Part shown: positions 1 through 64,000 of the stretch, in pieces
Numbering within the stretch: position 1 is the first letter of the stretch
Layout of the letters: each line of letters begins with the position of its first letter
Virus record (IMG/VR): IMGVR_UViG_3300000366_000001
Coordinates: 1-64,000 of that record
Source: a virus
Direction: 5' to 3' (one strand)
DNA length: 64,000 bases
The notes under the pieces: generated by a model
Database searches by the model: none
Told to the model about the DNA's origin: nothing
Seen by the model: the letters and a program-made list of their open reading frames with translations, nothing else
Made by a program: the position numbers and the translations under genes

Positions 1-1094
1 CTCGCCGAAACTCCAACTTGGTCACCTTGGAGCACAGAAAGCGCTCCTCCCGAGGAGCCGATGCCTTCTCGTCCTACCCTAGCTCCGTCTGCGTGTCCCG
101 TAATCTGCTGCATCTGGTCATCAGCAACCGCCCCGCTGTTCTCACCCGGCATCAGGTAGCGGTTTTCTGAGTTAATCAGGTTTATTATATTGCCTGCGAG
201 CGGGCCAGTCGCAATCTCGGCGGTAATCTCGATTGTAGGGCCGCTTCCTGTAATTGTTTCGTTGATCAGCAACCCCTCGTTAAACTGTCCAGCACCATCC
301 AGTCCTGCTGTGAGTTTTACGAATTTAGCATCGCCTGCGTTGCTGGGTTCTACAATTCCAGTTAGGTGGGTTGCAAGATTAAAAGTTTCGCCAATGGCTT
401 TTACAGTAAATGGTGAGACTGCGAAATCATCAAACTCCTGTTTGCGAAGCGGATGATCGGGATCAGTAGCCTCGCCAATTTTAAAGGTGCCGCCTGCGTT
501 ACGGACTGGCACGGTTTCGGCAGTGGCCTCGGTGTCTGTATCAGCTAGTCGCAACGGGTGCGCTGGGTCTGTTGCTTCACCCACTTTGAAAGTTCCACCT
601 GAATCTCGAACAGCGATAGCTCCTGAAACAGCGTTACTTAAAATATCGAAACTGGTTCCATTGTATTTTATTTTATAACGATCACCGTTTACAACAAATC
701 CATTAATATTAACTGCTGTTAATCCGTCAATAGATACCGTAGGATTGCTAACAGTGCTGTCTGCAATAGCAATAAATTCATATTCTGCGCCGTTTACATA
801 TTCTGTTGCCTGTGCAGTATAAAAACTAGATAACTCTATTGCGTTAGCAGTCCCACCGACAGACATCAAATGGCCTGAAACGGTTGCGTTATGAGTGCCA
901 GAAAGGCCTTTAACATTATAACCAGTCGTCAATACACGATCAGCAGTATCGTCTGTTGCACTGGAAACGACTCGCTTACTAGCCGCATTCTCTGCCGTAT
1001 TGAAATTACTATTCAGCTTCTGCCCTGCGGCGCGGGGTGTATCCCCCGTACCGTCATTAGGCGCTGATCCTACGTTAATTAATTGTATTGCCAT
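1..1094 (-). CDS. tail fibre protein, N-terminal 364 codons (ORF continues past the left edge)
   Basis: Own translation from ATG at 1094 gives MAIQLINVGSAPNDGTGDTPRAAGQKLNSNF..., a typical phage tail-fibre N-terminus. It stays open to position 1 and contains tandem GGTFK[VI]GEATDPxHPLR repeats. It is missing from the ORF track because it is open-ended. Confidence 0.7.
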   Translation of the reverse strand, partial: MAIQLINVGSAPNDGTGDTPRAAGQKLNSNFNTAENAASKRVVSSATDDTADRVLTTGYNVKGLSGTHNATVSGHLMSVGGTANAIELSSFYTAQATEYVNGAEYEFIAIADSTVSNPTVSIDGLTAVNINGFVVNGDRYKIKYNGTSFDILSNAVSGAIAVRDSGGTFKVGEATDPAHPLRLADTDTEATAETVPVRNAGGTFKIGEATDPDHPLRKQEFDDFAVSPFTVKAIGETFNLATHLTGIVEPSNAGDAKFVKLTAGLDGAGQFNEGLLINETITGSGPTIEITAEIATGPLAGNIINLINSENRYLMPGENSGAVADDQMQQITGHADGARVGREGIGSSGGALSVLQGDQVGVSA

Positions 1095-1105
1095 TTTATT
1101 TGCCT

Positions 1106-1450
1106 TTAGTTTATCGGTATGTTGATGGAAAGAGCGACTGCTTCTCCAAAAAGCGTCATTTGAAATATACCATGCTTAATGTATGGAGCTGCTATAGGTG
1201 CAACTCCTTCAATGTTAATGGGTAATTCCTTATAACCTGTAGCCGCTCCAAAATAAACGCCTGACCAGTCGTTAAAGGTATGGTCATAAGCAGCCATGTA
1301 AGACCTTTTGCTATAACTGTTAATCATAGTGCCCACTAATACATTATCATGCTGCACTGCTATTAGCTTATTAGCTGGAAACCCACCATTATTTAAGCCT
1401 TGTGTTGCAAGATGGGTTGTGAATAGGGCTGCTATTAGGGTTGTGCTCAT
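1106..1450 (-). CDS. hypothetical protein with signal-peptide-like N-terminus
   Basis: ORF track 114 aa; ATG verified; AAGGAG 8 nt upstream; hydrophobic N-terminus MSTTLIAALFTTHLATQG; lies between two tail-fibre genes. Confidence 0.6.
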   Translation of the reverse strand: MSTTLIAALFTTHLATQGLNNGGFPANKLIAVQHDNVLVGTMINSYSKRSYMAAYDHTFNDWSGVYFGAATGYKELPINIEGVAPIAAPYIKHGIFQMTLFGEAVALSINIPIN

Positions 1451-1532
1451 TGCTTATTCTCCTTTTGATGCAATGTTACAAAGGAGAGTAGATGGTTATT
1501 GTTTTTTAGTCAAGTTTTTTGGTTTTAATATT

Positions 1533-2474
1533 TTATACGTTATAGGTAATTGTATTGCCACCTGGCCAGGACTCAAGAGTTCGTCCAGTATTACTAAGAT
1601 CGGAGCCAATAGCATAGAATAATATTCTGCCGTTAGTCTGAACTTCAAATTTAACAATAAGTCCAGTAGCGTGCCCTGAAAATGTTATCATATTTTCAAT
1701 AGGCCTTGCCCAAGTTGGAAGAAAATCGACGGAAGTTCCACTAATACTGCTCGTGCTACCGGAGGTAGAAAGTCGACTCACTACAGTAATTGTAACTGTA
1801 TCGCCTATCCTGCATATTTTAAACTTACCCTGAGAGAAACTGCTGTCAGCTTCTTTTTCCAAAGAGTTATAATAAACACCACTAACAGCCCCATCTCCAA
1901 CTTGGGTAGAAGCCCTATCTAATCCCTCAACGCCTTTATCATAAGCCGTTTTAACAGTATTGGCCGTAGCCGCCTGAGTGGTGCTAGTAGAAGTTACAGT
2001 ATTATTAAGTGGCAACCTTTCTGCTGGAACAGTCCCATCATTCAGGTTACTAGCATTGCGGTAATAACTTGGCGACTGCCCACCAAGTTGAGCCGCATTA
2101 TCAGCATTATCAGCATTATCAGACGTAGCCGCATTACCGCTAATGCTTATATTATAAGTACCAGTTAATCTATTCGCGTCAACAGTTCCCTGAGTTAAGT
2201 TACTGGCATTATCAGCCCCTAAGTTAATCCTTGCATTAACAGCCGTTTCAGCACCAGTGCCACCACCACTCACCCCAATCAATTCTTTCTTGTAAGACAA
2301 TCCATTCCATCGATAAAAAGTATTACCCTCAAACTTTACAGCGTCAATAGGCAAGTTAGCGTTATTAACATCGACGCCTTTGAGCATCTTTACATTTGCA
2401 TTAACATTAGAGCGTATATCTTCAAAGTTAGAAGTTAACTCTGTCTGCAAGTTTGGTTTATTAAAATCAGCCAT
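1533..2474 (-). CDS. tail fibre protein
   Basis: 313 aa. Contains ASNLTQGTV / ASNLNDGTV motifs and TANTVKTAYD, as in phage tail fibres. Lies directly downstream of the host-specificity protein. Confidence 0.75.
   Translation of the reverse strand: MADFNKPNLQTELTSNFEDIRSNVNANVKMLKGVDVNNANLPIDAVKFEGNTFYRWNGLSYKKELIGVSGGGTGAETAVNARINLGADNASNLTQGTVDANRLTGTYNISISGNAATSDNADNADNAAQLGGQSPSYYRNASNLNDGTVPAERLPLNNTVTSTSTTQAATANTVKTAYDKGVEGLDRASTQVGDGAVSGVYYNSLEKEADSSFSQGKFKICRIGDTVTITVVSRLSTSGSTSSISGTSVDFLPTWARPIENMITFSGHATGLIVKFEVQTNGRILFYAIGSDLSNTGRTLESWPGGNTITYNV
2095..2121 (-). repeat. perfect 9-bp tandem repeat x3 inside the tail-fibre CDS
   Basis: GCATTATCA x3 on the plus strand, encoding in-frame DNA-DNA-DNA (protein SDNADNADNAAQ). 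Confidence 0.9.
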
Positions 2475-2494
2475 TACAATTCCTCAAATATAAA

Positions 2495-5400
2495 TTAAAA
2501 ACCTTCAGCAGACCAGCTAAATTCACCAACATCTCTATTACCGTTTATATCAAATAAATAAGCAGTAAACTCTGATTGATCGCCTGCATTATCAAAGTCA
2601 TACAATGCATATTTAGCAACTGTGCCATCAGTTTTAGCCGTCATGGTTATGCTCTGAACATCTAAGAAATTCTGGTTAAACACGACTACTTTGCCATCGG
2701 CGGCAACGTCTATTATACCATTCCCTGAGTCGTATTTTTTTCTTATATCAAGTTTAAACTGTATTGACTGTAATGTTTCTAAAGGTCGTATTGAGCCCGT
2801 TTTCTCTGTTAAGTTTATTCTAAATTTAACATATCTGAAATCTCTAAAGAATTGATTGGTGCCTGTAAAGTTATCATAAGTAATACCGTCTTGGCTCCTA
2901 CTTAAAATATACTCTTTATCAAGTCCATCAACAAGAGTTTCCCATGTATCCGTAACAGTGACACGAGTTGAATCAATTATCGTTCCGTAGTCAACAACTA
3001 CTTCATAATATCCACCTGAAACATAAGACTTTTGCATCCAGTATACATAACCTTGATCTATGACATCCTGCAATGTATATCCGCTATCAAATGTAATTAC
3101 ATCATTATCAAAAGTGTAATCATCAGTTGAATCAAAAGTATTTGGTATGCTTAGCTCTGATAAAAAATCAGCATATGTTTTGTTAGTGTCAACTGTAAAT
3201 AATACGCTTGTATCCTTTTGGATATCAAAAGTAAAATCAGCAGTCGTATCAAATGTTATTTCAGTTGTATCAAATGTTGCTGGTGTATCTCTGAAAAACT
3301 TACCGTTATTAGCATCACCGCTGTTTAAGTCTACAAGCTGATTATCAACTAATACATAATCAGGAGGCACATCAAGCTCTACTTTTAGTGACGATCTTTC
3401 ACCTATATTACCGGCAATATCAACAGGCTCAACATAATAAGTGTAGGTTCCTGCATCAGTCTCAAATCGAGTAAAAAAGGTTGTATAGGTATAACCTATT
3501 TTTTGGAATCCACCTACAACAGCCAGGGTTTCTTTGTAAACATTGTAATAATCAATCTTGAAGCCAGATACAGGTTCGCTCCAACGAAGGTTGATATTAT
3601 TGTCAATTGTCTCAGCATTTATGCCTGTAGGCTTGCTAGGGTTAACAATATTTACATTCAAAAGTGACGCATTTTCACTAAAATTATCAACAACGTCAAT
3701 CGCTTTTATGTGATATTGATAATTTCCTGACTCCAAAGGAGATACAAGTTTCTGATTAGTTCTAAGTCTATCTATCTTAAATCCAGAATCCCAATTAAAA
3801 CCTTTTCTTATTTCATACTCTTTGACATCAAGCTCTTCATTAGGCAGCCACTCTAACAAAATTCCATCTTTTTGCTGGATATAAGAAAACCCTTGCACGT
3901 TCTCGGGAGGGCTAGACTTGCCAATAATAAGCACATTATCCAAAAGCAAAAACTCGCCAGCAATACCAAACTCAGTTATAAACCTGATTCTAAAGTCATA
4001 GCTTTGTTCATCCTGCAAACCTGCAACATAAACAAAGTCATTGGTAAAATCGAAAGTTTCTTTTTTGTAATCTCCGGTGCTTCCAGATGATCTATACTGA
4101 ACCTGAATAAAACTAGGGCTAGGTCTTTTTTGCTGCCCAGCGATTGCTTCAGGCTCTTTTACAACAAAGCCAGCTCTTGTTATAAGAGATCCATCTTGAC
4201 CTATCAACAGAGCCTCTTCATCTGTTACAACAGATATTGCAACAGGTTTGGCCGGGTCTGCGTACTGATCTATAGATATAACCGAATCGACAGGGCTGTA
4301 ATCCTGAATAATTCCATTTTCAGCATCAAATATAGCAGGGTCTGCATAGTCAACCAATGCAACTTCGCAAGAATCATCAGTTCCAGGTGTTTTTTCTTTA
4401 ACGATATATTTTTGAGTTATTGATTCCGCATCAGTGCCAGCGATTGCAATATCACCGACCTGCAATTCAGAAGGAACAGCATTTAAAGTTAAAGTAGCAC
4501 CGTCAACAGAAAATACATCATAAACGCTCAAATCCTGAATTTCAGTTCCAGCATATCTAAATGTAATCTTTGTTGCGCTATCCAACTGAAACGCTTGATC
4601 TAACTCAACGTCATTACCCGATATGGATTTAACGCGAGAATAATGCAAGACACCTTGAATCTTGTCGTGCGTCATTGATACCACATCACCACGCCTAAAG
4701 TATTTATGCTCTATACCAGTGCTTACACGGTATTCTTCAGGGCGCAACACCATCTGAGCTAAAGCGTATTTAGCGTATCTGTAAACTTGGTCAGGGTCTG
4801 TTATGCCATCGCAATTAATATCCTGAATCAAGGAATCGTTAACAAGTACATCGTTATCATTACGCTTAATAATTACTTCATCGACGTTGTAGTTTTTATC
4901 CTTGTTGGCAAACTTGCAGCGCAAGGCATCAGGGATTCGAGCAAACGTCTTGCTTGCACTAAATCCATAAGTGTTAGCAGGTGTCAACCTTGATACAGCA
5001 GGCTTGCCAGGAGTGTCATAAATGATGCTGTACTTGCCATCAATCATAGAATTAGATGCACGTCCAGTACTTGCAATTTTACGCGCAAGCTCACCCACAG
5101 TAGTCTCATAATCGACTACCGTGTTATATCTGTATCTAGGCTCAAGAGTTGAACCATCTCTAGATAAAACCTGTTCATCGCAAACAGCAGCCCAATCTAG
5201 GAAAGCATCAAGGTCAATTATATCGCCCCAATCATCTACTTCTCCACCTGTATCGTCCGGTGCAGATTCAGCTTGTATAAATCGCTTGTTGGCTGGCCCT
5301 GTCAATAGCTTTAAGAATTCCCAAGCATTGTTACCTGAAGCGTCGTCATCTTCAATAAAGTCGTTATCTTCTTCTGAGTAGCGCTCGACAACAGAAGAGC

Positions 5401-7084
5401 AAACACAACTAAGGTTCTTAATGGTTTCGTTTAATTGATCGCTTGCCTTTATTTTAAGCGCGACATAACAAAATTCAGGAGGAAAAGGAACAATCTCATT
5501 GCCTTGATCATCCGTTCTTTGTATTGACCTGATATTGGTTACTGAAAACTTATCTCTTATCTTGCTATCATCTGTATCATCAGTAAGCCTTGTAACCCTT
5601 ACTTCATATGAACCTTTAGTAAGATCAGTGGCCTTTGTAGTATGAAAGTATCTTTCAGCAGAATCAGAAGTTATTGAAATAGGATTAGCGAACTCACTTA
5701 AAAAAGCGTTAGTAGTGCTTCCTGTAAGCTTGCCGTAATGTTTTGGCTTTTCCTTACGTGAGCCATATGTAAATCTATTCCATCCACCGACTTTTAAAAC
5801 AGTGCCGGTCAAGGTTACGTAGTCAGTACGGCCGAAAGAGTCAGTGGCTTTTGTACCTTTTAATTCAATAGATGAATAAACCGAATAAACATTATAGGTT
5901 CTTCCTGTTCCGTTAGTTATGACTCTGACCTCCTGTCCTGGAACGATATTAAAACCTGAAGGCAATACGATAAAGCAATCGTTGCACTGGTAGCTTTTTC
6001 TTTTTCTACGACCAGTGTGGTCATATCCATTATCAAATGTTCTACTGTATTGATCCAATACAATCTCGCAATTAGCGCCGTCCGTATTTGCATCAAAGCC
6101 AGTCCATTCAGAATCGCCAATCTTCCTATATTCAATCTGAACGTTTACCGTTCTATTTCTTCGCTTACCCTTATCATCAAATCGAACCAATCCATTAAAT
6201 GTTAGCTCTACGCCCAATTCTTCTGTATTTGGTGCGCTAGTGAATATCCTTGGCTCATCAGACTGTTTAATCAATACATTTTGCGGAGAATCTTGAATAT
6301 CACCTGTGACAAGAGTGATTTTATTGACAATATCAGAAGTCCACCCATCAGGGTCTTCTCTTCTTAAAGAATAAGCGGTATCTCTTTGATCTTGTATTTG
6401 AAGCTCATAATCTGTGAAATCTGTTAAAGGCTGGCTTCCAATCCTTATATTGTCTTCTGTTAACCCTTTAATAGGGCCGTACCCAAAGCAAAATACTTGA
6501 GTTAGCTGTACATCCTGACCATGAGCTTCACGGATAGGATTTGTAGCAAGAGGCGGTGTTACCTTAGTAGTGCCGATAAGGTAGGGTACAGGTGCGCCTG
6601 TTTTAATCGTGTTTTGAGTGCCACGAATATCTAGCGTAGAGGATTCTTTAGGGTCAGCTTTAGGCGTATCAGGAGCGTCTATAGGGATTATTTGCTGGGA
6701 TAAGTAGGTTGCTGCCATTGTTACACCGGCGCTAATGATCGCTGTGCCGAATGCGCCAGTCCCAAACGCGCCTGCTATTGCTGGAACAGCGTAGGCCTGA
6801 CCAGCCGCAACAAGTGCAACAGTTAACGCAGCACTTAAAGTGTTCTTGTTTTTAGGCTTTACATAAACCATGTACTCCCCTTCCTTGGGTCGAATTCCTT
6901 TCCAGTATTTCTGTTCAATAAAGAATAAAACGTCATCATTGCATTTATAAACAACTGACACGTCTTCACGTTCAAGATTACATTTGTCTTCTACAAACTC
7001 AAGAATAGACTTAGAGCCAGGCGCAAACTCACTGGTTCTTGTGACATCTATTAAAAATGGGTCAGCATAAATAACCTTGAACAT
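2495..7084 (-). CDS. host-specificity / central tail fibre protein (gpJ-like) with gpI-like N-terminal module
   Basis: 1529 aa, the largest ORF, placed after the distal tail genes. The N-terminal ~130 aa carry a Gly/Ala-rich hydrophobic stretch (AIAGAFGTGAFGTAIISAGV) like lambda tail-assembly protein I. Fibronectin-III-like repeats occur in the middle. Confidence 0.85.
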   Translation of the reverse strand: MFKVIYADPFLIDVTRTSEFAPGSKSILEFVEDKCNLEREDVSVVYKCNDDVLFFIEQKYWKGIRPKEGEYMVYVKPKNKNTLSAALTVALVAAGQAYAVPAIAGAFGTGAFGTAIISAGVTMAATYLSQQIIPIDAPDTPKADPKESSTLDIRGTQNTIKTGAPVPYLIGTTKVTPPLATNPIREAHGQDVQLTQVFCFGYGPIKGLTEDNIRIGSQPLTDFTDYELQIQDQRDTAYSLRREDPDGWTSDIVNKITLVTGDIQDSPQNVLIKQSDEPRIFTSAPNTEELGVELTFNGLVRFDDKGKRRNRTVNVQIEYRKIGDSEWTGFDANTDGANCEIVLDQYSRTFDNGYDHTGRRKRKSYQCNDCFIVLPSGFNIVPGQEVRVITNGTGRTYNVYSVYSSIELKGTKATDSFGRTDYVTLTGTVLKVGGWNRFTYGSRKEKPKHYGKLTGSTTNAFLSEFANPISITSDSAERYFHTTKATDLTKGSYEVRVTRLTDDTDDSKIRDKFSVTNIRSIQRTDDQGNEIVPFPPEFCYVALKIKASDQLNETIKNLSCVCSSVVERYSEEDNDFIEDDDASGNNAWEFLKLLTGPANKRFIQAESAPDDTGGEVDDWGDIIDLDAFLDWAAVCDEQVLSRDGSTLEPRYRYNTVVDYETTVGELARKIASTGRASNSMIDGKYSIIYDTPGKPAVSRLTPANTYGFSASKTFARIPDALRCKFANKDKNYNVDEVIIKRNDNDVLVNDSLIQDINCDGITDPDQVYRYAKYALAQMVLRPEEYRVSTGIEHKYFRRGDVVSMTHDKIQGVLHYSRVKSISGNDVELDQAFQLDSATKITFRYAGTEIQDLSVYDVFSVDGATLTLNAVPSELQVGDIAIAGTDAESITQKYIVKEKTPGTDDSCEVALVDYADPAIFDAENGIIQDYSPVDSVISIDQYADPAKPVAISVVTDEEALLIGQDGSLITRAGFVVKEPEAIAGQQKRPSPSFIQVQYRSSGSTGDYKKETFDFTNDFVYVAGLQDEQSYDFRIRFITEFGIAGEFLLLDNVLIIGKSSPPENVQGFSYIQQKDGILLEWLPNEELDVKEYEIRKGFNWDSGFKIDRLRTNQKLVSPLESGNYQYHIKAIDVVDNFSENASLLNVNIVNPSKPTGINAETIDNNINLRWSEPVSGFKIDYYNVYKETLAVVGGFQKIGYTYTTFFTRFETDAGTYTYYVEPVDIAGNIGERSSLKVELDVPPDYVLVDNQLVDLNSGDANNGKFFRDTPATFDTTEITFDTTADFTFDIQKDTSVLFTVDTNKTYADFLSELSIPNTFDSTDDYTFDNDVITFDSGYTLQDVIDQGYVYWMQKSYVSGGYYEVVVDYGTIIDSTRVTVTDTWETLVDGLDKEYILSRSQDGITYDNFTGTNQFFRDFRYVKFRINLTEKTGSIRPLETLQSIQFKLDIRKKYDSGNGIIDVAADGKVVVFNQNFLDVQSITMTAKTDGTVAKYALYDFDNAGDQSEFTAYLFDINGNRDVGEFSWSAEGF

Positions 7085-7177
7085 TAAAATAGCCTTATTG
7101 AAACTGATTTATTTAAACTATTTTAACACGTTTTTATTTCTAGATTTTTAGTAATAATATTTTTTATAAAAACCTTA

Positions 7178-7654
7178 TCACTGATCAAACAAGACAGGGA
7201 ATGAAGTTTGTGTAAACTTATCCTTTGGAAAAGAATCATTAAACAGCGTCTCAAAAGTCATGTCAAATGAAACTGACTGAGCATCCCAATTAGCATTAGA
7301 TAACTTAAACACATAAGGCCTTGCTCTTTCTGTGTATTGTGTTCCTGTGCTAGCTTCCTGCATAACCTGATAAACAGTGCATTTAATATCAGAATAACCT
7401 CGTGTCAAGTTTAAAAACTCGTTATTTACATCAGCAATAACCAATTTTGCTACTTGCGCTTCCCCAGCCAATTCTTTCGGTAAAGCAAAAGTAAATTGTG
7501 TCCTGTTAAAAACATCTCCGTTATAGGCAACATCCTTTGCGTTGTTAACAATTCTAAATACTTCTGTACCGGCCTCAATCTTAAGAAGGGTAAAGAAATA
7601 AGAATCAACATTTAAAGAAAAAAGCCTTTCCCTTATTGCAGCTGGCATAGCCAT
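7178..7654 (-). CDS. distal tail protein, DUF1833-like
   Basis: 158 aa. Sits between the NlpC/P60 gene and the gpJ-like gene. The N-terminus (AIRERLFSLNVDSYFFTLLKIE...VFRIVNN) resembles DUF1833 phage proteins. Confidence 0.55.
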   Translation of the reverse strand: MAMPAAIRERLFSLNVDSYFFTLLKIEAGTEVFRIVNNAKDVAYNGDVFNRTQFTFALPKELAGEAQVAKLVIADVNNEFLNLTRGYSDIKCTVYQVMQEASTGTQYTERARPYVFKLSNANWDAQSVSFDMTFETLFNDSFPKDKFTQTSFPVLFDQ

Positions 7655-7668
7655 TATTTATTGCTCCT

Positions 7669-8052
7669 TTAGTATTTAAAAAAACCAAGTATATTGCCTG
7701 AATATTCATTGTCTCTAATGCTTGAAACAACAGGGCTGCTATTTTTTATCATGTGAATAAAGCGCCTTGAGTCAATCATTACACCTATATGCCTAGAGGA
7801 ATACTCAGTCTTTAGTAAAACCAAGCAATACTTCTCAGGCTTATCAACCTGCTTAAATAAAGGCTTGCCCTTGCTTAGATTAACTGCTATTGAATTTTTA
7901 TCGTTAACATCATAATCAAATGAAGGAAGTCTTTTATTTAACTCTTTTTCATAAACATAAGATGCAAAATCATAACAATCATATTCTTTGTAATCAAGTC
8001 CAAGGTATTCCTCTGTGTTCATATTATTTATACTCTGATCAAGGCTGAACAA
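7669..8052 (-). CDS. NlpC/P60-family tail protein (gpK-like)
   Basis: Has a catalytic Cys context (YDCYDFASYVY) and His (RHIGVMI...FIHM). The track start is TTG at 8052; the first ATG is at 8022. Confidence 0.7.
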   Translation of the reverse strand: MFSLDQSINNMNTEEYLGLDYKEYDCYDFASYVYEKELNKRLPSFDYDVNDKNSIAVNLSKGKPLFKQVDKPEKYCLVLLKTEYSSRHIGVMIDSRRFIHMIKNSSPVVSSIRDNEYSGNILGFFKY

Positions 8053-8407
8053 TAAAATAAACTGATAAAGTTAAATAACGACCACCAAAAGAGCCAATTG
8101 AATAAGGTGGCGATTGTTCAGGATCAAACTTAACAAGCAACGTATTCAATTCATCCAGCGGGTCAGGGAATTCAAACTCCTGAGTACCTGAAATAATAGC
8201 GACATTAAAGAATGTTTTAAATGTTTGCAGTTGTGTAGCAGTCATCCTAAACGACCCGCTAATAATACGCCCTTCATACTGGCTTCTGGGTCGTGTTTGA
8301 GGCTCACCTACATCATAATCAGCGGTAATAATATCAGGATTGCCCGATTCTCGATAGCTGTCTTGTAAAAACTTTTGAGGCAATGAAAAAGGCCATATAG
8401 CAGCCAT
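8039..8407 (-). CDS. minor tail protein (gpM position)
   Basis: 122 aa; lies immediately downstream of the tape measure gene; ATG verified. Confidence 0.55.
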   Translation of the reverse strand: MAAIWPFSLPQKFLQDSYRESGNPDIITADYDVGEPQTRPRSQYEGRIISGSFRMTATQLQTFKTFFNVAIISGTQEFEFPDPLDELNTLLVKFDPEQSPPYSIGSFGGRYLTLSVYFIVQP

Positions 8408-8497
8408 AAAAGCACCTTTGATTATTTATATTGACTTATGATAACACTTTATTTTACTTTAAAGTAATTGGCTATACGTGATTTATATAAAGCGCAA

Positions 8498-11400
8498 TTA
8501 ACCGCCAACAGGTGTAACCCCGAACCTTGAGCGCATGCCCTGATCAGCCCTGCCTGAGCCGATTGCTTGGTTAACCTTGTTGGCAATGACCAAATCAATA
8601 TCCAGAGTATCACCATCTCTTCTACGTCCAGTTTCCTTCATTTGCATTGGCTCGCCAGACGTGTTGGTCAAGTTGACATTGACGTTTAATTCTTGTCCTG
8701 AACCGCCTGAAGAAGCGACACCTAAATCACCAGAAGATGTCCTTTTCAGAGGAAGGATAGCCTCAGGGCCAGCTTCACCCATCAAGCCAGCACCCATAGC
8801 AAAGCGTGTAGGGGTGTTAACTACTGAGTTAGAGTAGCCTGAAAGGCTGGGTAACCCGCCCTTAGCAAATCTCTGAACTTCACCGCCTACAAAGGCGTTA
8901 CCCTTGGCGCTAGGTGTGTCTGCGGTGGTTCCCGATCCACCAAAAGCACTACTGAAGGCATTAGCTAGCGGAGCAGTGACAGCAGCCCTGATTTGTATTC
9001 TAACAAGATCCGCAATAATGGCATTAGCTAAGTCTTTAAAGTTAAGCTTGCCCGTCATAACAAAGTCTGTCAACTGGTTTTCAAGGCCGCTTAACGTATT
9101 AGAAACAACATCAGCAAAGGCGGTTTCAAAATCATAAGCAGACTCAACATAATCATCTAATGCTTGTTTTACCTTGTGAACAGCAGGGACGCCACCCGTT
9201 AACTCTTGCATGTAAGCTCTTGCATCCTCTGCACTAAGATCACCCCTTGACAGGGCATCCATGACCTTTGAAGCTTCCCTTTGCAGCTCTCGCATAGGAT
9301 CTAGGCTATCTCTAGTTGCAGTCAACCAGTTTTGGTAGTCTGATTCTGCTTGCTTTACTGATTCGCTTTGATCCTTTATTTTATTTGTTGTTGTTACTAG
9401 ACTTTGAGCAAATTTAGCTTGTTCAGCGGTTCCACCGGCCATTAAAACATTGTATGCGGCAAGCTCACCAGAAGTCATGTTGAGTGTTCTAGCTTCTTCT
9501 ACAAGTCTATCTATTATCTTTTGTACTTTTTCAGAATTTTCTTCTGTTGAATCTGTGTTTTTGTCCTTAGATTCGCTATTTTTATCTTGCTCACCAGTCA
9601 GCTCTGCCAGTTTTCGCCGCAACTTTTCGACATTATCCGATTGTTCGCCAGTTGCTGATATCTGTTCGTTGATCGCGTCGATGGATCGCTGAAAACCTGC
9701 GACTGACTGCTCGTTGCCCTGCTGTTCAGCAATAGACATCTGCTCAAACATAACACGGCGCTGATCAAGCAACGAGTTAACATCGCTTGCAGCTTCAGCA
9801 GCGCGAATCTGGCCTTTCAGTGATTCAATTCGGTTTTGTTTTTGAGCATCGGTAAGCTTGCCTATCGTTCCATAAAGCTCTTCAGCTTGATTGCGCACAC
9901 TTTCAAGCTGATCAGCAGTTTCTTGAGCTTGTCTTCTGAATTGTATAAATGCAAGAGTAGCAGCCCCACCGATAGCAGTAGCAAGCAAGCCTACAGGGTT
10001 AGCCCTCATTGCAGCATTAAGCAATAATTGAGCCTTAGTAGCCAAAGCAGCCCTTGCCGTATAAAGGGTGATTGCGGTGGTCAATGTTCCGTAAGCGACA
10101 GCGGTAGAGGCGACAAAAGTAGCCGTTGTTTTCAGGATATCAGCAACGCTCTGAAGGCTATTTAGCTGATCTATAGTGTAATCATTAGACTCTGCGAACT
10201 CTTGCCCTAATCCATTCCATACGCTTAAAAGTCCAGCCGTATTAGTGATTAGGCTTTGCAGTGACGCTCCTAAACCAGACGAATCATTGAGACTAAGTAT
10301 GGTCTCCCCTACAGCACTATTCAGAGTCCTGAAAGAGTTGGCTAGACCTGCACTCATTGTCTTTGCCATTTTATCGGCAGCGCCCTCTGAATCCTGAAGC
10401 TCACTCGTTAATTCTGACATTCTGTCAGAGCCAGATGCAAGGATGTTAAAGGCAGGAGCCACCTCAGAGCCAAAAATCTTAAACGCATCAGCAGTGTCTA
10501 TATTGGCATCGCGTAACGTCTGCAATACATTTGTTAAGCCGTTTGTCTTAACATCAAGCTGATCTAATGTTAATCCGTAACTAGCAAGCCTCTTAGTGGC
10601 TTCTGGCGTGGCATTGGATAGCTGCCTAATCATACCAACCATTGCTCTACCGGCACGGCTAGACTGTATGCCAGAATCACCGAGTACGCCAATAGCTGCT
10701 GACAACTCTTCAATTCTTACGCCAGCCGACTGAGCCACAGGCGCGGCATAAGATAGAGCTTCACCCATTTGCTCTATATTCGTGTTGCTCCTTGATGCAG
10801 TTGCAGCCATTACATCATTAAGCTTGTTAAGCTCACTGACTTCCATTTGCATGCCGCCTAACGCATTCGACGCAATGTCAGCAGCACGCGCAAGGTCAAT
10901 GCCTCCAGCAGTAGCAAGAGAAAGAATCCCTGGAGTTGACTCAATAACCTCATTAACATCAAAGCCAGCTTGAGCTAGAAACGCCTGAGCATCGGCTGTT
11001 TGCTGTGCGCTAAAAATGGTTGTAGCACCCAAAGACCTTGACTGATCTTCAAGCGATTTCATTTGTGCCTCTGTAGCGCCAGAAATAGCTCTTAGTTTAT
11101 TTAGGCTTGTTTCAAACTGAGCTACTTGCTGTATTGAATCTCTTAATCCTACACCGATACCAATGGCCGCAAAAGATGCTGCTAGCGTCCTAACAACATC
11201 TCTAACATTGACAAGCCTATTGCCCATTTTTTTAGCGTTCTGGCTAACTTCATCGAACCTTGTTTCAGCACTTCTTAAAGCTGCCGAATGTTGATTTTGG
11301 CTAATTGTTCCTTTATCTAAAGCCTGATTAAGCTTTCTTAGTGTCGTATCGTATTTTAATTTAGCCCGTTCAGACTTGCTAGTCGTGCCAAGGCTTTGCA

Positions 11401-11566
11401 TTGTAATGCGTTCAGCTTTTGATAGCGAGCCATTATAATCAAGTAGAGTTTTCTTTGTTTTTTTAGTGCTTGAATCAAGCCCATTAAACTCTTTTTTAAG
11501 CTTATCTATAGACGCTTGAGCGTTGCCAGCGTCAACTGTTAAATTTATTCTTTTATTGATAGCCAT
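8498..11566 (-). CDS. tail tape measure protein
   Basis: 1022 aa. Ala/Gln/Ser-rich with coiled-coil and hydrophobic central segments. It follows the G/T chaperone pair. Confidence 0.9.
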   Translation of the reverse strand: MAINKRINLTVDAGNAQASIDKLKKEFNGLDSSTKKTKKTLLDYNGSLSKAERITMQSLGTTSKSERAKLKYDTTLRKLNQALDKGTISQNQHSAALRSAETRFDEVSQNAKKMGNRLVNVRDVVRTLAASFAAIGIGVGLRDSIQQVAQFETSLNKLRAISGATEAQMKSLEDQSRSLGATTIFSAQQTADAQAFLAQAGFDVNEVIESTPGILSLATAGGIDLARAADIASNALGGMQMEVSELNKLNDVMAATASRSNTNIEQMGEALSYAAPVAQSAGVRIEELSAAIGVLGDSGIQSSRAGRAMVGMIRQLSNATPEATKRLASYGLTLDQLDVKTNGLTNVLQTLRDANIDTADAFKIFGSEVAPAFNILASGSDRMSELTSELQDSEGAADKMAKTMSAGLANSFRTLNSAVGETILSLNDSSGLGASLQSLITNTAGLLSVWNGLGQEFAESNDYTIDQLNSLQSVADILKTTATFVASTAVAYGTLTTAITLYTARAALATKAQLLLNAAMRANPVGLLATAIGGAATLAFIQFRRQAQETADQLESVRNQAEELYGTIGKLTDAQKQNRIESLKGQIRAAEAASDVNSLLDQRRVMFEQMSIAEQQGNEQSVAGFQRSIDAINEQISATGEQSDNVEKLRRKLAELTGEQDKNSESKDKNTDSTEENSEKVQKIIDRLVEEARTLNMTSGELAAYNVLMAGGTAEQAKFAQSLVTTTNKIKDQSESVKQAESDYQNWLTATRDSLDPMRELQREASKVMDALSRGDLSAEDARAYMQELTGGVPAVHKVKQALDDYVESAYDFETAFADVVSNTLSGLENQLTDFVMTGKLNFKDLANAIIADLVRIQIRAAVTAPLANAFSSAFGGSGTTADTPSAKGNAFVGGEVQRFAKGGLPSLSGYSNSVVNTPTRFAMGAGLMGEAGPEAILPLKRTSSGDLGVASSGGSGQELNVNVNLTNTSGEPMQMKETGRRRDGDTLDIDLVIANKVNQAIGSGRADQGMRSRFGVTPVGG

Positions 11567-11598
11567 AATAAACCCGATTATAGAAAGCTTTATTTCCT

Positions 11599-11607
11599 AT
11601 TATAACA
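11599..11607 (-). promoter_or_regulatory. extended -10 promoter TGTTATAAT (late-type motif)
   Basis: Minus strand reads TGTTATAAT. It lies downstream of a terminator and 33 nt upstream of the tape-measure ATG. Confidence 0.55.
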
Positions 11608-11621
11608 TTTTTCAAGCAAAC

Positions 11622-11646
11622 GAAAAAACGGGGCTATTTGCCCCGC
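11622..11646 (-). terminator. rho-independent terminator
   Basis: Stem CGGGGC/GCCCCG with a 5-nt loop, followed by T6 on the minus strand. Confidence 0.65.
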
Positions 11647-11891
11647 TTTCTTTCATAAATTGTAGCTATATATTCTTCATCTATTGCATTAATTAACTCA
11701 TAAAAGTAAATCTCGCTTTCTAAGACAACTTCATAAACCCGTCTTAATGAATTGATTTCATCAAAGGATATTCTTTCGGGCACGCCATGTTCTAGTGAAT
11801 ACTTCCTCCACTTAAGTACATCAAAAAACCATGATATGCAAATATCAATGTTGTCATTAGATTCTGGAATTTCATATCCCTGGTATTCCAT
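11634..11891 (-). CDS. tail assembly chaperone, gpT-like part (probably expressed as a -1 frameshift extension of 11945..12328)
   Basis: The 85-aa ORF's frame stays open upstream to 11948 and is the -1 frame of the upstream chaperone ORF. Confidence 0.6.
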   Translation of the reverse strand: MEYQGYEIPESNDNIDICISWFFDVLKWRKYSLEHGVPERISFDEINSLRRVYEVVLESEIYFYELINAIDEEYIATIYERKRGK

Positions 11892-11944
11892 TAAAATCTT
11901 GATATTTTCTTCTGGCTCGTGCTGCCTAAAAAGAATATCCCTGA

Positions 11945-12328
11945 TTACTTTTTTGCTTGTTCTGAATCTTCAGTAATTGAATCAATAAGTCCAGTAGCAA
12001 GGTTGTAGCTATGTAAATAAATAGAAACAGCCAAGTCTTCGTTTTCAATATCTGAAAGGGCAAGGATAGCGTTTTTATGATTAAACTCTACTTCATTACC
12101 ATCTTCATCATAAACGCCTTCCCATCCAGTCATGTGAGTTTTTGCGAAAAATTCAATCTCTTGCGGGGTAAATAGTTCTGCCCTGTGGTTGCCAAGGTAT
12201 GACTCTAGCTTAGCCCTAAGATTAACTCGCAATGGCTGAATATGAAAAACCATCTCTTTACCATCTTCATCCTTGAAAACAAATGGCTCAAGGATTTTTT
12301 TCTCTTTTGATTTTTTACCTAGCTTCAT
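11945..12328 (-). CDS. tail assembly chaperone (gpG-like)
   Basis: 127 aa, acidic C-terminus, between the major tail and tape measure genes; ends in the slippery site. Confidence 0.7.
   Translation of the reverse strand: MKLGKKSKEKKILEPFVFKDEDGKEMVFHIQPLRVNLRAKLESYLGNHRAELFTPQEIEFFAKTHMTGWEGVYDEDGNEVEFNHKNAILALSDIENEDLAVSIYLHSYNLATGLIDSITEDSEQAKK
11948..11954 (-). other. programmed -1 ribosomal frameshift slippery heptamer A_AAA_AAG
   Basis: The zero frame reads gcA AAA AAG taa at the end of the 127-aa ORF. After a -1 slip the reading continues GTA ATC AGG ... in frame with the ATG at 11891. Confidence 0.65.
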
Positions 12329-12345
12329 ATCTTTTCACCTATAAT

Positions 12346-12371
12346 TAAAAATGGCTACCCGTAGGCAGCCA
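12346..12371 (-). terminator. rho-independent terminator after the major tail gene
   Basis: 8-bp stem TGGCTGCC/GGGTAGCCA followed by T5 on the minus strand. Confidence 0.6.
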
Positions 12372-12379
12372 TTATATCA
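12371..12379 (-). promoter_or_regulatory. extended -10 promoter TGATATAAT abutting the terminator hairpin
   Basis: Minus strand reads gTGATATAAT directly fused to the 5' arm of the hairpin. Confidence 0.45.
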
Positions 12380-12395
12380 CTATTAAACTTAACCC

Positions 12396-13583
12396 TTAAA
12401 CCGCTTCAATAAAAGTGACTTGCACGGTATAACCGGCTGAACTTTTACCATTGGCAGAATAAGAACCAGTGTTCTTCAGACTTTGACCGTTAGCACGCTC
12501 AGGCTGCGTTAGCTCTGTGTACTGAACAGACGGCATATAAACAATCAGTTTATTACCTTCTTGATCCTGAAAGATAGTCCCAAGGCTAAACAAGGTTTCA
12601 TTTTCAAGCTTATCTTTTTCAGAGTCAATGGCGGCTGCATTGGTAGCATCAACAAAGCTATTCAGGTTACCGGTAACATTGATAGCAGCATCAGAAATCA
12701 AGCAAGCACCGTCTTGACCGATTGCATATTCCATTGACAGGCCGTTATCAATGTTAACGCTAAAGTCTGTATAGCAAACGGTTGCAGGGTCTACGCGCTG
12801 ACCATCAATAATGTACTCGTTAACGCCTGAAACCGAGCCGATAATGCGGTCATTGCTGACAGGATTATCAGTAGAGCCAGCCACTTGGATAACTTGGTCA
12901 AGCTTAGATAAGCCCATCAAACTATAAGAGCTGGTAATCAGGCCGCCTGTAGGAGTGGTGAATTCAATGCTGCCCACCTGCATATCGTTAAACGTGCGGT
13001 AAAGCGTGTCAGAGGCGCTAGGAATACGCTCTTGCACGTACAAGGGCTGTACGTTGGCGCTATTGCGGATGTTAGAGCCTCTAATGGTAATACTGGCACC
13101 GGCAGCCTCAGTAGTAGGAGCAGGGCTTACAGTTACAGTACCATTATCTGTTTTTGTGACAACCTGGAACACCACATTATCATTGCTATCCGATCCAAAT
13201 ACTTGAAAGAAGTGGCCCGCCTCAATATCAGCAAAAGCTAAACTTTCAGTGTCGTCAATTTCATCAGTTGCAGCATCAAAGCTGATCGTTGAAGCCGTGT
13301 AATCCGTTTCGTCGTAGGTGTTCTGCATTGCAGACTTGACCAAAATCTTGACGGCTGCGTCATTCACAGGGAATTCAGCGTTTACACTGCCTTCAATGGT
13401 AGACTGAGTTTTGACGTTCAAAGGAGCCTGCCTAGTAGGATCGACTTCTTCTGATTGCGTCATTGTGATTGTTTTGTCAGAAATGACACCATCGGTACGG
13501 CGAACATTCGTCCATACGGGATTAGTGTCAGTTTCTGCCAACCATTGGGAAATTTTATTCCCTCGTACATTATCCATAGCCAT
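12396..13583 (-). CDS. major tail (tube) protein
   Basis: 395 aa; lies immediately upstream of the chaperone pair and is followed by its own terminator. The call is positional. Confidence 0.65.
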   Translation of the reverse strand: MAMDNVRGNKISQWLAETDTNPVWTNVRRTDGVISDKTITMTQSEEVDPTRQAPLNVKTQSTIEGSVNAEFPVNDAAVKILVKSAMQNTYDETDYTASTISFDAATDEIDDTESLAFADIEAGHFFQVFGSDSNDNVVFQVVTKTDNGTVTVSPAPTTEAAGASITIRGSNIRNSANVQPLYVQERIPSASDTLYRTFNDMQVGSIEFTTPTGGLITSSYSLMGLSKLDQVIQVAGSTDNPVSNDRIIGSVSGVNEYIIDGQRVDPATVCYTDFSVNIDNGLSMEYAIGQDGACLISDAAINVTGNLNSFVDATNAAAIDSEKDKLENETLFSLGTIFQDQEGNKLIVYMPSVQYTELTQPERANGQSLKNTGSYSANGKSSAGYTVQVTFIEAV

Positions 13584-13611
13584 TAGGTATATACCTCTTG
13601 TTTAAACAGTG

Positions 13612-14097
13612 TTAAAAATATCTCGCAAAAAAGCGATAACTTAGCCTAAGTTCTGACCATACTGATTCAGAGGTACTAAAAGGTTCTTCCGGTATTTTTA
13701 GTATATCTTTCTCAGTATAGATTCTGGCATTCCCCGCCGGAATTGACTCGAAATTAAAAGTATTATCTAAAGCACTTTCAATTTCATAAGATTGTTTGCT
13801 TGATTGGCCTCTAGGTGTAAATATACGGCAATTAAACATAAACGTTTCATCTTTCAATACATCATTTCCATTGCCTATAGTTGACGTTCTAACAGGCTGT
13901 CTTAATATCTTTGTAGTCATCCATAAAGTATCTGTAGGATGTCTTTGAACAATTTTTCCAGTTGCAAGATTAATGTACTCAGAGCTACCTATATCAGTTT
14001 CCTCTGAAGCGTAAAAAAGACCGTCCCTGAAATTGATATAAATATCTTCATTAAAGTTTTTGGCAAAGTATTCTAAGAAATCATCAGCAAAGCGCAT
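13612..14097 (-). CDS. tail terminator / neck protein (positional)
   Basis: 161 aa; contiguous with the head-tail joining genes. Confidence 0.45.
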   Translation of the reverse strand: MRFADDFLEYFAKNFNEDIYINFRDGLFYASEETDIGSSEYINLATGKIVQRHPTDTLWMTTKILRQPVRTSTIGNGNDVLKDETFMFNCRIFTPRGQSSKQSYEIESALDNTFNFESIPAGNARIYTEKDILKIPEEPFSTSESVWSELRLSYRFFARYF

Positions 14098-14502
14098 TTA
14101 TTTACCGTCCAATGTTCGTAAAGATTCAGAGGTAGCAATATCCATTATATCCCTGGCTCTAGCGCCTGATTCATCATAGCTAACTGTTGCTGCGTAGTGA
14201 TTACCTGGAACATCAGCCACGTTATTGTAAAGGCTTATTGAGGTGTTTCTTTTTAGTGTGAATTGCCTTGTAACCTGCTCTATATCGGCTACTGTTCCTC
14301 TAGCAAGCCCAGTATCAAACTCATTGCTATCAAAGTTGTTACCAACACCATCTATAGAGGCGTTCCAGTTACCCTTAAAACGCCCTGTATCCTCCGGTGA
14401 GGCAGGCATAACGGCTGCGGCTGCGTCATTGATCGACTTACTTATAAGACCGCTTATATCGCCTTCTATAGTGTCAAATATGTCATCGAAGTCAGAAGCC
14501 AT
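14098..14502 (-). CDS. HK97 gp10-family tail completion protein
   Basis: 134 aa; has the motif PEDTGRFKGNWNASIDG typical of the gp10 family. Confidence 0.6.
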   Translation of the reverse strand: MASDFDDIFDTIEGDISGLISKSINDAAAAVMPASPEDTGRFKGNWNASIDGVGNNFDSNEFDTGLARGTVADIEQVTRQFTLKRNTSISLYNNVADVPGNHYAATVSYDESGARARDIMDIATSESLRTLDGK

Positions 14503-14876
14503 TAGCGCCTCATCTGAATCATAGTAGTCAAGTCAATAGGGTCTGTGACTGATTCGACCACAATATAAGAGTTCGACTTCCATGTTACTTGAGTGCCGTT
14601 AGGTGGCGTTTTAAATTCTTCATTTAAGACTTTTGCAAATTGATCGTTGACCTGTATATCATCAAAAGAAACTGATTTAGGCTTATTTGATCCACCTGAA
14701 GAAACAGAAAAGCATTCAGCCGTGTGCGTTATTTTATTTGATGTAACGGTTCCGGTAGCAGGATCAAAACTAGAGCCTTGATCTTCTTCCCACGACAAAG
14801 TATAGACTGCATCGAAAAAAAAAGGATTTTGCCTAAAGTCTTTATATAGCTTTGTAAACTCTGAACGTGCGCCCAT
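14502..14876 (-). CDS. head closure / head-tail adaptor protein (positional)
   Basis: 124 aa; ATGA-type overlap with the next gene; contains a T9 run that encodes FFF. Confidence 0.5.
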   Translation of the reverse strand: MGARSEFTKLYKDFRQNPFFFDAVYTLSWEEDQGSSFDPATGTVTSNKITHTAECFSVSSGGSNKPKSVSFDDIQVNDQFAKVLNEEFKTPPNGTQVTWKSNSYIVVESVTDPIDLTTMIQMRR

Positions 14877-14909
14877 TATGTTTTATCTTTTTGTTTATTT
14901 GTATTTGTT

Positions 14910-14918
14910 ATTATAACA
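14910..14918 (-). promoter_or_regulatory. extended -10 promoter TGTTATAAT
   Basis: Same 9-mer as the other late-type sites; 34 nt upstream of the ATG at 14876. Confidence 0.55.
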
Positions 14919-14944
14919 TAATGTTTTAGGGTGGATTGTGGATA

Positions 14945-14970
14945 ACAAAAAAGCCCCAATTAAGGGGCTT
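14945..14970 (-). terminator. rho-independent terminator after the Rha gene
   Basis: Stem AAGCCCC/GGGGCTT with a 6-nt loop, then a T-run on the minus strand. Confidence 0.75.
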
Positions 14971-15011
14971 GGTTGTTTCAATGTAAGAGCCTTCCTTGGC
15001 CCTTTGAGGTT

Positions 15012-15674
15012 CTAAATTGAAAGAGCTAAAACACCAACCATTGCACCGGCACGATTTTTAGCTAGCTGATATATTTGCTTGTATTCCATGTTGGCTCGGA
15101 TACCGTCACGGATTGCAAGGTCTACGATTGTTTCTAATGCGGAAAGCTGTTTTAGCTGATCTGCATTTAGGTTATCCCGCTGTCCTGAATCAATCCCTAG
15201 CATAGAGTTAGTCATTTTGGTAACGTTCGCATAGTAGCGTTCTGCCGACTTGCTACCATGTGCGCTTGCGTATTCTACCAGCATCTTAATGCTATCGGTT
15301 TCAAGTCTGCGAACTTTCTTGCCTTCCACCCTTGCAGTGTCTCGCTCCGCAATATGCGCCTTTGCATCGCGGAACGCTTTTACCAAAGCTAGCTTTGCAG
15401 CAACAACCTTCGGATTGTTGCGCATCAATGTTAGCAGGAAGTAACATTGATCTTCTGTCAAAAGCGCATAGCGCGTTGCTTTAGCAAAGCCGCCCTGATC
15501 CAAGGCTTTACCCTTTTCCGTTTCAAACGGAAGTCGGGAAAGCTCAAGCAATTCAGTAGAATACTTGTCGATATTCTCAAGAATGGTACGGTGGCGGTGG
15601 TCAAGAAAAGATGACAGAAGGCGGGAGTCGGTGCGCAGTTCGTTTTTGATATTGGTGATTTCTAACTCTTGCAT
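15012..15674 (-). CDS. Rha-family phage regulatory protein
   Basis: The N-terminus (DSRLLSSFLDHRHRTILENIDKY) matches the Rha domain signature. The gene has its own promoter and terminator. Confidence 0.7.
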   Translation of the reverse strand: MQELEITNIKNELRTDSRLLSSFLDHRHRTILENIDKYSTELLELSRLPFETEKGKALDQGGFAKATRYALLTEDQCYFLLTLMRNNPKVVAAKLALVKAFRDAKAHIAERDTARVEGKKVRRLETDSIKMLVEYASAHGSKSAERYYANVTKMTNSMLGIDSGQRDNLNADQLKQLSALETIVDLAIRDGIRANMEYKQIYQLAKNRAGAMVGVLALSI

Positions 15675-15719
15675 AGTGCAACCTCTTTAGGTTTGATTTG
15701 TGCCGTTATCGGCTAGTTT

Positions 15720-15728
15720 ATTATACCA
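15720..15728 (-). promoter_or_regulatory. extended -10 promoter TGGTATAAT for the Rha gene
   Basis: Minus strand reads TGGTATAAT directly after the upstream terminator T-run. Confidence 0.5.
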
Positions 15729-15800
15729 TAAAAAAAGCTGTACACTCTTAGTCAGGTTGAGACGAGGTAGAAGTAACCTCCAAGACTAGAATGTACAGCT
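15729..15800 (-). terminator. long-hairpin terminator
   Basis: 9-bp outer stem AGCTGTACA/TGTACAGCT with further inner pairing, followed by T7 on the minus strand. Confidence 0.65.
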
Positions 15801-15915
15801 TGTTTTTAACTTCTTTTCTACGGGTCTGAATCCGTAAGCGTAGTATAACACACTTTCTTAAGACCGCAAGAAGTCTTTTCTAACAGATCTAGTTTAGCAT
15901 TGAATAAATCTAAAT

Positions 15916-16476
15916 TCAACCCCTCATCATCACATTCAATCGACCACTAAGCGAACCAATTATAAAGCTATCCATCAAGGCAGGAACCTCTTTAGCCAGC
16001 TTCTGTACTTTATTGGCACCCATCTGTTTACCTGGCTCGAAAAACTCTTGACTACCTAAGCCTTCAAAATCCTGTCTCTTTACGCCACTAATCGACGGGT
16101 CAGCAGAGGCAATATCCTTTTGAGTTACCCACCATGCCTGATAGATTGTGGCCTTAATCAACTGCTCAGGAAAAACGCTGTAATCTGTAATAGCAACGCC
16201 ACGATAATCATTAATGCCAGTGCGCGGAAACAGCAAGGCGTAATCCTGGTTATACAGCTCACCTAGCACTTTATCCTGAATTTCACCATCCAAGTAGCTA
16301 GTAGCATACAGCAAAGCTTTAGCAATATCCTCATCATCCTGCAAGCTAATATCTTTATAAGGATCAATGCCTAAAATCTCTTTATACCGTGCTACAGAAG
16401 CATAGCTGTTAGAACTAGCACCAGGTTCACTATTAACTGTAATGCTTCCAATCACTTCAACAGGCATCGTCTGCAT
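15916..16476 (-). CDS. head-tail connector protein (gp6-like)
   Basis: 186 aa; has a YASVARYKEILGID...DIAKALLYATSYLDG pattern. An alternative ATG at 16467 has a better RBS (AGAGGA). Confidence 0.55.
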   Translation of the reverse strand: MQTMPVEVIGSITVNSEPGASSNSYASVARYKEILGIDPYKDISLQDDEDIAKALLYATSYLDGEIQDKVLGELYNQDYALLFPRTGINDYRGVAITDYSVFPEQLIKATIYQAWWVTQKDIASADPSISGVKRQDFEGLGSQEFFEPGKQMGANKVQKLAKEVPALMDSFIIGSLSGRLNVMMRG

Positions 16477-16729
16477 CCTCTTTTATCTGACTTTCAAGCT
16501 TTCTTTCTAGCTCAAGCTTAATTAACTTGTTTTCTTTCCACTTGATTTTTATGACCAATATACCAATCAAGATACCAATAAAAGCAGACACCAGGCCTAG
16601 AGTGCTTTGGATGAAATCAAGACTAATAGCGCTTCCTAGAACCACAGTAAACGCGCTCACACCCTTTGCAGTCGCTGGATGGGCAACTATAGCGTTCGCT
16701 CCTTCCGCAACTTCTTTTAGTCCGCTCAT
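16457..16729 (-). CDS. holin-like membrane protein
   Basis: 90 aa with two hydrophobic helices followed by a highly charged C-terminus. Confidence 0.45.
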   Translation of the reverse strand: MSGLKEVAEGANAIVAHPATAKGVSAFTVVLGSAISLDFIQSTLGLVSAFIGILIGILVIKIKWKENKLIKLELERKLESQIKEDADDAC

Positions 16730-17139
16730 ACATCCTGCCTATAAAATCTGGAAATATATGCAGCATAACAACGGTAAACCAGATCGTTCCCGATATAAGA
16801 TAAAAAGTTATCTCTATTAGTTCCATCTGGAGCCACCGAAATAATAAACTTGAATACTAAAGCATACATTAGAATTGTTTGATAGAAGTTGTAATCAATG
16901 GCATACCAGTAAACATAAAGGCCATATATATGAAAGAAGCAAAGAGCAATGCTAACCACAGCATAAACCTTATATCTTATTCCGTCTTGCTTTATAGTAT
17001 AACTGCAAACAACTGCATCAAGGATAGATATAGAAAGGTAGTAAACGACATTTAGATCAATGCCGTTATACTGACCATCAAGGGTTGTGAATAAAATTTC
17101 TCCGAATAAATATTCGGATACGAAAATAAGGAAAAGCAT
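16726..17139 (-). CDS. multi-pass membrane protein
   Basis: 137 aa with about 4 hydrophobic segments; ATG verified. Confidence 0.6.
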   Translation of the reverse strand: MLFLIFVSEYLFGEILFTTLDGQYNGIDLNVVYYLSISILDAVVCSYTIKQDGIRYKVYAVVSIALCFFHIYGLYVYWYAIDYNFYQTILMYALVFKFIISVAPDGTNRDNFLSYIGNDLVYRCYAAYISRFYRQDV

Positions 17140-17260
17140 TCTTGTTTACTTGTATTTGCTTTTATTCGCTTTGCTTCCGCGCTTATTTTTCTTTGCTCGT
17201 GTTCCAGCCATTTTGTTTTACCTCTTGCTTGGTTGCTTTGATTTTTATTGTACAGTTATC

Positions 17261-17269
17261 ATTATAACA
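17261..17269 (-). promoter_or_regulatory. extended -10 promoter TGTTATAAT
   Basis: Same 9-mer, upstream of the membrane-protein / connector operon. Confidence 0.5.
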
Positions 17270-17436
17270 TGATATTTTATTTAAAATAAAAAGGCCTGCT
17301 AAGGGGCTTTGGCTATATTTGCATTGATGATTCAGTCAACATAATTCCTATAAAAAAACGCAGTCCCTCATAAGCTAGACAGCATTAAAATAATGCCTGA
17401 AAAGGCAAGTGCAATTCTATGATGCTGAATCATAAT

Positions 17437-17616
17437 TCACCTTAAAGCTTCAATAGATACGACCAGTGGCGAAACAATGCTTACAGACATTATTGCAAAG
17501 TGCAGCATACGTCCATAAATACATCCTTTTTTAAACGCTGAAATGACAATGGTGGCTACAGCATATCCACCTAAAGCTGAAAGCAGCATTGTTATCAGTG
17601 AATAAATTAGTGTCAT
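17437..17616 (-). CDS. small membrane protein (59 aa, below the ORF-track cutoff)
   Basis: Own translation MTLIYSLITMLLSALGGYAVATIVISAFKKGC...; ATGA overlap with the upstream stop. Confidence 0.5.
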   Translation of the reverse strand: MTLIYSLITMLLSALGGYAVATIVISAFKKGCIYGRMLHFAIMSVSIVSPLVVSIEALR

Positions 17617-17840
17617 TCGGAAACCTTTTTGACTTTTAATCGACTACGCTCGATTCTTCGCACCTCTTCCTTTATTTCATCGTCACTGGTTCGCTTTCGT
17701 AGGCCTTCGCTGTAGCCGTAATCCCATGCTTCTTTTGCAAGCCCGTATGGGTAGGGGTTAGTTAGGTTGCGCTTATCGTATCCATGACCGTAGCCCTGCT
17801 CATACGCCGTGCAAATCTCTAAAACTACCATACTTGTCAT
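17613..17840 (-). CDS. hypothetical protein
   Basis: 75 aa; ATG verified; tightly packed with its neighbours. Confidence 0.6.
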   Translation of the reverse strand: MTSMVVLEICTAYEQGYGHGYDKRNLTNPYPYGLAKEAWDYGYSEGLRKRTSDDEIKEEVRRIERSRLKVKKVSE

Positions 17841-18193
17841 AACATAACTCCATACACTTTCATTTCTTCAACGGCAACTGATTGCTCATCATCTTTTAGC
17901 TTATAAAGGTCTGCTACCAACTGAGCATCTTCTTCGCTAACCCAGCTACTATGACATTTTGCGCCTTCAAAGTCAGAAACAATCACAGAGTAAATAACCT
18001 GATGCCTTGGCAAAACGTCATCAACAGCTCTTTCAAATGAATTGCTAACTGACTCCTTTGTATCATTCAGCTTATCCAATAAATCAGAGCCATCCTTGTA
18101 ATCATTCATAAGAATTAGTCCTTGCGCTTTTTCCAAAAGGTCGAGTGCAGACTCTATATTTAAAACGTATTCAATTTTTTCTTCTCTTGTCAT
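17837..18193 (-). CDS. hypothetical protein
   Basis: 118 aa; ATG verified; 4-nt overlap with the next gene. Confidence 0.6.
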   Translation of the reverse strand: MTREEKIEYVLNIESALDLLEKAQGLILMNDYKDGSDLLDKLNDTKESVSNSFERAVDDVLPRHQVIYSVIVSDFEGAKCHSSWVSEEDAQLVADLYKLKDDEQSVAVEEMKVYGVML

Positions 18194-18213
18194 TTAACCG
18201 TTACTCCTATTAT

Positions 18214-18513
18214 TTAAGCGTAAGATTTCTCTGTCTTGATAGCCTCTTCTGGAGTAAATCCATCATTAAAGTATTCTTTCCACGTCTCTTGACTATCATA
18301 GTGACCAAGATAACTATACGATTCCCCAAACATCATTGCATGGTATTTAACAACCCTTAGCCAGCTATCAAAATCTACAAATACGGCAGCTTTAAGCTTG
18401 TCAAGCTCCCACCACATACAGCTAAGACTAGGTTCAGCTCCTGTGTTATTCACCATGGCTTCTTCAAGCGCCTTAACTTGATTAACGATACTACCTTGAT
18501 CCAATAAATTCAT
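18214..18513 (-). CDS. hypothetical protein
   Basis: 99 aa; ATG verified. Confidence 0.6.
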   Translation of the reverse strand: MNLLDQGSIVNQVKALEEAMVNNTGAEPSLSCMWWELDKLKAAVFVDFDSWLRVVKYHAMMFGESYSYLGHYDSQETWKEYFNDGFTPEEAIKTEKSYA

Positions 18514-18532
18514 ATTTTGTTTCCTCTTTAGT

Positions 18533-18778
18533 TTAAATATGATCCCAGATATTTAGATTATTTAGCTTTTCTTGAGTTTCTTCATCCAGTTCTTCAAAGC
18601 TCAAAGGCTCTCCTGAGCTAAAATGCGATACCAGCATCTCAAGGGGATCTTCAATATCTTTCAATCTTTCGTGCTTATCCCTAAAATCCATAGCCGCCGC
18701 TTTTACGTCCCGCTCAACTTCTTCATTGCTCCATTCTGTTTCGTAGATGAATTTGCACAAATATTCCCAGTTATTCAT
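18533..18778 (-). CDS. hypothetical protein
   Basis: The track start at 18787 is GTG. The first ATG at 18778 (MNNWEY...) has AAGGG upstream. Confidence 0.55.
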   Translation of the reverse strand: MNNWEYLCKFIYETEWSNEEVERDVKAAAMDFRDKHERLKDIEDPLEMLVSHFSSGEPLSFEELDEETQEKLNNLNIWDHI

Positions 18779-18790
18779 AGCTAACACCCT

Positions 18791-18961
18791 TTAGTTTTTA
18801 GCAGCATAAATGATGATCTTAAAAAGCTCAATAGTCAACTCCTTAACAACATTAAACAAACCTATCACAGCAAACGCAACTAGTGCCAATAAAGCAAGGG
18901 CAAAAGGCGAAACCAATAGCGCACCAAGAGCATATTGAATTACTGTGTAAAATGCACTCAT
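18791..18961 (-). CDS. small membrane protein (56 aa)
   Basis: Own translation MSAFYTVIQYALGALLVSPFALALLALVAFAVIG...; ATGA overlap with the upstream stop. Confidence 0.45.
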   Translation of the reverse strand: MSAFYTVIQYALGALLVSPFALALLALVAFAVIGLFNVVKELTIELFKIIIYAAKN

Positions 18962-19524
18962 ACCTTATCCCACCATGACGGAACCCACTCATCAATAACT
19001 TTAACAATCTGATAATGGTAGTCCCACTCGCAATCTGAAGAAAAGTCTACTCCTTTCAAAGCAACCTGTAAAGCTTCATCGTATGTTAGCCCTTCCTTGA
19101 CCAGCTCTGATCCGTTAAGGACTAGATATTCTTCTTTGGGTTCTTTGTTTAAGGAAGCATCAGAAGCAACCTTGTTGTAAAGCTCTAAAAACTCATCATC
19201 TGTAAAACTATCAATCCATTTTTTCGATGATTCTAGCATTTCCTTTTCGTTTTCAGATAGGCAATGTAGTTCATGTGGCGGCTCAATCATGGACTCATAG
19301 GTATCCTTGATACTATGTGATAGATCAGTATTTTTATCCCTGAGAAGCCTAAGAGCAAGATCATCATTACCCTTGCTTCGCAAATAACCTACAGCTATCT
19401 TTTTCAAACCAACCTTATCTATCAACTCGTCAAAATCCTCGATAGCATTTTCTACTCTTCTATTTCTCCACCTGTCCTTAAATATCTCTCTAACCTTTTC
19501 ATTATCAACCTTAATCATAACCAT
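18958..19524 (-). CDS. hypothetical protein
   Basis: Start moved to the ATG at 19524 (MVMIKVDNEK...), preceded by GAAGAGGAG and overlapping the upstream stop. Confidence 0.55.
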   Translation of the reverse strand: MVMIKVDNEKVREIFKDRWRNRRVENAIEDFDELIDKVGLKKIAVGYLRSKGNDDLALRLLRDKNTDLSHSIKDTYESMIEPPHELHCLSENEKEMLESSKKWIDSFTDDEFLELYNKVASDASLNKEPKEEYLVLNGSELVKEGLTYDEALQVALKGVDFSSDCEWDYHYQIVKVIDEWVPSWWDKV

Positions 19525-19709
19525 CACTCCTCTTCTTCTGTTTTCGGCACTGCAACAATCTTGCAATATTCATTTCTCGGTAAAGACTTTTCGCATTCTT
19601 CAATTATATTCTGGGCCTCCAGTCCCTTTACGCAAGCTTCATTCATGATATCATCAATCACCAATATAGTAAGGATACAGCCTGCTAAAAAAGATACAAA
19701 CCACCCCAT
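19524..19709 (-). CDS. small membrane protein
   Basis: ATG at 19709 (MGWFVSFLAGCILTILV...) with GGAGGG upstream; the track start is TTG. Confidence 0.55.
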   Translation of the reverse strand: MGWFVSFLAGCILTILVIDDIMNEACVKGLEAQNIIEECEKSLPRNEYCKIVAVPKTEEEE

Positions 19710-19785
19710 ACTGCCCTCCAAAAATTAGCCAAAAAAAATCCCACTACCCAAGGGTAGCAGGATCAAATCAAAAGTCAAACTTTTT

Positions 19786-20103
19786 TTATTGTTTTTCTTC
19801 AGTCTTTTCAGAAGCAGGCTTTCGGCCACGCTTTACTACTGGTTTTTCTTCAGGTTCTTTAGGCATTGGCTCATCTGCCTTGCTATCATTTTTTATAACT
19901 TCGATCCCTGATTCTTCAGCCCACCTGGAAATACTTTTGTTGCCTGTTGTGTTTACAATCGCGTTACAGCTATCCTTGAATCCATATTCCATTGATCCAT
20001 TAGAAAAGATAACTTTATTACCCTTAGACTCAAGGTCTCCCTTAAGGATCATATCTGATCGTTCAGGTCGTCCATTTCGTACAAAAAGAATTATTTTTTT
20101 CAT
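19786..20103 (-). CDS. hypothetical protein downstream of the capsid gene
   Basis: 105 aa with a Lys/Glu/Pro-rich C-terminal tail. Confidence 0.6.
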   Translation of the reverse strand: MKKIILFVRNGRPERSDMILKGDLESKGNKVIFSNGSMEYGFKDSCNAIVNTTGNKSISRWAEESGIEVIKNDSKADEPMPKEPEEKPVVKRGRKPASEKTEEKQ

Positions 20104-20114
20104 CTTAACCCCGT

Positions 20115-20138
20115 CAAAAAAGCGACCCGAAGGCCGCT
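20115..20138 (-). terminator. rho-independent terminator after the major capsid gene
   Basis: Stem AGCGGCC/GGTCGCT with a UUCG loop, then T6 on the minus strand. Confidence 0.75.
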
Positions 20139-20155
20139 GTTCTTGAATTTATTTA

Positions 20156-21136
20156 TCAATCTGCTGCTTCAGTCTCAACCAAAGATGCAGCGATAAGCTT
20201 ATCATCTGATACCTGAGACCAGTTAGCAGAAGTATGCAGGGCGGCATCTGTTGGGTTGTTACCAGCAGCGGTATCCCAAGCAAAGCCTTTAACGTTAATC
20301 ATGGTGTTAGTTTCACCCTGATAACGATAACCCAAGTTCTCTAGGCCTGTTACTCGGTCAATAACCAGTTCGCGACCAGAACGCTCGATAACAGAACCTG
20401 CACCTTGAGTCATTGCAAGGACGCGATTCTTAAGGTCACCGGCACCAGCATCATAACGCAGAGCTGATACGTCAGACACAATGATAGGCTTGCCTAGTGC
20501 AGCACCTTGTCCACCGGATACGATAGTAACACCTGCAACAGTGTCCATCTTGTAGTTATCAAGACCATCTTCAACAAGATCAAAGAACGCTTCAGAGTTC
20601 ATCATGTAAGCGCCAACATTGCGATACTGGTCACCAAACAGACGCTGCGCAGCGACGAGATGCTTGTAGTTGGTAGTTGCGGTGTTCTGAGTATCGCTCT
20701 TCATTGCAGAAGTGCCATCAACAGCAGCAACAATAGCGCCAACAAGCAAATCAAGACCACGAGCAATGAAGTCACCTGCAAACTGCTGACCCAAGATGTT
20801 AGCCATCTCATCAACAGAACGACCACGGCGCTTAAATGCTTCGTCAGGCTCAAATACTGGCCCCACCTTGTGAGCAACATCCACACCAACGTACTCATTC
20901 AGAGCCATACGCAGGTCAGTTGCAGCGGTATCGACGGAAATATCGCGGCGGGTAATCAGAGAGCCTACACGATCATACATAGCCTCTTTGATATAGTCGC
21001 CCATGTAGTCCTCAGAGCCAATAAGCAGGGTGCCATTGGAACCTTGGTTAAATACATCGACATTACGTGCCAGTTCTTCAATTACACCTAGATAAAACTC
21101 TTCTTGATAAGTAGGAGTCAACAGGTTAGTAGCCAT
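20156..21136 (-). CDS. major capsid protein
   Basis: 326 aa; follows the scaffold gene and is followed by a strong terminator. The call rests on position and composition. Confidence 0.75.
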   Translation of the reverse strand: MATNLLTPTYQEEFYLGVIEELARNVDVFNQGSNGTLLIGSEDYMGDYIKEAMYDRVGSLITRRDISVDTAATDLRMALNEYVGVDVAHKVGPVFEPDEAFKRRGRSVDEMANILGQQFAGDFIARGLDLLVGAIVAAVDGTSAMKSDTQNTATTNYKHLVAAQRLFGDQYRNVGAYMMNSEAFFDLVEDGLDNYKMDTVAGVTIVSGGQGAALGKPIIVSDVSALRYDAGAGDLKNRVLAMTQGAGSVIERSGRELVIDRVTGLENLGYRYQGETNTMINVKGFAWDTAAGNNPTDAALHTSANWSQVSDDKLIAASLVETEAAD

Positions 21137-21224
21137 TATTTATACCTCTTTATTGGTTAGATTGGCTGACAAAATTGCGCTTTTGCGCTTCTTTATGCCA
21201 GCCGCTCTAAACGACTGGCTAAAA

Positions 21225-22046
21225 TTATTTACTTTGCTTTTTAAGCAATTCTGCATAGGCTTCGCGGCCATTATCCCTGATAAAGTTGATTTTATCCTCT
21301 TGATTCCATTTTGTAGGATCACCAGAGGGAACACCATCGCCACCATTGCCGCCTTTGTAACCCGAGCCTGAACCACCCTTCCAGAAAAGCCCGTGGTTGA
21401 TCTTCTGTTTTGCATAAAAGTCTTCAAACTTTACAAAAGATCCATCGGCAGAGACCATCCGCTTGCCTTTATCGTCTAGCGCGTAGACAGTGCCGGTTGC
21501 TTCGTCAATGTCTGCTTTGTTCCCATACAGGGCTGCAAAATCGCTAAAGTATTCGTTCTTAAAGCTTTCGTCTTGAGAAACCAGGTCTTTTAGATACTGG
21601 TTTTTCTTCAAGCCCATCTTTTCTTGCTCTACAGCTTGCAGCTTCTGTTCAAGTTCTTCTGCACGAGTTGACGTAGCTTTTAGACGCTCTTCATATTGCT
21701 CTTGAGTTTCATTCCAAGCCTTTCGCTGACCTTCCATAAGCATATTCATGGCTTGCTCGGTCTTTCCCTGCATAAGCAGGTCTGTAAGCTCGTCTTTCTT
21801 TCGCTGCTCTTCAAAGCGCTTGTATTCTTCAAACTTTTCAGGGTCTAAGCCTTTAATGCTCTGCTCTAAATCACGCTTCTCTTGAAGAATCTGATCTCGG
21901 TTACTCAGGATTTTTTCTTTTTCCTGACTCCACTCCTGCTGAAGCTCTTGCTTTAGCTGGGCGCGAATATCATCAGGTGAAATCTGCTTATCCTGTTTAG
22001 CCGGTTCTACTGCTTGGTCTACTTGACCTGTATCTGTATCGCTCAT
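21225..22046 (-). CDS. scaffolding protein
   Basis: 273 aa; strongly charged, with Glu/Lys/Gln coiled-coil character; lies between the portal and capsid genes. Confidence 0.7.
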   Translation of the reverse strand: MSDTDTGQVDQAVEPAKQDKQISPDDIRAQLKQELQQEWSQEKEKILSNRDQILQEKRDLEQSIKGLDPEKFEEYKRFEEQRKKDELTDLLMQGKTEQAMNMLMEGQRKAWNETQEQYEERLKATSTRAEELEQKLQAVEQEKMGLKKNQYLKDLVSQDESFKNEYFSDFAALYGNKADIDEATGTVYALDDKGKRMVSADGSFVKFEDFYAKQKINHGLFWKGGSGSGYKGGNGGDGVPSGDPTKWNQEDKINFIRDNGREAYAELLKKQSK

Positions 22047-22108
22047 ATCAAAATCACCTACTGGTGTTGTTTAAAATTTAAAGGTTTACTTAACCTTAAT
22101 GTAATTAC

Positions 22109-22117
22109 ATTATAACA
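22109..22117 (-). promoter_or_regulatory. extended -10 promoter TGTTATAAT
   Basis: Same 9-mer, upstream of the scaffold gene. Confidence 0.5.
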
Positions 22118-22172
22118 TACTTGCATTTTCATTAATTTTAAAGTTAATTAAGATCAATAATAAAATAAGATG

Positions 22173-23651
22173 TTATAATTGCTTCCCCTCATCTATCTCT
22201 GACTGCTGACTATCTTCAATATCCCCAGGCTCGCCAGCCTCTTCTTTATTATCGGTTAGCTCTTCTATTGCTTTATTTATTAGTTCGGCATCGGATTCAT
22301 AATCGTAATTCCTTGGCAATATGTTCTGCTGTATTAATACAGAGGCGGCTGCTTTTTTAGAAATAATGTTTGCCAATGATGCCTCTATAGCCACCCTAGC
22401 TTTTCTGTCATTGTCGCTTAGATCAAAGTCAGAGCTAGTCGTGATCTCTGGAATTAAGTCCTGCATCGGATAATAAGAAGCCATAATTGAAACGATGCGT
22501 TGCACATGCTGAGTAATCGCTGATGCAAACCCTCTTAAAGCAGCATTTGAACCTGCCGCATCAATGGCTTTCTCTGTCGCTGTAACATTGCCAGATGGCC
22601 TGATTGCGGAAGAGTCAACAGAAAAGCTTGATATGCGATATTCAATATCCTTGATAGTTTCCCTTGCCTGTTCAATAGGTGCAGCGTCTGCTTGAATCCA
22701 TTTTATATCTGCATCCTTTAATGTCTCAGGGTTTTTGTCGTCCAGAATGATAGCTTGCCAAGCCGCCAAAGCGGTCACTTTAATATCATCTGGAAGCCCT
22801 TTGCCGAATAGCATTGGAGTCAATGCGTAGTGCAAGTTGTTTTTAACATCACTGCTAACCTGAAAGTGCTCTATTGTCAATTCTGCAAGGCCCTGGTAAG
22901 GGCTTTCTGCAAGAAGAGTGCCTTTCTTGTTAGTATAAATAATAGAAACAGGGAGTTCATCAGTTACCCGCTTTGTTCCATTATCCTTATATCTTACTAT
23001 TTCGCCTTTGTCTTCAGGCTCATCATTCTCATCAATATAAAGAGCCCATGAGGTAGGCGTTATTTCCCAATAAGCATTTTTTGTTCCTGCCTGATTCATT
23101 TCATCGGAATCAGTAAAGATAGTGTCTTGCCACTTAAGCCTTGTAAGCCTTCCTGTACGCCTATTTATATCAAAATCAAGAACAGCATCTATATCAATCT
23201 CTTTTACAAAGGGCCTGCTATCCTCTGATATAAAGTCAACAAAGCAAAGAGCAACCCCCTTAAATAAAGAGCTTTGAAGCTGGTCTTTAGCCAAAACGTC
23301 AATGTTTTTTCCTTCCAAGTCCATATCATCAAGAAAAATATAAAACTCATCCGGCAGCGGCTGATTATCTTCTTGTTCTATTTTTATGGGAGCAGATATG
23401 ACTTTACCGGTATCGGACTCAATAGCTCTTTTATAGTAGTTAACCAGGAAAGATTGATTGATCCTATTGATATAAACATGATCCGGCTCTTCTGGGAATT
23501 TAGGAAGGTAAAGAGACTGCTTTGCAGTTGTATTTACAAGAGGCGAAAACATAGCGCCGCCACGAACAGACCTTAGACCATTGATTAGATCTCTGTTAAG
23601 CCTGTTTCTTGCGTATTGCTCGATAAAATAAGGCGAACGGCTTTGTTCCAT
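22173..23651 (-). CDS. portal protein
   Basis: 492 aa; lies upstream of scaffold and capsid; acidic C-terminus. The call is positional. Confidence 0.7.
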   Translation of the reverse strand: MEQSRSPYFIEQYARNRLNRDLINGLRSVRGGAMFSPLVNTTAKQSLYLPKFPEEPDHVYINRINQSFLVNYYKRAIESDTGKVISAPIKIEQEDNQPLPDEFYIFLDDMDLEGKNIDVLAKDQLQSSLFKGVALCFVDFISEDSRPFVKEIDIDAVLDFDINRRTGRLTRLKWQDTIFTDSDEMNQAGTKNAYWEITPTSWALYIDENDEPEDKGEIVRYKDNGTKRVTDELPVSIIYTNKKGTLLAESPYQGLAELTIEHFQVSSDVKNNLHYALTPMLFGKGLPDDIKVTALAAWQAIILDDKNPETLKDADIKWIQADAAPIEQARETIKDIEYRISSFSVDSSAIRPSGNVTATEKAIDAAGSNAALRGFASAITQHVQRIVSIMASYYPMQDLIPEITTSSDFDLSDNDRKARVAIEASLANIISKKAAASVLIQQNILPRNYDYESDAELINKAIEELTDNKEEAGEPGDIEDSQQSEIDEGKQL

Positions 23652-23687
23652 AAAAAAATACCCGCTAACTGTTAGGTTTAACGGGTA
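23652..23687 (-). terminator. hairpin plus T7 abutting the portal ATG
   Basis: Stem TACCCG/CGGGTA (6 bp, large loop), then T7, then ATG. Confidence 0.4.
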
Positions 23688-23695
23688 TTATAACA
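23687..23695 (-). promoter_or_regulatory. extended -10 promoter TGTTATAAT fused to the hairpin 5' arm
   Basis: Minus strand reads TGTTATAAT followed directly by ACCCG... Confidence 0.5.
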
Positions 23696-23728
23696 TAGCT
23701 GTTTTTTCTAATTGTTGGTGTTTGTTTT

Positions 23729-24097
23729 TCAGTCCTTTAAGGATTCAAGCCTTGAAACAATATAGCCATAAGCAAAGTTAAGTTGATCCTTACTTAAGCC
23801 TTTTAGGGTAATTGCTAATTCCTTTTGCCATTTTTCTTCCTGTTCCATTTCAATCTGTTTACCGAATGCTTCGGCTGGATGGTTTTTTTCAGTCTTTTTT
23901 TTGCTTTCGTAAAAAGCAGTCCAGTCGCGGTAGGCGATGATGTCTCCTTCGCTACCTGACCATTCCCAGCACCACCCTTGAGGGGTTTTATCTCTCTCAA
24001 TCTTTCCATCACGGAATTTCACTTCAACATCCCGTGATGGAACTGGGCATTCATCTGTTTCGGATTCCCATTCAATCCACTCTGGCTCATTTTTCAT
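23729..24097 (-). CDS. hypothetical protein
   Basis: The track start is TTG. The ATG at 24097 (MKNEPEWIEW...) has GAGGAA upstream. Confidence 0.55.
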   Translation of the reverse strand: MKNEPEWIEWESETDECPVPSRDVEVKFRDGKIERDKTPQGWCWEWSGSEGDIIAYRDWTAFYESKKKTEKNHPAEAFGKQIEMEQEEKWQKELAITLKGLSKDQLNFAYGYIVSRLESLKD

Positions 24098-24122
24098 TTG
24101 TTTTTCCTCGCTCAATTAAAAA

Positions 24123-24440
24123 TCACTTCGGAATCAAATCAGCCCTGCGAACATTGATATGCTCACCCGCATCAATGCAGATAGCCACGCTTGTAGGCAG
24201 GTATAGATCATCTGCAAACCATTGGCGCATCATAATATCAGGCGTTAGATAAAACGCTCGACCTTTAGGCACCTTATATAGCACTCCATTATGATCTTCC
24301 CATACTCCGATCAACTGTAGCTTTGACTCATCATAATAGCATTGAACCAGCTTAATAAAAAGCGTCTTGTTAGCTTTTTTGTCATCAAAGTAAATGACTG
24401 CTTTTAGATCACTTCCAGGTTTTCGATAAATTTTTAACAT
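24123..24440 (-). CDS. hypothetical protein
   Basis: 105 aa; ATG verified. Confidence 0.6.
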   Translation of the reverse strand: MLKIYRKPGSDLKAVIYFDDKKANKTLFIKLVQCYYDESKLQLIGVWEDHNGVLYKVPKGRAFYLTPDIMMRQWFADDLYLPTSVAICIDAGEHINVRRADLIPK

Positions 24441-24634
24441 TGTAGCTCCTCTGTTTTATAGCCAGTGACAAGCCATTTGCCCTGACTAAATTTACTATCA
24501 ACCTTAAATCCGTATGCGTTTAGCAGGCTGATAGCTGCGTTTCTTTCGTCTGCATTGTAACAGACTTTTGATGCCTTCGCAGTGCCGTTTTCTTGCATGA
24601 TTACAAGCTTGTTTTTCTCTAGTAAATCTCTCAT
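24434..24634 (-). CDS. hypothetical protein
   Basis: 66 aa; ATG verified. Confidence 0.55.
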   Translation of the reverse strand: MRDLLEKNKLVIMQENGTAKASKVCYNADERNAAISLLNAYGFKVDSKFSQGKWLVTGYKTEELQC

Positions 24635-24654
24635 TTTATTTACTCCTCAAAAGT

Positions 24655-24861
24655 TTATCGCCTAAAAATAGAGATGATAGCGCCAATCATCATCATTGTA
24701 AAGAAAACAATCATCGCAAGGGCAACGTAACCAAAATACACGATCACGACAGCGGGTGAAAACAGCCTCTCAACAAAACTAGGCTTTTGCCCATAATCAA
24801 GATTAGCAAAGATCAAAAAGCCAACGATAGTGTATAAGGCAAAAGCCAGGAATGTTAGCAT
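24655..24861 (-). CDS. small membrane protein
   Basis: 68 aa with two hydrophobic helices. Confidence 0.55.
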   Translation of the reverse strand: MLTFLAFALYTIVGFLIFANLDYGQKPSFVERLFSPAVVIVYFGYVALAMIVFFTMMMIGAIISIFRR

Positions 24862-25256
24862 TGCTTTACTCCTTTGATGATCGTTTCTATTTTGTCGCCA
24901 GTGGTTGTAGGTACGACAATATCAGCAGTCACAAGATTAGAATCCTTTAGGATATCTTCAGTTGATACGCCTTTCGCCTTGGCAAGCAAATCAACATGAT
25001 GCTCAAGATCATGGATATATTTATATAATGTAAAAGCTTCTTTCCATTTACCTGATTTATCAATCTGCTCTGGCGAAACTTCTCCAGTCCCGTCACAGAA
25101 TTCACATTCTTCTTCTTTTTCAGCATCGCAGCAATCACAATAAGTAACAATATCGCCATCACCATCGCAATAAGGGCATTCAAGATTAACAACTTCATGC
25201 AAAGCATCACTAACTCGGATGTCCAGCCATGTTTCGTAATCGTTAAATCTGTTCAT
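24855..25256 (-). CDS. zinc-ribbon (CxxC-rich) protein
   Basis: Contains CPYCDGDGD...CDCCD...CEFCDGTGE, a DnaJ-type Cys cluster. Confidence 0.6.
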   Translation of the reverse strand: MNRFNDYETWLDIRVSDALHEVVNLECPYCDGDGDIVTYCDCCDAEKEEECEFCDGTGEVSPEQIDKSGKWKEAFTLYKYIHDLEHHVDLLAKAKGVSTEDILKDSNLVTADIVVPTTTGDKIETIIKGVKQC

Positions 25257-25260
25257 AACA

Positions 25261-25422
25261 TTATGCTCCTGTAGTCATAATACGAACAACCATTTCTTCA
25301 ATTGAAGTATAAAAAAGAAATAGAGATAAAGCTAAAAGCATTGAAGCAATCTTTACATTTCCACAATGATAGTTGAGAACCGCAATAAACACATCAAAGC
25401 ATGCAAGCAACAGATAAATCAT
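25261..25422 (-). CDS. small membrane protein (53 aa)
   Basis: Own translation MIYLLLACFDVFIAVLNYHCGNVKIASMLLALSLFLFY... Confidence 0.4.
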   Translation of the reverse strand: MIYLLLACFDVFIAVLNYHCGNVKIASMLLALSLFLFYTSIEEMVVRIMTTGA

Positions 25423-25425
25423 TCT

Positions 25426-25662
25426 TCAATCTCCCCTCAGTTCAGAATAATACTCTAGGGCATTTTTGCTGCTCTTGCGTTCAACAACCTCATAGTCAGT
25501 TACGCCCATCTTCCCTAGTATTCTCTGAGCTGCAAGGTAGGCAGCTTTTTCGCTTGCGTAATGTGCATGTGTCTGCATAGCATGAGCCATACCCTCGTTA
25601 ACGTCCCACACAATACCCTTAAACATTCTGTTTTTCTCAATGACTGAAAGTCTGTATTTCAT
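25426..25662 (-). CDS. hypothetical protein
   Basis: Start moved to the ATG at 25662 (MKYRLSVIEK...) with GGAGAT upstream. It is the first gene after cassette copy 1. Confidence 0.55.
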   Translation of the reverse strand: MKYRLSVIEKNRMFKGIVWDVNEGMAHAMQTHAHYASEKAAYLAAQRILGKMGVTDYEVVERKSSKNALEYYSELRGD

Positions 25663-25734
25663 CTCAATATCTCCAAAAAAAGTTAGTCTCAATCAACAAT
25701 CGAAGCTTAGCATACTAAAAAACACCACGCAAGG

Positions 25735-25989
25735 CTATTTTTTGATTTTTTGCATTTATTTTAATGCGTGTGCGGGGTAAGAGTAAGAGTGGGTATCAGG
25801 AAGTGGTGTCTGTACCCTGTACTATATATAAAAAATAAAAAAATATAAAAAATACTATACTACTACGTAGTAGACACCCCTCAACACCCTTCCAAGCCTT
25901 ACCACACTTGCCTTTCAGTATATTAGCATCTTCTAAATTAGAAAATGATTAATTGACATTTATTGGCTATTTATTGGTATTTTTTGACC
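25735..25989 (-). repeat. intergenic cassette, copy 1 of 4
   Basis: On the plus strand it shares this layout with the other copies: CTATTTTTTG, then a G/T/A-rich arm (GGGGTAAGAGTAAGAGTGGGT). Next comes a ~50-bp A/T core, then a C-rich arm (ACACCCCTCAACACCC). It ends with the near-palindrome TTAGCATCTTCTAA and phased TTGAC / TTATTGG boxes. Confidence 0.85.
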
Positions 25990-26083
25990 ATTAAATAATG
26001 CTGATTTTGCTGCTTTGGTGGCTATATCCTGGTTTCGCTGGTTGCCAGAGTCTGATTTTAGTCGGTCTGGGGTAATTTAGGCC

Positions 26084-26110
26084 GATAAAAAAAGGGCTTT
26101 AATAGCCCTT
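26084..26110 (-). terminator. rho-independent terminator
   Basis: Stem AAGGGCT/AGCCCTT followed by T7 on the minus strand. Confidence 0.7.
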
Positions 26111-26129
26111 TGTGGTTTTGTTTGGATTG

Positions 26130-26519
26130 CTATACCTTGCAAAAATCAACTGTCTCTGAGTAGTAGCCATTACTTGATCCATACCATCGGATTGTTACTC
26201 CACCTTTGCGCGTATCAATCTTGTAAAAAGTCCAAGTGAATGATTCGTCTTCGTACTCAGGGCCGTCAACTCCATCGGGTGTTTCGCAGGTACCGTGAAT
26301 AACTTCCTCAGCTACAAGGATAGTGCTGCCAATAATATCATCCAGATCCCCGCACACATCCTCAATGTAGACATCTTCGCAGCAATCTTGGCTGTGAAAC
26401 AGTCTGTAAATTTCTCCATCAGTTGTGGTGAAAATAAGTTCTTCATTGTCTTGGTTTTCCAAGCTAACCAAAACTTTACCTTTAAGCTCTTTAAATTCTA
26501 TATATCTAATCACATTCAC
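26130..26519 (-). CDS. hypothetical protein
   Basis: 129 aa; GTG start (alternative GTG at 26513) after GAGAGGAA. Confidence 0.55.
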   Translation of the reverse strand: MNVIRYIEFKELKGKVLVSLENQDNEELIFTTTDGEIYRLFHSQDCCEDVYIEDVCGDLDDIIGSTILVAEEVIHGTCETPDGVDGPEYEDESFTWTFYKIDTRKGGVTIRWYGSSNGYYSETVDFCKV

Positions 26520-26824
26520 TTCCTCTCGTTAAACTGGTCTCAAAAATCAATTCTACGCCAAATTTCCCCACGAATTCGCTTAGGAAATAGAGTTGTCGCT
26601 ACTAAGCAGTTCATTCTCCATGGCAAGACTGTTATTTTTATCTGATACTGCTCAAATAGCTTTCCATCACCCCTAAGAAACAAATCCAAAGCGTCCCTGC
26701 ACGACATACCTCTGTTAAAACACCCTCTAAATCGCTCTATTTTGCCCTGTGAGGCGTTTATTTAAAAAAATTGTATCAGTGCATGAGTTACAAAATAAGA
26801 CGCTTAGAAGCGCTTAAAACGGCT

Positions 26825-27328
26825 TTAAGGCAGTTTGGCTAATCCATCGTCGTAGATTCGGCCTAACCCTGTTCTTACTGCGTGGTTATCCCAGAGACAG
26901 CCAGCCTTTTCTATCTCCTCATCAATCCATTTGTCGCGGTCTGACTTGATGGGCTCGAATGATGCGGTTGGCATATCCGCTGTATCAACGTGGTCTTTGT
27001 CTTTATTCCAAAATACCACTTGATTTGCGCCTCTTCTGTACTGGATGATTTCTACTTCGGCATGGAAGCAGCCTCCCCAATACATATCACACACCGTCCC
27101 AACAGGTGGCAAGCCTTGGCCAGTCCATTCGGGTGTTGATGATTCGGGACGCATTTCGAAGTCAAAGCGCCATTTGTGAATATTTATATCCTCATAGCGT
27201 CTTGATCTATGCCAGTTTCCTCTGTGCCAGCAAAAGTACTCTCCATTCTCATGCTTCCTGAAGCCACCGAAGTGATAAAACTGAGCGTCCGCTGGTGCTG
27301 TTTTCCAATCAGGTTTGTTAGTCATCAT
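26825..27328 (-). CDS. hypothetical protein
   Basis: ATG at 27328 (MMTNKPDW...) after AGGTGG; the track start is TTG. Confidence 0.6.
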   Translation of the reverse strand: MMTNKPDWKTAPADAQFYHFGGFRKHENGEYFCWHRGNWHRSRRYEDINIHKWRFDFEMRPESSTPEWTGQGLPPVGTVCDMYWGGCFHAEVEIIQYRRGANQVVFWNKDKDHVDTADMPTASFEPIKSDRDKWIDEEIEKAGCLWDNHAVRTGLGRIYDDGLAKLP

Positions 27329-27339
27329 TTTGCCACCTA

Positions 27340-27567
27340 TCAAATTGATAATGTTAATGCTCTGCCATTTTCAGGCTCACTGCTGTATACAGTAACGCCA
27401 ATAATTGAGAACCAGCCGCTTGAACTGCTATCCACAAGATCCTTATCCCTTGCTTCTTCTAGAAGATCATCAAAATGTTCGCCAGCATTGATATGAGATA
27501 CAAACCCCATATCAATAAATTTTAGGATCGTATCTAGGTTACTGTCTAGCACTATTTCTATACTCAT
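27340..27567 (-). CDS. hypothetical protein
   Basis: ATG at 27567 (MSIEIVLD...) after GAGAGGTG. Confidence 0.55.
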   Translation of the reverse strand: MSIEIVLDSNLDTILKFIDMGFVSHINAGEHFDDLLEEARDKDLVDSSSSGWFSIIGVTVYSSEPENGRALTLSI

Positions 27568-27872
27568 TTGCTCACCTCTCTCCAATATTGTTTAATTAAA
27601 TCTGAATCACTAGCCTCTTCAATCATGCTAACAACAGGGAAGCACAAAGGCAAGTTATTTTTTCTTTTCGCCACCAGATACCCCTTAGCAGAATCCACGT
27701 ACTCGAAAAATCGCCAATCGCAAATATCATAGCTGCAAGTCAACTTACGATAACTGCACCCATCCGCAATATCAAAAGTAACAGGAAAACGTCTAATTCT
27801 TCGATTCGCGTAATTCTTCATAAACGGTTTGCTATCCGAATAGCCTGGATATCGTTTTCTTGATCTGCTCAT
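27564..27872 (-). CDS. hypothetical basic protein
   Basis: ATG at 27872 (MSRSRKRYPGY...) after GGAGG. It is the first gene after cassette copy 2. Confidence 0.55.
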   Translation of the reverse strand: MSRSRKRYPGYSDSKPFMKNYANRRIRRFPVTFDIADGCSYRKLTCSYDICDWRFFEYVDSAKGYLVAKRKNNLPLCFPVVSMIEEASDSDLIKQYWREVSK

Positions 27873-27933
27873 TTCTTTCGGCCTCCATAACCAACAAGCT
27901 AAAACCTTAACAGACCGCCAATAGCAAAGCAAA

Positions 27934-28196
27934 TTATTTTTTGCATTTTTTGAATTAATTATTTGTGTGTGGGCGGTAAGTAGTAGGTAGTGGGTGTGAA
28001 CCCTACCTCTGTAAGAGGTACTAGTATATTTAATAAAAAAATATATTTAATAATAATATACACCTACGGTGTACCCTCTAACACCTCTACAGACACCGCC
28101 ATTGCTGACTTTCATCTAATACCTGACTAAAATGGTAGGTTTCTATTTTTTGCTATTAATTGACTTTTTTAGGGTATTTATTGACATTTTTTGACT
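27934..28196 (-). repeat. intergenic cassette, copy 2 of 4
   Basis: Same layout as copy 1. Its core CTAGTATATTTAATAAAAAAATATATTTAATAATAATATA is nearly identical to copy 3. TTGAC boxes lie at 28160, 28181 and 28191. Confidence 0.85.
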
Positions 28197-28295
28197 CTTG
28201 ATTATTGGCGGTTTTGGCTAGGATATAGATAAAAGCAATCATTTACTATTTAGATATAGGTAAAATCTATCGGCCTGACCATAATCCAGCCACAA

Positions 28296-28318
28296 AAAAA
28301 AGGGCTAAAAAGCCCCTT
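28296..28318 (-). terminator. probable terminator
   Basis: Short GGGC/GCCC stem followed by T8 on the minus strand. Confidence 0.45.
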
Positions 28319-28350
28319 AATTGTATTTTTTGGATTAAATTATTTTTTGA

Positions 28351-28767
28351 TTATTCGATAAGGTGCCTTGCAATTCTCTTCAGTTTCTCCTCATCTGATC
28401 CTTTCAGAATTACCACAACACCATCGTTAAAATTAATGCTTAACTCTACTTCTTGGTTTGACTTGTTTTCCTGGCCAGGCTTTCGGTTAGGATTGATTTC
28501 TTTCTCTACTTTATTGCTGCAATACCCACCTTCTCCGAAAAAGTCATGCTTGTTAAGCCTGATTGGATTATCAGGAATATCTACTCCAGCCCAAATACCA
28601 AAAGAACCTGAATATTTAAGAATAAAAGCTTCTTCTGTAACATGTAAATCACCGCAATCAACCTTGCACCCGATATGTTCAGCCATTGCTTCAGCGGCCT
28701 GGTTAATCTCTTCCTCTGACCAGCCCCTAACATCTACGTAATGGTTTTTAATTATCTTTTTCATCAT
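28351..28767 (-). CDS. hypothetical protein
   Basis: 138 aa; ATG verified. Confidence 0.6.
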   Translation of the reverse strand: MMKKIIKNHYVDVRGWSEEEINQAAEAMAEHIGCKVDCGDLHVTEEAFILKYSGSFGIWAGVDIPDNPIRLNKHDFFGEGGYCSNKVEKEINPNRKPGQENKSNQEVELSINFNDGVVVILKGSDEEKLKRIARHLIE

Positions 28768-28915
28768 TCAATCCCTCGTGCTGTTCGCTACAAACTTGAT
28801 ACTTTTCACCGCTTGACAACTCAACTTCAATAGAATTTTTCCTATTGCAAATAAGGCGCTTTATTGCCTCCCTTCCAGACTTATCATCCCTAATCTTACT
28901 TGCCAGCTTAGACAT
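28748..28915 (-). CDS. small hypothetical protein (55 aa)
   Basis: Own translation MSKLASKIRDDKSGREAIKRLICNRK...; GGAG lies very close to the ATG. Confidence 0.35.
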   Translation of the reverse strand: MSKLASKIRDDKSGREAIKRLICNRKNSIEVELSSGEKYQVCSEQHEGLNDEKDN

Positions 28916-28927
28916 TACTCCAACTAA

Positions 28928-29254
28928 TCAATAAAAGCTACCAAATTGTGCCTTGAAAGGCTTTGTATTGCCCTGTAAGCCTCGTTCTTGAATCAAATCT
29001 TGCAATGCACCCGACTTGCCATCATTAGCCCTGTAAAGCCATCTTCCACACTTAACGTACAACTGATAGTTAACAAGGCTTTCACCATTAATCCTATATC
29101 CCAGTTTTTTCTTAATCGCCTCTGACCGCATAAAGTCAATGCCGTTTTTAGTTAAGGATTCTTTAACAAGCTTTGAACTTCTTTCAGTCTGATAGAAGAA
29201 ACTTGCAATACTGCAAAGAAACACAACAAAAGCAATAGAAATATAAAAGTACAT
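28928..29254 (-). CDS. membrane-anchored hypothetical protein
   Basis: 108 aa with an N-terminal hydrophobic helix. Confidence 0.6.
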   Translation of the reverse strand: MYFYISIAFVVFLCSIASFFYQTERSSKLVKESLTKNGIDFMRSEAIKKKLGYRINGESLVNYQLYVKCGRWLYRANDGKSGALQDLIQERGLQGNTKPFKAQFGSFY

Positions 29255-29274
29255 AAAAATTCTCCAATAGTTTT

Positions 29275-29508
29275 TTAACTCAAAGCCTTCACAAGGTCAG
29301 CTAAAAGCTTCTCTTTAGCCTCGCCAGCAACGCCATGATAAAGCAAGTCATAGCATCTTTCAAGCAATAAATGCTGATTTTCAAGCTGATCTATCGCGTT
29401 ATTCAAGAGCAATGAAATAGCTACAGGATCAGGAACATAATCTTCATTCTTTAGAATTCTCCAGTCATTGTAGGCAGTTAAACCCTTAATCGTATCTAGT
29501 GTGGTCAT
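29275..29508 (-). CDS. hypothetical protein
   Basis: 77 aa; ATG verified. Confidence 0.55.
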   Translation of the reverse strand: MTTLDTIKGLTAYNDWRILKNEDYVPDPVAISLLLNNAIDQLENQHLLLERCYDLLYHGVAGEAKEKLLADLVKALS

Positions 29509-29684
29509 TTGATTAACTCCTTCAGCCTATCCACTAAAACTTGCAGCTTTTCATGTTCCTCTTCAGCCTGCCTTAATGCTTCATCTCTCTCAATAGCCAG
29601 CAAGTAAAGAGTGGCAAGCGCTTCTTTATTTTTTGTGGTTGTTGCGACTGGTTCCAGATATAAGAATGCTTCTTCTATATTCAT
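29505..29684 (-). CDS. hypothetical protein
   Basis: ATG at 29684 (MNIEEAFLYL...) after GGAGAA; the track start is TTG. Confidence 0.5.
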   Translation of the reverse strand: MNIEEAFLYLEPVATTTKNKEALATLYLLAIERDEALRQAEEEHEKLQVLVDRLKELIK

Positions 29685-29696
29685 TGTTTTCTCCAA

Positions 29697-29704
29697 ATTA
29701 TACA
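29697..29704 (-). promoter_or_regulatory. extended -10 promoter TGTATAAT
   Basis: Follows the terminator T-run directly. Confidence 0.45.
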
Positions 29705-29728
29705 AAAAAGCCGCTAATTAAAGCGGCT
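29704..29728 (-). terminator. rho-independent terminator
   Basis: Stem AGCCGCT/AGCGGCT followed by T6 on the minus strand. Confidence 0.7.
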
Positions 29729-29740
29729 AATGGTTAATCT

Positions 29741-30058
29741 TTATGCTCTTTTTTCAGCTTCCTTCTTCAATTCAGCATACAGAGCCTTAACGTAAGCAAG
29801 CGCTTTTTTTGCTTGTACTTCTTCGCTTTCGTAATCCTCGTGGATTGAATAAAGCGCATCTTCTTTAGCATCAACGACTTCGTTGGCACCATCAACCTCA
29901 ATAACCGGCATGTCATCATTACCCATTGTGCCATCAAAGATAGCCTCTTCCATCAAAGCGTTAACCGCTTCCTCCTTGCTTTCTTCAATATCATAATCAG
30001 CAAAGTCTGAGTTGTATTTTTTGTGCCAGTGCAGGTTGCTAATGTTTGAATGAATCAT
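29741..30058 (-). CDS. hypothetical acidic protein
   Basis: 105 aa; ATG verified. Confidence 0.6.
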   Translation of the reverse strand: MIHSNISNLHWHKKYNSDFADYDIEESKEEAVNALMEEAIFDGTMGNDDMPVIEVDGANEVVDAKEDALYSIHEDYESEEVQAKKALAYVKALYAELKKEAEKRA

Positions 30059-30114
30059 CTTGTATCTCCTAAGTGTTTTCTGGTTTAAGGGGCTGCGTTT
30101 CCCCTATGTCTTGT

Positions 30115-30143
30115 ATATTAATCCCTATGAGCTTAAGTGTCAA
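30115..30143 (-). promoter_or_regulatory. sigma70-type promoter TTGACA-17-TAATAT
   Basis: -35 at 30143-30138 and -10 at 30120-30115 on the minus strand. Confidence 0.65.
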
Positions 30144-30161
30144 ACACTTTTCTTCAAAAAG

Positions 30162-30347
30162 TTAAGAAAAATATCCAGGGCTAAAATGCTTGGCCTTGTG
30201 CCTGACCTTGCCTTCATTGATAAGGTCGTAGTTAACAATCAATGCACCGTTAAAACTTGACAGCTCGGTTACATGGACGCTTTCAAGTCGCACTGAATCA
30301 ATGTTAGCAATGATTGACTTTAGCTGGTCTTTGTTTGGTTTGTTCAT
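30162..30347 (-). CDS. hypothetical protein
   Basis: 61 aa; ATG verified. Confidence 0.5.
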   Translation of the reverse strand: MNKPNKDQLKSIIANIDSVRLESVHVTELSSFNGALIVNYDLINEGKVRHKAKHFSPGYFS

Positions 30348-30558
30348 CTGATTAAACCCCTATTATGTGCCTATAATCATGCGCTTAGGCAATATGTAAT
30401 CATCAATCCGCACCTGGCTTAGTTGAAATGCCCGAACAGCTTAGGCTCTTTAATGCAACCTAAGCCCTAATGTTGCATATACTTTTTTGGAGAACAGTAT
30501 CGGTATACGATCATTATTAAGCTACTTTTAACGCCCCTTCCTTGGGGCTGTTTGCTTA

Positions 30559-30771
30559 TTATGACGCAGGCACAACTTTGCCGCCTGATGCAAACATCTT
30601 TTCAATGGCTTGATTGGCCTCTTCAACGCTAACGCAGCCTGCGTTATTCCATCCGTTGCCGCCATTTTGCACGATGCTGATTTTATCGTGTCCTTCATAG
30701 CTGATGAATTGTATTTCACCGCCGTTTACTGCGATCTGGATTACTTGGTTCTGGTTGGCTTGGATTTTCAT
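30559..30771 (-). CDS. hypothetical protein
   Basis: 70 aa; ATG verified. Preferred over the overlapping 63-aa ORF in another frame. Confidence 0.55.
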   Translation of the reverse strand: MKIQANQNQVIQIAVNGGEIQFISYEGHDKISIVQNGGNGWNNAGCVSVEEANQAIEKMFASGGKVVPAS

Positions 30772-30807
30772 GTTCTTATCTCCTAGGTTGTTCGCTTCAG
30801 TAAGATC

Positions 30808-30836
30808 ATAGTATCAACACCCACACCAAAGCGCAA
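30808..30836 (-). promoter_or_regulatory. sigma70-type promoter TTGCGC-17-TACTAT
   Basis: Spacing counted on the minus strand. Confidence 0.45.
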
Positions 30837-30854
30837 CCCTTTTTTAAACTTTTT

Positions 30855-32402
30855 TCACCCGTAGCTTACACGGCCTGAGCTTCTCTTTCTCTGATTGGCT
30901 ATTCGATACCTGAATGCATCATAGTCGTGATCAGGTGCATCGCTATCAATGTCATCAGGGTTCTTGCTATCCCTTGGCAGCACAGGAAATCGGCTAATAA
31001 AACCTCGACAATAATCAAACACATAAAATCCAGGTTTTTCACCTATTCCGCTTTCATTTTTGCTTGCATCTAAAGAAGCCTCCAGGTAATCACAAATCAA
31101 TGCAGCGCCGCTAACCCTTGAACCTGGCTTCTTGTCGCTTGTAGTCCATCTAACACCCTCTGTTTTCATCTTGTCTGCTATCGTATGCCCGTCACTAATG
31201 TTGTTTATTGCGTTGTCAGCAGGGCCTGGGTTTACTTTTCCGATAACTAATCCAGGTTTAAAGTTTATGGTTCCAAGCATTTTGAACGGCTGATCAACAT
31301 CAACGCCCCTGATCCTTGCATCAATCCATTTAACGCCCTTTGCTACTTTAGTGCTTGTATATCTAATGCCCTTGTTGTCCTCTCCCTCTTCATTACCGTA
31401 CCATTCTCCTATCAGAAAAACATCTCCCTTGCAGGTTGGTTTTGTTGACCCGTCCGGCATCTCGATATCAGAGCCGTCTGACTCAGCAAACCACAAATTA
31501 GAAAAAGGAGCTGACTCACCCCAATCATGCGAGCGATCAATGTACCAGCTCTTAGGTATTTTAAACGGCTTAACAACGTGAACGTGCTCATCCCACAGGT
31601 AGTCAAAGCGACCTCCAGCAGTCACAGACCAATCGCCCTCAATCCAGGCTTTTCTTTTATTTCGATCCTTTATGCTCAACAGCTTGGCTATATACATATC
31701 ATCGAGATAAGGGTTTTCCATGTAAGAACCAAAAATTCTAACTTGCACCCTTGTCAAGCTTTTTGTTTTACCTGTTTGCGGGTTAAGAACCTCATAGGTT
31801 CTCTTTACTGGAGTTCCAGCGGGTGCAGGATCAATAAACCTCTTTTTAACCCAGCTATGACCAGGGCCGTAAGGGTTGGTTGTGCTGAATATCTCAACAG
31901 GTATTGGAGGTAACTTACCTTGCAGTTCTTTAGGAACTTGGAATGATGACCGGTTGCATGAAAGCATAGCTTCATAGCATTTATCATCAGCATAAGATGT
32001 CAATTCTTCCCAGCTAATATATGGCAATTCTTGGCCGTGATAACTCCAATAATCATCCTCTTTTTTAAAGTTTCTGAACAGAAGCTCTTCACCTGTGGCA
32101 AACACCCACTTAAGGTCGCCTTTAGATGCAAGGAATTTAGCGTCTGGAAATATCTGAGGAAACCATCTCTTAGACTTGGAAATTATATCTTCAAGGTCTT
32201 TATATTCTTTTCTGAAGATCACACCCCTCCAGTATTGACCATAGCCAATGCCAACGCGATTAGCAAATCTCATAAGAGTGGTATCTGATTTTCCAGGCCC
32301 CCTTGTCCCCTCATATAGAATCTCATCAAACGGGCATGTTAGCGCTAGAGTCTGGCTGCCAGGAAGAGGCTTCCATATAATTTTTACATTTTCTTCGGAC
32401 AT
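30855..32402 (-). CDS. terL: terminase large subunit
   Basis: 515 aa; Walker A motif GTRGPGKSD near the N-terminus; lies directly downstream of the small subunit. Confidence 0.85.
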   Translation of the reverse strand: MSEENVKIIWKPLPGSQTLALTCPFDEILYEGTRGPGKSDTTLMRFANRVGIGYGQYWRGVIFRKEYKDLEDIISKSKRWFPQIFPDAKFLASKGDLKWVFATGEELLFRNFKKEDDYWSYHGQELPYISWEELTSYADDKCYEAMLSCNRSSFQVPKELQGKLPPIPVEIFSTTNPYGPGHSWVKKRFIDPAPAGTPVKRTYEVLNPQTGKTKSLTRVQVRIFGSYMENPYLDDMYIAKLLSIKDRNKRKAWIEGDWSVTAGGRFDYLWDEHVHVVKPFKIPKSWYIDRSHDWGESAPFSNLWFAESDGSDIEMPDGSTKPTCKGDVFLIGEWYGNEEGEDNKGIRYTSTKVAKGVKWIDARIRGVDVDQPFKMLGTINFKPGLVIGKVNPGPADNAINNISDGHTIADKMKTEGVRWTTSDKKPGSRVSGAALICDYLEASLDASKNESGIGEKPGFYVFDYCRGFISRFPVLPRDSKNPDDIDSDAPDHDYDAFRYRIANQRKRSSGRVSYG

Positions 32403-32429
32403 AAAAAAGCCCTCCTTAAATAGAGGGCT
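32403..32429 (-). terminator. hairpin plus T6 that contains the terL Shine-Dalgarno sequence
   Basis: Stem AGCCCTC/GAGGGCT; the 3' arm carries AGGAGGG 7 nt before the ATG. Confidence 0.55.
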
Positions 32430-32438
32430 ATTATAACA
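32430..32438 (-). promoter_or_regulatory. extended -10 promoter TGTTATAAT fused to the hairpin 5' arm
   Basis: Same 9-mer immediately upstream of the hairpin. Confidence 0.5.
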
Positions 32439-32447
32439 TTTATAGCA

Positions 32448-33044
32448 TTATTCTTCAGATATGCTTTTTGCATCACTCTTAAGCTTATCCTGCTGTTTCT
32501 CTGCCATCCTTTCCCATTCACTATGATCTACAGATGCGGGAGCAAGCAAAACGCCAGAAGTTTGAATGTCTGCTTTTATGTTCTGATCAATACTTTGATT
32601 TTCCTTAATTTGAAGATCTCTGGCAATAAGATTGGCATTGAAAAATCCAGTTGATGCACCAGAAAACTTCTGTTCAAACATAATATCCTGAATGAATTTC
32701 ATTACCTCAGAATATTCCGGCCTTTTTTTATAATCATACCAACTTTGTTCATTAATTCCGGTATGGACATAAAAGCCTGAAAGAGTATAAGGCCTTGGAT
32801 GAGTAACAGATGATTTGGTTATTTCGCCTTGAGCATGGAAGACTTTTTCTTCAATTAAAGGGTTTTCGTCTGCCCATTTAAAATAGTCGCAAGCTGCATT
32901 AAGCATATCTTTAGGTGTTGGAAAAATCCTTTTCTTTCCTATTGTCCCTCTCTCTACAGCAATCCTCCACAATCCATTTCCGATAGCAAAGCGCCCATCA
33001 TTTTCTCTTTCTTCTTTAATGGCTGGCTTTTGTTCTTCAGCCAT
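32448..33044 (-). CDS. terS: terminase small subunit
   Basis: Motif ACDYFKWADENPL is typical of small terminases. ATG at 33044 follows AGAGGTGG. Confidence 0.7.
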   Translation of the reverse strand: MAEEQKPAIKEERENDGRFAIGNGLWRIAVERGTIGKKRIFPTPKDMLNAACDYFKWADENPLIEEKVFHAQGEITKSSVTHPRPYTLSGFYVHTGINEQSWYDYKKRPEYSEVMKFIQDIMFEQKFSGASTGFFNANLIARDLQIKENQSIDQNIKADIQTSGVLLAPASVDHSEWERMAEKQQDKLKSDAKSISEE

Positions 33045-33079
33045 AATAACCACCTCTTTAAATTTAATTGATTGTGACT

Positions 33080-33088
33080 ATTATAACA
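33080..33088 (-). promoter_or_regulatory. extended -10 promoter TGTTATAAT
   Basis: Same 9-mer, upstream of terS. Confidence 0.5.
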
Positions 33089-33094
33089 TAGTTT

Positions 33095-33520
33095 TTAATT
33101 TAAAATTTCTACAAGTTTTAACTCTGATTCGCGATCAAACATAGGCACAATATAAACAGTCCCTTGCTCATCTTCATCTTCACAGCCGTCATAACCCATC
33201 TTTACGGCACACTCCCCACGCTTGCCTTGAAGCCACCAGCTATCGTATCCATCAGCTCCATCAAGGCTCCACTCGCTTTCACTGCCATCTAACAAGCCTT
33301 CCGCAAAATCTTCATCGACATCAAAGCGCTCTGCAATCTCTGCGATGATCTCATCATCGTTCAGCTCTCTTGCTACAACACAATCAAAAGAAGCTTCATA
33401 AACGTAAACACTGGCATCTGACATTTGGTAAACGTCATCAGAGAAAAACAGGCAGTCTCCAGAAGTTCCATGTTTGTTAATGCTGCCTTCTTCGATTTTG
33501 TTTGGGCTTGTGTGGAACAT
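33095..33520 (-). CDS. highly acidic hypothetical protein
   Basis: 141 aa; very Asp/Glu-rich (DEDFAEGLLDGSESEW, CEDEDEQG). Confidence 0.6.
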   Translation of the reverse strand: MFHTSPNKIEEGSINKHGTSGDCLFFSDDVYQMSDASVYVYEASFDCVVARELNDDEIIAEIAERFDVDEDFAEGLLDGSESEWSLDGADGYDSWWLQGKRGECAVKMGYDGCEDEDEQGTVYIVPMFDRESELKLVEILN

Positions 33521-33549
33521 TTTCTTAATCTCCTGTAGTTGATAAGTGA

Positions 33550-33578
33550 ATTCTATTCCTTAACAACGCACCTGTCAA
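33550..33578 (-). promoter_or_regulatory. sigma70-type promoter TTGACA-17-TAGAAT
   Basis: -35 at 33578-33573 and -10 at 33555-33550. Confidence 0.65.
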
Positions 33579-33586
33579 CCTTTTTC

Positions 33587-33733
33587 CTAACTTTCTTCAG
33601 CCCTTTTCGCTTGTGTTTTTAATAGAGTTTCCAAGTGGCTCTTAAGATCAAAGTAAAGTAAACTACAAGAGGTTTCCAGATTGATATGCTCAATAGTCTT
33701 GTTAATAGCATGTTGTAATTCTTGATTGGTCAT
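33587..33733 (-). CDS. small hypothetical protein (48 aa)
   Basis: Own translation MTNQELQHAINKTIEHINLE...; AAGGAA upstream. Confidence 0.4.
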   Translation of the reverse strand: MTNQELQHAINKTIEHINLETSCSLLYFDLKSHLETLLKTQAKRAEES

Positions 33734-33894
33734 GGTGTTTCCTTTTGGTCTGATTTTAATTCTTAAAAATTATAGGCTCACTCCCTTAAGAAAGAAAGCC
33801 TTTATTTAGTCTTCATGCTGTTTGTGACTCATGGAATACATAGGTAGTCTTGGTAAACATTTTGCCAGTCTTTTCGTTGGCGATCCAAGTTACT

Positions 33895-33923
33895 ACCTTA
33901 ACGCCTTTTTAGCGTGGTGTCAA
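33895..33923 (-). promoter_or_regulatory. sigma70-type promoter TTGACA-17-TAAGGT
   Basis: -35 at 33923-33918 and -10 at 33900-33895. Confidence 0.5.
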
Positions 33924-33934
33924 TGCTTTTTTTA

Positions 33935-34123
33935 TTAAAAAATACTTGTCACCTCGACTATCGGATCACCTTTCTTTAAGTCATTGAATTCTGAAGTGCA
34001 GAAGTAAAAACTATCATGGGTCAAGCTCTCTGAAAACTGAGCCGCTGCAATAAAAGTCCGGCTTGCGCGAATGATAGTGTCGTCTTCCTTGCTTACCGTG
34101 TAAACTGTTTCTTTTTTAGCCAT
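33935..34123 (-). CDS. hypothetical protein
   Basis: 62 aa; ATG verified. Confidence 0.55.
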   Translation of the reverse strand: MAKKETVYTVSKEDDTIIRASRTFIAAAQFSESLTHDSFYFCTSEFNDLKKGDPIVEVTSIF

Positions 34124-34161
34124 CTTCTTAATCTCCTAGGTGGTTTGCTTCAATAGTTAGT

Positions 34162-34189
34162 ATTCTACAGTCTTTTTACGGCTTGTCAA
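34162..34189 (-). promoter_or_regulatory. sigma70-type promoter TTGACA-16-TAGAAT
   Basis: -35 at 34189-34184 and -10 at 34167-34162. Confidence 0.65.
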
Positions 34190-34309
34190 CATCTTTTATC
34201 TATCCAAATCACTTTTATTGTCAAGCAAATCATTTAAACGTCTGATTGCAGCCTGGTAGCCATGCTTTTGCATATCATTATTTTCCTTGGTGCTGCTCAT
34301 GTACAGGTG

Positions 34310-34564
34310 TTAATTTCCAGCGGCTTCGATTTCCGCTGGAGACACGACCACCGTCTTATCGGTGAAGCTAAGCTTGTTGCGCAGTTGTCCCGCATTTTTC
34401 CCGCGAGTCACTGGGTTGAACTCAGCACCAGTCACGTTCATTGATCCATCGTCGTTACGGGACGCATAATAAAGCCTGAAATTTTCGGATTCTTTGCCCA
34501 GCTTCTTCATGGCTGCCTTGCCGAAGTTGGTTTCTTCAAAGATTTTAGGTGTCATATCTGGCAT
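34310..34564 (-). CDS. hypothetical protein
   Basis: ATG at 34564 (MPDMTPKIF...) after GGAGAA. Confidence 0.55.
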   Translation of the reverse strand: MPDMTPKIFEETNFGKAAMKKLGKESENFRLYYASRNDDGSMNVTGAEFNPVTRGKNAGQLRNKLSFTDKTVVVSPAEIEAAGN

Positions 34565-34584
34565 GTTGTTTCTCCACAATTAAA

Positions 34585-34692
34585 TTAACAAACCGTTGCA
34601 CGGGTCTCAACCAGCCCGTGAACGGGGCGATAGTTCTCTTGCACTGTTTCTTCGGCTTGATGTATTACTGATTGTAGTTCATTGTTATTCAT
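34585..34692 (-). CDS. small hypothetical protein (35 aa)
   Basis: Own translation MNNNELQSVIHQAEETVQENYRPVHGLVETRATVC; AGGAGA lies 7 nt upstream. Confidence 0.45.
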   Translation of the reverse strand: MNNNELQSVIHQAEETVQENYRPVHGLVETRATVC

Positions 34693-34726
34693 GTCGTTTA
34701 TCTCCTGATCTCGAGTTGATAGGCGT

Positions 34727-34755
34727 ATCTTATCCTTCAGATAATTCAATGTCAA
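34727..34755 (-). promoter_or_regulatory. sigma70-type promoter TTGACA-17-TAAGAT
   Basis: -35 at 34755-34750 and -10 at 34732-34727. Confidence 0.65.
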
Positions 34756-34818
34756 TACAAGGGCTAAATAGGTTTGCCCACTTCACCGTGGAAATATGGC
34801 CCACCAACGAAAACAAAA

Positions 34819-35568
34819 CTAACCGCCTAACTTTCCTTCCCCGTACCATGATGCGATAATCTCGTTAATCCTGTCCAATATATCCATTCTTTTAAACCAC
34901 AAATGACAATTGCCATTTTTAAACATCTTGATCTTTAAATATTCGTTTTCATATTCTTTGCTGTTTCTTGCCTGCCTTAACTCATAAGAAAAACCATGCT
35001 CTTTAAATTCTTTGCCGTCTAATGTTTTAATAATGCGGTCAAGGTCGTTTATTTCTCCTTCATTATAATGGTTAAGCATCAAGTCACCAAAGGAGCAAAC
35101 AAACCAATTAGTTAATATAATTTTCTTGCTTACTTTAAATGCGTCATTTGTTTTGTATTTTCCTTCTAATCTTTTAAACAGATTGACTAATCCTCGATTA
35201 AAAAAGTGTTCTGCATTGTGATAGCTGCTAATTAAAGTCTCCCTGATGTTATCCATTGTAAACTCAGGTGGATTCTTTTCAAGGCTCATATCAAAATCAT
35301 TACGGGCTACTTTATCCATGTATTTATTGAATCCGGTTTTATTGATTGCGTGTCTCCAGAACCGGCGGTCTAATTCTTTCCTGAATTCATCAGGACATTT
35401 CAAGGAGCTGTTAAAAGCAAGAGGGTATAAATAATTACCCATCTGATTACAAACATCCTGAGACTTTTGCATAGTCTTGTAGGCGTGTATATGCAAGTCT
35501 AAAGCTTTATCTCTTGCTTCTACTATGTCTTCAAGCGTCTTAATGTGTGCTAGTGCTGTGGATTGCAT
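34819..35568 (-). CDS. DUF4942-like protein (tentative)
   Basis: 249 aa. The C-terminal pattern KMFKNGNCHLWFKRMDILDRIN resembles the DUF4942 signature as I recall it. Confidence 0.5.
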   Translation of the reverse strand: MQSTALAHIKTLEDIVEARDKALDLHIHAYKTMQKSQDVCNQMGNYLYPLAFNSSLKCPDEFRKELDRRFWRHAINKTGFNKYMDKVARNDFDMSLEKNPPEFTMDNIRETLISSYHNAEHFFNRGLVNLFKRLEGKYKTNDAFKVSKKIILTNWFVCSFGDLMLNHYNEGEINDLDRIIKTLDGKEFKEHGFSYELRQARNSKEYENEYLKIKMFKNGNCHLWFKRMDILDRINEIIASWYGEGKLGG

Positions 35569-35631
35569 TTTTTTGCTCCTTATGTTTTTTTGATGCTAGG
35601 TAAAGATTAACGCCATCCTTGGCATTGTTAT

Positions 35632-36336
35632 TTACTCAGGACGACTAATGAATTTGAATTTTGCATTTGGAGCAAAGACATCACCCGCATCGTCTTCGCA
35701 AAGCTCTACCTTAGATTTATCTGAGCTTAATATCGCGTTTACCTCATACCGTTTTCCTTTGGCTGTAAATCCAGAATCTTCAATACACTCAACAATATCC
35801 CCTTTTTTCCAGGTGTTAGGATCATAAATATCAACTCCTTCAGGGATATTGTTGTTTTCGTTTCTATTAAAAACGCCAACAGTGCAAGAAAACCCTGTAT
35901 TGTCTTCAATAAGACGCTCTAGCTGTCCTGTAAGCGATTCTAGGCGCTGATCCATATCAGCAGTCAGGTTTAGCAGTTCTTTAGCTTCTAGCTCCGTTTC
36001 TGTGCGCTGGCATGATAGCTCCTTGATGCTAGCTAGTAGCTGGTCAAGATTGTTTTGTTCGCTGTTGCTATTTTCGCTATTTTTGCATGGATCGTCAATA
36101 ACTGTAAAATCAAATCCCCAGTTCATAGAAGGAATATCTCCATCCTCATCTTTAGGGCCGATGATTGCATCATCGCCAGAAATCACATAAGCACACCCAG
36201 CATTGAAAGACCAGTGATCATGTAGGAGGCTAGTAAACCCATTAAACAAAACCTTTTTACCTACCATATCCTTGTTGATAGGCCATTCTAGTTTTTTGTT
36301 GCTTGTTTCATTTTTCTTGTTACCTGTGTCATTCAT
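35632..36336 (-). CDS. hypothetical protein with central coiled coil
   Basis: Start moved to the ATG at 36336 (MNDTGNKK...) after GAGGAT. It is the first gene after cassette copy 3. Confidence 0.55.
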   Translation of the reverse strand: MNDTGNKKNETSNKKLEWPINKDMVGKKVLFNGFTSLLHDHWSFNAGCAYVISGDDAIIGPKDEDGDIPSMNWGFDFTVIDDPCKNSENSNSEQNNLDQLLASIKELSCQRTETELEAKELLNLTADMDQRLESLTGQLERLIEDNTGFSCTVGVFNRNENNNIPEGVDIYDPNTWKKGDIVECIEDSGFTAKGKRYEVNAILSSDKSKVELCEDDAGDVFAPNAKFKFISRPE

Positions 36337-36426
36337 ATCTATATCCTCAAGCTTTGGTTTCTGCGCCTGCCGACAAAAGCAAGCCCAACACGACAAAGCC
36401 TAAACCATTCATCCAGAACAGTCAAT

Positions 36427-36683
36427 CTATTTTTTGAATTATTTTCTGCGGGTGAAGGGTAAGTAGGTAACTGGTAGTGGTTGCTAGTGCTCGAGATAGT
36501 CTCTCTAGTATATTTAATATAAAAAATAGTTTTTAATATAATAATAGAGTAGTACAGACACCCATAACACCCCTGTAAACCAGTACTGACAGGGCTTTCA
36601 ATACATTAGCAGTTGCTAAATTAGCAAATGATTTATTGACTTTTTAGCAGGGTCAAAAAATGCTTTTTTTGGAATTATTGACC
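36427..36683 (-). repeat. intergenic cassette, copy 3 of 4
   Basis: Same layout as copies 1 and 2. Palindrome TTAGCAGTTGCTAA lies at 36606-36619. The string GCATTTTTTGACCCTG...AAGTCAAT is shared with copy 4. Confidence 0.85.
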
Positions 36684-36778
36684 TTTTTTGGCGGCTGATT
36701 TTCTGGATTTTGGTTGAATTTTGCCTTTCTGTCTGGATAGGGTGCCTGTTTTTGGCTGTCAGCTCAGGAAAATAAAGC

Positions 36779-36801
36779 GAAAAAAAGCCCCTTATTGGGG
36801 C
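36779..36801 (-). terminator. rho-independent terminator
   Basis: Stem GCCCC/GGGGC followed by T7 on the minus strand. Confidence 0.65.
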
Positions 36802-36821
36802 GTAATAGCTAAAAAAACAAT

Positions 36822-37073
36822 TTAATCAACCCAACACCCTTCAGCTAAATCCACTTTTCCATCCACGTAAAGCTTTGTTTGTTCAGGCCAACTATTCAGC
36901 CTACAATTTATTGGCTTGTCGCCCATTGCAAGAATTCCATCTTCAAGGATGGTGTATTGCGGTGTTTTGTTTATTTCTGGTTCCGGTTGATTTTTTTCAA
37001 GACCGCTGACAACCATAAATAGCATAACAAAAAAGCAAGCAACACAAAACAAGAGTAACAAGAACCCTTTCAC
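36822..37073 (-). CDS. small secreted/membrane protein
   Basis: 83 aa; GTG start in a GTGA overlap with the upstream stop; hydrophobic N-terminus KGFLLLLFCVACFFVMLFMVV. Confidence 0.5.
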   Translation of the reverse strand: MKGFLLLLFCVACFFVMLFMVVSGLEKNQPEPEINKTPQYTILEDGILAMGDKPINCRLNSWPEQTKLYVDGKVDLAEGCWVD

Positions 37074-37375
37074 AAGCCACCCCCATAAATATTAACAATG
37101 ACCTCAGATATATCATAAGCTTTAGCTGGATTATCAACAAAGCTCAATTTTTTAATTGCGTTAAATGTTTCTACGACTTCAGTGTTTACATTACTAAAGA
37201 TTATGTTTTTATTGATTTTACAAGCAACTTTAATATCTTTAGTCTTGCTATCCTCAATAACAAAAGCTGTTTCATCCTCTGTCTCACCTACAATAAAACA
37301 AGGTTTAAAGTTATTATTATAACTGTAGCTGTAAAAGCATTTAATTCCAGTTTTTGGTATATATCCGGTGTCCAT
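37070..37375 (-). CDS. hypothetical protein
   Basis: ATG at 37375 (MDTGYIPK...) after AAGGA; the track start is TTG. Confidence 0.55.
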   Translation of the reverse strand: MDTGYIPKTGIKCFYSYSYNNNFKPCFIVGETEDETAFVIEDSKTKDIKVACKINKNIIFSNVNTEVVETFNAIKKLSFVDNPAKAYDISEVIVNIYGGGL

Positions 37376-37386
37376 ATTGATATCCT

Positions 37387-37536
37387 TTAACAATTAAACA
37401 ATAAATAAAGATCAGACTTTTTAATAAGGAAAATATCATTACCAGAGCGCTTTATATCGGCTCCTTTTCCTTTTGCATAGCTGTATTCAACTTCGGTTAG
37501 ATCAACTTTCACATAATCTCGACTGTCGAATTTCAT
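37387..37536 (-). CDS. small hypothetical protein (49 aa)
   Basis: Own translation MKFDSRDYVKVDLTEVEYSYAKGKG... Confidence 0.35.
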   Translation of the reverse strand: MKFDSRDYVKVDLTEVEYSYAKGKGADIKRSGNDIFLIKKSDLYLLFNC

Positions 37537-37537
37537 A

Positions 37538-37789
37538 TCAGTAATACCTTTTCAATTCAGTTAATGAGCCAGTGCGTTTAATCTTTACGCGCCTTTTGTG
37601 CCTTGAATAAATCGCTTCAAAACCATATCCATTTGAATACTTTTTTATTTGTATAGCGGGTCTTACTGGATTACTACAATTAATCCACATTAAGCCAGTA
37701 ACCTTAAATTTATTATTATTATGTGCTATCATCTGCAAATTATCACAGAGATGTGCTTTAGCTTCTTTCTTTGTTTTAAAATTATTCAT
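37538..37789 (-). CDS. hypothetical basic protein
   Basis: 83 aa; ATG verified. Confidence 0.55.
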   Translation of the reverse strand: MNNFKTKKEAKAHLCDNLQMIAHNNNKFKVTGLMWINCSNPVRPAIQIKKYSNGYGFEAIYSRHKRRVKIKRTGSLTELKRYY

Positions 37790-37803
37790 CTACTTGAAAT
37801 TCC

Positions 37804-38256
37804 TTATTGTATATCTAAAAGCCGTTTAACTTGACTCAAGTATAATCGAAATTCTTTAACGTTGTCAACCTTTTTTCCTTTGAAATGATACGGCTTTTTA
37901 CGCTTCCTGAATCGCTCACAGATACGCGCAAGGTTATGCCGATAATCTTTAACGGTAGGCTGGTAGTCGTTTAAGAAGTGGGCTGGTACATTTTCGGTAG
38001 TGCTATGATAAAGCTGGATTTTAATTCCTCTGCTGATGCACTCTTCCCGTGCCTGTTCAAACTGCCGGTTAGTCCATAGTAGGTGTTTACGACAAAACAG
38101 CACATGGCCTGTTTTAAGCTGGTAGCTTGACGGTGCCTTGCTGGCATTATCCTTTCCCTGTAGCAGTTCATTTTGTGGCCTTAATCCTTCCCTGTGAGCT
38201 GCTATCAGGTGTTCGTCTAGCAGTAGTTTTGCTGGTATGCAGTTGATTCTAGTCAT
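37804..38256 (-). CDS. denV: pyrimidine-dimer DNA glycosylase (T4 endonuclease V family)
   Basis: The N-terminus MTRIN...LLDEHLIAAHREGLR parallels T4 DenV ([26 protein letters not shown]). Confidence 0.75.
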   Translation of the reverse strand: MTRINCIPAKLLLDEHLIAAHREGLRPQNELLQGKDNASKAPSSYQLKTGHVLFCRKHLLWTNRQFEQAREECISRGIKIQLYHSTTENVPAHFLNDYQPTVKDYRHNLARICERFRKRKKPYHFKGKKVDNVKEFRLYLSQVKRLLDIQ

Positions 38257-38657
38257 GGGGTTTTTGCTCCTATATGGATCATCTTAGCGCTTGCTAGATC
38301 TATCGTCTTTTGGCACAGGTTAACATCAAACATGGCAATATGGCAATCTTTTTTGTCCAGCCCAAGACTGCCAGCAAGCCATTGATAGGCTTTTGATCTT
38401 GTCATTTTTCTGGTCTTCCATAAAATGTCAAAAGCAACATGGGCTTTACTCCGAATAGCTCTAAGCTCTGCATTCGCAAGCGTTCCCAACGGCTTTACAG
38501 TGCCTTTATGACAGCCAACAAAGGCGGGTTCATGACCATTATCACAATAGTAAAATCTGAGGCAATACAGGTCAGTCCGATGAGGATAAATTTTATCGCC
38601 ACTTACTAGCAATGCCTCTCCACCACAATAAGGGCATATTACTGTCTTCTGGTGCAT
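38253..38657 (-). CDS. zinc-finger protein, DUF3268-like
   Basis: Has CPYCGG...YYCDNGH...VGCHKGT..PLGTLANAELR...AH..FD..W...CHIAMFD. Confidence 0.65.
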   Translation of the reverse strand: MHQKTVICPYCGGEALLVSGDKIYPHRTDLYCLRFYYCDNGHEPAFVGCHKGTVKPLGTLANAELRAIRSKAHVAFDILWKTRKMTRSKAYQWLAGSLGLDKKDCHIAMFDVNLCQKTIDLASAKMIHIGAKTP

Positions 38658-38739
38658 TGATTGATCTCCTAATTGATTTTGGCTAGTCTAATCGGTTTTT
38701 GTGTTGGTGGCAAGGGTTTTAGGTATTGTATTTTAGGTA

Positions 38740-38764
38740 ATAACAAACCGGCTCTTTGGCCGGT
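38740..38764 (-). terminator. possible terminator
   Basis: Stem ACCGGC/GCCGGT followed by TTTGTTATT on the minus strand. Confidence 0.4.
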
Positions 38765-38843
38765 GTGGATTATTTTTCTGGTGGCGGGAAGATGGTCATA
38801 ACCGCTCGATAAGCCGGATTCTGGCGAACCGGCTATCTCGGTG

Positions 38844-39038
38844 TTATGCGGACGCAGCGAACCACCAGCCGAAAGCAAAATACGCTGCCCAAACGAATCC
38901 AATAGGCAACAACCAAGACAACCGGAAAATAGCTCCGAAGTCGTAATCTCCAGATCGCTCGTATGGACGACACATCATTCCTAAACATGCCAGCGTTAAA
39001 ACGCACGGCACCCAAAACACAGAAACTGTAAATACCAT
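38844..39038 (-). CDS. small membrane protein
   Basis: ATG at 39038 (MVFTVSVFWVPCVLTLACLGMM...) after GGGAGA. Preferred over two overlapping ORFs. Confidence 0.5.
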   Translation of the reverse strand: MVFTVSVFWVPCVLTLACLGMMCRPYERSGDYDFGAIFRLSWLLPIGFVWAAYFAFGWWFAASA

Positions 39039-39113
39039 TTCAATCTCCCGCCCGCAGGGCATAACAAAAAGCTTAAAGTGGACGCATAAGAATGCGAAAT
39101 TTATGTGTAAATT

Positions 39114-39317
39114 CTAGTACACCATAACGAAATTTTTACAATCTCCCGTATGACGCCACCCATTAGATGAAATAGCTTCTCTACAGCATCGGGTTGCAGG
39201 ATCGACCTCAGCAATACTGAAGCTTATATTATGACTTTTGGAAATGTTCTCAACTATCTTTTCCAGATGTTCAGGTGAAACGCCACTTACTTCTGCAGAA
39301 ATTCGATGTATTATCAT
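39114..39317 (-). CDS. hypothetical protein
   Basis: 67 aa; ATG verified. Confidence 0.55.
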   Translation of the reverse strand: MIIHRISAEVSGVSPEHLEKIVENISKSHNISFSIAEVDPATRCCREAISSNGWRHTGDCKNFVMVY

Positions 39318-39348
39318 GCTCTTACCCTAATTTTCAAATTATAATTTA

Positions 39349-39678
39349 TTATTGCACAAGATAAACTTCACCACCAGCCTTAACAGACTTAACAGTCTCA
39401 AGGTTGATTGACCGCCAGCATTTGTAATCTGGCTCACCTTTACGCTTAAGGGTAATATCCATTACTGATAACAGGTTAGGATTGTTCTTTTTGCGCGTCT
39501 CAACGGCCTGCTTGGTTGATTCTGACTTGTACGACTCTACCAACCCTTTTACAAACTTAGGGTTGAAGCTCATAACCCTCTCTGATCCATCTTTCTTGAT
39601 AAAGGTAACGCGCATAATGCGGCTACCTGATTGCTGGATTAATTCGCGAATCTGCTGAATGTCTTTGATGGTTTTCAT
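39349..39678 (-). CDS. hypothetical protein (DUF2693-like, tentative)
   Basis: 109 aa; pattern MRVTFIKKDGSERVMSF. Confidence 0.5.
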   Translation of the reverse strand: MKTIKDIQQIRELIQQSGSRIMRVTFIKKDGSERVMSFNPKFVKGLVESYKSESTKQAVETRKKNNPNLLSVMDITLKRKGEPDYKCWRSINLETVKSVKAGGEVYLVQ

Positions 39679-39708
39679 GTTTTTATCTCCTGAGTTGGTA
39701 TGTCTAGT

Positions 39709-39737
39709 ATCTTACTGACTTTATTCTATGATGTCAA
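39709..39737 (-). promoter_or_regulatory. sigma70-type promoter TTGACA-17-TAAGAT
   Basis: -35 at 39737-39732 and -10 at 39714-39709. Confidence 0.65.
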
Positions 39738-39749
39738 CAGATTTTAAAT

Positions 39750-39980
39750 CTATTTCTTCTGCAAGAAAATATTTTTCATAGCGTAACAAATTCTATTAAG
39801 CTTAGGTTTAAACTTTAGTTTTACTCCAATACCGCTAGGACTATCTATCACATACTCTACCTTGCTGATGTCAACTCGGTATGATCTACCCTTTCCAGGC
39901 TTTGAATACTTAAATACCTCTTTCTCGTGATATGCGTCTTGCTTTACTGAATCTAAAATCATAGATTTATAATTGCTCAT
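39750..39980 (-). CDS. hypothetical protein
   Basis: 76 aa; ATG verified. Confidence 0.55.
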   Translation of the reverse strand: MSNYKSMILDSVKQDAYHEKEVFKYSKPGKGRSYRVDISKVEYVIDSPSGIGVKLKFKPKLNRICYAMKNIFLQKK

Positions 39981-40022
39981 CTTGGCTTTCTCCTAGTTGC
40001 TTTGTTGTTTGACTGTATGAGT

Positions 40023-40051
40023 ATATTAATCCTTACCGTTTATCGTGTCAA
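40023..40051 (-). promoter_or_regulatory. sigma70-type promoter TTGACA-17-TAATAT
   Basis: -35 at 40051-40046 and -10 at 40028-40023. Confidence 0.65.
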
Positions 40052-40058
40052 CCACTTT

Positions 40059-40274
40059 TCACATAAAAATACTAAAAATCATGTATGTGATAGCCGATAA
40101 CCATAAAAAATCAAGAAATCCACCTAGTTCAGATTGATCCACGCTTCTGCCTGAAAGCAAGCCAGAAAGTTTAACAATAGTATTTTTAATCCCAAAAGAA
40201 AGTCCGTACCCAAGAATTATTGACAATAACATATAATCAAACTGCGTTGCGTTTTCAGCAAAAATATCAATCAT
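40059..40274 (-). CDS. small membrane protein
   Basis: 71 aa with two hydrophobic helices. Confidence 0.55.
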   Translation of the reverse strand: MIDIFAENATQFDYMLLSIILGYGLSFGIKNTIVKLSGLLSGRSVDQSELGGFLDFLWLSAITYMIFSIFM

Positions 40275-40307
40275 TGGTAATTCCTTCTATTTGTTAATGT
40301 GCTCTTA

Positions 40308-40335
40308 GTTTTACATTAAAATCAAAGACTGTCAA
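40308..40335 (-). promoter_or_regulatory. sigma70-type promoter TTGACA-16-TAAAAC
   Basis: -35 at 40335-40330 and -10 at 40313-40308. Confidence 0.55.
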
Positions 40336-40363
40336 CCATTTTTTTTCAAAAAACCTTAAAAAA

Positions 40364-40717
40364 TCACCCTACACGCTTCACAGTTTCGACAAAGCTAACC
40401 AAGGCATAAAGTCCAGGCGCACCATCAGACTCTATCCAGCGCTCTTTCATGTAGTTAGCCAGTCTTGAGCAAGCCACCACGTTACCTTTAACATAACCCT
40501 TGTTAGCGTCTATACGGTCTATTGTGCGGTCTGTTTGTCTTTGACTGTTACCACGGCAAGCGGTTAGAGAAATTCCCGTGTAAAAGCATTTGTTATGGCT
40601 TAGTAAAGCCTTAACGTCATCAAGGTTTAAGTCGAACTGAATGTTACGCTCATGGGCCGACTTGTGCAGCTGGAAATACTTATCTCTAGCTCTTTGTGCT
40701 GGTGTCTTGCTGATCAT
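40364..40717 (-). CDS. HNH-family endonuclease-like protein
   Basis: Has CFYTG...TIDRIDANKGYVKGNVVACSRLANYMK, the DRID...N variant of the HNH motif. Confidence 0.5.
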   Translation of the reverse strand: MISKTPAQRARDKYFQLHKSAHERNIQFDLNLDDVKALLSHNKCFYTGISLTACRGNSQRQTDRTIDRIDANKGYVKGNVVACSRLANYMKERWIESDGAPGLYALVSFVETVKRVG

Positions 40718-40766
40718 TTTATACTCCTTGTTGGTCTGCTTTTTGTGTTTAGCCTTTCTACTTAAC

Positions 40767-41006
40767 CTATCCTCTCATATAGCTATCAGCCAGGTCAAGG
40801 CTTTTTTGTATTGCTTCTTCTAATTGCTTATCGTCAACCAATAACTTAATTCTATTAACGACTCCGGTAAGCAAAATTATTGCATCTTTCTCCCCTAATG
40901 CTAATTCAGCGCAATCGTGAATAGCATCGGTATAGCCTTTGTTGTATTCTGTTGTCCTGGGTTTTTCAATATCTAAAATTGATTGCCTAAGTGTTGTTGT
41001 GTTCAT
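40767..41006 (-). CDS. hypothetical protein
   Basis: 79 aa; ATG verified. Confidence 0.55.
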   Translation of the reverse strand: MNTTTLRQSILDIEKPRTTEYNKGYTDAIHDCAELALGEKDAIILLTGVVNRIKLLVDDKQLEEAIQKSLDLADSYMRG

Positions 41007-41040
41007 AAAAAAGCCCCTATTAAAAGGGGCTAGTTTAGCA
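41007..41040 (-). terminator. hairpin plus T6 abutting the ATG, preceded by TGCTAAACT
   Basis: Stem AGCCCCT/AGGGGCT (41012-41031). An extended -10-like TGCTAAACT lies at 41040-41032. Confidence 0.5.
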
Positions 41041-41056
41041 TTAATGTTTTGACTAT

Positions 41057-41347
41057 CTATACCTTAATGCTGCATTTTACTTTCATAGATCCTTCATTGT
41101 CAACAAGGACACCATCGCATTCAACATGACAATAATCATCGGTAATTTTTTCGATCAAATTACCGCAGAATGATTTAACTGTGATAATAGTAAAATCACA
41201 TTGATTAATATGGTTTTTAATTTTATTGATATCTAAATCTGCATCACACTCCTCGAAAACACAGGCTTTAAATTTATCCATCAAGCTATTTGCCAGTAGG
41301 GTTTTACCCGAACCAGATTTACCGCTAACAACAATTAGTTTATTCAT
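41057..41347 (-). CDS. small P-loop NTPase
   Basis: ATG at 41347; Walker A motif GKSGSGKT in MNKLIVVSGKSGSGKTLL. Confidence 0.6.
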   Translation of the reverse strand: MNKLIVVSGKSGSGKTLLANSLMDKFKACVFEECDADLDINKIKNHINQCDFTIITVKSFCGNLIEKITDDYCHVECDGVLVDNEGSMKVKCSIKV

Positions 41348-41391
41348 ATATAATCCTGTTTTTTTTGAGTTTAAAATTAAAAGCAATAAGT

Positions 41392-41763
41392 TTAAAAGTT
41401 TTCACGCATCTGTTTTACTTTTTCCTCCGGTACGTCATGCACATTTTGAAATTTACCTTGACAGGTTAACAACCTGAACTTCGCGAGTTTTTTATTGCGC
41501 CTTTCAATCATTTGCTTGAGCTGTTCATTTTTGCTTTCCTCTGTGGCTGTTAATTTTCGTACTTTGTGTAGAAGAAGATAAGCACCCTGCGTTCCATCAC
41601 ATAGTCGGTATTGATCATTTTCGCCTTTAAACAAAGGCGTATCAGAGCCATCATATCCAAACAGCTCGACAATCTTCCCTTCCTTGAATCCACAAGAAGA
41701 TTCCAGTATCTCGAACTTATCGCCGACTTGATAGCCCAGCTTATCGCAAGGTGTTTTATTCAA
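41392..41763 (-). CDS. hypothetical protein
   Basis: 123 aa. Only a TTG start is available. An out-of-frame ATG ATT GAA TAA mini-ORF overlaps that start. Confidence 0.5.
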   Translation of the reverse strand: MNKTPCDKLGYQVGDKFEILESSCGFKEGKIVELFGYDGSDTPLFKGENDQYRLCDGTQGAYLLLHKVRKLTATEESKNEQLKQMIERRNKKLAKFRLLTCQGKFQNVHDVPEEKVKQMRENF

Positions 41764-41880
41764 TCATTTTGTACGTCCTCTTTCGTGTTGTGTTTAATTA
41801 GGTTTTTTTGCGACCAATCCTTCATTATTTTGTGTATCAATAGACCACTGATACCAAAAGGCGATTGCTTCAATGTGGTA

Positions 41881-41909
41881 ATTTTAGCCCAGCTAGACAC
41901 CTATTGCAA
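41881..41909 (-). promoter_or_regulatory. sigma70-type promoter TTGCAA-17-TAAAAT
   Basis: -35 at 41909-41904 and -10 at 41886-41881; leader of about 110 nt. Confidence 0.55.
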
Positions 41910-42155
41910 GCTCTTTTTTTTAAAATATATTCTCGATCAAAAGTAATTTTTATGATATCCCTTAATATCTATCAGAGCTTTACGCTGAAAGATCTTAACC
42001 CTTCTGGTCTTGCCCGTGCTCTTTACTTCCAGTCTGCTCAATAATCCACTTTCTAACCTCTTGATAATCCTTGTAGATAAGATCATCATTTGGAAAATGG
42101 TTAGGCGCTTCTTTGTCAATAAGTATTTTTTTATCTTGTTTACCCTCCAACAATT

Positions 42156-42183
42156 AAAAAAGCCACACCCGAAGGCATGGCTT
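42156..42183 (-). terminator. rho-independent terminator after the glutaredoxin gene
   Basis: 10-bp stem with a UUCG loop. It includes two G.U pairs that are valid only on the minus strand. T6 follows. Confidence 0.7.
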
Positions 42184-42209
42184 AAAGATACTACTGTTAG
42201 CTTTTGGTG

Positions 42210-42434
42210 TCAAGCTTTTTCAGATAAAAGCCTAACCAAATCATCATAGCCACCCACATGCTTTCCATCAAAAAACACTTGTGGCACCGTTTCAGGCTCA
42301 TACCCAAGCAGTTCGCACATTTCATCAATCGCTTCCACTGTATCAATATCCTTAAATTGATAGTCTTTTCCCTGTAACGCCTCCTTTGCCTTCTGACAAA
42401 AGCTGCACCAATCTGCACCGTAAATCACAAACAT
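42210..42434 (-). CDS. glutaredoxin / NrdH-like redoxin
   Basis: ATG at 42434 (MFVIYGADWCSFCQKAK); CxxC motif; adjacent to the RNR genes. Confidence 0.8.
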   Translation of the reverse strand: MFVIYGADWCSFCQKAKEALQGKDYQFKDIDTVEAIDEMCELLGYEPETVPQVFFDGKHVGGYDDLVRLLSEKA

Positions 42435-42445
42435 AATCAATCCCC

Positions 42446-44134
42446 TTATTGGCAGGCCGAACACTCATCTTTCGATGCTTGCACATTAGCCTTGCTGTAA
42501 ATGTAATAAAGCCCCAGGATATTGGGATCAAGAAACGCTTTTTTATGCACTCCATTGATATATCCTTCATCTTCACCCGCTGAAAAAAACAGGTTCAGGC
42601 TTTGCCATTGGTCGATAAACTTGCCCCTTGTTGACGCTTCACGGATAATTGCATTCTGGTCAATCTCAAAGGCAGTACGCAAAGCGAGTTTTTCTTCATC
42701 AGTAAGGCAGTCCAGTCCCTGAACGCTACCCATAGCATCCCTGACTTGCTCTATATTCGCTTTTGTATAACAACCCTTATCTTTCAACAGTTTCAAAAGA
42801 ACAGGGCTTACACGGTCAACCTCACCGGCCGGTGTGCGTTGAGTATAAACAAAAGCAGTATCAGGGTTAATGCCTTCTGAAATACCACCCATAATCAAGG
42901 CCGTTGATTTTGTTGGCGCTACAGCAAGCCTATGCGTATTTGCCATGCCGTAACCCTTCATAAACTCAGGCTCACCGTACACTGAAGCAATCCATTGTGA
43001 CGCTTTACGGCTGTCTTTGTCCAGCTTGTCGAACAACTTGACGTTGAAGAAGTGTGCTTTCAAACTATCAAACGGGATCATGTTTTGCTGTAAATAGGTG
43101 TGATAACCACAAACACCCAAGCCAAGAGCGCGGCTTTTCTTAGTGAACCTTACAGCCTTTTCTAGCCCCTTGATATTCTTTGCACGTTCTAAAAACTCTT
43201 GCACCACGCAATCAAGGAAAACAGTGGCCTCAAATACAGAATCCGTGTCTTTCCATTCATCATACTTGGCAGCATTCATGCTTGAAAGGACACAAGTAAA
43301 CGTGTGATCCTTGTCAGAGAATAGGGCTATTTCACTGCATAATTGACTTGACTTGATAGTTAAGTCTTGATCTTTGTACCACTGTGGGCGCTTTGCATTA
43401 GCCTTATCAATAAACCAATAGTAGCCTTTTCCGGTTGGCATTTTAGTGGTCATGGCCTTAGCATAGCGCCGGATTGCTTCAGGGTCTTTATTTACCAAAG
43501 CATCGATAAAGGCATCTGGTATATTCCATCCGATATTGTTACCATCTGGATTGTGCTTCAGGTAGGTGCAAACCTCATCAAAATCACCATGATCTATAGG
43601 TAGGTATCCTGCCCATGATCCACGCCTTGCAGTGCCTTGCACCACATATTCCATATCTTTCTGGAAGCCTTCAATAATCGGCATCACGCCTGAAGCATGC
43701 CCACCAATAGAAATGCGCTCGCCTCTTGGACGAACATCACCCAAGTAGGACGCAGTACCAAACCCCATCTTGGTTAACATAGCTACTTCTTGTTTGCATT
43801 CATAAATATCATACAGGTCATCAGCCATGTAATTACCAGCGCAAGACACCGTTAATCCTCGATTAGTGCCAGTATTAGCAAGTACAGGCGTAGAAGGGCT
43901 TAACCAGCCCCTCCAAAGAAGTTTAAAGAACTTGGAGTACCATTCTTGAGGGTCTGGCGTATGCGCTGCTAGAGTCTTTGCAATACGCTCATATTGCTCT
44001 TTAGGCGTCTTGGCTTGATAGAGATATTTTTCTTTAAACATCTGCCAGCCAGCCGTACTGAACCATTCAGGCATAGTGCCTTCTGCCTGCATCTTCTTGC
44101 GTTCTTCTGATAGCTTGTTGTAAATGTTTGTCAT
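42446..44134 (-). CDS. nrdA: ribonucleotide reductase large subunit (class I, no long ATP-cone)
   Basis: 562 aa; C-terminal Cys pair ...DECSACQ; paired with an NrdB-like gene. Confidence 0.8.
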   Translation of the reverse strand: MTNIYNKLSEERKKMQAEGTMPEWFSTAGWQMFKEKYLYQAKTPKEQYERIAKTLAAHTPDPQEWYSKFFKLLWRGWLSPSTPVLANTGTNRGLTVSCAGNYMADDLYDIYECKQEVAMLTKMGFGTASYLGDVRPRGERISIGGHASGVMPIIEGFQKDMEYVVQGTARRGSWAGYLPIDHGDFDEVCTYLKHNPDGNNIGWNIPDAFIDALVNKDPEAIRRYAKAMTTKMPTGKGYYWFIDKANAKRPQWYKDQDLTIKSSQLCSEIALFSDKDHTFTCVLSSMNAAKYDEWKDTDSVFEATVFLDCVVQEFLERAKNIKGLEKAVRFTKKSRALGLGVCGYHTYLQQNMIPFDSLKAHFFNVKLFDKLDKDSRKASQWIASVYGEPEFMKGYGMANTHRLAVAPTKSTALIMGGISEGINPDTAFVYTQRTPAGEVDRVSPVLLKLLKDKGCYTKANIEQVRDAMGSVQGLDCLTDEEKLALRTAFEIDQNAIIREASTRGKFIDQWQSLNLFFSAGEDEGYINGVHKKAFLDPNILGLYYIYSKANVQASKDECSACQ

Positions 44135-44177
44135 TTGTTTTGTGTCCTGCTGTTAATGTTTTTGGCTTTAATAATAA

Positions 44178-45173
44178 TCAGAAAGTAAACGCAGACTCAG
44201 ACCACGCCCGTTCATACTGATTGCCTTGTGAACTAAAAAAGTCTTGCATTTGATATCCGTTAATGCCCTTGTAAAACCATTCTGCAATAGGATTGTACTC
44301 GACACTATACAGGTTTTCATACCCCATATTACGCAGACATACGTTAATTCTGGACTGGACAAAATGCTCTAGTTGATTAGCTGTGATTGATTCAATTCGA
44401 CCTTTTTCAAATATCTTTTTGATAATCTGTTGCTCGTGCTGATAAACAACTTCAGCAGCCGAATAAATGTCTTTCTTTAGCTTATCAAGGTATTGATCAT
44501 CAATCAATCCGGCTTCATACATTTCATGCTTTAGTTGCTTAAATAGCCAGCCAGCAGCTTCAGAGTGCAAAGCTTCGTCACGGGCAGAAAAGTTAATCCC
44601 TGATACTACGTTAAGAAGCTTATTTTTCCCCTGGCTCTGAAAGTGCTTTAGGAATGCAAAGGACGAATACAGAACAGCGCCTTCACCAAACGTAAATGCA
44701 CCCAAAGCCTTCAGGTCGTCATCAGAAGTAAGGACGTTATGCAGAAATGAAATTCGCTCTACTAAAACAGGGTCTTCTTTGTATTCGTCATAAAACTCAT
44801 CAGTTGCAAGCCCAAGTTCTTCATTTAGCTTTGCATAGAACTTGCCGTGAACCTGCAACTCAATAGCAGCAAACATAGCAGCCATAGGCTGAATGTCAGC
44901 CGGTCTAGGAAACTTCTTAAATACAAAGTTGAGCCAAAATTCATCGCCGATAATCTGCTCGTATTTAGTAAACAGCTTTAATACAGTAATAACACCATGA
45001 CGCTCTGATTCTGTCATGTTTACGAGAATATCTTGTTTGTCCTTTTGAACCTTTACCTCGTTATGAGGCCAGAATATATTAGCTTGTTTATCTGCAAAAT
45101 CTACAGCTTGCGGATAGTCCACTGTAAATGTTTCTTTAGGAGTTTTCATCCTAACTTGATTGCTTGAATCCAT
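44178..45173 (-). CDS. nrdB: ribonucleotide reductase small subunit
   Basis: 331 aa; ferritin-like Glu/His motifs (EALHSEA); C-terminal ...AWSESAFTF. Confidence 0.8.
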   Translation of the reverse strand: MDSSNQVRMKTPKETFTVDYPQAVDFADKQANIFWPHNEVKVQKDKQDILVNMTESERHGVITVLKLFTKYEQIIGDEFWLNFVFKKFPRPADIQPMAAMFAAIELQVHGKFYAKLNEELGLATDEFYDEYKEDPVLVERISFLHNVLTSDDDLKALGAFTFGEGAVLYSSFAFLKHFQSQGKNKLLNVVSGINFSARDEALHSEAAGWLFKQLKHEMYEAGLIDDQYLDKLKKDIYSAAEVVYQHEQQIIKKIFEKGRIESITANQLEHFVQSRINVCLRNMGYENLYSVEYNPIAEWFYKGINGYQMQDFFSSQGNQYERAWSESAFTF

Positions 45174-45196
45174 AATAAACCACCAATTACCAGAGA

Positions 45197-45220
45197 CAAA
45201 AAAAGCGCAGCTTGTGCGCT
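45197..45220 (-). terminator. rho-independent terminator
   Basis: Stem AGCGCA/TGCGCT followed by T7 on the minus strand. Confidence 0.65.
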
Positions 45221-45242
45221 TGCTATTTAATTCTTTTAATCT

Positions 45243-45467
45243 TTACTGCTCAAGACAATTCAAGTATTTCATAAGCAGTGTAAAATTTTCTTTTGTTGTT
45301 ACCACTTCTTGACTTTCATTATACCAAAATCTCAGGCCACTAGGTTCAGCGCAAACTTGATTACTTTGATCTTTTGCTGTCAGAAGACTGCATCCGGTCA
45401 TCAGGCTTATCACCAAAACGGTCATTAACCCACTTAACAGGATCTTCTTGTATTTCGTTTTGGTCAT
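45243..45467 (-). CDS. lipoprotein (o-spanin-like or surface-exclusion type)
   Basis: Internal ATG at 45467 gives MTKTKYKKILLSGLMTVLVISLMTGC with lipobox LMTGC; AAGGA upstream. Confidence 0.6.
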   Translation of the reverse strand: MTKTKYKKILLSGLMTVLVISLMTGCSLLTAKDQSNQVCAEPSGLRFWYNESQEVVTTKENFTLLMKYLNCLEQ

Positions 45468-45561
45468 TAGTGTACCGATCCTTTTTATCTTGTTTTTTCT
45501 TGAGATTGAACTTTTCAGCAATGAAAACAAGGATAAATAATATTTTGTCAAGTATTGTCAT
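45361..45561 (-). CDS. possible i-spanin-like protein overlapping the lipoprotein gene
   Basis: ATG at 45561 gives MTILDKILFILVFIAEKF..., followed by a charged tail. It overlaps the lipoprotein ORF by 107 nt in another frame. Confidence 0.35.
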   Translation of the reverse strand: MTILDKILFILVFIAEKFNLKKKQDKKDRYTNDQNEIQEDPVKWVNDRFGDKPDDRMQSSDSKRSK

Positions 45562-45616
45562 GTTTCGGCCTTGCTTGTAAAACAAATAGCATAAAAAGGC
45601 ATCCTTGCCCTGTTTT

Positions 45617-45817
45617 TTAATGCTCCTGCTTGTCTGTTTTGTTTGTTTCAACAATAACACGATCATTCGGGGTAAACTTACTAATTAAGTCGTAAATCTT
45701 ACCAAAGAAGTTGGCGTATTTTGGTGTTGGCAAAAATCTCGCAAGCATTGCCAGAGCACCAAAAACAGCCAGGGCTGCCTGCAATATTTCATCCCAATTA
45801 CTGACAATAAATTCCAT
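45617..45817 (-). CDS. small single-pass membrane protein (holin-like)
   Basis: 66 aa; TM segment ILQAALAVFGALAMLARFL. Confidence 0.45.
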   Translation of the reverse strand: MEFIVSNWDEILQAALAVFGALAMLARFLPTPKYANFFGKIYDLISKFTPNDRVIVETNKTDKQEH

Positions 45818-45866
45818 AATAAAACCTCATTTAAAAGTTAAACAAGGCTTTATTTTAACATGGATA

Positions 45867-46289
45867 TCAAAATTTACCAGTATGACCAAAACCGTTTTCG
45901 CCGCGTTCCGTTTCCTTGAATTCTTCCTTGATAAATGTAGCCTCTACCATTTCATGGAAAACAATTTGACCGATACGCTCACCGGCTTTAATTGTAACAG
46001 GTTCGTTTGACAGGTTCCAGAAATTCCAAATCATATTACCTGTGTAATCCTTGTCAATAATGCCAACACTGTTGAGTAGGATCAGTCCGTTTTTGTTACA
46101 CAATGAGCTTCTTGGCACCGCCGTATAAAAGTAATCCTGAATAGGCTGTAGCTTGGTAGGCGTTGTCACCTTGCCAACCTGATGAGGTTTGATAAATAAA
46201 TCTTCTTTAGAAACAACATCATAGCCAGCAGATTCCTCTGATCCCCTGGTAGGCTTTTCGCCATTGTACCTCACTACCACTTTTTTCAT
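45867..46289 (-). CDS. dut: dUTPase (trimeric type)
   Basis: Motifs AGYDV, GIIDKDYTG, RIGQIVF and ERGENGFGHTG. Confidence 0.85.
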   Translation of the reverse strand: MKKVVVRYNGEKPTRGSEESAGYDVVSKEDLFIKPHQVGKVTTPTKLQPIQDYFYTAVPRSSLCNKNGLILLNSVGIIDKDYTGNMIWNFWNLSNEPVTIKAGERIGQIVFHEMVEATFIKEEFKETERGENGFGHTGKF

Positions 46290-46513
46290 TTGATTATTTT
46301 CCTTTTGTTAAAGCCATTAAAAAACCTTCGCCATATATAACCCCTCGCCACTGATACCACCGTAAAAGTTAATGTAATAGCTATATTGTCATGTGCGCTT
46401 ACTTGGATCTCCCATAACGGGACTATAACATAAGACCAAAGCAATAGCGATACTAAAAACCCTGACCCTACGTTAAGAATCTGTTCAATTAGACTCTGTT
46501 TTCGGCTTTGCAT
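46286..46513 (-). CDS. small membrane protein
   Basis: 75 aa with two hydrophobic helices. Confidence 0.55.
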   Translation of the reverse strand: MQSRKQSLIEQILNVGSGFLVSLLLWSYVIVPLWEIQVSAHDNIAITLTFTVVSVARGYIWRRFFNGFNKRKIIK

Positions 46514-47286
46514 TGTTCTACCATTCTCTGACCAAAAAACACAACCTTTTCAGAGTCATAAAGTCCGTCTGTATATCCTTTTTTAGTGCCGCCTAGCCTG
46601 GCCGCACACTTCCGCCAGATTGCTTTAAATGCGTTACCCTCTGCATAATTCATATGCAAGGCTTCAATGATGTCATTACATTCAGCTTCGTAAGCTTCTG
46701 GTAATGTTGTCGGTTTGTTAATCTTTACCTTGTAGTAACTAACTGATCCGCCTGTGTATTCTTCTTCTGGATGATCCTTAAAATCAACATCAGCAGGATT
46801 ATACCAGGGCTTTTGCGGAATAGGGTATTTTTCGTCCGACTTAACACCATGTTCGACAGCATCAAGCCACTGATCTTCTTTATCCCAAAAATACTCCTTT
46901 CCATCTTCAATCTTAAGCCAATTACAGATAGTAAATTGACCACATTCAAAGTCAACATGAGTTGCGTCTTCAGGTGGCTCACCTGAATTATGGATCATAC
47001 CAGCAAAATGCTCTTGATATTTTTTATCAAGAGTAGTGAGTTTTGGCTGGTCTTTCATTGGGTGGCATTCGATTGAACTCTTGCCCTTTGATATAACGTA
47101 CCAAAACCCATGGCCTTGCGGGGTTTCTTCCCAGACAAAACATCCGTAAAGGTTAGTGTCATCATCAAGCGCGATCCCACTATCAATAACTCTCTGCAAT
47201 TCGTAAACCGCAGCATTATGGCCGATCACATTGGCAACCCGCTCAAAACAAGCTAGGTCGATAGGATGTAGCTCTTCTTTTTTCAT
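46489..47286 (-). CDS. hypothetical protein with DUF3310-like C-terminal domain
   Basis: ATG at 47286 after GGAGG. The C-terminal pattern is GGSVSYYKV...AEGNAFKAIWRKCAARLGG. Confidence 0.55.
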   Translation of the reverse strand: MKKEELHPIDLACFERVANVIGHNAAVYELQRVIDSGIALDDDTNLYGCFVWEETPQGHGFWYVISKGKSSIECHPMKDQPKLTTLDKKYQEHFAGMIHNSGEPPEDATHVDFECGQFTICNWLKIEDGKEYFWDKEDQWLDAVEHGVKSDEKYPIPQKPWYNPADVDFKDHPEEEYTGGSVSYYKVKINKPTTLPEAYEAECNDIIEALHMNYAEGNAFKAIWRKCAARLGGTKKGYTDGLYDSEKVVFFGQRMVEQCKAENRV

Positions 47287-47300
47287 CTGAAAACCTCCAG

Positions 47301-47570
47301 TCAATCATAAACTTTAATGTTTCTGCCAGACCTTACCGCATCCTGCTCTTTCTCATGCTCTGCCCTGCAACTCCAATCCTCCTCAGCTTCACAGTATGCC
47401 GATTCGTAATCTGGTAAAGCCTCACTGCAATATAGGCACTTGTTAACTATAGCGTGTTTCTGCATGGATTGCAAGCGTTCTTTCTCTCTTTCTTTTGCCA
47501 GGTTGAAAGAAAAAAGCGACCTTTCCAGATGCCGCTCATTTTCTTTTTGTGCAATATCTATTTCGTCCAT
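47301..47570 (-). CDS. TraR/DksA-family zinc-finger protein
   Basis: N-terminal DEIDIAQKENERHLE followed by a C4 cluster (CLYCSE...C..C). Confidence 0.65.
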   Translation of the reverse strand: MDEIDIAQKENERHLERSLFSFNLAKEREKERLQSMQKHAIVNKCLYCSEALPDYESAYCEAEEDWSCRAEHEKEQDAVRSGRNIKVYD

Positions 47571-47620
47571 TTTATTAAAGCCTTATTGTTAATTAAATAA
47601 GGCTATTTTAGCATGGCTGA

Positions 47621-47938
47621 TTAAAATAAATTTAATTGATTTTTGTTTTGGTGCATTGCTTCTATTTGATCAACCATACACTGGTTCCAATTACTAGACT
47701 CAAAGCCCAATGATTTTAGATTATGGTCGTTTTTAAGTATAGCCAAAGCTATCCTTTTATAAGTTGGAACCCTATTTGAGTTAACCAGTTGATCTGGAAC
47801 CTCCTCTCCATCAGGAATACCACTCGAATAACATTTGTCCATCCACATCTTTTCGTAAGCCTTTATTTTCGATGTAATGCTTCTCCCATAATCTAATTGC
47901 TGAATCTGCCTCTTTGTTTGCCAAAAATCGCTGCTCAT
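47621..47938 (-). CDS. small protein sharing the KR[IF]A..ILKNDH motif with the IbrA-like C-terminus
   Basis: Has VPTYKRIALAILKNDHNLKSLGF, compared with TSWKRFAVTILKNDHTCKYMGL in 49205..50527. It overlaps the upstream ORF by 128 nt; an alternative ATG lies at 47848. Confidence 0.5.
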   Translation of the reverse strand: MSSDFWQTKRQIQQLDYGRSITSKIKAYEKMWMDKCYSSGIPDGEEVPDQLVNSNRVPTYKRIALAILKNDHNLKSLGFESSNWNQCMVDQIEAMHQNKNQLNLF

Positions 47939-48242
47939 CTGTAAGATACCCCCACGCTTTTCTAGTAATATCTTGAGGGCAGCTTAAAGCCATTGCACAT
48001 GCTGCATGACCAATCCATGCCCTTCTATTTATATTTTCGTCTGTTAGTGCGTTCTCACAACTAAAGATCCACTCTTCAGTTACGCTTTTCATGTATTTTC
48101 CGTATAAATAATGATCTCCTGTGAACTCAATAGCTTTTTCAAGCATTTCCTTTTTATTATTGCAGGTAGACCACATCCCTTGGCCTACCTCCTCCCACTT
48201 CCAGAACGGATGAGCAATATGCTCAAATTTCCTCTTTACCAT
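47811..48242 (-). CDS. hypothetical protein
   Basis: 143 aa; ATG verified. It overlaps the ParB-like gene end by 20 nt. Confidence 0.55.
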   Translation of the reverse strand: MVKRKFEHIAHPFWKWEEVGQGMWSTCNNKKEMLEKAIEFTGDHYLYGKYMKSVTEEWIFSCENALTDENINRRAWIGHAACAMALSCPQDITRKAWGYLTDEQRFLANKEADSAIRLWEKHYIENKGLRKDVDGQMLFEWYS

Positions 48243-48798
48243 AAATATCTTCTTCTACAACCTCCCAGCTATCTGAAAAATCCTTGTTTTGAAATAAAGC
48301 TGCTACACCTGTAATCTGTTTTAACCTAAGAAGCTCATCCTTACTCATACCTATATGGTCACATATCCACCTGTCCCCCTTACCCATCTCAACAAGCTCT
48401 GCTACAATCGTGCTCATTAGCTCTATACTATGAGTGCCCCTAGCCCTGTTATGACGAATTGTTGAGGCCATCCTGTTATCCATAGTCTTGTTTAAGACTA
48501 CAATAGGAAGCATTCCTTGCTCCCTTTGATAAACCCTCTTACTTGTCTTCAGTGTTAAATAACGGTGAAAGCCATCAATGACAACATATTGATCTTTATC
48601 TTCATCATAAACAGTTACAACAGGTTGAGTATAACCATCCTCCCATATTGATGTCTCAAGCAGCTCCATTTCTGGCGGCGCAACGCTATTAGGATTATAG
48701 TCGTTAGCCGTAACTTTTTCCACTGGAACCCGTAGAACATTGTAAACAGGAGAAACAAAACCTGACTCAAAATCTTTATTATCGTGGTGGTTTTCCAT
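48223..48798 (-). CDS. ParB-like nuclease domain protein (IbrB-like)
   Basis: Has NPNSVAPPEMELLETSI...IDGFHRY...RHNRARGTH; ATG at 48798 after GAGG. Confidence 0.7.
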   Translation of the reverse strand: MENHHDNKDFESGFVSPVYNVLRVPVEKVTANDYNPNSVAPPEMELLETSIWEDGYTQPVVTVYDEDKDQYVVIDGFHRYLTLKTSKRVYQREQGMLPIVVLNKTMDNRMASTIRHNRARGTHSIELMSTIVAELVEMGKGDRWICDHIGMSKDELLRLKQITGVAALFQNKDFSDSWEVVEEDIYGKEEI

Positions 48799-48815
48799 GC
48801 AAAGCCTCATCTCAA

Positions 48816-49205
48816 TTATTTTACACAAAACACTTCGTAACTTCCATCCTCATCATGGACTTCATTTCCAGTCAGAGGCGGGTTAAAAACACAAAGCAAA
48901 ACAGTCTCATCAATTGCCTCAAAAAAGTGCGGGTCATTCTCATCTAAAATGTAAGTTGTATCTGGAGTAATAATAAACTCCTCTCCGGTTTTAGCGTTTG
49001 TAAGCACCGCTTTACCCTTTACACAGTAACAGCTTTCAAGATGATTCTTGTAGTGCTGAAAAACCCTTCCAGCATCTGGACTTATCACGGTTTTTGTGAA
49101 GGTGTAACCCATTTTATCTTCCAGCAAAATTATGCGGTTACTTACGCCAGCATGAAATTCAACTTTCCTGCTTTCTGGCAATTGATTGGTTTTGATTACT
49201 TTCAT
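48816..49205 (-). CDS. ectoine-synthase-like cupin (EctC family)
   Basis: HYKNHLESCYCVKGKAVL...PDTTYILDENDPHFF...LLCVFNPPLTGNEVHDEDGSY aligns by eye with Halomonas EctC (HYKHHFEAVYCIEGEGEV...PGDIYILDQHDEHLL...[21 protein letters not shown]). Confidence 0.7.
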   Translation of the reverse strand: MKVIKTNQLPESRKVEFHAGVSNRIILLEDKMGYTFTKTVISPDAGRVFQHYKNHLESCYCVKGKAVLTNAKTGEEFIITPDTTYILDENDPHFFEAIDETVLLCVFNPPLTGNEVHDEDGSYEVFCVK

Positions 49206-50527
49206 TATTTATCACCCTTCTTGTTTAGATTATTGTATTTTTTCTGTATCTGCTTCTGTCTTGCAGCCTGCTCTTTAGTTGGAGCAAGACCCATATACTT
49301 ACAAGTATGATCGTTCTTTAAAATTGTCACTGCAAACCTTTTCCAGCTAGTTACATCTGAATTGTTGCAAGACAGCATATCCAAGTGATCTGGTGGAGTT
49401 TTTATTTTAACTCTACGTAAATCTTTTCTACCGTGACTGGTATATCCGTTCACAGTGAATTTTACACCTGCACTGTTTAGTTCGTCAATAGTTTTTTCTG
49501 GCAATCCGCGCCCCACTCTACCCCAATATCTTATAGATTGAATGAAGCGCCCCTTAAAATTTTCTGCGGTTTCCTCCGGCAAGGTATCGAGCAAAAACTT
49601 AACAAAGCTTTTCCATGTATGACCTTTTGGAAGACTTATATTTCTGTAATTAAGCTGCTTACCATAGGTAACCATAAAATTAGCCCCGTTAACTCTAGCG
49701 CAAAGCCTTGCCCAAATATGAGGATCTATAACCCTATAAAGGTTTAGGCTGGCCTTTGCCTCACTCATAAATGGTGACGCTACCCGCATAGATCCAACTG
49801 GTACACCAGCCTTGTAAAAAACATCATACAGCTTGTTGTAGTCCCACTCAAACTTAGCATTAGCAGCCCATACATCATCAGTGCGCCAATCATAAATAGG
49901 GTAACAATTAAAAACATTTTTAGTGTTTTTCTTTGTCCAGGCGTAACCATCAAGCATCTCCTTTCTATCGTTCATAATGGCTCTAAATCGGTTGAGGCTT
50001 TCTTGCGTCCTAATGCCAATAAGGTTGGCTGTTTTTTTTCCTTCGGCATACCACTCTGCAAACATATCCCAAAAGTGATCGTACTGCATGTTTTCTACAA
50101 ATTTATCCCCGAAAGGATGATTTTCAAAATTTACAACATAGTCATCTTCCGGCATTGGCCTTATCCATCTATCTTTATCACCCTCTCCCCAGCACTGCCA
50201 ATCTTGATCGTAAGCAGAAACGGTGCATGGTAATGTTATTGGCATGCAGCACCAATATACATCAAGATAATCCGAGTTATCTTTCAATATTCTGTGCATA
50301 AATTCAAGGCTTAAGTCATAATTTGCCTCGTTATCCATTATCTGAATACCAAGCTTTTTCTTTACATTGTTCTTTTTCATATAGTCAAGGCAAAGATTAA
50401 GCATTATCCCAGAGTCCTTGCCGCCTGAAAAAGAAAGATAGACCTTTTCAAAGTTATTAAAAATGTAATCTATGCGCTCCATAGATGCATCATATACGTT
50501 TTTACCTCTGTTGTATTGCCTGCGCAT
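49205..50527 (-). CDS. PAPS-reductase-fold protein with DUF3440-like C-terminus (IbrA-like)
   Basis: N-terminal PP-loop context YLSFSGGKDSG; 440 aa; ATG at 50527 after AAGGAG; TAATG junction with the cupin gene. Confidence 0.75.
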   Translation of the reverse strand: MRRQYNRGKNVYDASMERIDYIFNNFEKVYLSFSGGKDSGIMLNLCLDYMKKNNVKKKLGIQIMDNEANYDLSLEFMHRILKDNSDYLDVYWCCMPITLPCTVSAYDQDWQCWGEGDKDRWIRPMPEDDYVVNFENHPFGDKFVENMQYDHFWDMFAEWYAEGKKTANLIGIRTQESLNRFRAIMNDRKEMLDGYAWTKKNTKNVFNCYPIYDWRTDDVWAANAKFEWDYNKLYDVFYKAGVPVGSMRVASPFMSEAKASLNLYRVIDPHIWARLCARVNGANFMVTYGKQLNYRNISLPKGHTWKSFVKFLLDTLPEETAENFKGRFIQSIRYWGRVGRGLPEKTIDELNSAGVKFTVNGYTSHGRKDLRRVKIKTPPDHLDMLSCNNSDVTSWKRFAVTILKNDHTCKYMGLAPTKEQAARQKQIQKKYNNLNKKGDK

Positions 50528-50582
50528 CAACTCAACTCCTTAGCCAATTCAATTAACCTGTTCATTTTACCCGATCCGATTC

Positions 50583-50616
50583 CAAAAAAAATACCCTCGT
50601 TAACTTCTGAGGGTAT
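50583..50616 (-). terminator. rho-independent terminator
   Basis: Stem ATACCCTC/GAGGGTAT followed by T8 on the minus strand. Confidence 0.7.
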
Positions 50617-50639
50617 TCTATTATCACTAATTCCAAAAG

Positions 50640-51800
50640 TCAACACATTTCCGGCGTAATCCGCAACCTTCCCACTTCACCGTATTCAGTATGGTAGGTA
50701 ATGACCTGTGCTGACCTTTGGCTAATCCAACCGCCATGCGCTGCATAAGCGTCTGTGGCGGCCAAAGTCTGGTGTTGCTCAACTATCATCAGATTGTTTT
50801 CTTTAACGTCTTTAGAGTGCCTATGACCTAGATGGGCATAGCTGTACTTTGTACGCCCGAACATATCCCTAAATTTAGCTGCAAAAACATCAGCCACACT
50901 TCCAACGCCTTTACGGTGTCCATGATGAAAGAATAGGCTGTTATTACCAAACTCATAAGCGTAATAAACGTCAGGGCTTGTTTCAACTGTTACCCTGTCG
51001 TTTAAGCTGTAGAAGTGCGAAAACAGCTCTCTAAGCCACGCAGATGAAGCCATATCATGGTTTCCCTGGGCATGAACGATATGCACGTATTCGTGCTTTT
51101 CTAGCAGCATATCAACGACTTTAGTGAGCACCTTGATAGCTACCCTGACTACGTTTTGAAATCGCGTATCTGCATCAAGAATATGCTTGTGTTGTGGTGT
51201 TACCGCTTCTAATCCATCATAATGAAGCAAGTCTGCAATATTTGCCAAGATAGCCGTTTCTGAGTCGGGCGATTGCTTAATAGCTTGTTTAAACCAGTTG
51301 ACAAGTAAGGATTCAGCTTTCTCAATATCCCAATCCTCATTACCTGTTTCTTCACCCCATGCGTACATGCCAAGGTGGTAATCTGTAATTACATAAAGAT
51401 TCAGTAAGTCTTGATTGCTTGATTCCTTTGATTGGACTGGATAGCTTGCTTTCGGCTCTACCGACTCTTTCAGGGCTTCTATAGCGGCTTCCATAACCTT
51501 AAACTGGTCTTCTGCTTTCTTGTCAGTCTTAACCCATTGCAGTCTTGGCTTTCCCAAGTCATCATAAAGTGTGCTTGTTCCTTTTACAAAATGGGTATCA
51601 GGAGCTACCTTAGTCATACCCTTGTCAGGTGCATAACCTTGCAGGGCAGCCCTATCCTTTACGCGGTTAACCTGACGCTTCAGTGTTGTTCTATCCTTAC
51701 CTAAAAGCCTTGCAGCGGCATTAAGCGTACCTTTTTCAAGGTAGGCTTTAACTGATTCCGTCTCATGGTCTGTCCTGCAAAACTCAATTAATTTATCCAT
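50640..51800 (-). CDS. HTH domain fused to a calcineurin-like metallophosphoesterase
   Basis: N-terminal LNAAARLLGKDRTTLKRQVNR. Phosphoesterase motifs DYHLG, GNHD and GHRH. Confidence 0.65.
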   Translation of the reverse strand: MDKLIEFCRTDHETESVKAYLEKGTLNAAARLLGKDRTTLKRQVNRVKDRAALQGYAPDKGMTKVAPDTHFVKGTSTLYDDLGKPRLQWVKTDKKAEDQFKVMEAAIEALKESVEPKASYPVQSKESSNQDLLNLYVITDYHLGMYAWGEETGNEDWDIEKAESLLVNWFKQAIKQSPDSETAILANIADLLHYDGLEAVTPQHKHILDADTRFQNVVRVAIKVLTKVVDMLLEKHEYVHIVHAQGNHDMASSAWLRELFSHFYSLNDRVTVETSPDVYYAYEFGNNSLFFHHGHRKGVGSVADVFAAKFRDMFGRTKYSYAHLGHRHSKDVKENNLMIVEQHQTLAATDAYAAHGGWISQRSAQVITYHTEYGEVGRLRITPEMC

Positions 51801-51978
51801 TCTCTTTAACCTTTTGCTCTAAATAAAGAATATACTCTAGCATCTTTTCATGGTGACTGGATAATCTAAAGCATTCTGAATCTCTGTTTTTTCTGTAATC
51901 TTCTAGCAATTTACTATCAAGTCTTTCACCCTGGCAAAATCCTTTTCGCCATTCGTTTCTTTGATTAACTAGGTTCAT
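51793..51978 (-). CDS. hypothetical protein
   Basis: 61 aa; overlaps both neighbours by a few nt. Confidence 0.5.
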   Translation of the reverse strand: MNLVNQRNEWRKGFCQGERLDSKLLEDYRKNRDSECFRLSSHHEKMLEYILYLEQKVKENG

Positions 51979-52433
51979 TTTTCCAGATTATCTTCAACCA
52001 TTTTCATGGCAAAGGTATCAAATACTTTAACTTCGCCACCTGTGCATGAATCTCGTGTCATAGCGTACTCTACAGCCTCCTTTGCATTCATTCCAAAGTC
52101 AATAGCTGCCATAGCAAAGGGCGCTCCTGATCCAATCGAATAGCTGTTTAAATGATCTATGCTGTTTTTGTAAACCCCGCCTTCTTCACTCTGAGAAAGA
52201 ATGAATACACCTTCACTCTCTGCAATGATGATATTTGCCTCTAATAGATATTCGTGCATAGCTTGGTCTGAAATTGAAATAAGTTTATCAATATCGCAAG
52301 GGATGCCAGCACCAAAATAGTAGGCGTTATTGGAAACAACAAATTTATCCACATTTTCAGAAAGGATGATATTTCCGCTTGATTCTCTTGAGTCACAAGC
52401 AATATAGCGGCCATCAAATGCGATTGTAGTCAT
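51975..52433 (-). CDS. proteasome-type Ntn hydrolase (HslV-like)
   Basis: MTTIAFDGRYIACDSRESSGNII... parallels the HslV N-terminus (TTIVSVRRNGHVVIAGDGQ), with Thr directly after Met. Confidence 0.65.
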   Translation of the reverse strand: MTTIAFDGRYIACDSRESSGNIILSENVDKFVVSNNAYYFGAGIPCDIDKLISISDQAMHEYLLEANIIIAESEGVFILSQSEEGGVYKNSIDHLNSYSIGSGAPFAMAAIDFGMNAKEAVEYAMTRDSCTGGEVKVFDTFAMKMVEDNLEK

Positions 52434-52447
52434 TTAGTTATTCCTGG

Positions 52448-52975
52448 TTATTGGTAGGTCAGTGCGTAAGTCAATCTAGGTTCAGCTATACCAGTACCAT
52501 AGCATATATTTTTACCTTTGAAAACCCGTGTACCGTAACTTCCAACCTCAAAACCATTAATCTCTAGATCTAATCCTGACTCGGTTTTTACGGTTGTCAG
52601 CTTTTCTGTAAACTGTCTAAAGAATCCTTCTGCATCTTTTTTTACAGACTTATATTCATATGAACCGATTACAAACAATTCTATCTTCAAGAATATTCTG
52701 AAATGATACTCATCTAAAACAGGTTCATCACGATAGCACGGGGTTATCGCTTGATACCTGCCATCGCCAATATCATTATTAATGATACGCTGAAAAAATG
52801 ACTGCTCAGCACTAGCCACATAACAGAGACCATTATGTTTCAAATCTTCCCTTGATTCAGGTTTAGTAAAGTCGCTTACCATTTCATCCACAAGCATAGG
52901 CACTGATACAGGCTCGTAGCCAAGTAACTGATACCATTGCATGGCATTAAGAATTTTTAAAGAGTCAACTATCAT
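52448..52975 (-). CDS. minimal class-II aminoacyl-tRNA-synthetase-like catalytic core
   Basis: 175 aa. Motif-2-like CYRDEPVLDEYHFRIFLKIELF (compare SerRS CFRSEAGS...HQFDKVEMV). Motif-3-like GTGIAEPRLTYAL. Confidence 0.55.
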   Translation of the reverse strand: MIVDSLKILNAMQWYQLLGYEPVSVPMLVDEMVSDFTKPESREDLKHNGLCYVASAEQSFFQRIINNDIGDGRYQAITPCYRDEPVLDEYHFRIFLKIELFVIGSYEYKSVKKDAEGFFRQFTEKLTTVKTESGLDLEINGFEVGSYGTRVFKGKNICYGTGIAEPRLTYALTYQ

Positions 52976-53223
52976 TTTCTATACCCCGATTTAAATGCTA
53001 GTTTTGTAGCATCTGACATCGCTTTAAGGTCATTCATTTTCATCCCGAACTTAAATTCAATATACCCCTCTATTGCCCCATACATATCTGACAGCTCTAC
53101 CAACTCCATAATAAGGTTGCCTTGCTCTTGAGACTCTAAAACCTCATCAGCCTCTTCCATTACTTTGGAGAAATGACCGTAGACACCTTTTTTAATAACT
53201 CTATTATGATAACTCATAAACAT
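52972..53223 (-). CDS. MazG-like NTP pyrophosphohydrolase
   Basis: 83 aa; has EEADEVLE...ELVELSD acidic helices. Confidence 0.55.
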   Translation of the reverse strand: MFMSYHNRVIKKGVYGHFSKVMEEADEVLESQEQGNLIMELVELSDMYGAIEGYIEFKFGMKMNDLKAMSDATKLAFKSGYRK

Positions 53224-53256
53224 TCCTTAATTCAATTATGATTCAAGCATTTTTGT

Positions 53257-53826
53257 TTATGACAAAAATACTTGCTGCTTGATTACAATAATATTAACAA
53301 TAGCTGAAACATATTTAGCCTGATGGATTGCATCGTCTAGGGCATAATGCGGAACACCTGAAAACGGCATTTCTTTTTTAGCGTTATACCCAATCATTTC
53401 ACCTAGCTCAACAACAGTCCTGACATCCCTTTCATTCCAGAACTTCCAAGGGTTATTGAGTCCTACTTTATCAAAGGAGTTTTTAAGGATGCCTAAGTCA
53501 AAGGTAGCACCGTTGCCCCAAGGCTTAGCCTGCTTTGAGTTATCGTAAACAAAAGAGCGTAAGGACTCCAAAACCTCTTTCAAGTCTCTTGCCTTTTTGT
53601 TGTCTTTAAACTTATTTCTAGCATCATCTGACTGCTTTAACCACCATAAAATGGTATCCGCATCTGCATGGATGCCGTATTTAGATGATGATTCTAGGCT
53701 AATTTGCTCATAAAACTTTGCACCTGTCTCACCTGTTTTAGGCTCAAAAAAGCAAGCCCCGATAGCAATAATCGGTGAGTTGTTGGTGTTCCCCATTGTT
53801 TCTAAGTCAATCATTAGATTTTGCAT
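53257..53826 (-). CDS. DEDDh 3'-5' exonuclease
   Basis: ExoI motif MIDLETMG and ExoIII motif HYALDDAIH. Confidence 0.75.
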   Translation of the reverse strand: MQNLMIDLETMGNTNNSPIIAIGACFFEPKTGETGAKFYEQISLESSSKYGIHADADTILWWLKQSDDARNKFKDNKKARDLKEVLESLRSFVYDNSKQAKPWGNGATFDLGILKNSFDKVGLNNPWKFWNERDVRTVVELGEMIGYNAKKEMPFSGVPHYALDDAIHQAKYVSAIVNIIVIKQQVFLS

Positions 53827-53846
53827 GGTTTTTCCTTTCTATATAG

Positions 53847-53870
53847 CAAAAGGCCCCTTTTTACAGGGGC
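53847..53870 (-). terminator. probable terminator
   Basis: Stem GCCCC/GGGGC followed by a T-run on the minus strand. Confidence 0.5.
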
Positions 53871-53887
53871 ATAACTTATTCTTACCA

Positions 53888-54976
53888 CTACAACCGCATA
53901 GGCATGACAACCATCTCTGTATCGCCGTCCTTAATAAGCATTGGAGCCGCTGGGTCGTCTTTCATCCAAACAACAACCTCATCAGATTCCACTTTATTGA
54001 CTGCATCAGTCAGGTATTGAGCATTAACACCGATTTCAATTTCATGGTCAGACACGCAGTTAACGTACTCGTTACCCTGTGAATTATTACCACCTGATAC
54101 AGTGATACTGCACTCAGAATCTTTTACCAGTAAACGCAAAGGCGTAGTCTTACCGTTACCGAAAACAGAGGCGCGTGATACAGCGTCTTTAATTTCCTTG
54201 CCAATAAATGTAAAATCCAAGTCATTACCTTTTGGAATTACACGCTCATAATCAGGGTATCGGCCTTCAATAAGCTGCGTCTGAAACTCAACTTGCTCAT
54301 CCGAGAATCGAACAAAGTTATGGGCAACCTGCATAACCACTTCTTTATCTTCAACGCATCGGATGAAACCAGCAATAGAGTCGTTAGGAATAATAAGAAT
54401 ACGATCTTTTTCCAATTCGCTATTGCAGGAAACTTCGATTTTTATTAAGCGGTGACCATCTGTAGCAACGACATGCATCCGGTCTTCTTTAACGTCCAAA
54501 GCCACCCCGTTCAGGTAATGGCGAACATCGTTCTGACCTGCCATTGCGCTGGCTTTTTTTATGGACTCTAGAACTGATTTACCTTCAAAGGTGATCTTTC
54601 TATCATCTTCTAGGTCGTTAGGTAGAGGGTAGTCGTTAGGATTCAGAACAGACAGCTTACCTTTTGATCGGGCGCAACTGACTTTGGCGTGATCTTCTTC
54701 AAAGTTAATCTTGATGGTCTGATCGTCTTTGTATTTAGCAGTCAGCTTATGCAACTTTTCAAATTCTACAGTTGCTAAAATGTCGCCAGAGTTTGGTGCT
54801 TCGATTGTATAGCTAATCACTTGCACAAGATCATTAGCAGTGAATTTAACCTTACCGCTGTCAACAGATTGAACCAGGGCATGTTTCAAAATCTCCTGGG
54901 TTGACTTGCTCTTTACGGCTGTCTGGATATGCTCAAGAGCCGTTTTAAAATCCTTCACATTTGCTGATAGATTCAT
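53888..54976 (-). CDS. dnaN: DNA polymerase III beta-type sliding clamp
   Basis: 362 aa; N-terminus FKTALEHIQTAVKSKSTQEILKHALV resembles DnaN; length fits a three-domain clamp. Confidence 0.75.
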   Translation of the reverse strand: MNLSANVKDFKTALEHIQTAVKSKSTQEILKHALVQSVDSGKVKFTANDLVQVISYTIEAPNSGDILATVEFEKLHKLTAKYKDDQTIKINFEEDHAKVSCARSKGKLSVLNPNDYPLPNDLEDDRKITFEGKSVLESIKKASAMAGQNDVRHYLNGVALDVKEDRMHVVATDGHRLIKIEVSCNSELEKDRILIIPNDSIAGFIRCVEDKEVVMQVAHNFVRFSDEQVEFQTQLIEGRYPDYERVIPKGNDLDFTFIGKEIKDAVSRASVFGNGKTTPLRLLVKDSECSITVSGGNNSQGNEYVNCVSDHEIEIGVNAQYLTDAVNKVESDEVVVWMKDDPAAPMLIKDGDTEMVVMPMRL

Positions 54977-55386
54977 CAGAATAATTCCTCTTGCTTGGTT
55001 GAATTTAAGTTTGTTTCATAGAAAGTACGGTCAGGATTATAGTCCATCCCGTAAAGGCTTGCAACTTTATTTGCATTGTGCCCTTTCCTGATTAGATTCA
55101 TGGCCCTTTCAATCTCTTCCGCTGTTACGTGATCGTGTGCCTCTGATAGCAGACCAAAGGCTCTAGCTGCGTTCTGCAACGACCATGCCGTTACCATTAG
55201 CGCTTCTGCTAGCTCGTCAAACTCTACGTATCCGTAAAAAATCTTTACCGCGTGTTGCTGGTCGTAACTGTATTCTGAAGGCAGTAAGTCTCTGTAGCCA
55301 ATAAGTTCAGGCTCCGTTTTGCCTGGGATTTTTCCAGGTTTATTGAAAAACGGTTTCATCTTTTCTGATAGCAGTCTTGAGTTCAT
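54976..55386 (-). CDS. hypothetical protein
   Basis: 136 aa; ATG verified. Confidence 0.6.
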   Translation of the reverse strand: MNSRLLSEKMKPFFNKPGKIPGKTEPELIGYRDLLPSEYSYDQQHAVKIFYGYVEFDELAEALMVTAWSLQNAARAFGLLSEAHDHVTAEEIERAMNLIRKGHNANKVASLYGMDYNPDRTFYETNLNSTKQEELF

Positions 55387-55404
55387 TAGTCTGTTTCCTT
55401 AAAA

Positions 55405-55436
55405 TAAAAAAGCCCTTGATTTCTAAGTCAAGGGCT
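55405..55436 (-). terminator. 9-bp hairpin plus T6 (phoH terminator)
   Basis: Stem AGCCCTTGA/TCAAGGGCT. Confidence 0.65.
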
Positions 55437-55465
55437 ATATTAAAGGAAGTTTTTTATTGTGTCAA
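55437..55465 (-). promoter_or_regulatory. sigma70-type promoter TTGACA-17-TAATAT abutting the hairpin
   Basis: -35 at 55465-55460 and -10 at 55442-55437. The predicted start site falls inside the hairpin 5' arm. Confidence 0.55.
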
Positions 55466-55492
55466 GATTTTTTTATTATTAAATTTACTTTT

Positions 55493-56170
55493 TTAATCAA
55501 ATCTTTCGATCCACCACCTACAAACATCTGAACGCTGGCAATCTTCAATATCAAATTCGATAACCTTAATGTTGTCGGGCTGCTCTGATTTCAAATGGTT
55601 AAGTAGGTATGCAAGCCCTGATTCTTCATCAAGATTGCATTGCTTAATATCTCCATTGATAATCAGCTTGCAGTTAACGCCTGTTCTTGTGACCAGCATT
55701 CTAGCCTGACTAACAGTCATCTCCTGCGCTTCGTCAACGATGATCCAACAATTATCATAACTAGCGCCTTGCATCATCTGTAATACACCAACTTCAATAT
55801 TGCCTTTTCTAAGGTCACACTGAAGCTTACCCTTGCCGATCCTGTCACCAATAATTTCAAGTGGTCGCTTAGCCCAAGGTTCAGTTTTCTCTTGCTCTGT
55901 ACCTGGCAAATGCCCTATATCATCGCCATTAGGAACCATTGGTCTAGAGATAACAATTTTGTTACTTGCTGCTTTTAGATACCAGTCCGATGCTTTACCA
56001 AAACTAATAAAAGATTTACCTGTCCCCGCCGGCCCCGTTAAAACAATATGCTCTACTTCGGTATTATCAATCGCATCAACTAATTGCTTTTGATTGCTTG
56101 TAATTCCTCTGATTGGGCGTTTTTTGGGTTCAAGCGCAACAATGTTATCTTTATGTTTTGGTTTAGCCAT
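55493..56170 (-). CDS. phoH: PhoH-like ATPase
   Basis: Walker A motif LTGPAGTGKSF and Walker B motif IIVDEAQ. Confidence 0.85.
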   Translation of the reverse strand: MAKPKHKDNIVALEPKKRPIRGITSNQKQLVDAIDNTEVEHIVLTGPAGTGKSFISFGKASDWYLKAASNKIVISRPMVPNGDDIGHLPGTEQEKTEPWAKRPLEIIGDRIGKGKLQCDLRKGNIEVGVLQMMQGASYDNCWIIVDEAQEMTVSQARMLVTRTGVNCKLIINGDIKQCNLDEESGLAYLLNHLKSEQPDNIKVIEFDIEDCQRSDVCRWWIERFD

Positions 56171-56195
56171 TTGTATAGCCTTATTTTTTTGGTTA

Positions 56196-56228
56196 TAAAA
56201 AAAGGCTTACTGAATTAACAGCAAGCCT
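56196..56228 (-). terminator. rho-independent terminator
   Basis: Stem AGGCTTGCTG/CAGTAAGCCT followed by T7 on the minus strand. Confidence 0.7.
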
Positions 56229-56234
56229 TTGGTT

Positions 56235-56693
56235 TTACTTATTATGAATTTCGATATAGATAGGCACGTCATCCTCAAGCAATGGCTCTAATCTTTTATA
56301 AAGCCGCTCATAAGACACTACAGAAGCTGATCCCTCTGCGTTTTCGCCTGGAACCAGTGGCCTAACACCATCGTTTACAAGAATACATCCGTCCGAGTTT
56401 CTTTCAAAGTTTCCGACATGAATGTAAATATAACTGAACCCTGGAACGTCCTGTAATTCAATATGCCAGCTAAACCAGTTAAACCTTTCACGATACCTTT
56501 CTGTTAAAGGTGAAAGAGTGCGCCTGAATTTTAGCCGGTAACGACCCATAGGGATTCGTGTTTCACCGTCCACTTTTACATCACGATGCTCGTCTTCAAT
56601 CGTAAAGCAGAAGTGCTCGTTGTCGATTTCAAGTCGGCCTAGCGTTGAATCTTCGTTTTCGTAAAAACGGTATAGTTTTAGTGGTTTATCCAT
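56235..56693 (-). CDS. DUF5675-like protein with YkuD-like H...S.GC motif
   Basis: Has STLGRLEIDNEHFCFTIED...IPMGRY...IYIHVGNFERNSDGCILV. Confidence 0.55.
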   Translation of the reverse strand: MDKPLKLYRFYENEDSTLGRLEIDNEHFCFTIEDEHRDVKVDGETRIPMGRYRLKFRRTLSPLTERYRERFNWFSWHIELQDVPGFSYIYIHVGNFERNSDGCILVNDGVRPLVPGENAEGSASVVSYERLYKRLEPLLEDDVPIYIEIHNK

Positions 56694-56717
56694 AGTGGTA
56701 TTTTACCATAGTTAGTT

Positions 56718-57677
56718 TTAATATTTATATTCCCAGCAAGCGTTATCAGGGATAAGTTGTCGGTGCTGAATCCATCCTTTAAAGTTGCCTGACCATAAGT
56801 GACCATTTTTATCCAAATGAGTAACGCCTTCTTGCTCAAGCAATTTCAGCAATCCTTCATCGTTGTTAATATCGGCATGATCCATAGGCTTAGCCTGATG
56901 TTCTACTGGCGAAGCGTGTTTTGGCTCATCTTCAATGAGCTGATTATACAAAACCTTATCAGTGTCATACAGCGCTGCTTTTTTGTCGTGATTGTCGTAG
57001 CTGCTACGCGCACAACGAGCCGCTGAACACTGTAAAGCCTGTTCAACAGTAAGCTCTGATCCATCGTTATCAAAGTATTTTAAAGCCCCATCAACACGTT
57101 CACGTTTAACGTATGGAACATGCCATTCACCTGAATGCAATTCACTTGGCAATGAATTAAGATGAGCAGAATACATGCATTTAGCAAGCTCATAAATATC
57201 CTTTTGAGCGTCTTTGTGAATCCTCAGATTGTAGAAGTTGTCGCCTTCTGTAAAGGTGATTGTTTCCCTGACAAACTGCCAAGGATTAAGCAGTCTGTTA
57301 GCCCATTCTTTATGTGCCCCTGCCTTTTCAGCTAGGTAATGAGTAAAGCAGGCCGGATACCTTGCAACCTTCCATAACCAGCGACCAAACCCTTTCCATT
57401 TCATTTCATTGTCTGCAACCATGCCTTTCTGTTTACTTCCAAACCAAACAGGGATATAAGGATCTGACAAGACTTCTGACCTGATTTTATTCATAGGAAT
57501 TGCTCGATTGCTTTTCACACCTCGACTAAATAGCCTGTGACGTAATGCTTCAGCGTGAACAACAAGCCCATACTTTACATTGAATGTAATAATCCTGCTA
57601 TCTGGATTATTTTTATTAACTGAATACTGAACAACTTCAGCTTCAATTCCATTCTTTCCTTGCGATTTTACACCCAT
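56718..57677 (-). CDS. thyX: FAD-dependent thymidylate synthase ThyX-like (long form)
   Basis: Exact ThyX signature RHR-x2-S-x4-S-x-R in EALRHRLFSRGVKSNRA; 319 aa. Confidence 0.75.
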   Translation of the reverse strand: MGVKSQGKNGIEAEVVQYSVNKNNPDSRIITFNVKYGLVVHAEALRHRLFSRGVKSNRAIPMNKIRSEVLSDPYIPVWFGSKQKGMVADNEMKWKGFGRWLWKVARYPACFTHYLAEKAGAHKEWANRLLNPWQFVRETITFTEGDNFYNLRIHKDAQKDIYELAKCMYSAHLNSLPSELHSGEWHVPYVKRERVDGALKYFDNDGSELTVEQALQCSAARCARSSYDNHDKKAALYDTDKVLYNQLIEDEPKHASPVEHQAKPMDHADINNDEGLLKLLEQEGVTHLDKNGHLWSGNFKGWIQHRQLIPDNACWEYKY

Positions 57678-58250
57678 TTATTCAACCCCAAAGTTTTCAA
57701 TCAAATTAAAAATAAACCCGCTATGATCCTTGCAGAATTTATTAACGCTTTCTGCATAAGCAATACCATCCTTATCAGGCTTTTTATTCTGTTTTAGTTT
57801 CAACACGACAGAATCAAAATACCCATCTTTATATTCTTCAATGCTGATCCCGATAGCGCCTACAAAAATCTTTTTATCGGTATAAACAATAGGGTAATCA
57901 GGAATTACAAAGCAGCTTTTAACTTGCTTTCCATTACCTTTAGCAAAGGCAAAGTTGCAGTTATCAATATTTGTTTCTGTAAAATCGCATCCAAAAAGAT
58001 CAGCATGGACAAAGCTAGCTTTATCAAGATTCGATCCTGATAAGTTAGCGTTAATCAGCTTTGCCTTGTTAAAGGTGGCGTCTGCTAAATCGCATCCTGA
58101 TAAATTAGCGCCCTGCAAATCGCTTGACTCAAAAAGAGGATTCTTTAAATCAAAACCTCTAAAGTCAAAACTATTTAAGGTTAGCTCCATCAAGTCAGTA
58201 AATCCAATCTTTTCGTTATTACTGATAGCCTTTTCTATTAATTCTTTCAT
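57678..58250 (-). CDS. pentapeptide-repeat protein
   Basis: Consecutive A(D/N)LXX units: SDLQGANLSGCDLADATFNKAKLINANLSGSNLDKASFVHADLFGCDF. Confidence 0.8.
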   Translation of the reverse strand: MKELIEKAISNNEKIGFTDLMELTLNSFDFRGFDLKNPLFESSDLQGANLSGCDLADATFNKAKLINANLSGSNLDKASFVHADLFGCDFTETNIDNCNFAFAKGNGKQVKSCFVIPDYPIVYTDKKIFVGAIGISIEEYKDGYFDSVVLKLKQNKKPDKDGIAYAESVNKFCKDHSGFIFNLIENFGVE

Positions 58251-58262
58251 AAGAGACCACCC

Positions 58263-58475
58263 TCAGTGAACCGCTTCATCGGCTTCTGGCTGCAAGATGC
58301 TTCCAGAATCATAATTTAAAACAGCATTATTTTGTGGTACGCGATACACGCATTCCGAGATTCCACCAGAGAGCATTAAAACCATAAATAAGTGGCATAC
58401 TTCACTTGTAAACTCTCTTTCTTCCATGCCTTCCAATTCTTTGCAAACTAGCTCTAGCGTTTCATCTGTAATCAT
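58263..58475 (-). CDS. hypothetical protein
   Basis: 70 aa; ATG verified. Confidence 0.55.
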   Translation of the reverse strand: MITDETLELVCKELEGMEEREFTSEVCHLFMVLMLSGGISECVYRVPQNNAVLNYDSGSILQPEADEAVH

Positions 58476-58494
58476 TATTATGTCCTTTGTTTAG

Positions 58495-58893
58495 TTAAAA
58501 TGGTATCCGGTCATCATTGCCGTTGACCATTGGATAAAATATAGACGATACTTCAGATTGCATACCGCCTTTCGTTCTATATTCACCGTATTGAGTCAAA
58601 CGATCTAATGACGTATGAACAGGACACATTCTATCATTTATGATGTAGCGCAGTACAGTTTTATTTTGATTGGTCTGTAAGAAGTAATCAAGCATGTTAT
58701 CAATGTCGCATGAGCTGGTTACGATCAATTCACCGGCATTGGTCTGCACTGTTGCCCATAGATTATAAGGTTCTGGCTGCAATGCAACTGATTTAACTTC
58801 AAGGTACTGGTGCCCTGATCCATTATAATCTGGAAAAAATAAAACTTTTGCGTTTGTCAGGTTGTTAATAACTTCTTGCTGCAATGGTAGCAT
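58495..58893 (-). CDS. hypothetical protein
   Basis: ATG at 58893 (MLPLQQEVINN...) after AAGGAG; the track start is TTG. Confidence 0.55.
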   Translation of the reverse strand: MLPLQQEVINNLTNAKVLFFPDYNGSGHQYLEVKSVALQPEPYNLWATVQTNAGELIVTSSCDIDNMLDYFLQTNQNKTVLRYIINDRMCPVHTSLDRLTQYGEYRTKGGMQSEVSSIFYPMVNGNDDRIPF

Positions 58894-58910
58894 TTTATTG
58901 TTGCTCCTTT

Positions 58911-59261
58911 TTATTGAATATATTTCCAATCAGTAACTCTTTTAACCTCAAAACCCATAGGCTCATCTAAAAACTTTTTTGATCTTTTATTAAAGTAAGC
59001 AGTTGATATGTTGTTAAAGTTATCTTTCACTATAACTTGAATGCTTACATACTCTGTTTCAGGAAAGCCATGCTGTAGGCTAACCCAGCCATCTTCAGAC
59101 AACCTTTTAATCGAAAGATCAAGCATTTGGCCTAGCTCTCTAGGCACTATTCCAGCTTCTTCCATTGTTCGCTCATCCGCTCCCCTACGCCAGTCTTGAT
59201 AGCGTTGAAGGTAATCTGACAGCTCTTTGTTTGTTGTGTTTTCCAATTCCTCACTATTCAC
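58911..59261 (-). CDS. hypothetical protein
   Basis: 116 aa; GTG start in a GTGA overlap with the resolvase stop. Confidence 0.5.
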   Translation of the reverse strand: MNSEELENTTNKELSDYLQRYQDWRRGADERTMEEAGIVPRELGQMLDLSIKRLSEDGWVSLQHGFPETEYVSIQVIVKDNFNNISTAYFNKRSKKFLDEPMGFEVKRVTDWKYIQ

Positions 59262-59785
59262 ACTAAACCCCTTCTTCTCAAGTCTTTTAATCCGTACAGT
59301 GCAATAGCGATTGCATCGGTACGCCCGTCTTTAATGCCGCCTCTTGAGCCAGTATAAAGGGTTTGCTGTTCAGGGTAAATAGACTTTACCATATCAATGG
59401 TCTTATCTTTCTTCTTTCCTGTAGCGCCTCCCTGCACGTTTAAAGCACGCTTCCATACTTGAGGCGTAACCAGTCTGAAATTATCATCTTTCATTCTCAT
59501 GGCTAAAAGATATTGATAAACAGCACAACCAACAGGATGGTAATGACCTCCCTGAACAAAAGCCGTTTGCATGGTTGACTTTCCCCTTATACCCCTGACT
59601 TCCTCAAGGTAAATGTAATCCGGCTCATTTTCCATTATGATCTTAAAAAGATCGAAAACATCAACATGCTTTATTTTAAACTTATCAACAAAAGGCATAT
59701 CATAACAGTTAAGAAGGCTCCCTTTATCGTTTATAAAGGCTAATGCTCCTGTAGCTCCTGAATCAATGCCTAGAATAGTTGCCAT
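59258..59785 (-). CDS. RuvC-like Holliday junction resolvase
   Basis: Has ILGIDSGATGALAF (first catalytic Asp) and ...GRTDAIAIALYG. Confidence 0.75.
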   Translation of the reverse strand: MATILGIDSGATGALAFINDKGSLLNCYDMPFVDKFKIKHVDVFDLFKIIMENEPDYIYLEEVRGIRGKSTMQTAFVQGGHYHPVGCAVYQYLLAMRMKDDNFRLVTPQVWKRALNVQGGATGKKKDKTIDMVKSIYPEQQTLYTGSRGGIKDGRTDAIAIALYGLKDLRRRGLV

Positions 59786-59796
59786 ATTATACCTTT

Positions 59797-59958
59797 TTAT
59801 CGTTTAAGTAAAGCGTATTTAACAGCCGCCTTTCTTTCAGTCTTTGATACCTGATAGCGTTTTAACTCTTTTAACGCCGGCCTTACTTGGTTGTTAGTTA
59901 ATGATGGCGGCTTAATGCCAATGTAATAAGCTGAATAAATGTCTTCGTACATTTTCAT
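59797..59958 (-). CDS. small hypothetical protein (53 aa)
   Basis: Own translation MKMYEDIYSAYYIGIKPPSLTNNQVRPALKELKRYQ...; GGAGAC upstream. Confidence 0.45.
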   Translation of the reverse strand: MKMYEDIYSAYYIGIKPPSLTNNQVRPALKELKRYQVSKTERKAAVKYALLKR

Positions 59959-60003
59959 TGTCTCCAAAAATAAAACATCAAGGAAAGCTTAACCCACCAC
60001 AAC

Positions 60004-60135
60004 CTAGAAATCAAGGCCTAAACCAAAAAAATCCACCTCTTTTGGTGGATTCTTCTTTTGCTCTTTTTTCTTATCCTTGAAAACCTTGGCCTTGTTGAAT
60101 TTGCGGCTATGCTTTGCTACTGGATTGTGCTTCAT
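60004..60135 (-). CDS. 43-aa lysine-rich peptide (possible ArfA-like ribosome-rescue factor)
   Basis: MKHNPVAKHSRKFNKAKVFKDKKKEQKKNPPKEVDFFGLGLDF; GGAGA lies 6 nt upstream. It is the only part of the 101-aa track ORF that does not overlap tRNAs. Confidence 0.45.
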   Translation of the reverse strand: MKHNPVAKHSRKFNKAKVFKDKKKEQKKNPPKEVDFFGLGLDF

Positions 60136-60160
60136 TGTTTTATCTCCAATAGGATTAAAT

Positions 60161-60237
60161 TGGTACGCTAGGCAGGACTTGAACCCGCAACCTAGTGGGT
60201 AGAAACCACTTGCTCTATCCAGTTGAGCTACTAGCGT
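60161..60237 (-). tRNA. tRNA-Arg (anticodon UCU)
   Basis: Hand-folded cloverleaf. Acceptor ACGCTAG/CTAGCGT, D stem GCTC/GAGC, anticodon stem AGTGG/CCACT with loop TTTCTAC, T arm GCGGG-TTCAAGT-CCTGC, CCA encoded. Confidence 0.85.
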
Positions 60238-60239
60238 AT

Positions 60240-60311
60240 TGGAAGGCAGGACGGGACTCGAACCCGTATTATCTGGGCTTGCAATCCAGTACTTAACCAG
60301 TTCAGCCACCT
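60240..60311 (-). tRNA. tRNA-Cys (anticodon GCA), short D arm
   Basis: T arm ACGGG-TTCGAGT-CCCGT, anticodon loop TTGCAAG, acceptor with two G.U pairs and one mismatch, 3-bp D stem, CCA encoded. Confidence 0.65.
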
Positions 60312-60552
60312 ACCCATAAAAACAAGGAGAGCGCCCCTTGCAGTGCCCTCCAAGGCCATAACCTGACGGCATAGGTCGGCTAAAAAACCAACTATAGCAC
60401 CAGCCTGATAAACATGCTATAGCGACTCTCGCTATTTGAGCATCACCCTACAAGGATTTGTTGGGGATAGGCTTGCGGGGTAATCTATGACTTACTGTTA
60501 ATGCAATGACTGTATTTTTTTTGCCAATGGTTCGCAGTAGGTCTTATTTTAT

Positions 60553-60628
60553 TGGTCGGAATTAAAGGACTCGAGCCTTTGACCCCCTGATCCCAAATCA
60601 GGTGCTCTACCAACTGAGCTAAATTCCG
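60553..60628 (-). tRNA. tRNA-Pro (anticodon UGG)
   Basis: Acceptor CGGAATT/AATTCCG, D stem GCTC/GAGC, anticodon stem CCTGA/TCAGG with loop TTTGGGA, T stem AAAGG/CCTTT, CCA encoded. Confidence 0.85.
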
Positions 60629-60633
60629 TAAAC

Positions 60634-60706
60634 TGGTGGACGCACAGGAATCGAACCAAGATCAAGCGATTATGAGTCGCACGATTTTACCTTTAATCTA
60701 TAGTCC
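60634..60706 (-). tRNA. tRNA-Met-like element (CAU), degenerate - possibly a pseudogene or a tRNA-like processing signal
   Basis: Good anticodon arm (GCGA-CTCATAA-TCGC), GGTTCGATTCC T-loop box and terminal CCA. However only 4 of 7 acceptor pairs and 2-3 of 5 T-stem pairs form. Confidence 0.4.
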
Positions 60707-61324
60707 CATTAAGCTTTTTTTCTACTCTGACAAGCAATTGCATGAATTTTATAATTAAATAATAATGCAGCGGCCTGGTAATCCAGATCCTTGATTATTG
60801 CGCCCGAATTCTCAGACGACTAATACTGCATTGGTGAAGGGTTCGTCTCTTATACGATAACACCCTTGAAAACAAAGGCTTAGCTCCTGAACCCTTCCCA
60901 ATGACTAGCAGATATACCGCTGCTAGTGCCGGTAATGCAGTGGCCGGTGCTGATCCCGGCACATCCTATGATGCCTGCTGTGCAGTATTAAGGACACCTC
61001 CCCGACAGGTTTTGGCGCATCAGCCTGCGCATTCACTGCATCAGGAAGGATTCTGTGCTGAGTCGAACAGCACTCACTACTTACAGTAGTCGCATATCTC
61101 ATTCAGGATTTACGGCCGATATTTACCTGAACCCCTTTTGCTAGCATCACCGCTATGCTTCAGAACCCTTCCCGATGCCCACTCCTTTTTAGCGGCGAGT
61201 GGGTTTCCGCTTTAGCAACCCGCAATAGTGTGCATAATAACGCCAAGTTTCGCAAGGATTCCCAGCTTGCTCCATGAGCTTCAGGGGCCGTTTAGCGGGT
61301 GTTGTTGCTTTTTTATCTTTCTAG
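60707..61324 (-). ncRNA. candidate large structured non-coding RNA (~600 nt), class unknown
   Basis: No credible ORF and higher GC than the flanks. A consensus promoter sits just upstream. Many hand-found helices include a pseudoknot and long-range pairs. G.U pairs and a UUCGACU loop favour the minus strand. Confidence 0.55.
60727..60755 (+). promoter_or_regulatory. plus-strand promoter-like CTGACA-17-TATAAT (antisense to the RNA candidate)
   Basis: -35 at 60727-60732 and -10 at 60750-60755; function uncertain. Confidence 0.3.
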
Positions 61325-61330
61325 GCTGTA

Positions 61331-61358
61331 ATTGTACCACACTTTTTTGTGTCGTCAA
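61331..61358 (-). promoter_or_regulatory. sigma70-type promoter TTGACG-16-(TGg)TACAAT
   Basis: -35 at 61358-61353; extended -10 TGGTACAAT at 61339-61331. It points into the ORF-free region and the tRNA array. Confidence 0.7.
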
Positions 61359-61377
61359 ACACTTTTTTAAAATTTTT

Positions 61378-62055
61378 TTAGGTCATCACCTCCAGCGCCT
61401 TATTGATCTTGACTTCAAAGTCTTTTAGTACCGATTCATTCCAATGTAGCATTGATCCAGAACGTTTGCAATAGGGTTTCCCTTTATTTGTTGGCTTCCA
61501 CAGCGGCATCTTGTGTTTGCTGTAACAGCGAACTTGTAGACCTAACGCCATAAGGATATTGTTCATAGTGTGCGAACCAATGCCACCCATCCTTTCTGAC
61601 AAGTCCTTTACTTTTACGTACTGCCTAATAGGGATAGCCATAGAGTCAATTTTAGCTGACAAGCCAGCAATCATTTGCTTCAATTCTTCCGCTTGCTCTG
61701 ATTGCTGGACGCTATAGCTTCCTGACTTGCGGATAGAGGGCAGGACTTCGCTGTGAATCCAACGGTTCAGCTTCTTGCTTGTTTCCGTGTTGGATCGGCT
61801 AACAAGATAGGTTACGGCTGGATCACTAATAATTGTTGTTTCTTTTACACCGAATCCAGTTTCAAGGTGGGTAGTCCTTGTATACCCAGCTCCAAAAACA
61901 TCCTCAATAGTGCTGCGCGCAATAGCCGGACGTGTAGTACTGCCCATAGAGTCAAGGACATCGCGCAACACAAACCATACCGAATCGTCTTGGCTGTCAC
62001 CTACAGTCCTTACGCTAGCGCCTTCTTCAAAACTAAAAACCTGCAATGCAGTCAT
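61378..62055 (-). CDS. BRO-N / antirepressor-type protein
   Basis: ATG at 62055 after AGAGGTGG. LQVFSFEEGASVRTVGDSQDDSVWFVLRDV is a typical Bro-N domain. Confidence 0.75.
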   Translation of the reverse strand: MTALQVFSFEEGASVRTVGDSQDDSVWFVLRDVLDSMGSTTRPAIARSTIEDVFGAGYTRTTHLETGFGVKETTIISDPAVTYLVSRSNTETSKKLNRWIHSEVLPSIRKSGSYSVQQSEQAEELKQMIAGLSAKIDSMAIPIRQYVKVKDLSERMGGIGSHTMNNILMALGLQVRCYSKHKMPLWKPTNKGKPYCKRSGSMLHWNESVLKDFEVKINKALEVMT

Positions 62056-62212
62056 CTTTACCACCTCTTTATTCTGATTAAGTGGCTTTAATCTAGCCTT
62101 TTCCACCAAAAAGATCAAGTCTTTTTCAGCATCATCCCCATAAAAATCAACCTGCCAACAGATAAAGATTCTCATTCTCTAGCTTGAAGGCCGAAAAAGC
62201 CATTTTAAGAAA

Positions 62213-62470
62213 GTCAAAAATTCCGTTTAATGCATTTTTTGACCCTGTGGATAAGTCAATTATTCTTTTGCTTAATTAGTGATTGCTAATATGGCCTAAG
62301 CCACACAGATCAAGGCTTACAGTTAAAACAAGTGTTTGATAGACTCCCTGTATATTATATATAAAAGAATTTTTTAATTATTACATATAGTAGTACCTTC
62401 ACACAGTGGTAGAGACACCACCCTCTACCTCTTACCCACCCACACCTAATAAATTTAATCCAAAAAATAG
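62213..62470 (+). repeat. intergenic cassette, copy 4 of 4 (inverted relative to copies 1-3)
   Basis: The reverse complement matches the other copies: CTATTTTTTGGATT...GGTGTGGGTGGGTAAGAGGTAGAGGGTGGTGTCT, A/T core, near-palindrome TTAGTGATTGCTAA (62276-62289), and GTCAA boxes at 62213, 62240 and 62255. Confidence 0.85.
62336..62364 (+). promoter_or_regulatory. candidate promoter TTGATA-16/17-TATATA inside cassette copy 4
   Basis: -35 at 62336-62341; the A/T-rich -10 candidates make the exact register ambiguous. Confidence 0.35.
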
Positions 62471-62580
62471 GCTGTGATATCATGGCTGCTTTCTGGTGGT
62501 GGATTTTTTTGGGTAGCGGCTGACAGAATGGTAGCGTCCTGCTAGGCTTTGTGGAAATTAACTGGAGGGAGAAAGGCAGA

Positions 62581-62811
62581 ATGAAACACATTCACAGCGA
62601 TGAATATTTTGAGTTACAGAATTTCATCAAGGAAGCTAAACAGAACTTTGAGGTTAATCCAAAAAACAACAGCTTTTCTAGCTCAGAGATAAAGGCAGGG
62701 TGTTACCTTGCAATGCGGTGGGGATTGGGCGCAGACTCTATGCTTGTATTCAAGCTATCAGATGACCTAGAGCCTTTCGTTATTGGTAATATTATTGGAG
62801 ATAATCAATAA
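62581..62811 (+). CDS. hypothetical protein
   Basis: ATG at 62581 (MKHIHSDEYF...) after GGAGGGA; the track start is GTG at 62551. Confidence 0.6.
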   Translation: MKHIHSDEYFELQNFIKEAKQNFEVNPKNNSFSSSEIKAGCYLAMRWGLGADSMLVFKLSDDLEPFVIGNIIGDNQ

Positions 62812-63011
62812 TGCTAAACGCTATCAAAGCCATCCTTGCGCTATTGCGTTACGGAAAAATTACTAGCAGAATCGTGAGCTATGAATGCAACTGCATTTCA
62901 GAAGTTGCTTTTCTTGACAGAAAAGGCCGATATGTAGGTTACTGGGCTTTTGGTGACTTTGATCCAAGCTTACCGTATCAAGGTCAGCAATGGTGGAGAT
63001 TTTCAGAATGA
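62811..63011 (+). CDS. hypothetical protein
   Basis: 66 aa; the ATG overlaps the upstream stop (TAATG). Confidence 0.55.
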   Translation: MLNAIKAILALLRYGKITSRIVSYECNCISEVAFLDRKGRYVGYWAFGDFDPSLPYQGQQWWRFSE

Positions 63012-63448
63012 GCACAATCAACTTCATAAGCAGGCATGATGCTAAAATTCTCTTGCAGGTAGGATTCCCATCAAGCACGGCGTTGATTAGCGTTAGTGAC
63101 ACAATGGAAGAAAGGAAAGAGATATTTTTCCTTGCAAAGTCTAAAGGTGTACCGGCTTTTGTGTGTGTTGCCAAGGATATTGATAGCGATGAATCAGGGT
63201 TTACGGTTGATCTAGCCACTTCTATGCAGGTGTTTATTTCGGAGTCAATCCAAGCCAAAGAAAATATCATTGTCCACTGCCTTGCAGGTGTATCCAGATC
63301 AGGAGCTATTGCAAAGTGGATCAATGACTATTACAATCTAGATGACTGGTACTTGAACGACTACAAAGGTCACAATAAGTACATTTACGAAATAATGAAT
63401 GAAGCGGCTGGCATAAGCTTGGCTGCACGATATCGGGAAATGGAGTAA
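63008..63448 (+). CDS. Cys-based (dual-specificity / PTP-like) phosphatase
   Basis: Active-site loop VHCLAGVSRSGA = HCx5R(S/T); ATG at 63008 in an ATGA overlap. Confidence 0.7.
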   Translation: MSTINFISRHDAKILLQVGFPSSTALISVSDTMEERKEIFFLAKSKGVPAFVCVAKDIDSDESGFTVDLATSMQVFISESIQAKENIIVHCLAGVSRSGAIAKWINDYYNLDDWYLNDYKGHNKYIYEIMNEAAGISLAARYREME

Positions 63449-63453
63449 GCAAA

Positions 63454-63909
63454 ATGAACAGAGAAATTAAGTTTAGGGCTTGGGATAAGTCAATTAACCA
63501 TATGAGTGATGTTGGCGAAATTCATTATTGCCAAGGCGGAATAAAGGTGTTCGGCGCTGGCTTCTACCTGGGTAATGGGTGGGCAACAGAGGCTAATGGA
63601 CATAAGCATGATTGCGATGTTGATTTAATGCAATTCACAGGACTGCTAGACAGCAACGGAAAAGAAATCTATGACGGCGATATTGTCAAGGTTTTTGATG
63701 AGTGCTTTCCAGAAGAATTTAGTATTGGTAAAGTCGAGTGGGGCGGTGCTGACTATCCGGCCTATGATATTTACGTTCCGTCTACAAAGCAAAACATGGA
63801 ACTTGAAAACTTCTGCGAGGACTATAACAGCCTTGCCGGTGATATTTTCTGCATCGAGGTGATCGGCAATATTTACGAAAACCCTGAATTACTTGAGACA
63901 AAAAAATGA
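63454..63909 (+). CDS. YopX-family protein
   Basis: MNREIKFRAWDK...LMQFTGLLDSNGKEIYDGDIV is the classic YopX N-terminus. Confidence 0.75.
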   Translation: MNREIKFRAWDKSINHMSDVGEIHYCQGGIKVFGAGFYLGNGWATEANGHKHDCDVDLMQFTGLLDSNGKEIYDGDIVKVFDECFPEEFSIGKVEWGGADYPAYDIYVPSTKQNMELENFCEDYNSLAGDIFCIEVIGNIYENPELLETKK

Positions 63910-64000
63910 ATCATAAAAAAATAACTATCACTTACTACGAAATAAGCTTGCAAACTACCAATAGGGCAATGCCTTTTCGTTTAGATGACTTTTTGAAAGG
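63906..64000 (+). CDS. hypothetical protein, partial (runs off the right edge)
   Basis: ATG in an ATGA overlap with the YopX stop; MNHKKITITYYEISLQ... Confidence 0.4.
   Translation, partial: MNHKKITITYYEISLQTTNRAMPFRLDDFLK

Follow-up and report, generated by a model that had tools for sequence, protein, structure and literature searches.

A stretch of 64,000 nt from a marine-type tailed phage, a siphovirus (called the window below), carries the same peculiar intergenic sequence at the head of four separate gene blocks, and this raises the question of what such a dispersed repeat does. In the initial annotation the repeat was described as a family of iteron-like boxes, an operator-like palindrome, an A/T core and strand-asymmetric arms that fits no standard element, and a phage-specific promoter/enhancer, multiple origins or a centromere-like site for a ParB-like protein were offered as options. 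Our analysis indicates that the cassettes are most likely the promoter and control regions of four separate gene blocks, and that they are probably elaborate promoter regions, not a new kind of element.

RESULTS

Four diverged copies of one unit

Four collinear copies, c1, c2, c3 and the inverted c4, were found at the positions originally given, together with the sub-features named there (CTAGTATATTTAATA, common to c2 and c3, and also ATTCAAAAAAT), and the block order is identical in all of them, as had been claimed. The proposed length of ~260 bp was too short, as the homologous unit spans ~330 bp and extends towards the gene, overrunning the annotated limits by ~35 bp in c1-c3 and by ~80 bp in c4 (Table 1).

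Pairwise identity of the copies is 52-58% overall and 48-57% without the A/T core, which falls below the 60% line under which the similarity was to be given up. Nevertheless, the similarity survives a leave-one-out test, in which an nhmmer profile built from any three copies was searched for the fourth within the 64 kb: the omitted copy was recovered with E-values of 2e-24, 5e-22, 9e-26 and 2e-16, and no further match below E 1e-3 appeared in the 64 kb, save weak reverse-strand self-matches inside c3 and c4. Since each omitted copy is retrieved in this way, the 60% identity line is ill suited as a criterion. Without the A/T core, left-half profiles still retrieved the omitted copy (E 1e-5 to 3e-9) and right-half profiles retrieved c1, c3 and c4 (E 5e-12 to 4e-21), the right-half match to c2 being marginal (E 0.15). 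Short words are concentrated here as well: 11 of the 17 occurrences of the 8-mer ATTTTTTG in the window lie in the cassettes, although these account for no more than 2% of it, and WTTWWTTGAC was observed nine times against 3.1 expected, eight of the nine in cassettes. The repeat is real and oddly built.

Table 1. Positions of the cassettes, their parts and the neighbouring features in the window
Feature	Copy	Position	Strand	Remarks
Whole cassette	c1	25700-26030	-	MAFFT alignment, leave-one-out nhmmer
Whole cassette	c2	27900-28230	-	MAFFT alignment, leave-one-out nhmmer
Whole homologous unit	c3	36390-36720	-	MAFFT; leave-one-out nhmmer E 9e-26; orthologue in L017 E 1.6e-66
Inverted cassette	c4	62172-62548	+	MAFFT alignment, leave-one-out nhmmer
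Proximal promoter candidate	c1	25704-25732	-	TTGCGT-17-TAAGCT; PWM 7.4
Proximal promoter candidate	c2	27904-27932	-	TTGCTT-17-TAAGGT; PWM 6.8
Proximal sigma-70-type promoter candidate	c3	36397-36425	-	TTGACT-17-TAGGCT; PWM 11.7; ~60 nt before ATG at 36336
Promoter candidate	c4	62520-62548	+	CTGACA-17-TAGGCT; displaced 50 nt from block A
Block A	c1	25735-25752	-	alignment
Block A	c2	27934-27953	-	alignment
Block A	c3	36427-36446	-	A-tract CAAAAAATAG, sixth block of the initial annotation; 1 nt upstream of -35
Block A	c4	62461-62470	+	alignment
G-poor, C-rich arm (gene direction; G-rich on +)	c3	36447-36490	-	conserved CTTACC / GGTAAG; 92% identical to orthologue
A/T core	c1	25820-25869	-	TATAGT 25821-25826
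A/T core	c2	28011-28060	-	TATACT 28023-28028
A/T core	c3	36504-36550		contains ATATACTAG; -10-like TATACT 36507-36512 (-); TATAAT on +
A/T core	c4	62350-62399	+	TATAGT 62386-62391
G-rich arm (gene direction; C-rich on +)	c3	36551-36600	-	GGTGTTAnGGGTGTCT common to c1-c3, absent from c4
Palindrome	c1	25923-25936		1 mismatch
Operator-like palindrome TTAGCAGTTGCTAA	c3	36606-36619		0 mismatches
Palindrome	c4	62276-62289		2 mismatches
TTGAC boxes	c1	25948-25990		box scan
TTGAC boxes	c2	28143-28212		box scan
Distal A/T-tract + TTGAC boxes	c3	36628-36692		box scan, direct-repeat analysis
TTGAC boxes	c4	62211-62265		box scan
Gene-facing TTGACC-17-AATCAT	c3	36656-36628	-	seen in c3, its orthologue and c4 only
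Gene-facing TTGACC-16-TATTCT	c4	62239-62266	+	promoter scan
Terminator before cassette	c1	26091-26111		terminator scan
Terminator before cassette	c2	28299-28318		terminator scan
Terminator before cassette	c3	36787-36801	-	ends preceding unit; outside conserved cassette; 95% conserved in L017
First gene after cassette	c1	25426-25662	-	gene list
First gene after cassette	c2	27564-27872	-	gene list
First gene after cassette	c3	35632-36336	-	gene list
First gene after cassette	c4	62581-62811	+	gene list
BRO-N gene, far side of cassette	c4	61378-62055/62175	-	domain match

Cassettes stand at the head of gene blocks

The placement originally described was borne out: intrinsic terminators precede c1-c3, with the cassettes ~70-100 bp beyond them, c4 lies in a divergent gap, and in all four cases the first ATG of a block follows after 60-110 nt. 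The blocks headed by cassettes consist mostly of orphan genes. Between TerL and the portal gene lie ~7 kb of small genes, and here the c1 and c2 units (cassette, small genes, terminator) are self-contained, with c1 and c2 bracketing a 2.2-kb block of orphan genes. Apart from a single flip at c4, which coincides with the flip in gene direction, GC skew is monotonic, with nothing at c1-c3.

A gene-proximal promoter candidate in every copy

In a sigma-70 PWM scan, the gene-proximal site was the only promoter-like site positionally conserved in all five sequences, i.e. the four copies and the orthologue of c3, and it topped the gene-direction PWM sites in c2, c3 and the orthologue. These hexamers, which read [TC]TGnnn-N17-TA[AG]G[CG]T in gene direction in each copy, were missed in the initial annotation; they fall just outside its coordinates. 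A sigma-70 promoter with UP element calls for hexamers 16-18 bp apart, 20-100 nt before the first gene, and for A/T-rich DNA at about -40 to -60. Hexamers 17 bp apart were found in the correct orientation and at such a distance from the gene, those of c1 and c2 being weak, and an A-tract in the UP position was found in c1-c3, not in c4. In c1-c3 the -35 follows 1-2 nt after the end of a CAAAAAATAR box and 4-5 nt after the end of its A6 tract, an arrangement that does not hold in c4; in c1, c2 and the orthologue, block A is doubled in tandem at a period of 9 nt. The box region of c3 contains, at a distance of 236 bp from block A, a 17-nt direct repeat of it. On sequence grounds, block A may be read as an UP-like element upstream of the -35.

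As promoter elements the proximal hexamers are weak. Each strand carries ~9 sites per kb with a PWM score of 6 or more, the hexamers fail the 9-of-12 rule of the promoter scan, and no cassette site reaches the phage consensus TTGACA...TAnAAT, the best sites, with scores of 10-12, being non-consensus. Moreover, the TA[AG]G[CG]T pattern was drawn up with the four sequences in view, and its four-of-four match is partly circular and partly due to shared ancestry.

The phage's own promoters give a standard for this layout. Canonical TTGACA-N16-18-TAnnnT occurs at 12 sites, all on the gene strand (2.75 expected), and in 9 of the 12 an A4+ tract is found no more than 14 nt upstream of the -35, compared with 11% in the background. 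The A-tract of the cassettes, ATTCAAAAAATAG, stands exactly where these ordinary promoters carry theirs. Seven exact TGTTATAAT sites, which precede TerS, TerL and structural genes, represent a second type, -35-less and with a TG extension. A scan of ~60 proteins of the window gave no RNA polymerase or sigma factor, and the sequence clearly points to use of the host RNA polymerase.

An easily melted core between skewed arms

Of all 50-bp duplexes in the window, those of the four A/T cores are the least stable (-47 to -49 kcal/mol versus a mean of -65, sd 4.4), with that of c3 in first place; A5+/T5+ tracts are three-fold enriched (p = 8e-7). The window has exactly four occurrences of ATATA[CG]TA[CG], one in each cassette and all in gene direction, and promoter-like matches are found on both strands of the c3 core. 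From this motif to the -35 the distance is 88-97 nt in c1-c3 and 135 nt in c4; hence there is no fixed helical phasing, which argues against a stereospecific activator or loop. Contrary to the initial description, the arm of c4 on the TTGAC-box side is not C-rich. A conserved cruciform or long arm-to-arm hairpin was considered and rejected, as only c1 and c2 pair well.

Intrinsic curvature, calculated with a wedge model, peaks in the cassettes at 48-63 degrees per 31 bp, which is close to the 99th percentile or higher; the peaks fall in differing sub-regions and are exceeded elsewhere in the window, so that the observation is suggestive only.

Distal boxes and palindrome

The TTGAC boxes of c2 were confirmed at 28160, 28181 and 28191. 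Among the copies, the number of boxes (9-10 bp each) is 2-4, their orientation and spacing vary, and a distance of 80-150 bp, in which further conserved blocks are located, separates them from the A/T core. Each box is the A/T-tract plus TTGAC unit of which the phage's ordinary promoters are also made. That they point away from the gene and have no -10 is true of the outward-facing boxes; c3 and c4, however, each carry one gene-facing TTGACC with a -10-like hexamer at 16-17 bp. The near-palindrome TTAGCA-N2-TGCTAA, which had been included in the shared order, is indeed present in c3, c1 and c4, but absent from c2; with fewer than two mismatches it was found nowhere else in the window. Relative to the distal promoter candidate of c3, its position would be about +8 to +22. 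When the aligned copies were inspected by eye, none of the following was conserved: sites for IHF, Fis or lambda CII (TTGC-N6-TTGC), sigma-54 or Bacteroidetes-type promoters, boxA/nut, Chi, integron attC and a group II intron 5' end.

Conservation in a close relative

The only close relative found is a 1.6-kb ENA contig (L017), which contains an orthologue of c3. A relative is contained in ENA sample ERZ27301260. The cassette is 96% conserved there versus 86% in the flanking genes (181/189 identical positions in the core versus 826/957 in flanking coding sequence; Fisher p = 8e-5), and the A/T core is identical at 47 of 47 positions. All candidate hexamers are unchanged and the spacers changed; at the proximal site of c3, both hexamers are intact and the 17-bp spacer has two changes. 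Conservation falls to 74% between cassette and terminator (36693-36770) and is lowest, 58%, just downstream of the core hexamer.

Searches for other relatives, by megablast (6 kb) and blastn (c3) against 50,697 phage records, gave nothing meaningful. Pattern scans of IMG/VR, JGI metagenomes and GTDB genomes with the blocks ATTTTTT..TATTANATATASTAG, TTAGCA..CTAA..ATTGAC and TATTTTTTG..GGTAAG..TASTATATNTAA returned chance matches only, as checked with the family profile. The cassette is absent from TerL relatives at 39-44% (IMG/VR) and at 72-74% (Logan contigs L005 and L006), and from DUF7448 relatives (L018-L023). Hence no homologue outside this lineage was found in the phage records, IMG/VR, JGI metagenomes and GTDB genomes scanned.

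DISCUSSION

A proposed promoter region with a long upstream module

We put at about even the chance that the four copies derive from duplication and that each heads an autonomous unit as a host sigma-70 promoter with an UP-like A-tract, a weak -10 and a ~250-bp upstream module. The promoter/enhancer option of the initial annotation is thereby favoured, although the proximal A-tract/-35/-10 that best explains the layout had been overlooked; the statement that the design fits no standard element went too far, since the gene-proximal end is standard and only the ~250-bp upstream part is unusual. Promoter activity, start sites and the role of the upstream module we infer from the sequence. Host sigma-70 RNA polymerase would read the cassettes, one or two A6 tracts would serve as UP-type element for the alpha subunits, and the -35-like TTGnnn, the 17-bp spacer and the non-consensus -10 TA[AG]G[CG]T would make up an ordinary weak promoter with an expected 5' UTR of 25-60 nt. 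As the -10 retains no more than the three key positions (T1, A2, T6), output should rely on the UP element and the ~250-bp module. This module, in which the most easily melted DNA flanked by opposite-skew arms is combined with the operator-like palindrome and the phased boxes, may tune strength or timing, either through a phage or host regulator binding palindrome and boxes or through extra start sites, for which the -10-like TATA[CG]T in every core and the TTGACC-16/17 promoter in c3 and c4 would be candidates. Cassettes and terminators together would delimit moron-like or PeSL-like blocks, two of them wedged between terminase and portal.

Several observations stand against this explanation. 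It gives no account of why ~250 bp of peculiar composition would be needed upstream of a promoter, and the A/T core, which is better conserved than any other part, is ~100-150 bp away from the proposed -35, on its upstream side. Moreover, the comparison rests on one close orthologue, and the c4 candidate is 50 nt from block A.

Alternative explanations

The conservation of the core could mean that the promoter lies there, possibly as a bidirectional one, with TTAnATATA[CG]TAG giving the -10 (TATA[CG]T) and A/T DNA standing in for the -35 and UP element. We consider this unlikely; it can coexist with the proximal promoter as a tandem arrangement. The mRNA would then start with a leader of ~90-150 nt, C-rich and G-poor and then with A-tracts, a possible Rho-loading (rut-like) site or protein-binding attenuator setting timing, for which a variable distance to the gene is harmless, and the mirror-image -10 TATAAT (c3, c4) would send a short transcript the opposite way. 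The core motif is the best-conserved block among the paralogues and invariant in the orthologue, TTTATA-17-TATAGT (c1), TTAAAA-18-TATACT (c3) and, on the other strand of c3, TTAATA-17-TATAAT pass the promoter scan, the least-conserved stretch lies just downstream of the hexamer, as expected at a start site, and the compositional symmetry appears as a weak reverse self-match (E 0.002). However, conservation is lacking in the -35 region (the score is 6.4 in c2, and no site in c4 reaches 6), indels shift the spacing from T-run to hexamer among copies, there is no TG extension, unlike in the -35-less promoters of the phage, the opposite arm of c4 is not C-rich, and the hexamer count by itself is not significant (4 versus 1.7 expected, with 11 of 100 shuffles reaching 4). 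The cassette might also encode a structured non-coding RNA or a micro-ORF, which appears extremely unlikely. For c1 and c2 the predicted folding is better than for shuffled controls, with z of about -2.7 to -2.9, but for c3, its orthologue and c4 z is near 0 on at least one strand; the RNAalifold energies are -3.3 and -2.5 kcal/mol, covariation is close to nil on both strands, and no Rfam 15 family matched at the gathering threshold or at E <= 1, save two chance-level matches. A structured RNA was rejected for lack of a conserved fold, covariation or Rfam family. An SD-like GGTAAGAGGT is followed by GTG on the + strand, but the frames differ between copies and the orthologue has a 1-nt indel in the candidate, so that the micro-ORF was rejected as well.

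If the cassettes were dispersed replication elements, with the A/T core as unwinding element, the TTGAC boxes as initiator iterons and the promoter link secondary, one could understand that the cores are the easiest-melting sites in 64 kb and more conserved than the neighbouring genes, that boxes repeated at a phasing of 10-11 or 21 bp are found close to them, and that c4 sits at the switch point of GC skew and transcription. We hold this to be improbable and found no positive support for multiple origins: the boxes are variable and remote from the core, where an iteron origin would have at least three regular iterons directly beside the A/T element, and they coincide with the ordinary-promoter unit; no initiator was found in the 64-kb window (~60 proteins), DnaA boxes are not enriched in the window (c4 has one perfect box, the other copies none), cumulative GC skew gives no signal at c1-c3, and arm pairing for a cruciform is not conserved. 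A centromere role, i.e. parS or architectural sites for the ParB_N-domain protein (48223-48828), BRO or Rha, is very unlikely, even though ParB_N and BRO-N proteins are encoded in the window, the near-palindrome recurs in three copies, and phage N15 has four dispersed centromeres. Here too positive support was lacking, since the palindrome is perfect in one copy only and missing from another, the ParB_N match is weak (E 1e-4, below the Pfam cut-off), a scan of the ~60 larger ORFs gave no ParA, and the window has no sign of a plasmid-prophage lifestyle; a palindrome in every copy with a ParA-ParB pair was not what we saw. In addition, the ParB_N gene adjoins a PAPS-reductase/DUF3440 gene, a pairing which we take to be typical of DNA modification modules, not of partition. 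The repeats may instead be mainly recombination substrates through which orphan-gene blocks are excised, inserted and swapped, as in the PeSL precedent (PMC2839356), and the inner ~235 bp may be a small insertion spread between promoter sites, explaining the 17-19-nt direct repeats (82-88% identical) that flank c1, c2 and c3 at 232-241 bp spacing. The orphan block between c1 and c2 and the small genes between TerL and portal agree with this explanation, which we nonetheless hold to be improbable. At 52-58% identity and with longest exact matches of ~15 nt the copies are now poor substrates for homologous recombination, the flanking repeats are family consensus (A-tract plus TTGAC-like) and not element-specific target duplications, and relatives with 72-74% identical TerL have no cassette; of the marks of a MITE-like element, neither terminal inverted repeats nor independent target duplications were seen, and scans of IMG/VR, JGI metagenomes and GTDB for copies elsewhere gave chance matches only. 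Finally, by analogy with baculovirus hr, the upstream module would be a new kind of dispersed phage cis-element, in which an easily melted A/T core between arms of opposite skew acts as a supercoil-sensing enhancer, or enhancer and origin, for weak promoters and is bound by a phage protein at boxes and palindrome; this is a long shot.

Significance and comparison with known systems

As it stands, the family is a well-documented curiosity and no surprise. If the promoter explanation is true, the phage would have three promoter types, namely consensus TTGACA, TGTTATAAT before structural genes and the cassette type heading mostly orphan blocks, which would give a transcription-unit map for an uncultured phage lineage. 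The four diverged copies and one orthologue also form a natural series for dissecting the effect of a long, easily melted, skewed upstream region on a weak sigma-70 promoter. Should the module prove to act over a distance, or in replication, bacterial viruses would have a rare counterpart to the enhancer/origin repeats of eukaryotic viruses.

With E. coli rrnB P1 and the early promoters of phages T4 and T5 the cassettes share an A-tract upstream of a -35-like hexamer, a 17-bp spacer, a TAnnnT -10 and tract-rich A/T DNA further up. Here, however, the -10 is far from consensus, a Fis or IHF site is not established, and an ordered upstream region of ~250 bp with arms, core, palindrome and boxes is not described for those promoters. 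The ilvPG promoter has a supercoiling-destabilised upstream activating sequence (SIDD/IHF mechanism), and in the same manner an easily melted A/T segment ~100-150 bp upstream could pass destabilisation to a weak -10. In the cassettes no IHF site was found and the distance to the promoter varies; the comparison is no more than an analogy. SPP1 has two origins and T4 several, and baculovirus hr are both enhancers and origins. Short boxes by an easily melted A/T segment, in several copies in promoter regions, recall lambda ori, SPP1 oriL/oriR and hr, but in this comparison from sequence alone the cassette boxes are short, variable in number and orientation, and apart from the core. Lambdoid morons are extra genes with their own promoter and terminator between essential genes, which resembles the self-contained c1 and c2 units between terminase and portal, although morons are not known to share a common paralogous promoter region of ~330 bp.

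The PeSLs of T4-type phages are mobile regulatory cassettes consisting of a promoter plus stem-loop (PMC2839356, PMC4122927). They are small, with consensus sigma-70 promoters and a tight polyG/polyC stem-loop as terminator, and similar enough to recombine, whereas the cassettes are ~330 bp long and ~55% identical, contain a weak promoter in place of a strong consensus one, belong to a siphovirus, and have G/C arms ~50 bp apart that pair inconsistently and form no conserved hairpin, the terminators lying 70-100 bp outside the unit. As for shuffling, the blocks are mostly orphan genes, and the single close relative is a contig of 1.6 kb. What the two families have in common is that intergenic motifs with promoter features, an A/T-rich upstream part and G-then-C tracts are repeated and dispersed within one phage genome, in association with terminators and orphan blocks.

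Four diverged copies form one cassette family

Alignment of all four cassette copies (c1-c4, the last inverted) showed that they are collinear across about 330 bp, with pairwise identities of 52-58%, or 48-57% once the A/T core is removed. According to the initial annotation, the similarity would dissolve below 60% identity, yet profiles built from any three copies recovered the fourth (E = 2e-24, 5e-22, 9e-26 and 2e-16), and, weak reverse-strand self-hits within c3 and c4 aside, no other match below E = 1e-3 was found in the 64 kb. The omitted copy was also recovered when the two halves were searched separately without the low-complexity core, except that the right half of c2 was marginal (E = 0.15). 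Moreover, 11 of the 17 occurrences of ATTTTTTG and 8 of the 9 matches to WTTWWTTGAC lie inside cassettes. Because the profile, half-profile and motif-count tests all support the family, identity is the wrong yardstick for it.

The four-copy observation is confirmed, and all sub-features described for it were found in place on reading the sequence and aligning the copies, although three points need correcting. The unit exceeds the ~260 bp first proposed; the palindrome TTAGCA-N2-TGCTAA, reported as shared, is perfect in c3, degenerate in c1 and c4 and absent from c2 (it was not found elsewhere in the window); and on its box side c4 has no C-rich arm.

Coordinates of cassettes, proximal hexamers, terminators and putative late promoters in the window
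Feature	Position	Strand	Sequence or remark
Cassette c1	25700-26030	aligned as +	
Cassette c2	27900-28230	aligned as +	
Cassette c3	36390-36720	aligned as +	
Cassette c4	62172-62510	aligned as reverse complement	
Proximal hexamers, c1	25732-25704	minus	TTGCGT-17-TAAGCT
Proximal hexamers, c2	27932-27904	minus	TTGCTT-17-TAAGGT
Proximal hexamers, c3	36425-36397	minus	TTGACT-17-TAGGCT
Proximal hexamers, c4	62520-62548	plus	CTGACA-17-TAGGCT
Intrinsic terminator before c1	26091-26111		
Intrinsic terminator before c2	28299-28318		
Intrinsic terminator before c3	36787-36801		
TGTTATAAT sites	11599, 14910, 17261, 22109, 23687, 32430, 33080	minus	exact match, without -35

Architecture of the cassettes

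Read towards the downstream gene, a cassette begins with 2-4 boxes, each an A/T tract joined to GTCAA/TTGAC, at spacings of 10-11, 21 or 42 bp. The TTGAC boxes mostly point away from the gene; a gene-facing TTGACC is present in c3, its orthologue (see below) and c4, with AATCAT or TATTCT at 16-17 bp (PWM 10.4-11.2). Next to the palindrome lies a G-rich arm (GGTGTTAnGGGTGTCT, in c1-c3 only), followed by an A/T core of 40-50 bp with 2-3 G/C within its most A/T-rich 40 bp. Of all 50-bp duplex windows in the 64 kb, these four cores are the least stable (-47.1 to -48.6 kcal/mol versus a window mean of -65.1, sd 4.4). At the gene-side core edge stands the best-conserved block, TTAnATATA[CG]TA[CG], which occurs four times in the window, once per cassette. 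A poorly conserved linker of ~15 bp, a C-rich arm poor in G, in which CTTACC is invariant, and one or two copies of the A-tract block CAAAAAAT(A/C/G), the last box of the initial annotation, complete the unit.

The proximal hexamers lie just outside the cassette limits of that annotation, and those of c4 are displaced by a 50-nt insertion. In all four copies, a UTR of 25-60 nt and a Shine-Dalgarno sequence lie between the hexamers and the ATG, and in c1-c3 the gap between A-tract box and -35 hexamer is 1-2 nt, as in the canonical promoters of this phage. In a scan of c1-c4 and the c3 orthologue with an approximate sigma-70 weight matrix, the proximal site was the sole promoter-like site position-matched in all five sequences; among gene-direction sites it scored highest in c2, c3 and the orthologue and second-highest in c4, and its scores were weak in c1 (7.4) and c2 (6.8). 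In c1-c3, 17-19 nt of the A-tract block recur as a direct repeat 232-241 bp upstream, and in c3 both repeat copies are followed by TTGAC(C/T); therefore, the distal and proximal ends look like a tandemly duplicated A-tract/-35 unit enclosing an odd middle part.

Genome context and other promoters

The phage is siphovirus-type with 40% G+C, and no isolated phage is close (TerL 56% identical to HK639, portal about 25% to YuA-like phages). Recognised genes encode a lambda-like tail tip protein, tape measure, tail tube protein, portal and TerS/TerL, together with ribonucleotide reductase, ThyX, dUTPase, PhoH, beta clamp, exonuclease, Holliday-junction resolvase, ectoine synthase and a BRO-N protein. 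Within 48223-50530, a PAPS-reductase/DUF3440 gene adjoins a weak ParB_N protein gene, and the two flank the ectoine-synthase homologue (48816-49205), an unusual auxiliary gene set in a phage.

Between 62.1 and 1.1 kb nearly every gene is encoded on the minus strand, and from 62581 onwards the genes are on the plus strand. Cassettes fill the largest intergenic gap and three others that rank among the largest. Each of c1-c3 starts about 70-100 bp past an intrinsic terminator, and 60-110 nt separate its end from the ATG that opens the following minus-strand block, while c4 separates the minus-strand BRO-N gene from small plus-strand genes including a phosphatase and YopX. Blocks headed by c1, c2 and c4 consist almost entirely of orphan genes. 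TerL (30855-32402) and portal (22173-23651) are ~7 kb apart, and c2 and c1 divide the small, mostly orphan genes between them (23729-30771) into units bounded by terminators; such an interval is unusual for a packaging/head module.

Two promoter classes outside the cassettes were recognised by reading the remaining intergenic gaps. TTGACA-N16-18-TAnnnT occurs 12 times between 30115 and 55465, always on the gene strand (minus), against 2.75 expected, and no shuffle reached 12; an A4+ tract lies at most 14 nt upstream of the -35 in 9 of these 12 sites versus 11% of random positions. These sites look like early/middle promoters for host RNA polymerase. The seven exact TGTTATAAT matches, immediately upstream of TerS, TerL, portal and several head/tail genes, resemble a -35-less extended -10 late promoter class. 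No RNA polymerase or sigma factor gene was found among about 60 proteins of the window scanned, which suggests that the phage depends on the sigma-70 RNA polymerase of its host.

Upstream of the tRNA cluster, about 600 nt (60720-61330, minus) hold no ORF and are directly preceded by a strong promoter, TTGACG-16-(TGg)TACAAT (about 61331-61358). This stretch is predicted to fold more stably than its shuffled controls do (MFE -206.5 kcal/mol, z = -2.97), contains a repeated GGGAAGGGTTC(T/A)G motif, has no Rfam match at E <= 1, and may be a large phage non-coding RNA beside the tRNAs. Rfam also detected a fourth tRNA-like gene (60637-60707, minus; 37 bits), uncalled by ARAGORN, adjoining tRNA-Pro, tRNA-Cys and tRNA-Arg.

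Conservation of c3 in a relative

The cassette was absent from everything searched, save one relative. This relative, a 1,579-bp ENA contig, came up in protein searches because the first c3 gene has a homologue on it at 80% identity, and it carries an orthologous c3 (nhmmer E = 1.6e-66). Identity is 88 and 82% in the flanking coding sequences, 87% in the 5' UTR, 92% in the A-tract block plus adjoining arm, 58% in the linker, 100% (47/47) in the A/T core, 94% in the other arm, 96% in the palindrome, 94% in the boxes, 74% from boxes to terminator and 95% in the terminator. Mismatches number 8 of 189 over 36504-36692 versus 131 of 957 coding positions (Fisher p = 8e-5); thus, the cassette core is more constrained than the neighbouring genes. 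Both proximal and distal candidate hexamers are unchanged, with two substitutions in each spacer, and the orthologue has a second A-tract missing from c3. The cassettes are a real family under selection that seems to be restricted to a single uncultured phage lineage.

A related phage, whose TerL is 72% identical, has at a strand switch an intergenic gap of ~870 bp (19320-20185 of its contig). The gap contains an A/T-rich stretch and numerous repeats of the AACTAACGTT type, a different repeat system in a comparable position that is not homologous to the cassette.

Possible functions of the cassettes

The cassettes may well be composite sigma-70 promoter regions, a reading for which we judge the chances to be about even. 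Each would carry the promoter and control sites of a self-contained transcription unit read by the RNA polymerase of the host, with the proximal A-tract, -35, 17-bp spacer and TA[AG]G[CG]T as core promoter. Among the functions initially proposed, the phage promoter/enhancer is the one that the evidence favours. The proximal -10 keeps only T1, A2 and T6, so intrinsic weakness is expected; such a promoter would need the UP-like A-tracts and, plausibly, upstream events too. Three mutually compatible modes of action are conceivable for the ~250 bp upstream: a regulator platform at the palindrome and boxes, extra transcription starts at the core TATA[CG]T and the distal TTGACC promoter, or a supercoil-sensitive melting site. 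Relative to the distal promoter candidate that faces the gene in c3 and c4, the palindrome would lie at +8 to +22, a classical operator position, and the boxes might be bound by a phage protein, or by alpha-CTD and sigma region 4.

The distance from core motif to proximal -35 varies (88-97 nt; 135 nt in c4), which speaks against any activator or loop that needs strict phasing. A promoter within the A/T core producing a C-rich, rut-like leader RNA is compatible with this variation and thus remains a serious alternative or tandem-promoter partner, although as the main activity we consider it rather unlikely. A replication-related element is improbable: the multiple origins once suggested are not borne out, since at sequence level the cassettes do not qualify as iteron origins, DnaA boxes are unenriched and GC skew is featureless at c1-c3. 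A perfect DnaA box, TTATCCACA, lies at 62246-62254 (minus) inside an inverted TTGAC/GTCAA pair of c4; it is probably there by chance, because the other copies are without it and the window shows no enrichment. There is also little likelihood of a dispersed enhancer- or origin-like cis-element, and a mainly recombinational or mobile role is likewise improbable; at sequence level the cassettes do not qualify as a MITE.

The proposed ParB centromere is very improbable, as at sequence level no cassette qualifies as a parS site. We give no more credence to an RNA gene: RNAalifold consensus energies were -3.3 and -2.5 kcal/mol on the two strands with almost no covariation, and the cassettes matched no Rfam family. 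Apart from the c1 plus strand (z = -1.5), c1 and c2 gave folding z-scores of about -2.7 to -2.9, and the scores were near 0 on the plus strand for c3, its orthologue and c4; therefore, arm-to-arm pairing is not conserved, and a conserved hairpin or cruciform was rejected. A micro-ORF was rejected too: short ORFs spanning the G-rich arm are frame-discordant between copies, with a 1-nt indel breaking that of the orthologue. Predicted curvature is high, not exceptional, its peak sub-region differing between copies.

Relation to known systems

The gene-proximal end is like UP-element promoters and passed, weakly, the sequence-level tests for them, so the claim that the cassette fits no standard element goes too far. 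The unusual part is the ~250 bp upstream, and to our knowledge, the most meltable DNA of a genome between oppositely skewed arms, with a weak promoter downstream, has no described counterpart. As repeated regulatory units tied to terminators and orphan genes, the cassettes are like lambdoid morons and like PeSLs, the regulatory cassettes of T4-type phages (PMC2839356). Unlike PeSLs, they have neither a consensus promoter nor an integral polyG/polyC terminator hairpin, differ in size and are far more diverged between copies, and because of these differences the cassette is not a PeSL. The simplest reading is that it belongs among repeated phage promoter/regulatory cassettes, a known kind.

Follow-up and report, generated by a model that had tools for sequence, protein, structure and literature searches.

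A five-gene viral cassette built around an EctC-family cupin and an IbrA/IbrB pair, and its possible role in DNA modification

Introduction

What do five tightly coupled viral genes do that bring together a PP-loop enzyme, an ectoine synthase-like cupin, and a ParB-like protein? The genes lie in a stretch of 64,000 nucleotides (positions 1 to 64,000 of the IMG/VR virus record IMGVR_UViG_3300000366_000001), here called the window. An initial annotation had read them as a candidate DNA- or nucleotide-modification module of the IbrA/IbrB kind that might shield phage DNA from host restriction.

Organization of the cassette

Five translationally coupled genes had been proposed between positions 47621 and 50527, and all open reading frames (ORFs) were indeed present there on the minus strand, with overlapping or abutting junctions (Table 1). 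An IbrA-type PP-loop ATP pyrophosphatase is followed by an EctC-family iron cupin, an IbrB-type ParB/Srx-fold protein, and two further proteins, g4 and g5. One base is common to the IbrA stop and the cupin start (TAATG). The ParB start lies 5 to 17 nt past the cupin stop, depending on the start codon (in-frame alternatives at 48810 and 48828), and GAGG is found 6 nt 5′ of the listed ATG. ParB and g4 overlap by 20 nt; the longer overlap of g4 and g5 is read in different frames. The upstream hairpin separates an exonuclease-like gene (50640-51800) from the cassette and delimits the unit on its 5′ side. The downstream hairpin is a possible 3′ boundary, with a weak T-run and an uncertain terminator function.

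Table 1. Features of the cassette in the window
Feature	Position	Strand	Basis
Terminator-like hairpin and U-run	50584..50616	-	RNA fold −13.5 kcal/mol, z = −3.2; stem then U8
Shine-Dalgarno-like AAGGAG	50536..50541	-	Sequence reading; 8 nt 5′ of IbrA ATG
IbrA-type protein, 440 aa	49205..50527	-	PF01507, PF11922, phrog_2302
EctC-family iron cupin, 129 aa	48816..49205	-	PF06339, NF009806
IbrB-type ParB/Srx-fold protein, 191 aa from ATG 48798	48223..48798	-	phrog_2159
g4, all-alpha orphan-family protein, 143 aa	47811..48242	-	AF2; homolog searches
g5, 105 aa	47621..47938	-	PF11922 match, IbrA C-terminus alignment
g4/g5 dual-coding overlap, 128 nt	47811..47938	-	Conservation in both frames
Hairpin between g5 stop and next gene (start 47570)	47579..47604	-	RNA fold −9.7 kcal/mol, z = −2.8

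Recurrence in distant phages

The identical five-gene order was found in 93 fetched viral loci and, in addition, in Mycobacterium phage Gaia and Pseudoalteromonas phage XCL1123. Chance falls far short of explaining an arrangement that 93 independent viral loci share. The GC content of the cassette spans 35 to 56% among loci, and the identity to the Gaia and XCL1123 orthologs amounts to 68 to 70% for IbrA and 75 to 82% for ParB. Identity this high among phages whose hosts are distant suggests that the substrate is universal and not a host-specific protein.

A cupin between IbrA and IbrB had been flagged initially as unfamiliar from described loci. The proposed survey of gene neighborhoods showed that it has precedent: about 100 viral contigs have the insertion as a rule, in most cases as a genuine fusion, with cupin and ParB in a single ORF at 85 of 100 loci. 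One such fusion, Gaia gp104, matches both PF06339 and PF02195, and the public annotation "ectoine synthase/ParB multidomain protein" (Gaia gp104; also XCL1123) has been in GenBank since 2014; a functional study of the cassette was not found in a literature search. Fusions of g4 with g5 were observed in the loci P0364 (with a DUF3440 match), P0392, and P0407. The proteins are structurally linked in three ways, namely, by the cupin-ParB fusion, by the g4-g5 fusion in some lineages, and elsewhere by the dual-coding overlap of g4 and g5.

Recurrent neighbors of the cassette are an SF2 helicase, a primase-like protein, a VRR-NUC protein, and a YqaJ exonuclease; in the window they are an exonuclease, a beta clamp, dUTPase, and ribonucleotide reductase (RNR). 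The nucleotide-metabolism context described initially thus held for dUTPase, RNR alpha and beta, and a ThyX-like gene, whereas the supposed MazG (52972-53223), called by eye from an EExxE...ExxD motif only, had no Pfam match. A syntenic relative (L105) carries a cassette with an inserted EctD-like PhyH dioxygenase (TIGR02408, 5.3e-65) and an inserted FtsJ-like methyltransferase, the latter with a weak match.

The IbrA and IbrB proteins

The IbrA N terminus is a PP-loop (SGGKDS) adenine-nucleotide alpha-hydrolase domain that matched PF01507 (PAPS_reduct) with 37.3 bits (cutoff, 22.5; 3.5e-9). It is followed by DUF3440 (PF11922; 207.6 bits, 1.6e-61), which ends with the motif W-KR-x6-L-KNDH-x-CK. 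The IbrA/IbrB framing was borne out by matches of the two proteins to phrog_2302 (1.7e-112) and phrog_2159 (7.5e-78), and Pfam likewise supported the assigned PAPS-reductase, DUF3440, and Ectoine_synth domains; for ParB, the assignment comes from the PHROG family, and Pfam ParB_N stayed below its cutoff (22.6 versus 26.3 bits; 1.1e-4). In the 81 IbrA sequences examined for PP-loop and cysteine conservation, SGGKDS was invariant. A CC-x6-C-x10-C cluster (C93/94/101/112) was restricted to the cupin-type subfamily, and IbrA of streptococcal and E. coli phages shared only C409. With an AF2 model of low confidence in the DUF3440 part, Foldseek assigned IbrA an adenylating AANH fold, the matches (CysH, CysD, FMNAT, TtuA, NcsA, and TilS) covering residues ~1 to 240 only. 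IbrA scored below the curated NCBIfam cutoffs of every named PP-loop family. Its identification as CysH or DndC was excluded by these cutoffs (TIGR00434, 20.4 versus 165; TIGR03183, 20.9 versus 290), and a motif search of its sequence returned neither ECGLH nor CxxC. DndC was the only match in the defense library (1.6e-7). The suggested kinship to DndC, SspD, and BrxP therefore stands as a distant one and no closer.

IbrB carries the motifs NDYNPNSVAPP, DGFHR, and RMASTIRHNRARGxH, which were invariant in 73 sequences, and a C-terminal helix-turn-helix (HTH)-like segment. Alignment to Noc and ParB structures showed that canonical residues for CTP binding and hydrolysis are absent, QPR being replaced by NPN and GERR by DGFHR. 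The next-best PHROG match, to the N-terminal region of phrog_498 (1.8e-10), is labeled DNA methyltransferase.

The cupin, g4, and g5

The cupin matched PF06339 (Ectoine_synth) with 130.3 bits (6.4e-38). The cupin was aligned to P. lautus EctC (5ONM/5ONN/5ONO); EctC residue roles have been described (PMC6344544), and residues were counted in 78 distinct phage cupins. The iron triad E57/Y85/H93 is kept and invariant, and four residues new in the phage proteins (H51, H55, C59, and C61) are invariant as well. Ser-23, Arg-25, Thr-40, Tyr-52, Cys-104, and Phe-106 of EctC are retained, and both proteins have a conserved C-terminal lid, VFNPPLTGNEVHDEDG. The substrate residues Trp-21 and Asn-38 correspond to Gly20 and Thr37 (Gly in 76/78 and Thr in 74/78 cupins). 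As these two residues are lost while the iron triad is kept, the cupin is probably not an ectoine synthase. Neither the cassette nor the scanned ORFs of the window contained an EctA- or EctB-like gene, and the closest bacterial EctC proteins (35 to 46% identical) never adjoin IbrA or IbrB.

No match to g4 was obtained in Pfam, NCBIfam, PHROG, or PADLOC; its homologs number 555 and the representative clusters 755. Its AF2 model (pLDDT 88.9) matched only the XCL1123 ortholog in Foldseek searches of PDB and BFVD. Invariant residues include W16, E17, E18, S61-C62-E63-N64, and W76-x-G78-H79. The protein g5 had been noted to repeat a DUF3440-like motif, and it does match the C-terminal end of PF11922 (3e-7); aligned to IbrA C termini, it scored 109, compared to 33 ± 5 for shuffled sequences. 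On these alignments, g5 is a free-standing paralog of the last ~80 residues of IbrA, the C-terminal subdomain of DUF3440. Comparison of loci also upheld the g5 start proposed initially (47938): in 99/104 loci, the alignment of the 105-aa form begins at residue 1, and the internal ATG at 47848 was rejected. The first 43 codons of g5 are the last 43 of g4 in the other frame. Overlaps of 112 to 130 nt were seen in 72 of 80 distinct pairs, with an ATG start of g5 in 77 and an equal frame offset in 79. Conservation in both frames was equal inside and outside the overlap (majority-residue fraction, 0.73 for g4 residues 101 to 143 and 0.72 for g5 residues 1 to 43).

Possible functions

We infer that a DNA- or nucleotide-modification module is the best available reading of the cassette. 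More specifically, we tentatively favor, at somewhat less than an even chance, a ParB-assisted, adenylation-driven DNA modification complex. The products of the five genes would form a single enzyme complex, conserved and horizontally mobile, for the covalent modification of nucleic acid; its most likely substrate would be the replicated double-stranded DNA of the phage itself. IbrB may bind DNA and a nucleoside triphosphate via its ParB/Srx-fold domain and HTH-like tail and make the duplex accessible to the enzymes. Comparable partners are the phage ParB homologs required as activators of T-dioxygenases on double-stranded DNA (PMC13229309), the ParB-like ATPase DpdB, required by DpdA (PMC12839542), and DndB, a ParB-fold protein paired with the PP-loop enzyme DndC (PMC10853773). 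In the order of steps that we infer, IbrA would spend ATP through its PP-loop to adenylate a target oxygen (a base carbonyl or backbone phosphate), which a nucleophile would then replace. The product might be altered further by the iron cupin, tied to IbrB, through a Lewis-acid dehydrative condensation, or its reverse, on an attached amine or amide, while g5 could dock g4 onto the partner surface used by IbrA's own tail. A PAPS-domain::Dam fusion of a vibriophage gives anti-Dnd activity (10.1101/2021.05.05.442762). Speaking for such a complex are the shared gene order, the two fusions, the g5 paralogy, the invariant catalytic motifs, the high identity across distant hosts, the AANH fold and DndC matches of IbrA, the phrog_498 match of IbrB, and the genomic neighbors listed above. 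Counting against it are the absence from the cassette of any equivalent of a cysteine desulfurase, DndD, DndE, SspB, or SspC, the scores of IbrA below the PP-loop family cutoffs, the restriction of its four-Cys cluster to the cupin-type subfamily, the canonical CTP residues that IbrB lacks, the search that found no repeated parS-like site, the low model confidence for DUF3440, and the palindrome avoidance described next.

Protection from host restriction, as envisaged initially, is disfavored as a blanket effect, since 4- and 6-bp palindromes are strongly avoided in the window. Among 6-bp palindromes, 52% had z < −2 (3.4% of nonpalindromes); CTGCAG occurred once versus 19 expected, and GGATCC not at all versus 8 expected. 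Such a pattern is expected of DNA unshielded from type II restriction. It also fits unmodified DNA and, with it, a reading that we consider unlikely, in which the cassette would synthesize or convert a small molecule or nucleotide derivative in free form and not a polymer. IbrA would then adenylate a carboxylate or carbonyl, the ParB/Srx domain would be a kinase-like user of nucleoside triphosphates comparable to sulfiredoxin, SerK, and SbnI, and the cupin would close or open an ectoine-like cyclic amidine ring; the EctD-like enzyme would hydroxylate the product in some phages, and the product could aid host takeover or antidefense. The EctC-like cupin and the L105 hydroxylase do belong to families linked only to free small molecules, which counts against DNA modification: EctC enzymes cyclocondense an N-acetyl-diamino acid in its free form, and in the phage cupin the triad and most residues of the pocket are preserved. 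The L105 cassette with its dioxygenase and putative methyltransferase points the same way, as do the DGFHR motif of IbrB, nearer to the DGxHR type of Srx and DndB than to ParB GERR, its weak similarity to SbnI, a ParB-fold serine kinase, and the binding of ATP, GTP, or CTP by the ParB fold of different proteins (PMC12704722). This reading is at odds with the replaced Trp-21 and Asn-38, the lack of EctA- and EctB-like genes in the ORFs scanned, the conserved HTH-like tail of IbrB, its best-scoring PHROG matches after phrog_2159, to families annotated as DNA methyltransferases or ParB-like partition proteins, and the constant location among replication and recombination genes. If the complex acted on RNA instead (host or phage tRNA or rRNA), as the PP-loop tRNA enzymes TilS, TtuA, NcsA, and TtcA do, a universal substrate would equally account for the extreme conservation across hosts; the phage has three tRNAs, and in Foldseek the IbrA N-terminal domain is about as near to the thiolases NcsA and TtuA and to TilS as to CysH. 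We regard this as very unlikely, given that Pfam and NCBIfam detected no RNA-binding domain (THUMP, PUA, or TilS C-terminal), that the NCBIfam match to TtcA reached just E = 0.094, and that both the ParB partner and the setting in a replication module favor DNA.

The SEED/RAST name used in phage records, "co-activator of prophage gene expression IbrA/IbrB," suggests a role as transcriptional co-activators of phage (late or prophage) genes. The name is said to go back to Sandt et al. in 2002, who reportedly found that ibrAB genetically activates the eib genes of E. coli ECOR-9. IbrB would then be a KorB/ParB-like DNA-binding switch, with the enzymatic domains serving as ligand sensors only and no lasting covalent mark. 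This would suit XCL1123, where the cassette lies directly 5′ of the portal and structural genes, and the prediction of E. coli YbdM as a transcription factor (PMC9068703). In Gaia and the window, however, the cassette lies within a replication/nucleotide-metabolism block and not at an early/late boundary. A pure regulator would need no invariant PP-loop, iron triad, or three extra conserved proteins; the HTH-like region, near-identical between the mycobacteriophage and the present 40% GC phage, ill fits phage-specific operators, and the window yielded no repeated operator candidate. A purely regulatory role is thus quite unlikely, although a DNA mark left by the favored complex could itself be the means of activation. 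Least credible is a set of ordinary auxiliary metabolic genes, with a CysH-type PAPS reductase to boost host sulfur assimilation and an ectoine synthase for osmoprotection beside a partition-type ParB by chance. The automatic public names "PAPS reductase" and "L-ectoine synthase" suggest as much, and the ectoine-synthase subfamily model NF009806 was barely reached (129.4 bits; cutoff, 128). The motif and cutoff tests already contradict this assignment: IbrA lacks the CysH motif and falls short of the CysH model, the cupin lacks both substrate residues and an ectA/ectB partner and is ParB fused in most lineages, ParB scored 17.7 on TIGR00180 (cutoff, 58.45) with no repeated parS-like site found in the window, and the fixed order in 93 loci contradicts a chance neighborhood.

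Comparison with known systems

Among the closest counterparts are the cassettes of Gaia (gp103 to gp106) and XCL1123 (QGJ84328 to QGJ84331), which have the same genes in the same order, with identities of 48 to 61% for the cupin, 54 to 55% for g4, and 42 to 52% for g5. In Gaia, cupin and ParB are fused and an unrelated extra gene, gp105, precedes g4; in XCL1123, g5 is unannotated. Both records bear automatic names only, and no experiments on either cassette were found in the literature. Two-gene IbrA/IbrB pairs (PHROG 2302 plus 2159) of prophages and phages occur, for example, in Streptococcus phage CHPC877 (IbrA, 45% identical; IbrB, 59%), in Escherichia phage PhiR5_2 (32% and 48%), and as E. 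coli YbdN/YbdM. These pairs share the adjacent core proteins, PAPS_reduct plus DUF3440, the PP-loop, and the C-terminal KNDHxCK motif; they consist of two genes only, whereas here and in ~93 viral loci the EctC-like cupin (usually fused to IbrB), g4, and g5 are added and IbrA gains the four-Cys cluster.

The phosphorothioation systems DndB/DndC and SspE/SspD likewise pair a DGxHR-type ParB/Srx-fold protein with a conserved-Cys PAPS-reductase-fold PP-loop ATP pyrophosphatase. They differ in that the cassette lacks DndA, DndD, and DndE (or SspA, SspB, and SspC), in the cysteine pattern, which is not conserved across IbrA, and in that Dnd systems offer no counterpart to DUF3440, the cupin, g4, or g5. 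In the ParB-dependent T-dioxygenases (5mYOX176/ParB176) and DpdA/DpdB, a ParB-fold protein encoded by a phage or MGE also adjoins, and is required by, a modifier of duplex DNA (PMC13229309; PMC12839542); the partner there is an Fe/2OG dioxygenase or a transglycosylase and not a PP-loop enzyme, and the ParBs have CTP-binding residues plus a C-terminal domain for dimerization, where IbrB has NPN and DGFHR instead. EctC shares its fold, E/Y/H iron triad, and C-terminal lid with the cupin, and the L105 cassette adds an EctD-like gene; the cupin departs from EctC in the Trp-21-to-Gly and Asn-38-to-Thr replacements, in its fusion to ParB, and in having no ectA or ectB beside it. Finally, the vibriophage fusion of Piel et al., a 479-aa protein of a PAPS domain and a Dam methylase without DUF3440, ParB, or cupin, provides a phage PAPS-reductase-fold domain for which evasion of a DNA-modification-based defense was shown experimentally.

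Layout and spread of the cassette

The cassette is conserved and mobile, and within the window it consists of five genes encoding an IbrA-like protein, a cupin, a ParB-like protein (IbrB), the all-alpha orphan protein g4 and g5, a protein related to the IbrA C-terminus. The initial annotation had delimited it correctly: five open reading frames (ORFs) with abutting or overlapping ends were found on the minus strand between 47621 and 50527. The 5′ side of the cassette was marked by an 11-bp hairpin followed by U8 (-13.5 kcal/mol, z -3.2), and a second hairpin was located at its 3′ side (-9.7 kcal/mol, z -2.8). We discarded a sigma-70-like promoter match (50615-50643), since it overlapped the terminator-like hairpin and promoter-like matches in the region occurred at chance level (17 versus 15.7 expected).

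Genes of the cassette and their positions in the window
Gene	Coordinates	Strand	Remarks
IbrA-like	49205-50527	minus	440 aa; AAGGAG 8 nt upstream of ATG
Cupin	48816-49205	minus	129 aa; start shares one base with IbrA stop (TAATG)
ParB-like (IbrB)	48223-48798	minus	earlier starts possible at 48810 and 48828
g4	47811-48242	minus	143 aa; 20-nt overlap with ParB
g5	47621-47938	minus	105 aa; 128-nt overlap with g4

Megablast of positions 47000 to 51000 against 50,697 phage records returned no match at the DNA level, so that no close sequenced relative could be identified. At the protein level (tblastn), the same arrangement was present in Pseudoalteromonas phage XCL1123, in which cupin and ParB are separate genes, and in the Mycobacterium phages Gaia and Nebkiss, in which gp104 is named "ectoine synthase/ParB multidomain protein." We then searched IMG/VR, using the cupin and g4 as seeds, and obtained 104 loci. 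A survey of IbrA/IbrB neighborhoods for cupin insertions had been proposed as a check; among the loci obtained here, 93 carried IbrA, cupin, ParB and g4 in unchanged order, all on the same strand and within a 6-kb span. A cupin between IbrA and IbrB, which the initial annotation did not know from described loci, is therefore not without precedent; IbrA/IbrB was already known by name, automatic annotation has listed the cupin-ParB fusion since 2014, and the order recurs in 93 loci.

The GC content of the cassette ranged from 35 to 56% across the loci, while identities to the window proteins were high for phage proteins (67 to 76% for IbrA and 70 to 84% for ParB; 68% and 75%, respectively, between the window and the mycobacteriophage). 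IbrA and ParB were adjacent in every locus surveyed and belong here to one five-gene unit. SF2 helicase, a primase-like protein, VRR-NUC and YqaJ exonuclease recurred as neighbors. Variant loci were also observed. A cupin-less cassette (locus L097) had the order ParB-g4-IbrA, followed by a gene (3666-4358) whose product matches DUF5131 (PF07505, 5.2e-14) and has a radical-SAM-like CX3CX2C motif. Gaia alone carried a 124-aa gene without a Pfam match (gp105, 7185-7559 of its locus) between the cupin-ParB fusion and g4; its N-terminus, YRITYPNGKIYVG, appeared GIY-YIG-like by eye, which Pfam did not support.

IbrA is a PP-loop protein outside the named families

The assignment of IbrA to the PAPS reductase fold withstood the Pfam check (PF01507 PAPS_reduct, 37.3 bits versus a cut-off of 22.5). 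DUF3440 was matched at profile positions 1 to 180 of 182 (PF11922, 207.6 bits versus a cut-off of 25) and phrog_2302 over the full length of IbrA (1.7e-112); more than 7000 homologues were retrieved at an E value of ≤1e-10. The PP-loop SGGKDS was invariant in all 78 aligned sequences. The AF2 model (pLDDT 70.6) was reliable for the N-domain only, and Foldseek placed residues ~1 to 240 with FMN adenylyltransferase (FMNAT), CysH, CysD, NcsA, TtuA and TilS (E values of 5e-7 to 1e-3), the closest being CysH, CysD and FMNAT at ~5e-7; nothing matched the DUF3440 part, a low-confidence region of the model.

IbrA scored far below the curated cut-offs of all named PP-loop families, including those of CysH (TIGR00434, 20.4 versus 165; NF002537, 18.9 versus 154) and DndC (TIGR03183, 20.9 versus 290.4). 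Neither the CysH motif ECG[LIV]H nor a CxxC motif was present in its sequence. The PADLOC DndC models matched only residues ~160 to 237, and weakly (1.6e-7), and searches of the other four cassette proteins with Pfam, NCBIfam and PADLOC revealed no DndA/DndD/DndE or SspA/B/C partners. PADLOC assigned cupin, ParB, g4 and g5 to no known defense or antidefense family. DndC/SspD enzymes are characterized by cysteines for a [4Fe-4S] cluster and by a cysteine dyad. In IbrA, a cysteine cluster (C93/C94/C101/C112; CC-x6-C-x10-C) was kept in the cupin-type subfamily but not in other IbrA proteins, and C409 was the only invariant cysteine across divergent members.

IbrB resembles the DGxHR branch of the ParB fold

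In the searches on the ParB assignment, phrog_2159 was matched strongly (7.5e-78), and PF02195 ParB_N (22.6) fell under its gathering score of 26.3. For the partition-type ParB model TIGR00180, IbrB scored 17.7 versus a cut-off of 58.45. Invariant motifs were NDYNPNSVAPP, DGFHR and RMASTIRHNRARGxH. Alignment to Noc (7OL9) and ParB (4UMK) showed that Box I QPR is replaced by NPN and Box II GERR by DGFHR; QPR and GERR are the residues that bind and hydrolyze CTP in ParB (PMC13229309). Due to these replacements, IbrB resembles the DGxHR (Srx/DndB) branch rather than the CTPase clamps.

The ParB fold binds CTP, ATP or GTP and is often fused to DNA methyltransferases in phages (PMC12704722). After phrog_2159, the best PHROG for the N-terminal region of IbrB was phrog_498, annotated as a DNA methyltransferase. 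The C-terminal HTH-like segment was nearly identical in Gaia and the window phage. Screening of the 64-kb window, which is part of the genome, for a repeated palindromic parS-like site revealed nothing convincing.

The cupin retains the EctC metal site within an altered pocket

The cupin matched PF06339 Ectoine_synth with 130.3 bits (cut-off, 27) and barely exceeded the cut-off of NF009806 (129.4 versus 128). We aligned it to the EctC structures of P. lautus, with residue roles taken from PMC6344544. The iron triad Glu-57/Tyr-84/His-92 corresponded to E57/Y85/H93 and was invariant in 78 of 78 distinct phage cupins, and the equivalents of Ser-23, Arg-25, Thr-40, Tyr-52, Cys-104, Phe-106 and the C-terminal lid were invariant or nearly so. 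The position of Trp-21 was occupied by Gly in 76 of the 78, with no Trp within two positions on either side, and that of Asn-38 by Thr in 74. Trp-21 is reported to be invariant across 437 EctC proteins encoded in ect gene clusters and to be kept in 145 orphans as well, sometimes displaced by two residues (PMC6344544). H51, H55, C59 and C61 were new invariant residues of the phage cupins. Bacterial EctC proteins from representative genomes were 35 to 46% identical to the cupin and mostly kept Trp-21; none stood beside IbrA or IbrB in the cupin contig scan, which reaches close relatives only. ectA and ectB neighbors were found neither in the cassette nor among the ~35 window ORFs scanned, a set that includes part of the small ORFs. 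Judged from these residues, the cupin is an EctC-fold protein with a remodeled pocket that is probably active as a metalloenzyme, and probably not an ectoine synthase.

The syntenic relative L105, a 77.9-kb contig (ENA ERZ28654253 scaffold_74) with the same ThyX/PhoH/clamp/RNR neighborhood, carried two inserted genes. One, between IbrA and cupin (7421-8287), encodes an EctD-like PhyH dioxygenase (TIGR02408, 5.3e-65; 219 bits versus a cut-off of 336), and the other, between cupin and ParB (8725-9264), a 179-aa protein with weak FtsJ methyltransferase similarity. Among the fetched loci, both were confined to L105 and L106. These insertions suggest that the cassette performs ectoine-like ring chemistry.

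Fusions, paralogy and a conserved gene overlap

Fusions, paralogy and the conserved overlap show which cassette proteins must work together. In 85 of 100 loci, a single ORF ran without interruption through cupin and ParB; in Gaia gp104, PF06339 covers residues 1 to 126 and PF02195 residues 136 to 200. For g4, 555 word-indexed homologues and 755 representative clusters were retrieved, nearly all of them stand-alone proteins of 90 to 200 aa. Three longer members (P0364, P0392 and P0407) turned out to be g4-g5 fusions, and P0364 matches DUF3440. g4 itself matched no family in Pfam, NCBIfam or PHROG and nothing in a PDB profile search, and Foldseek gave no significant match for its fold in PDB or BFVD except the XCL1123 orthologue. 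The possibility that g4 is the lost N-terminal half of a split DUF3440 was rejected by hhalign against IbrA alignments (probability, 0.4%).

g5 matched the final ~35 positions of DUF3440 (3e-7), and its residues 22 to 103 were colinear with the last ~80 residues of short-type IbrA. Since the alignment score (109) lay far above that of shuffled sequences (33 ± 5), g5 is a free-standing copy of the IbrA C-terminal subdomain. An internal ATG at 47848 would give a 75-aa g5 with less overlap, in agreement with the gene calls in L105 and its fellow locus L121. This start was overruled by tblastn, in which 99 of the 104 loci gave an alignment with the 105-aa form that began at its residue 1, and by the stop codon just upstream of the ATG at 47938, where the frame opens; the N-terminus of this form, MSxxxWQTxKQ, is conserved. 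By this comparison, the ATG at 47938 is really the g5 start.

The g4/g5 overlap measured 112 to 130 nt in 72 of 80 distinct pairs, the frame offset was identical in 79 and the g5 start codon was ATG in 77. Both frames were conserved equally inside and outside the overlap. As far as the alignments indicate, this is long-lived dual coding over 43 codons, a clean example of long-term overprinting overlooked by gene callers, which shorten g5 to 75 to 77 aa in relatives.

Palindrome avoidance and the surrounding genes

Palindromes were strongly avoided in the window (1-64000). The mean z was -2.9 for palindromic 4-mers and -2.3 for palindromic 6-mers versus ~0 for nonpalindromes, and 52% of the 6-bp palindromes had z < -2, compared to 3.4% of other hexamers. 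CTGCAG occurred once (19 expected), CAGCTG twice (15.6 expected) and GGATCC not at all (8 expected). This avoidance suggests long exposure of the DNA to type II restriction enzymes, and it counts against the initial proposal that the cassette confers protection from restriction, as far as a blanket modification is meant.

The nucleotide metabolism genes named as neighbors were confirmed for dUTPase, RNR alpha and beta and a ThyX-like protein; a beta clamp and an SbcD-like exonuclease were also found. The presumed MazG (83-aa ORF, 52972-53223) could not be upheld: it had no Pfam match at an E value of ≤0.001, and its EExxE...ExxD pattern was seen by eye only. Adjoining the ThyX-like gene is a 190-aa pentapeptide-repeat protein (57678-58250; PF00805, 2.4e-27). 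Such proteins can mimic DNA, and this one is a candidate antirestriction or gyrase-protecting factor.

Directly 3′ of the cassette lie genes for an 89-aa Cys-rich (CxxC...C...C) protein without a family match (47301-47570; 43% identical in locus L008) and for a 271-aa protein (46489-47304) whose C-terminus matches PHROGs sharing a DUF3310-like module; both are found at this side of the cassette in L121 and L105 as well. The exonuclease gene 5′ of the cassette is itself immediately preceded, at 51975-52975, by adjoining genes for an HslV-family peptidase-like protein (phrog_1040, 7e-31) and a fragment-sized 175-aa protein of a "histidyl tRNA synthetase" family (phrog_4806, 2.6e-49), a pair that is kept in L105 and L121. 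Farther away, the window contains a 249-aa DUF4942 protein (34819-35568; 1.2e-45), a T4 endonuclease V-type pyrimidine-dimer DNA glycosylase that is also found in L105 (37804-38256; PF03013, 1.1e-7) and three minus-strand tRNA genes, Arg(TCT), Cys(GCA) and Pro(TGG), at 60161-60628. An AT-rich motif, CTAGTATATTTAATA(A/T)AAAAA, recurred at 28021-28041, 36505-36525 and 62446-62466 with 81 to 100% identity, with stem-loop-like repeats nearby (26086, 28294 and 36769); they may represent promoter or terminator elements of the phage.

Proposed function and comparison with known systems

Starting from the observed folds, motifs, gene order, fusions and paralogy, we tentatively propose that the five proteins form a complex acting on duplex DNA; the substrate, the order of steps, the docking role and the product are what we infer. 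IbrB would act as an NTP-binding loader or activator on DNA, IbrA would adenylate a target oxygen, and the IbrB-tethered cupin would catalyze a Lewis-acid dehydrative step at an amine or amide that is attached, with g5 docking g4 via the interface used by IbrA's own tail. A free small-molecule or nucleotide pathway, for which the EctC/EctD-type enzymes and the Srx-like motif speak, is unlikely as the function of the cassette. Transcriptional coactivation without a covalent mark, which would be compatible with DNA modification, seems rather improbable, and we consider modification of RNA very unlikely. The motif and cut-off tests contradict a reading of the genes as plain auxiliary metabolic genes for sulfur or ectoine, which is extremely improbable.

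For the proposed complex on duplex DNA, a specific and distinctly unlikely outcome would be an amidine-type DNA hypermodification not described before. A base carbonyl would be adenylated by IbrA (compare TilS and GMP synthetase), an amino acid or diamine would be attached, and the ParB-tethered EctC-like cupin would close an ectoine-like ring on the base, which in some phages the EctD-like enzyme would hydroxylate; IbrB would serve as an NTP-gated loader, and the g4 and g5 subunits would confer specificity or handle the donor. If true, this route would provide the first biochemical function for the widespread IbrA/IbrB and YbdN/YbdM family. Such new DNA chemistry would add to the few known routes of phage DNA hypermodification and support the emerging theme of ParB-fold partners of DNA-modifying enzymes.

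Pairs of IbrA and IbrB are very common; that of E. coli K-12 is YbdN/YbdM. Our literature searches revealed no work on the function of IbrA/IbrB, whether a cupin is present or not; the five-gene unit, its breadth among phages, the putatively remodeled EctC pocket, the g4-g5 relation, the IbrA-tail paralogy and the conserved dual-coding overlap were likewise absent from the searchable literature. The window is part of a large subfamily whose IbrA/IbrB pair has grown into a fixed five-protein unit that brings in EctC, sometimes together with EctD, an enzyme family of understood chemistry. This turns a mystery pair into a concrete, testable hypothesis, and cultured carriers are available: Gaia and Nebkiss grow on M. 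smegmatis mc2 155, and the host of XCL1123 is Pseudoalteromonas marina.

Several known systems offer precedents. DNA thymine dioxygenases require phage ParB homologues as activators on double-stranded DNA (PMC13229309), DpdA needs the ParB-like ATPase DpdB (PMC12839542), and in DndB/DndC a ParB-fold protein is partnered with a PP-loop enzyme (PMC10853773). A vibriophage fusion of a PAPS domain to Dam leads to anti-Dnd activity (preprint 10.1101/2021.05.05.442762). The original phenotype of the IbrA/IbrB pair, taken here from annotation strings alone, is prophage gene activation. IbrAB loci of streptococcal and E. coli phages comprise two core genes only, whereas the cassette described here comprises five.
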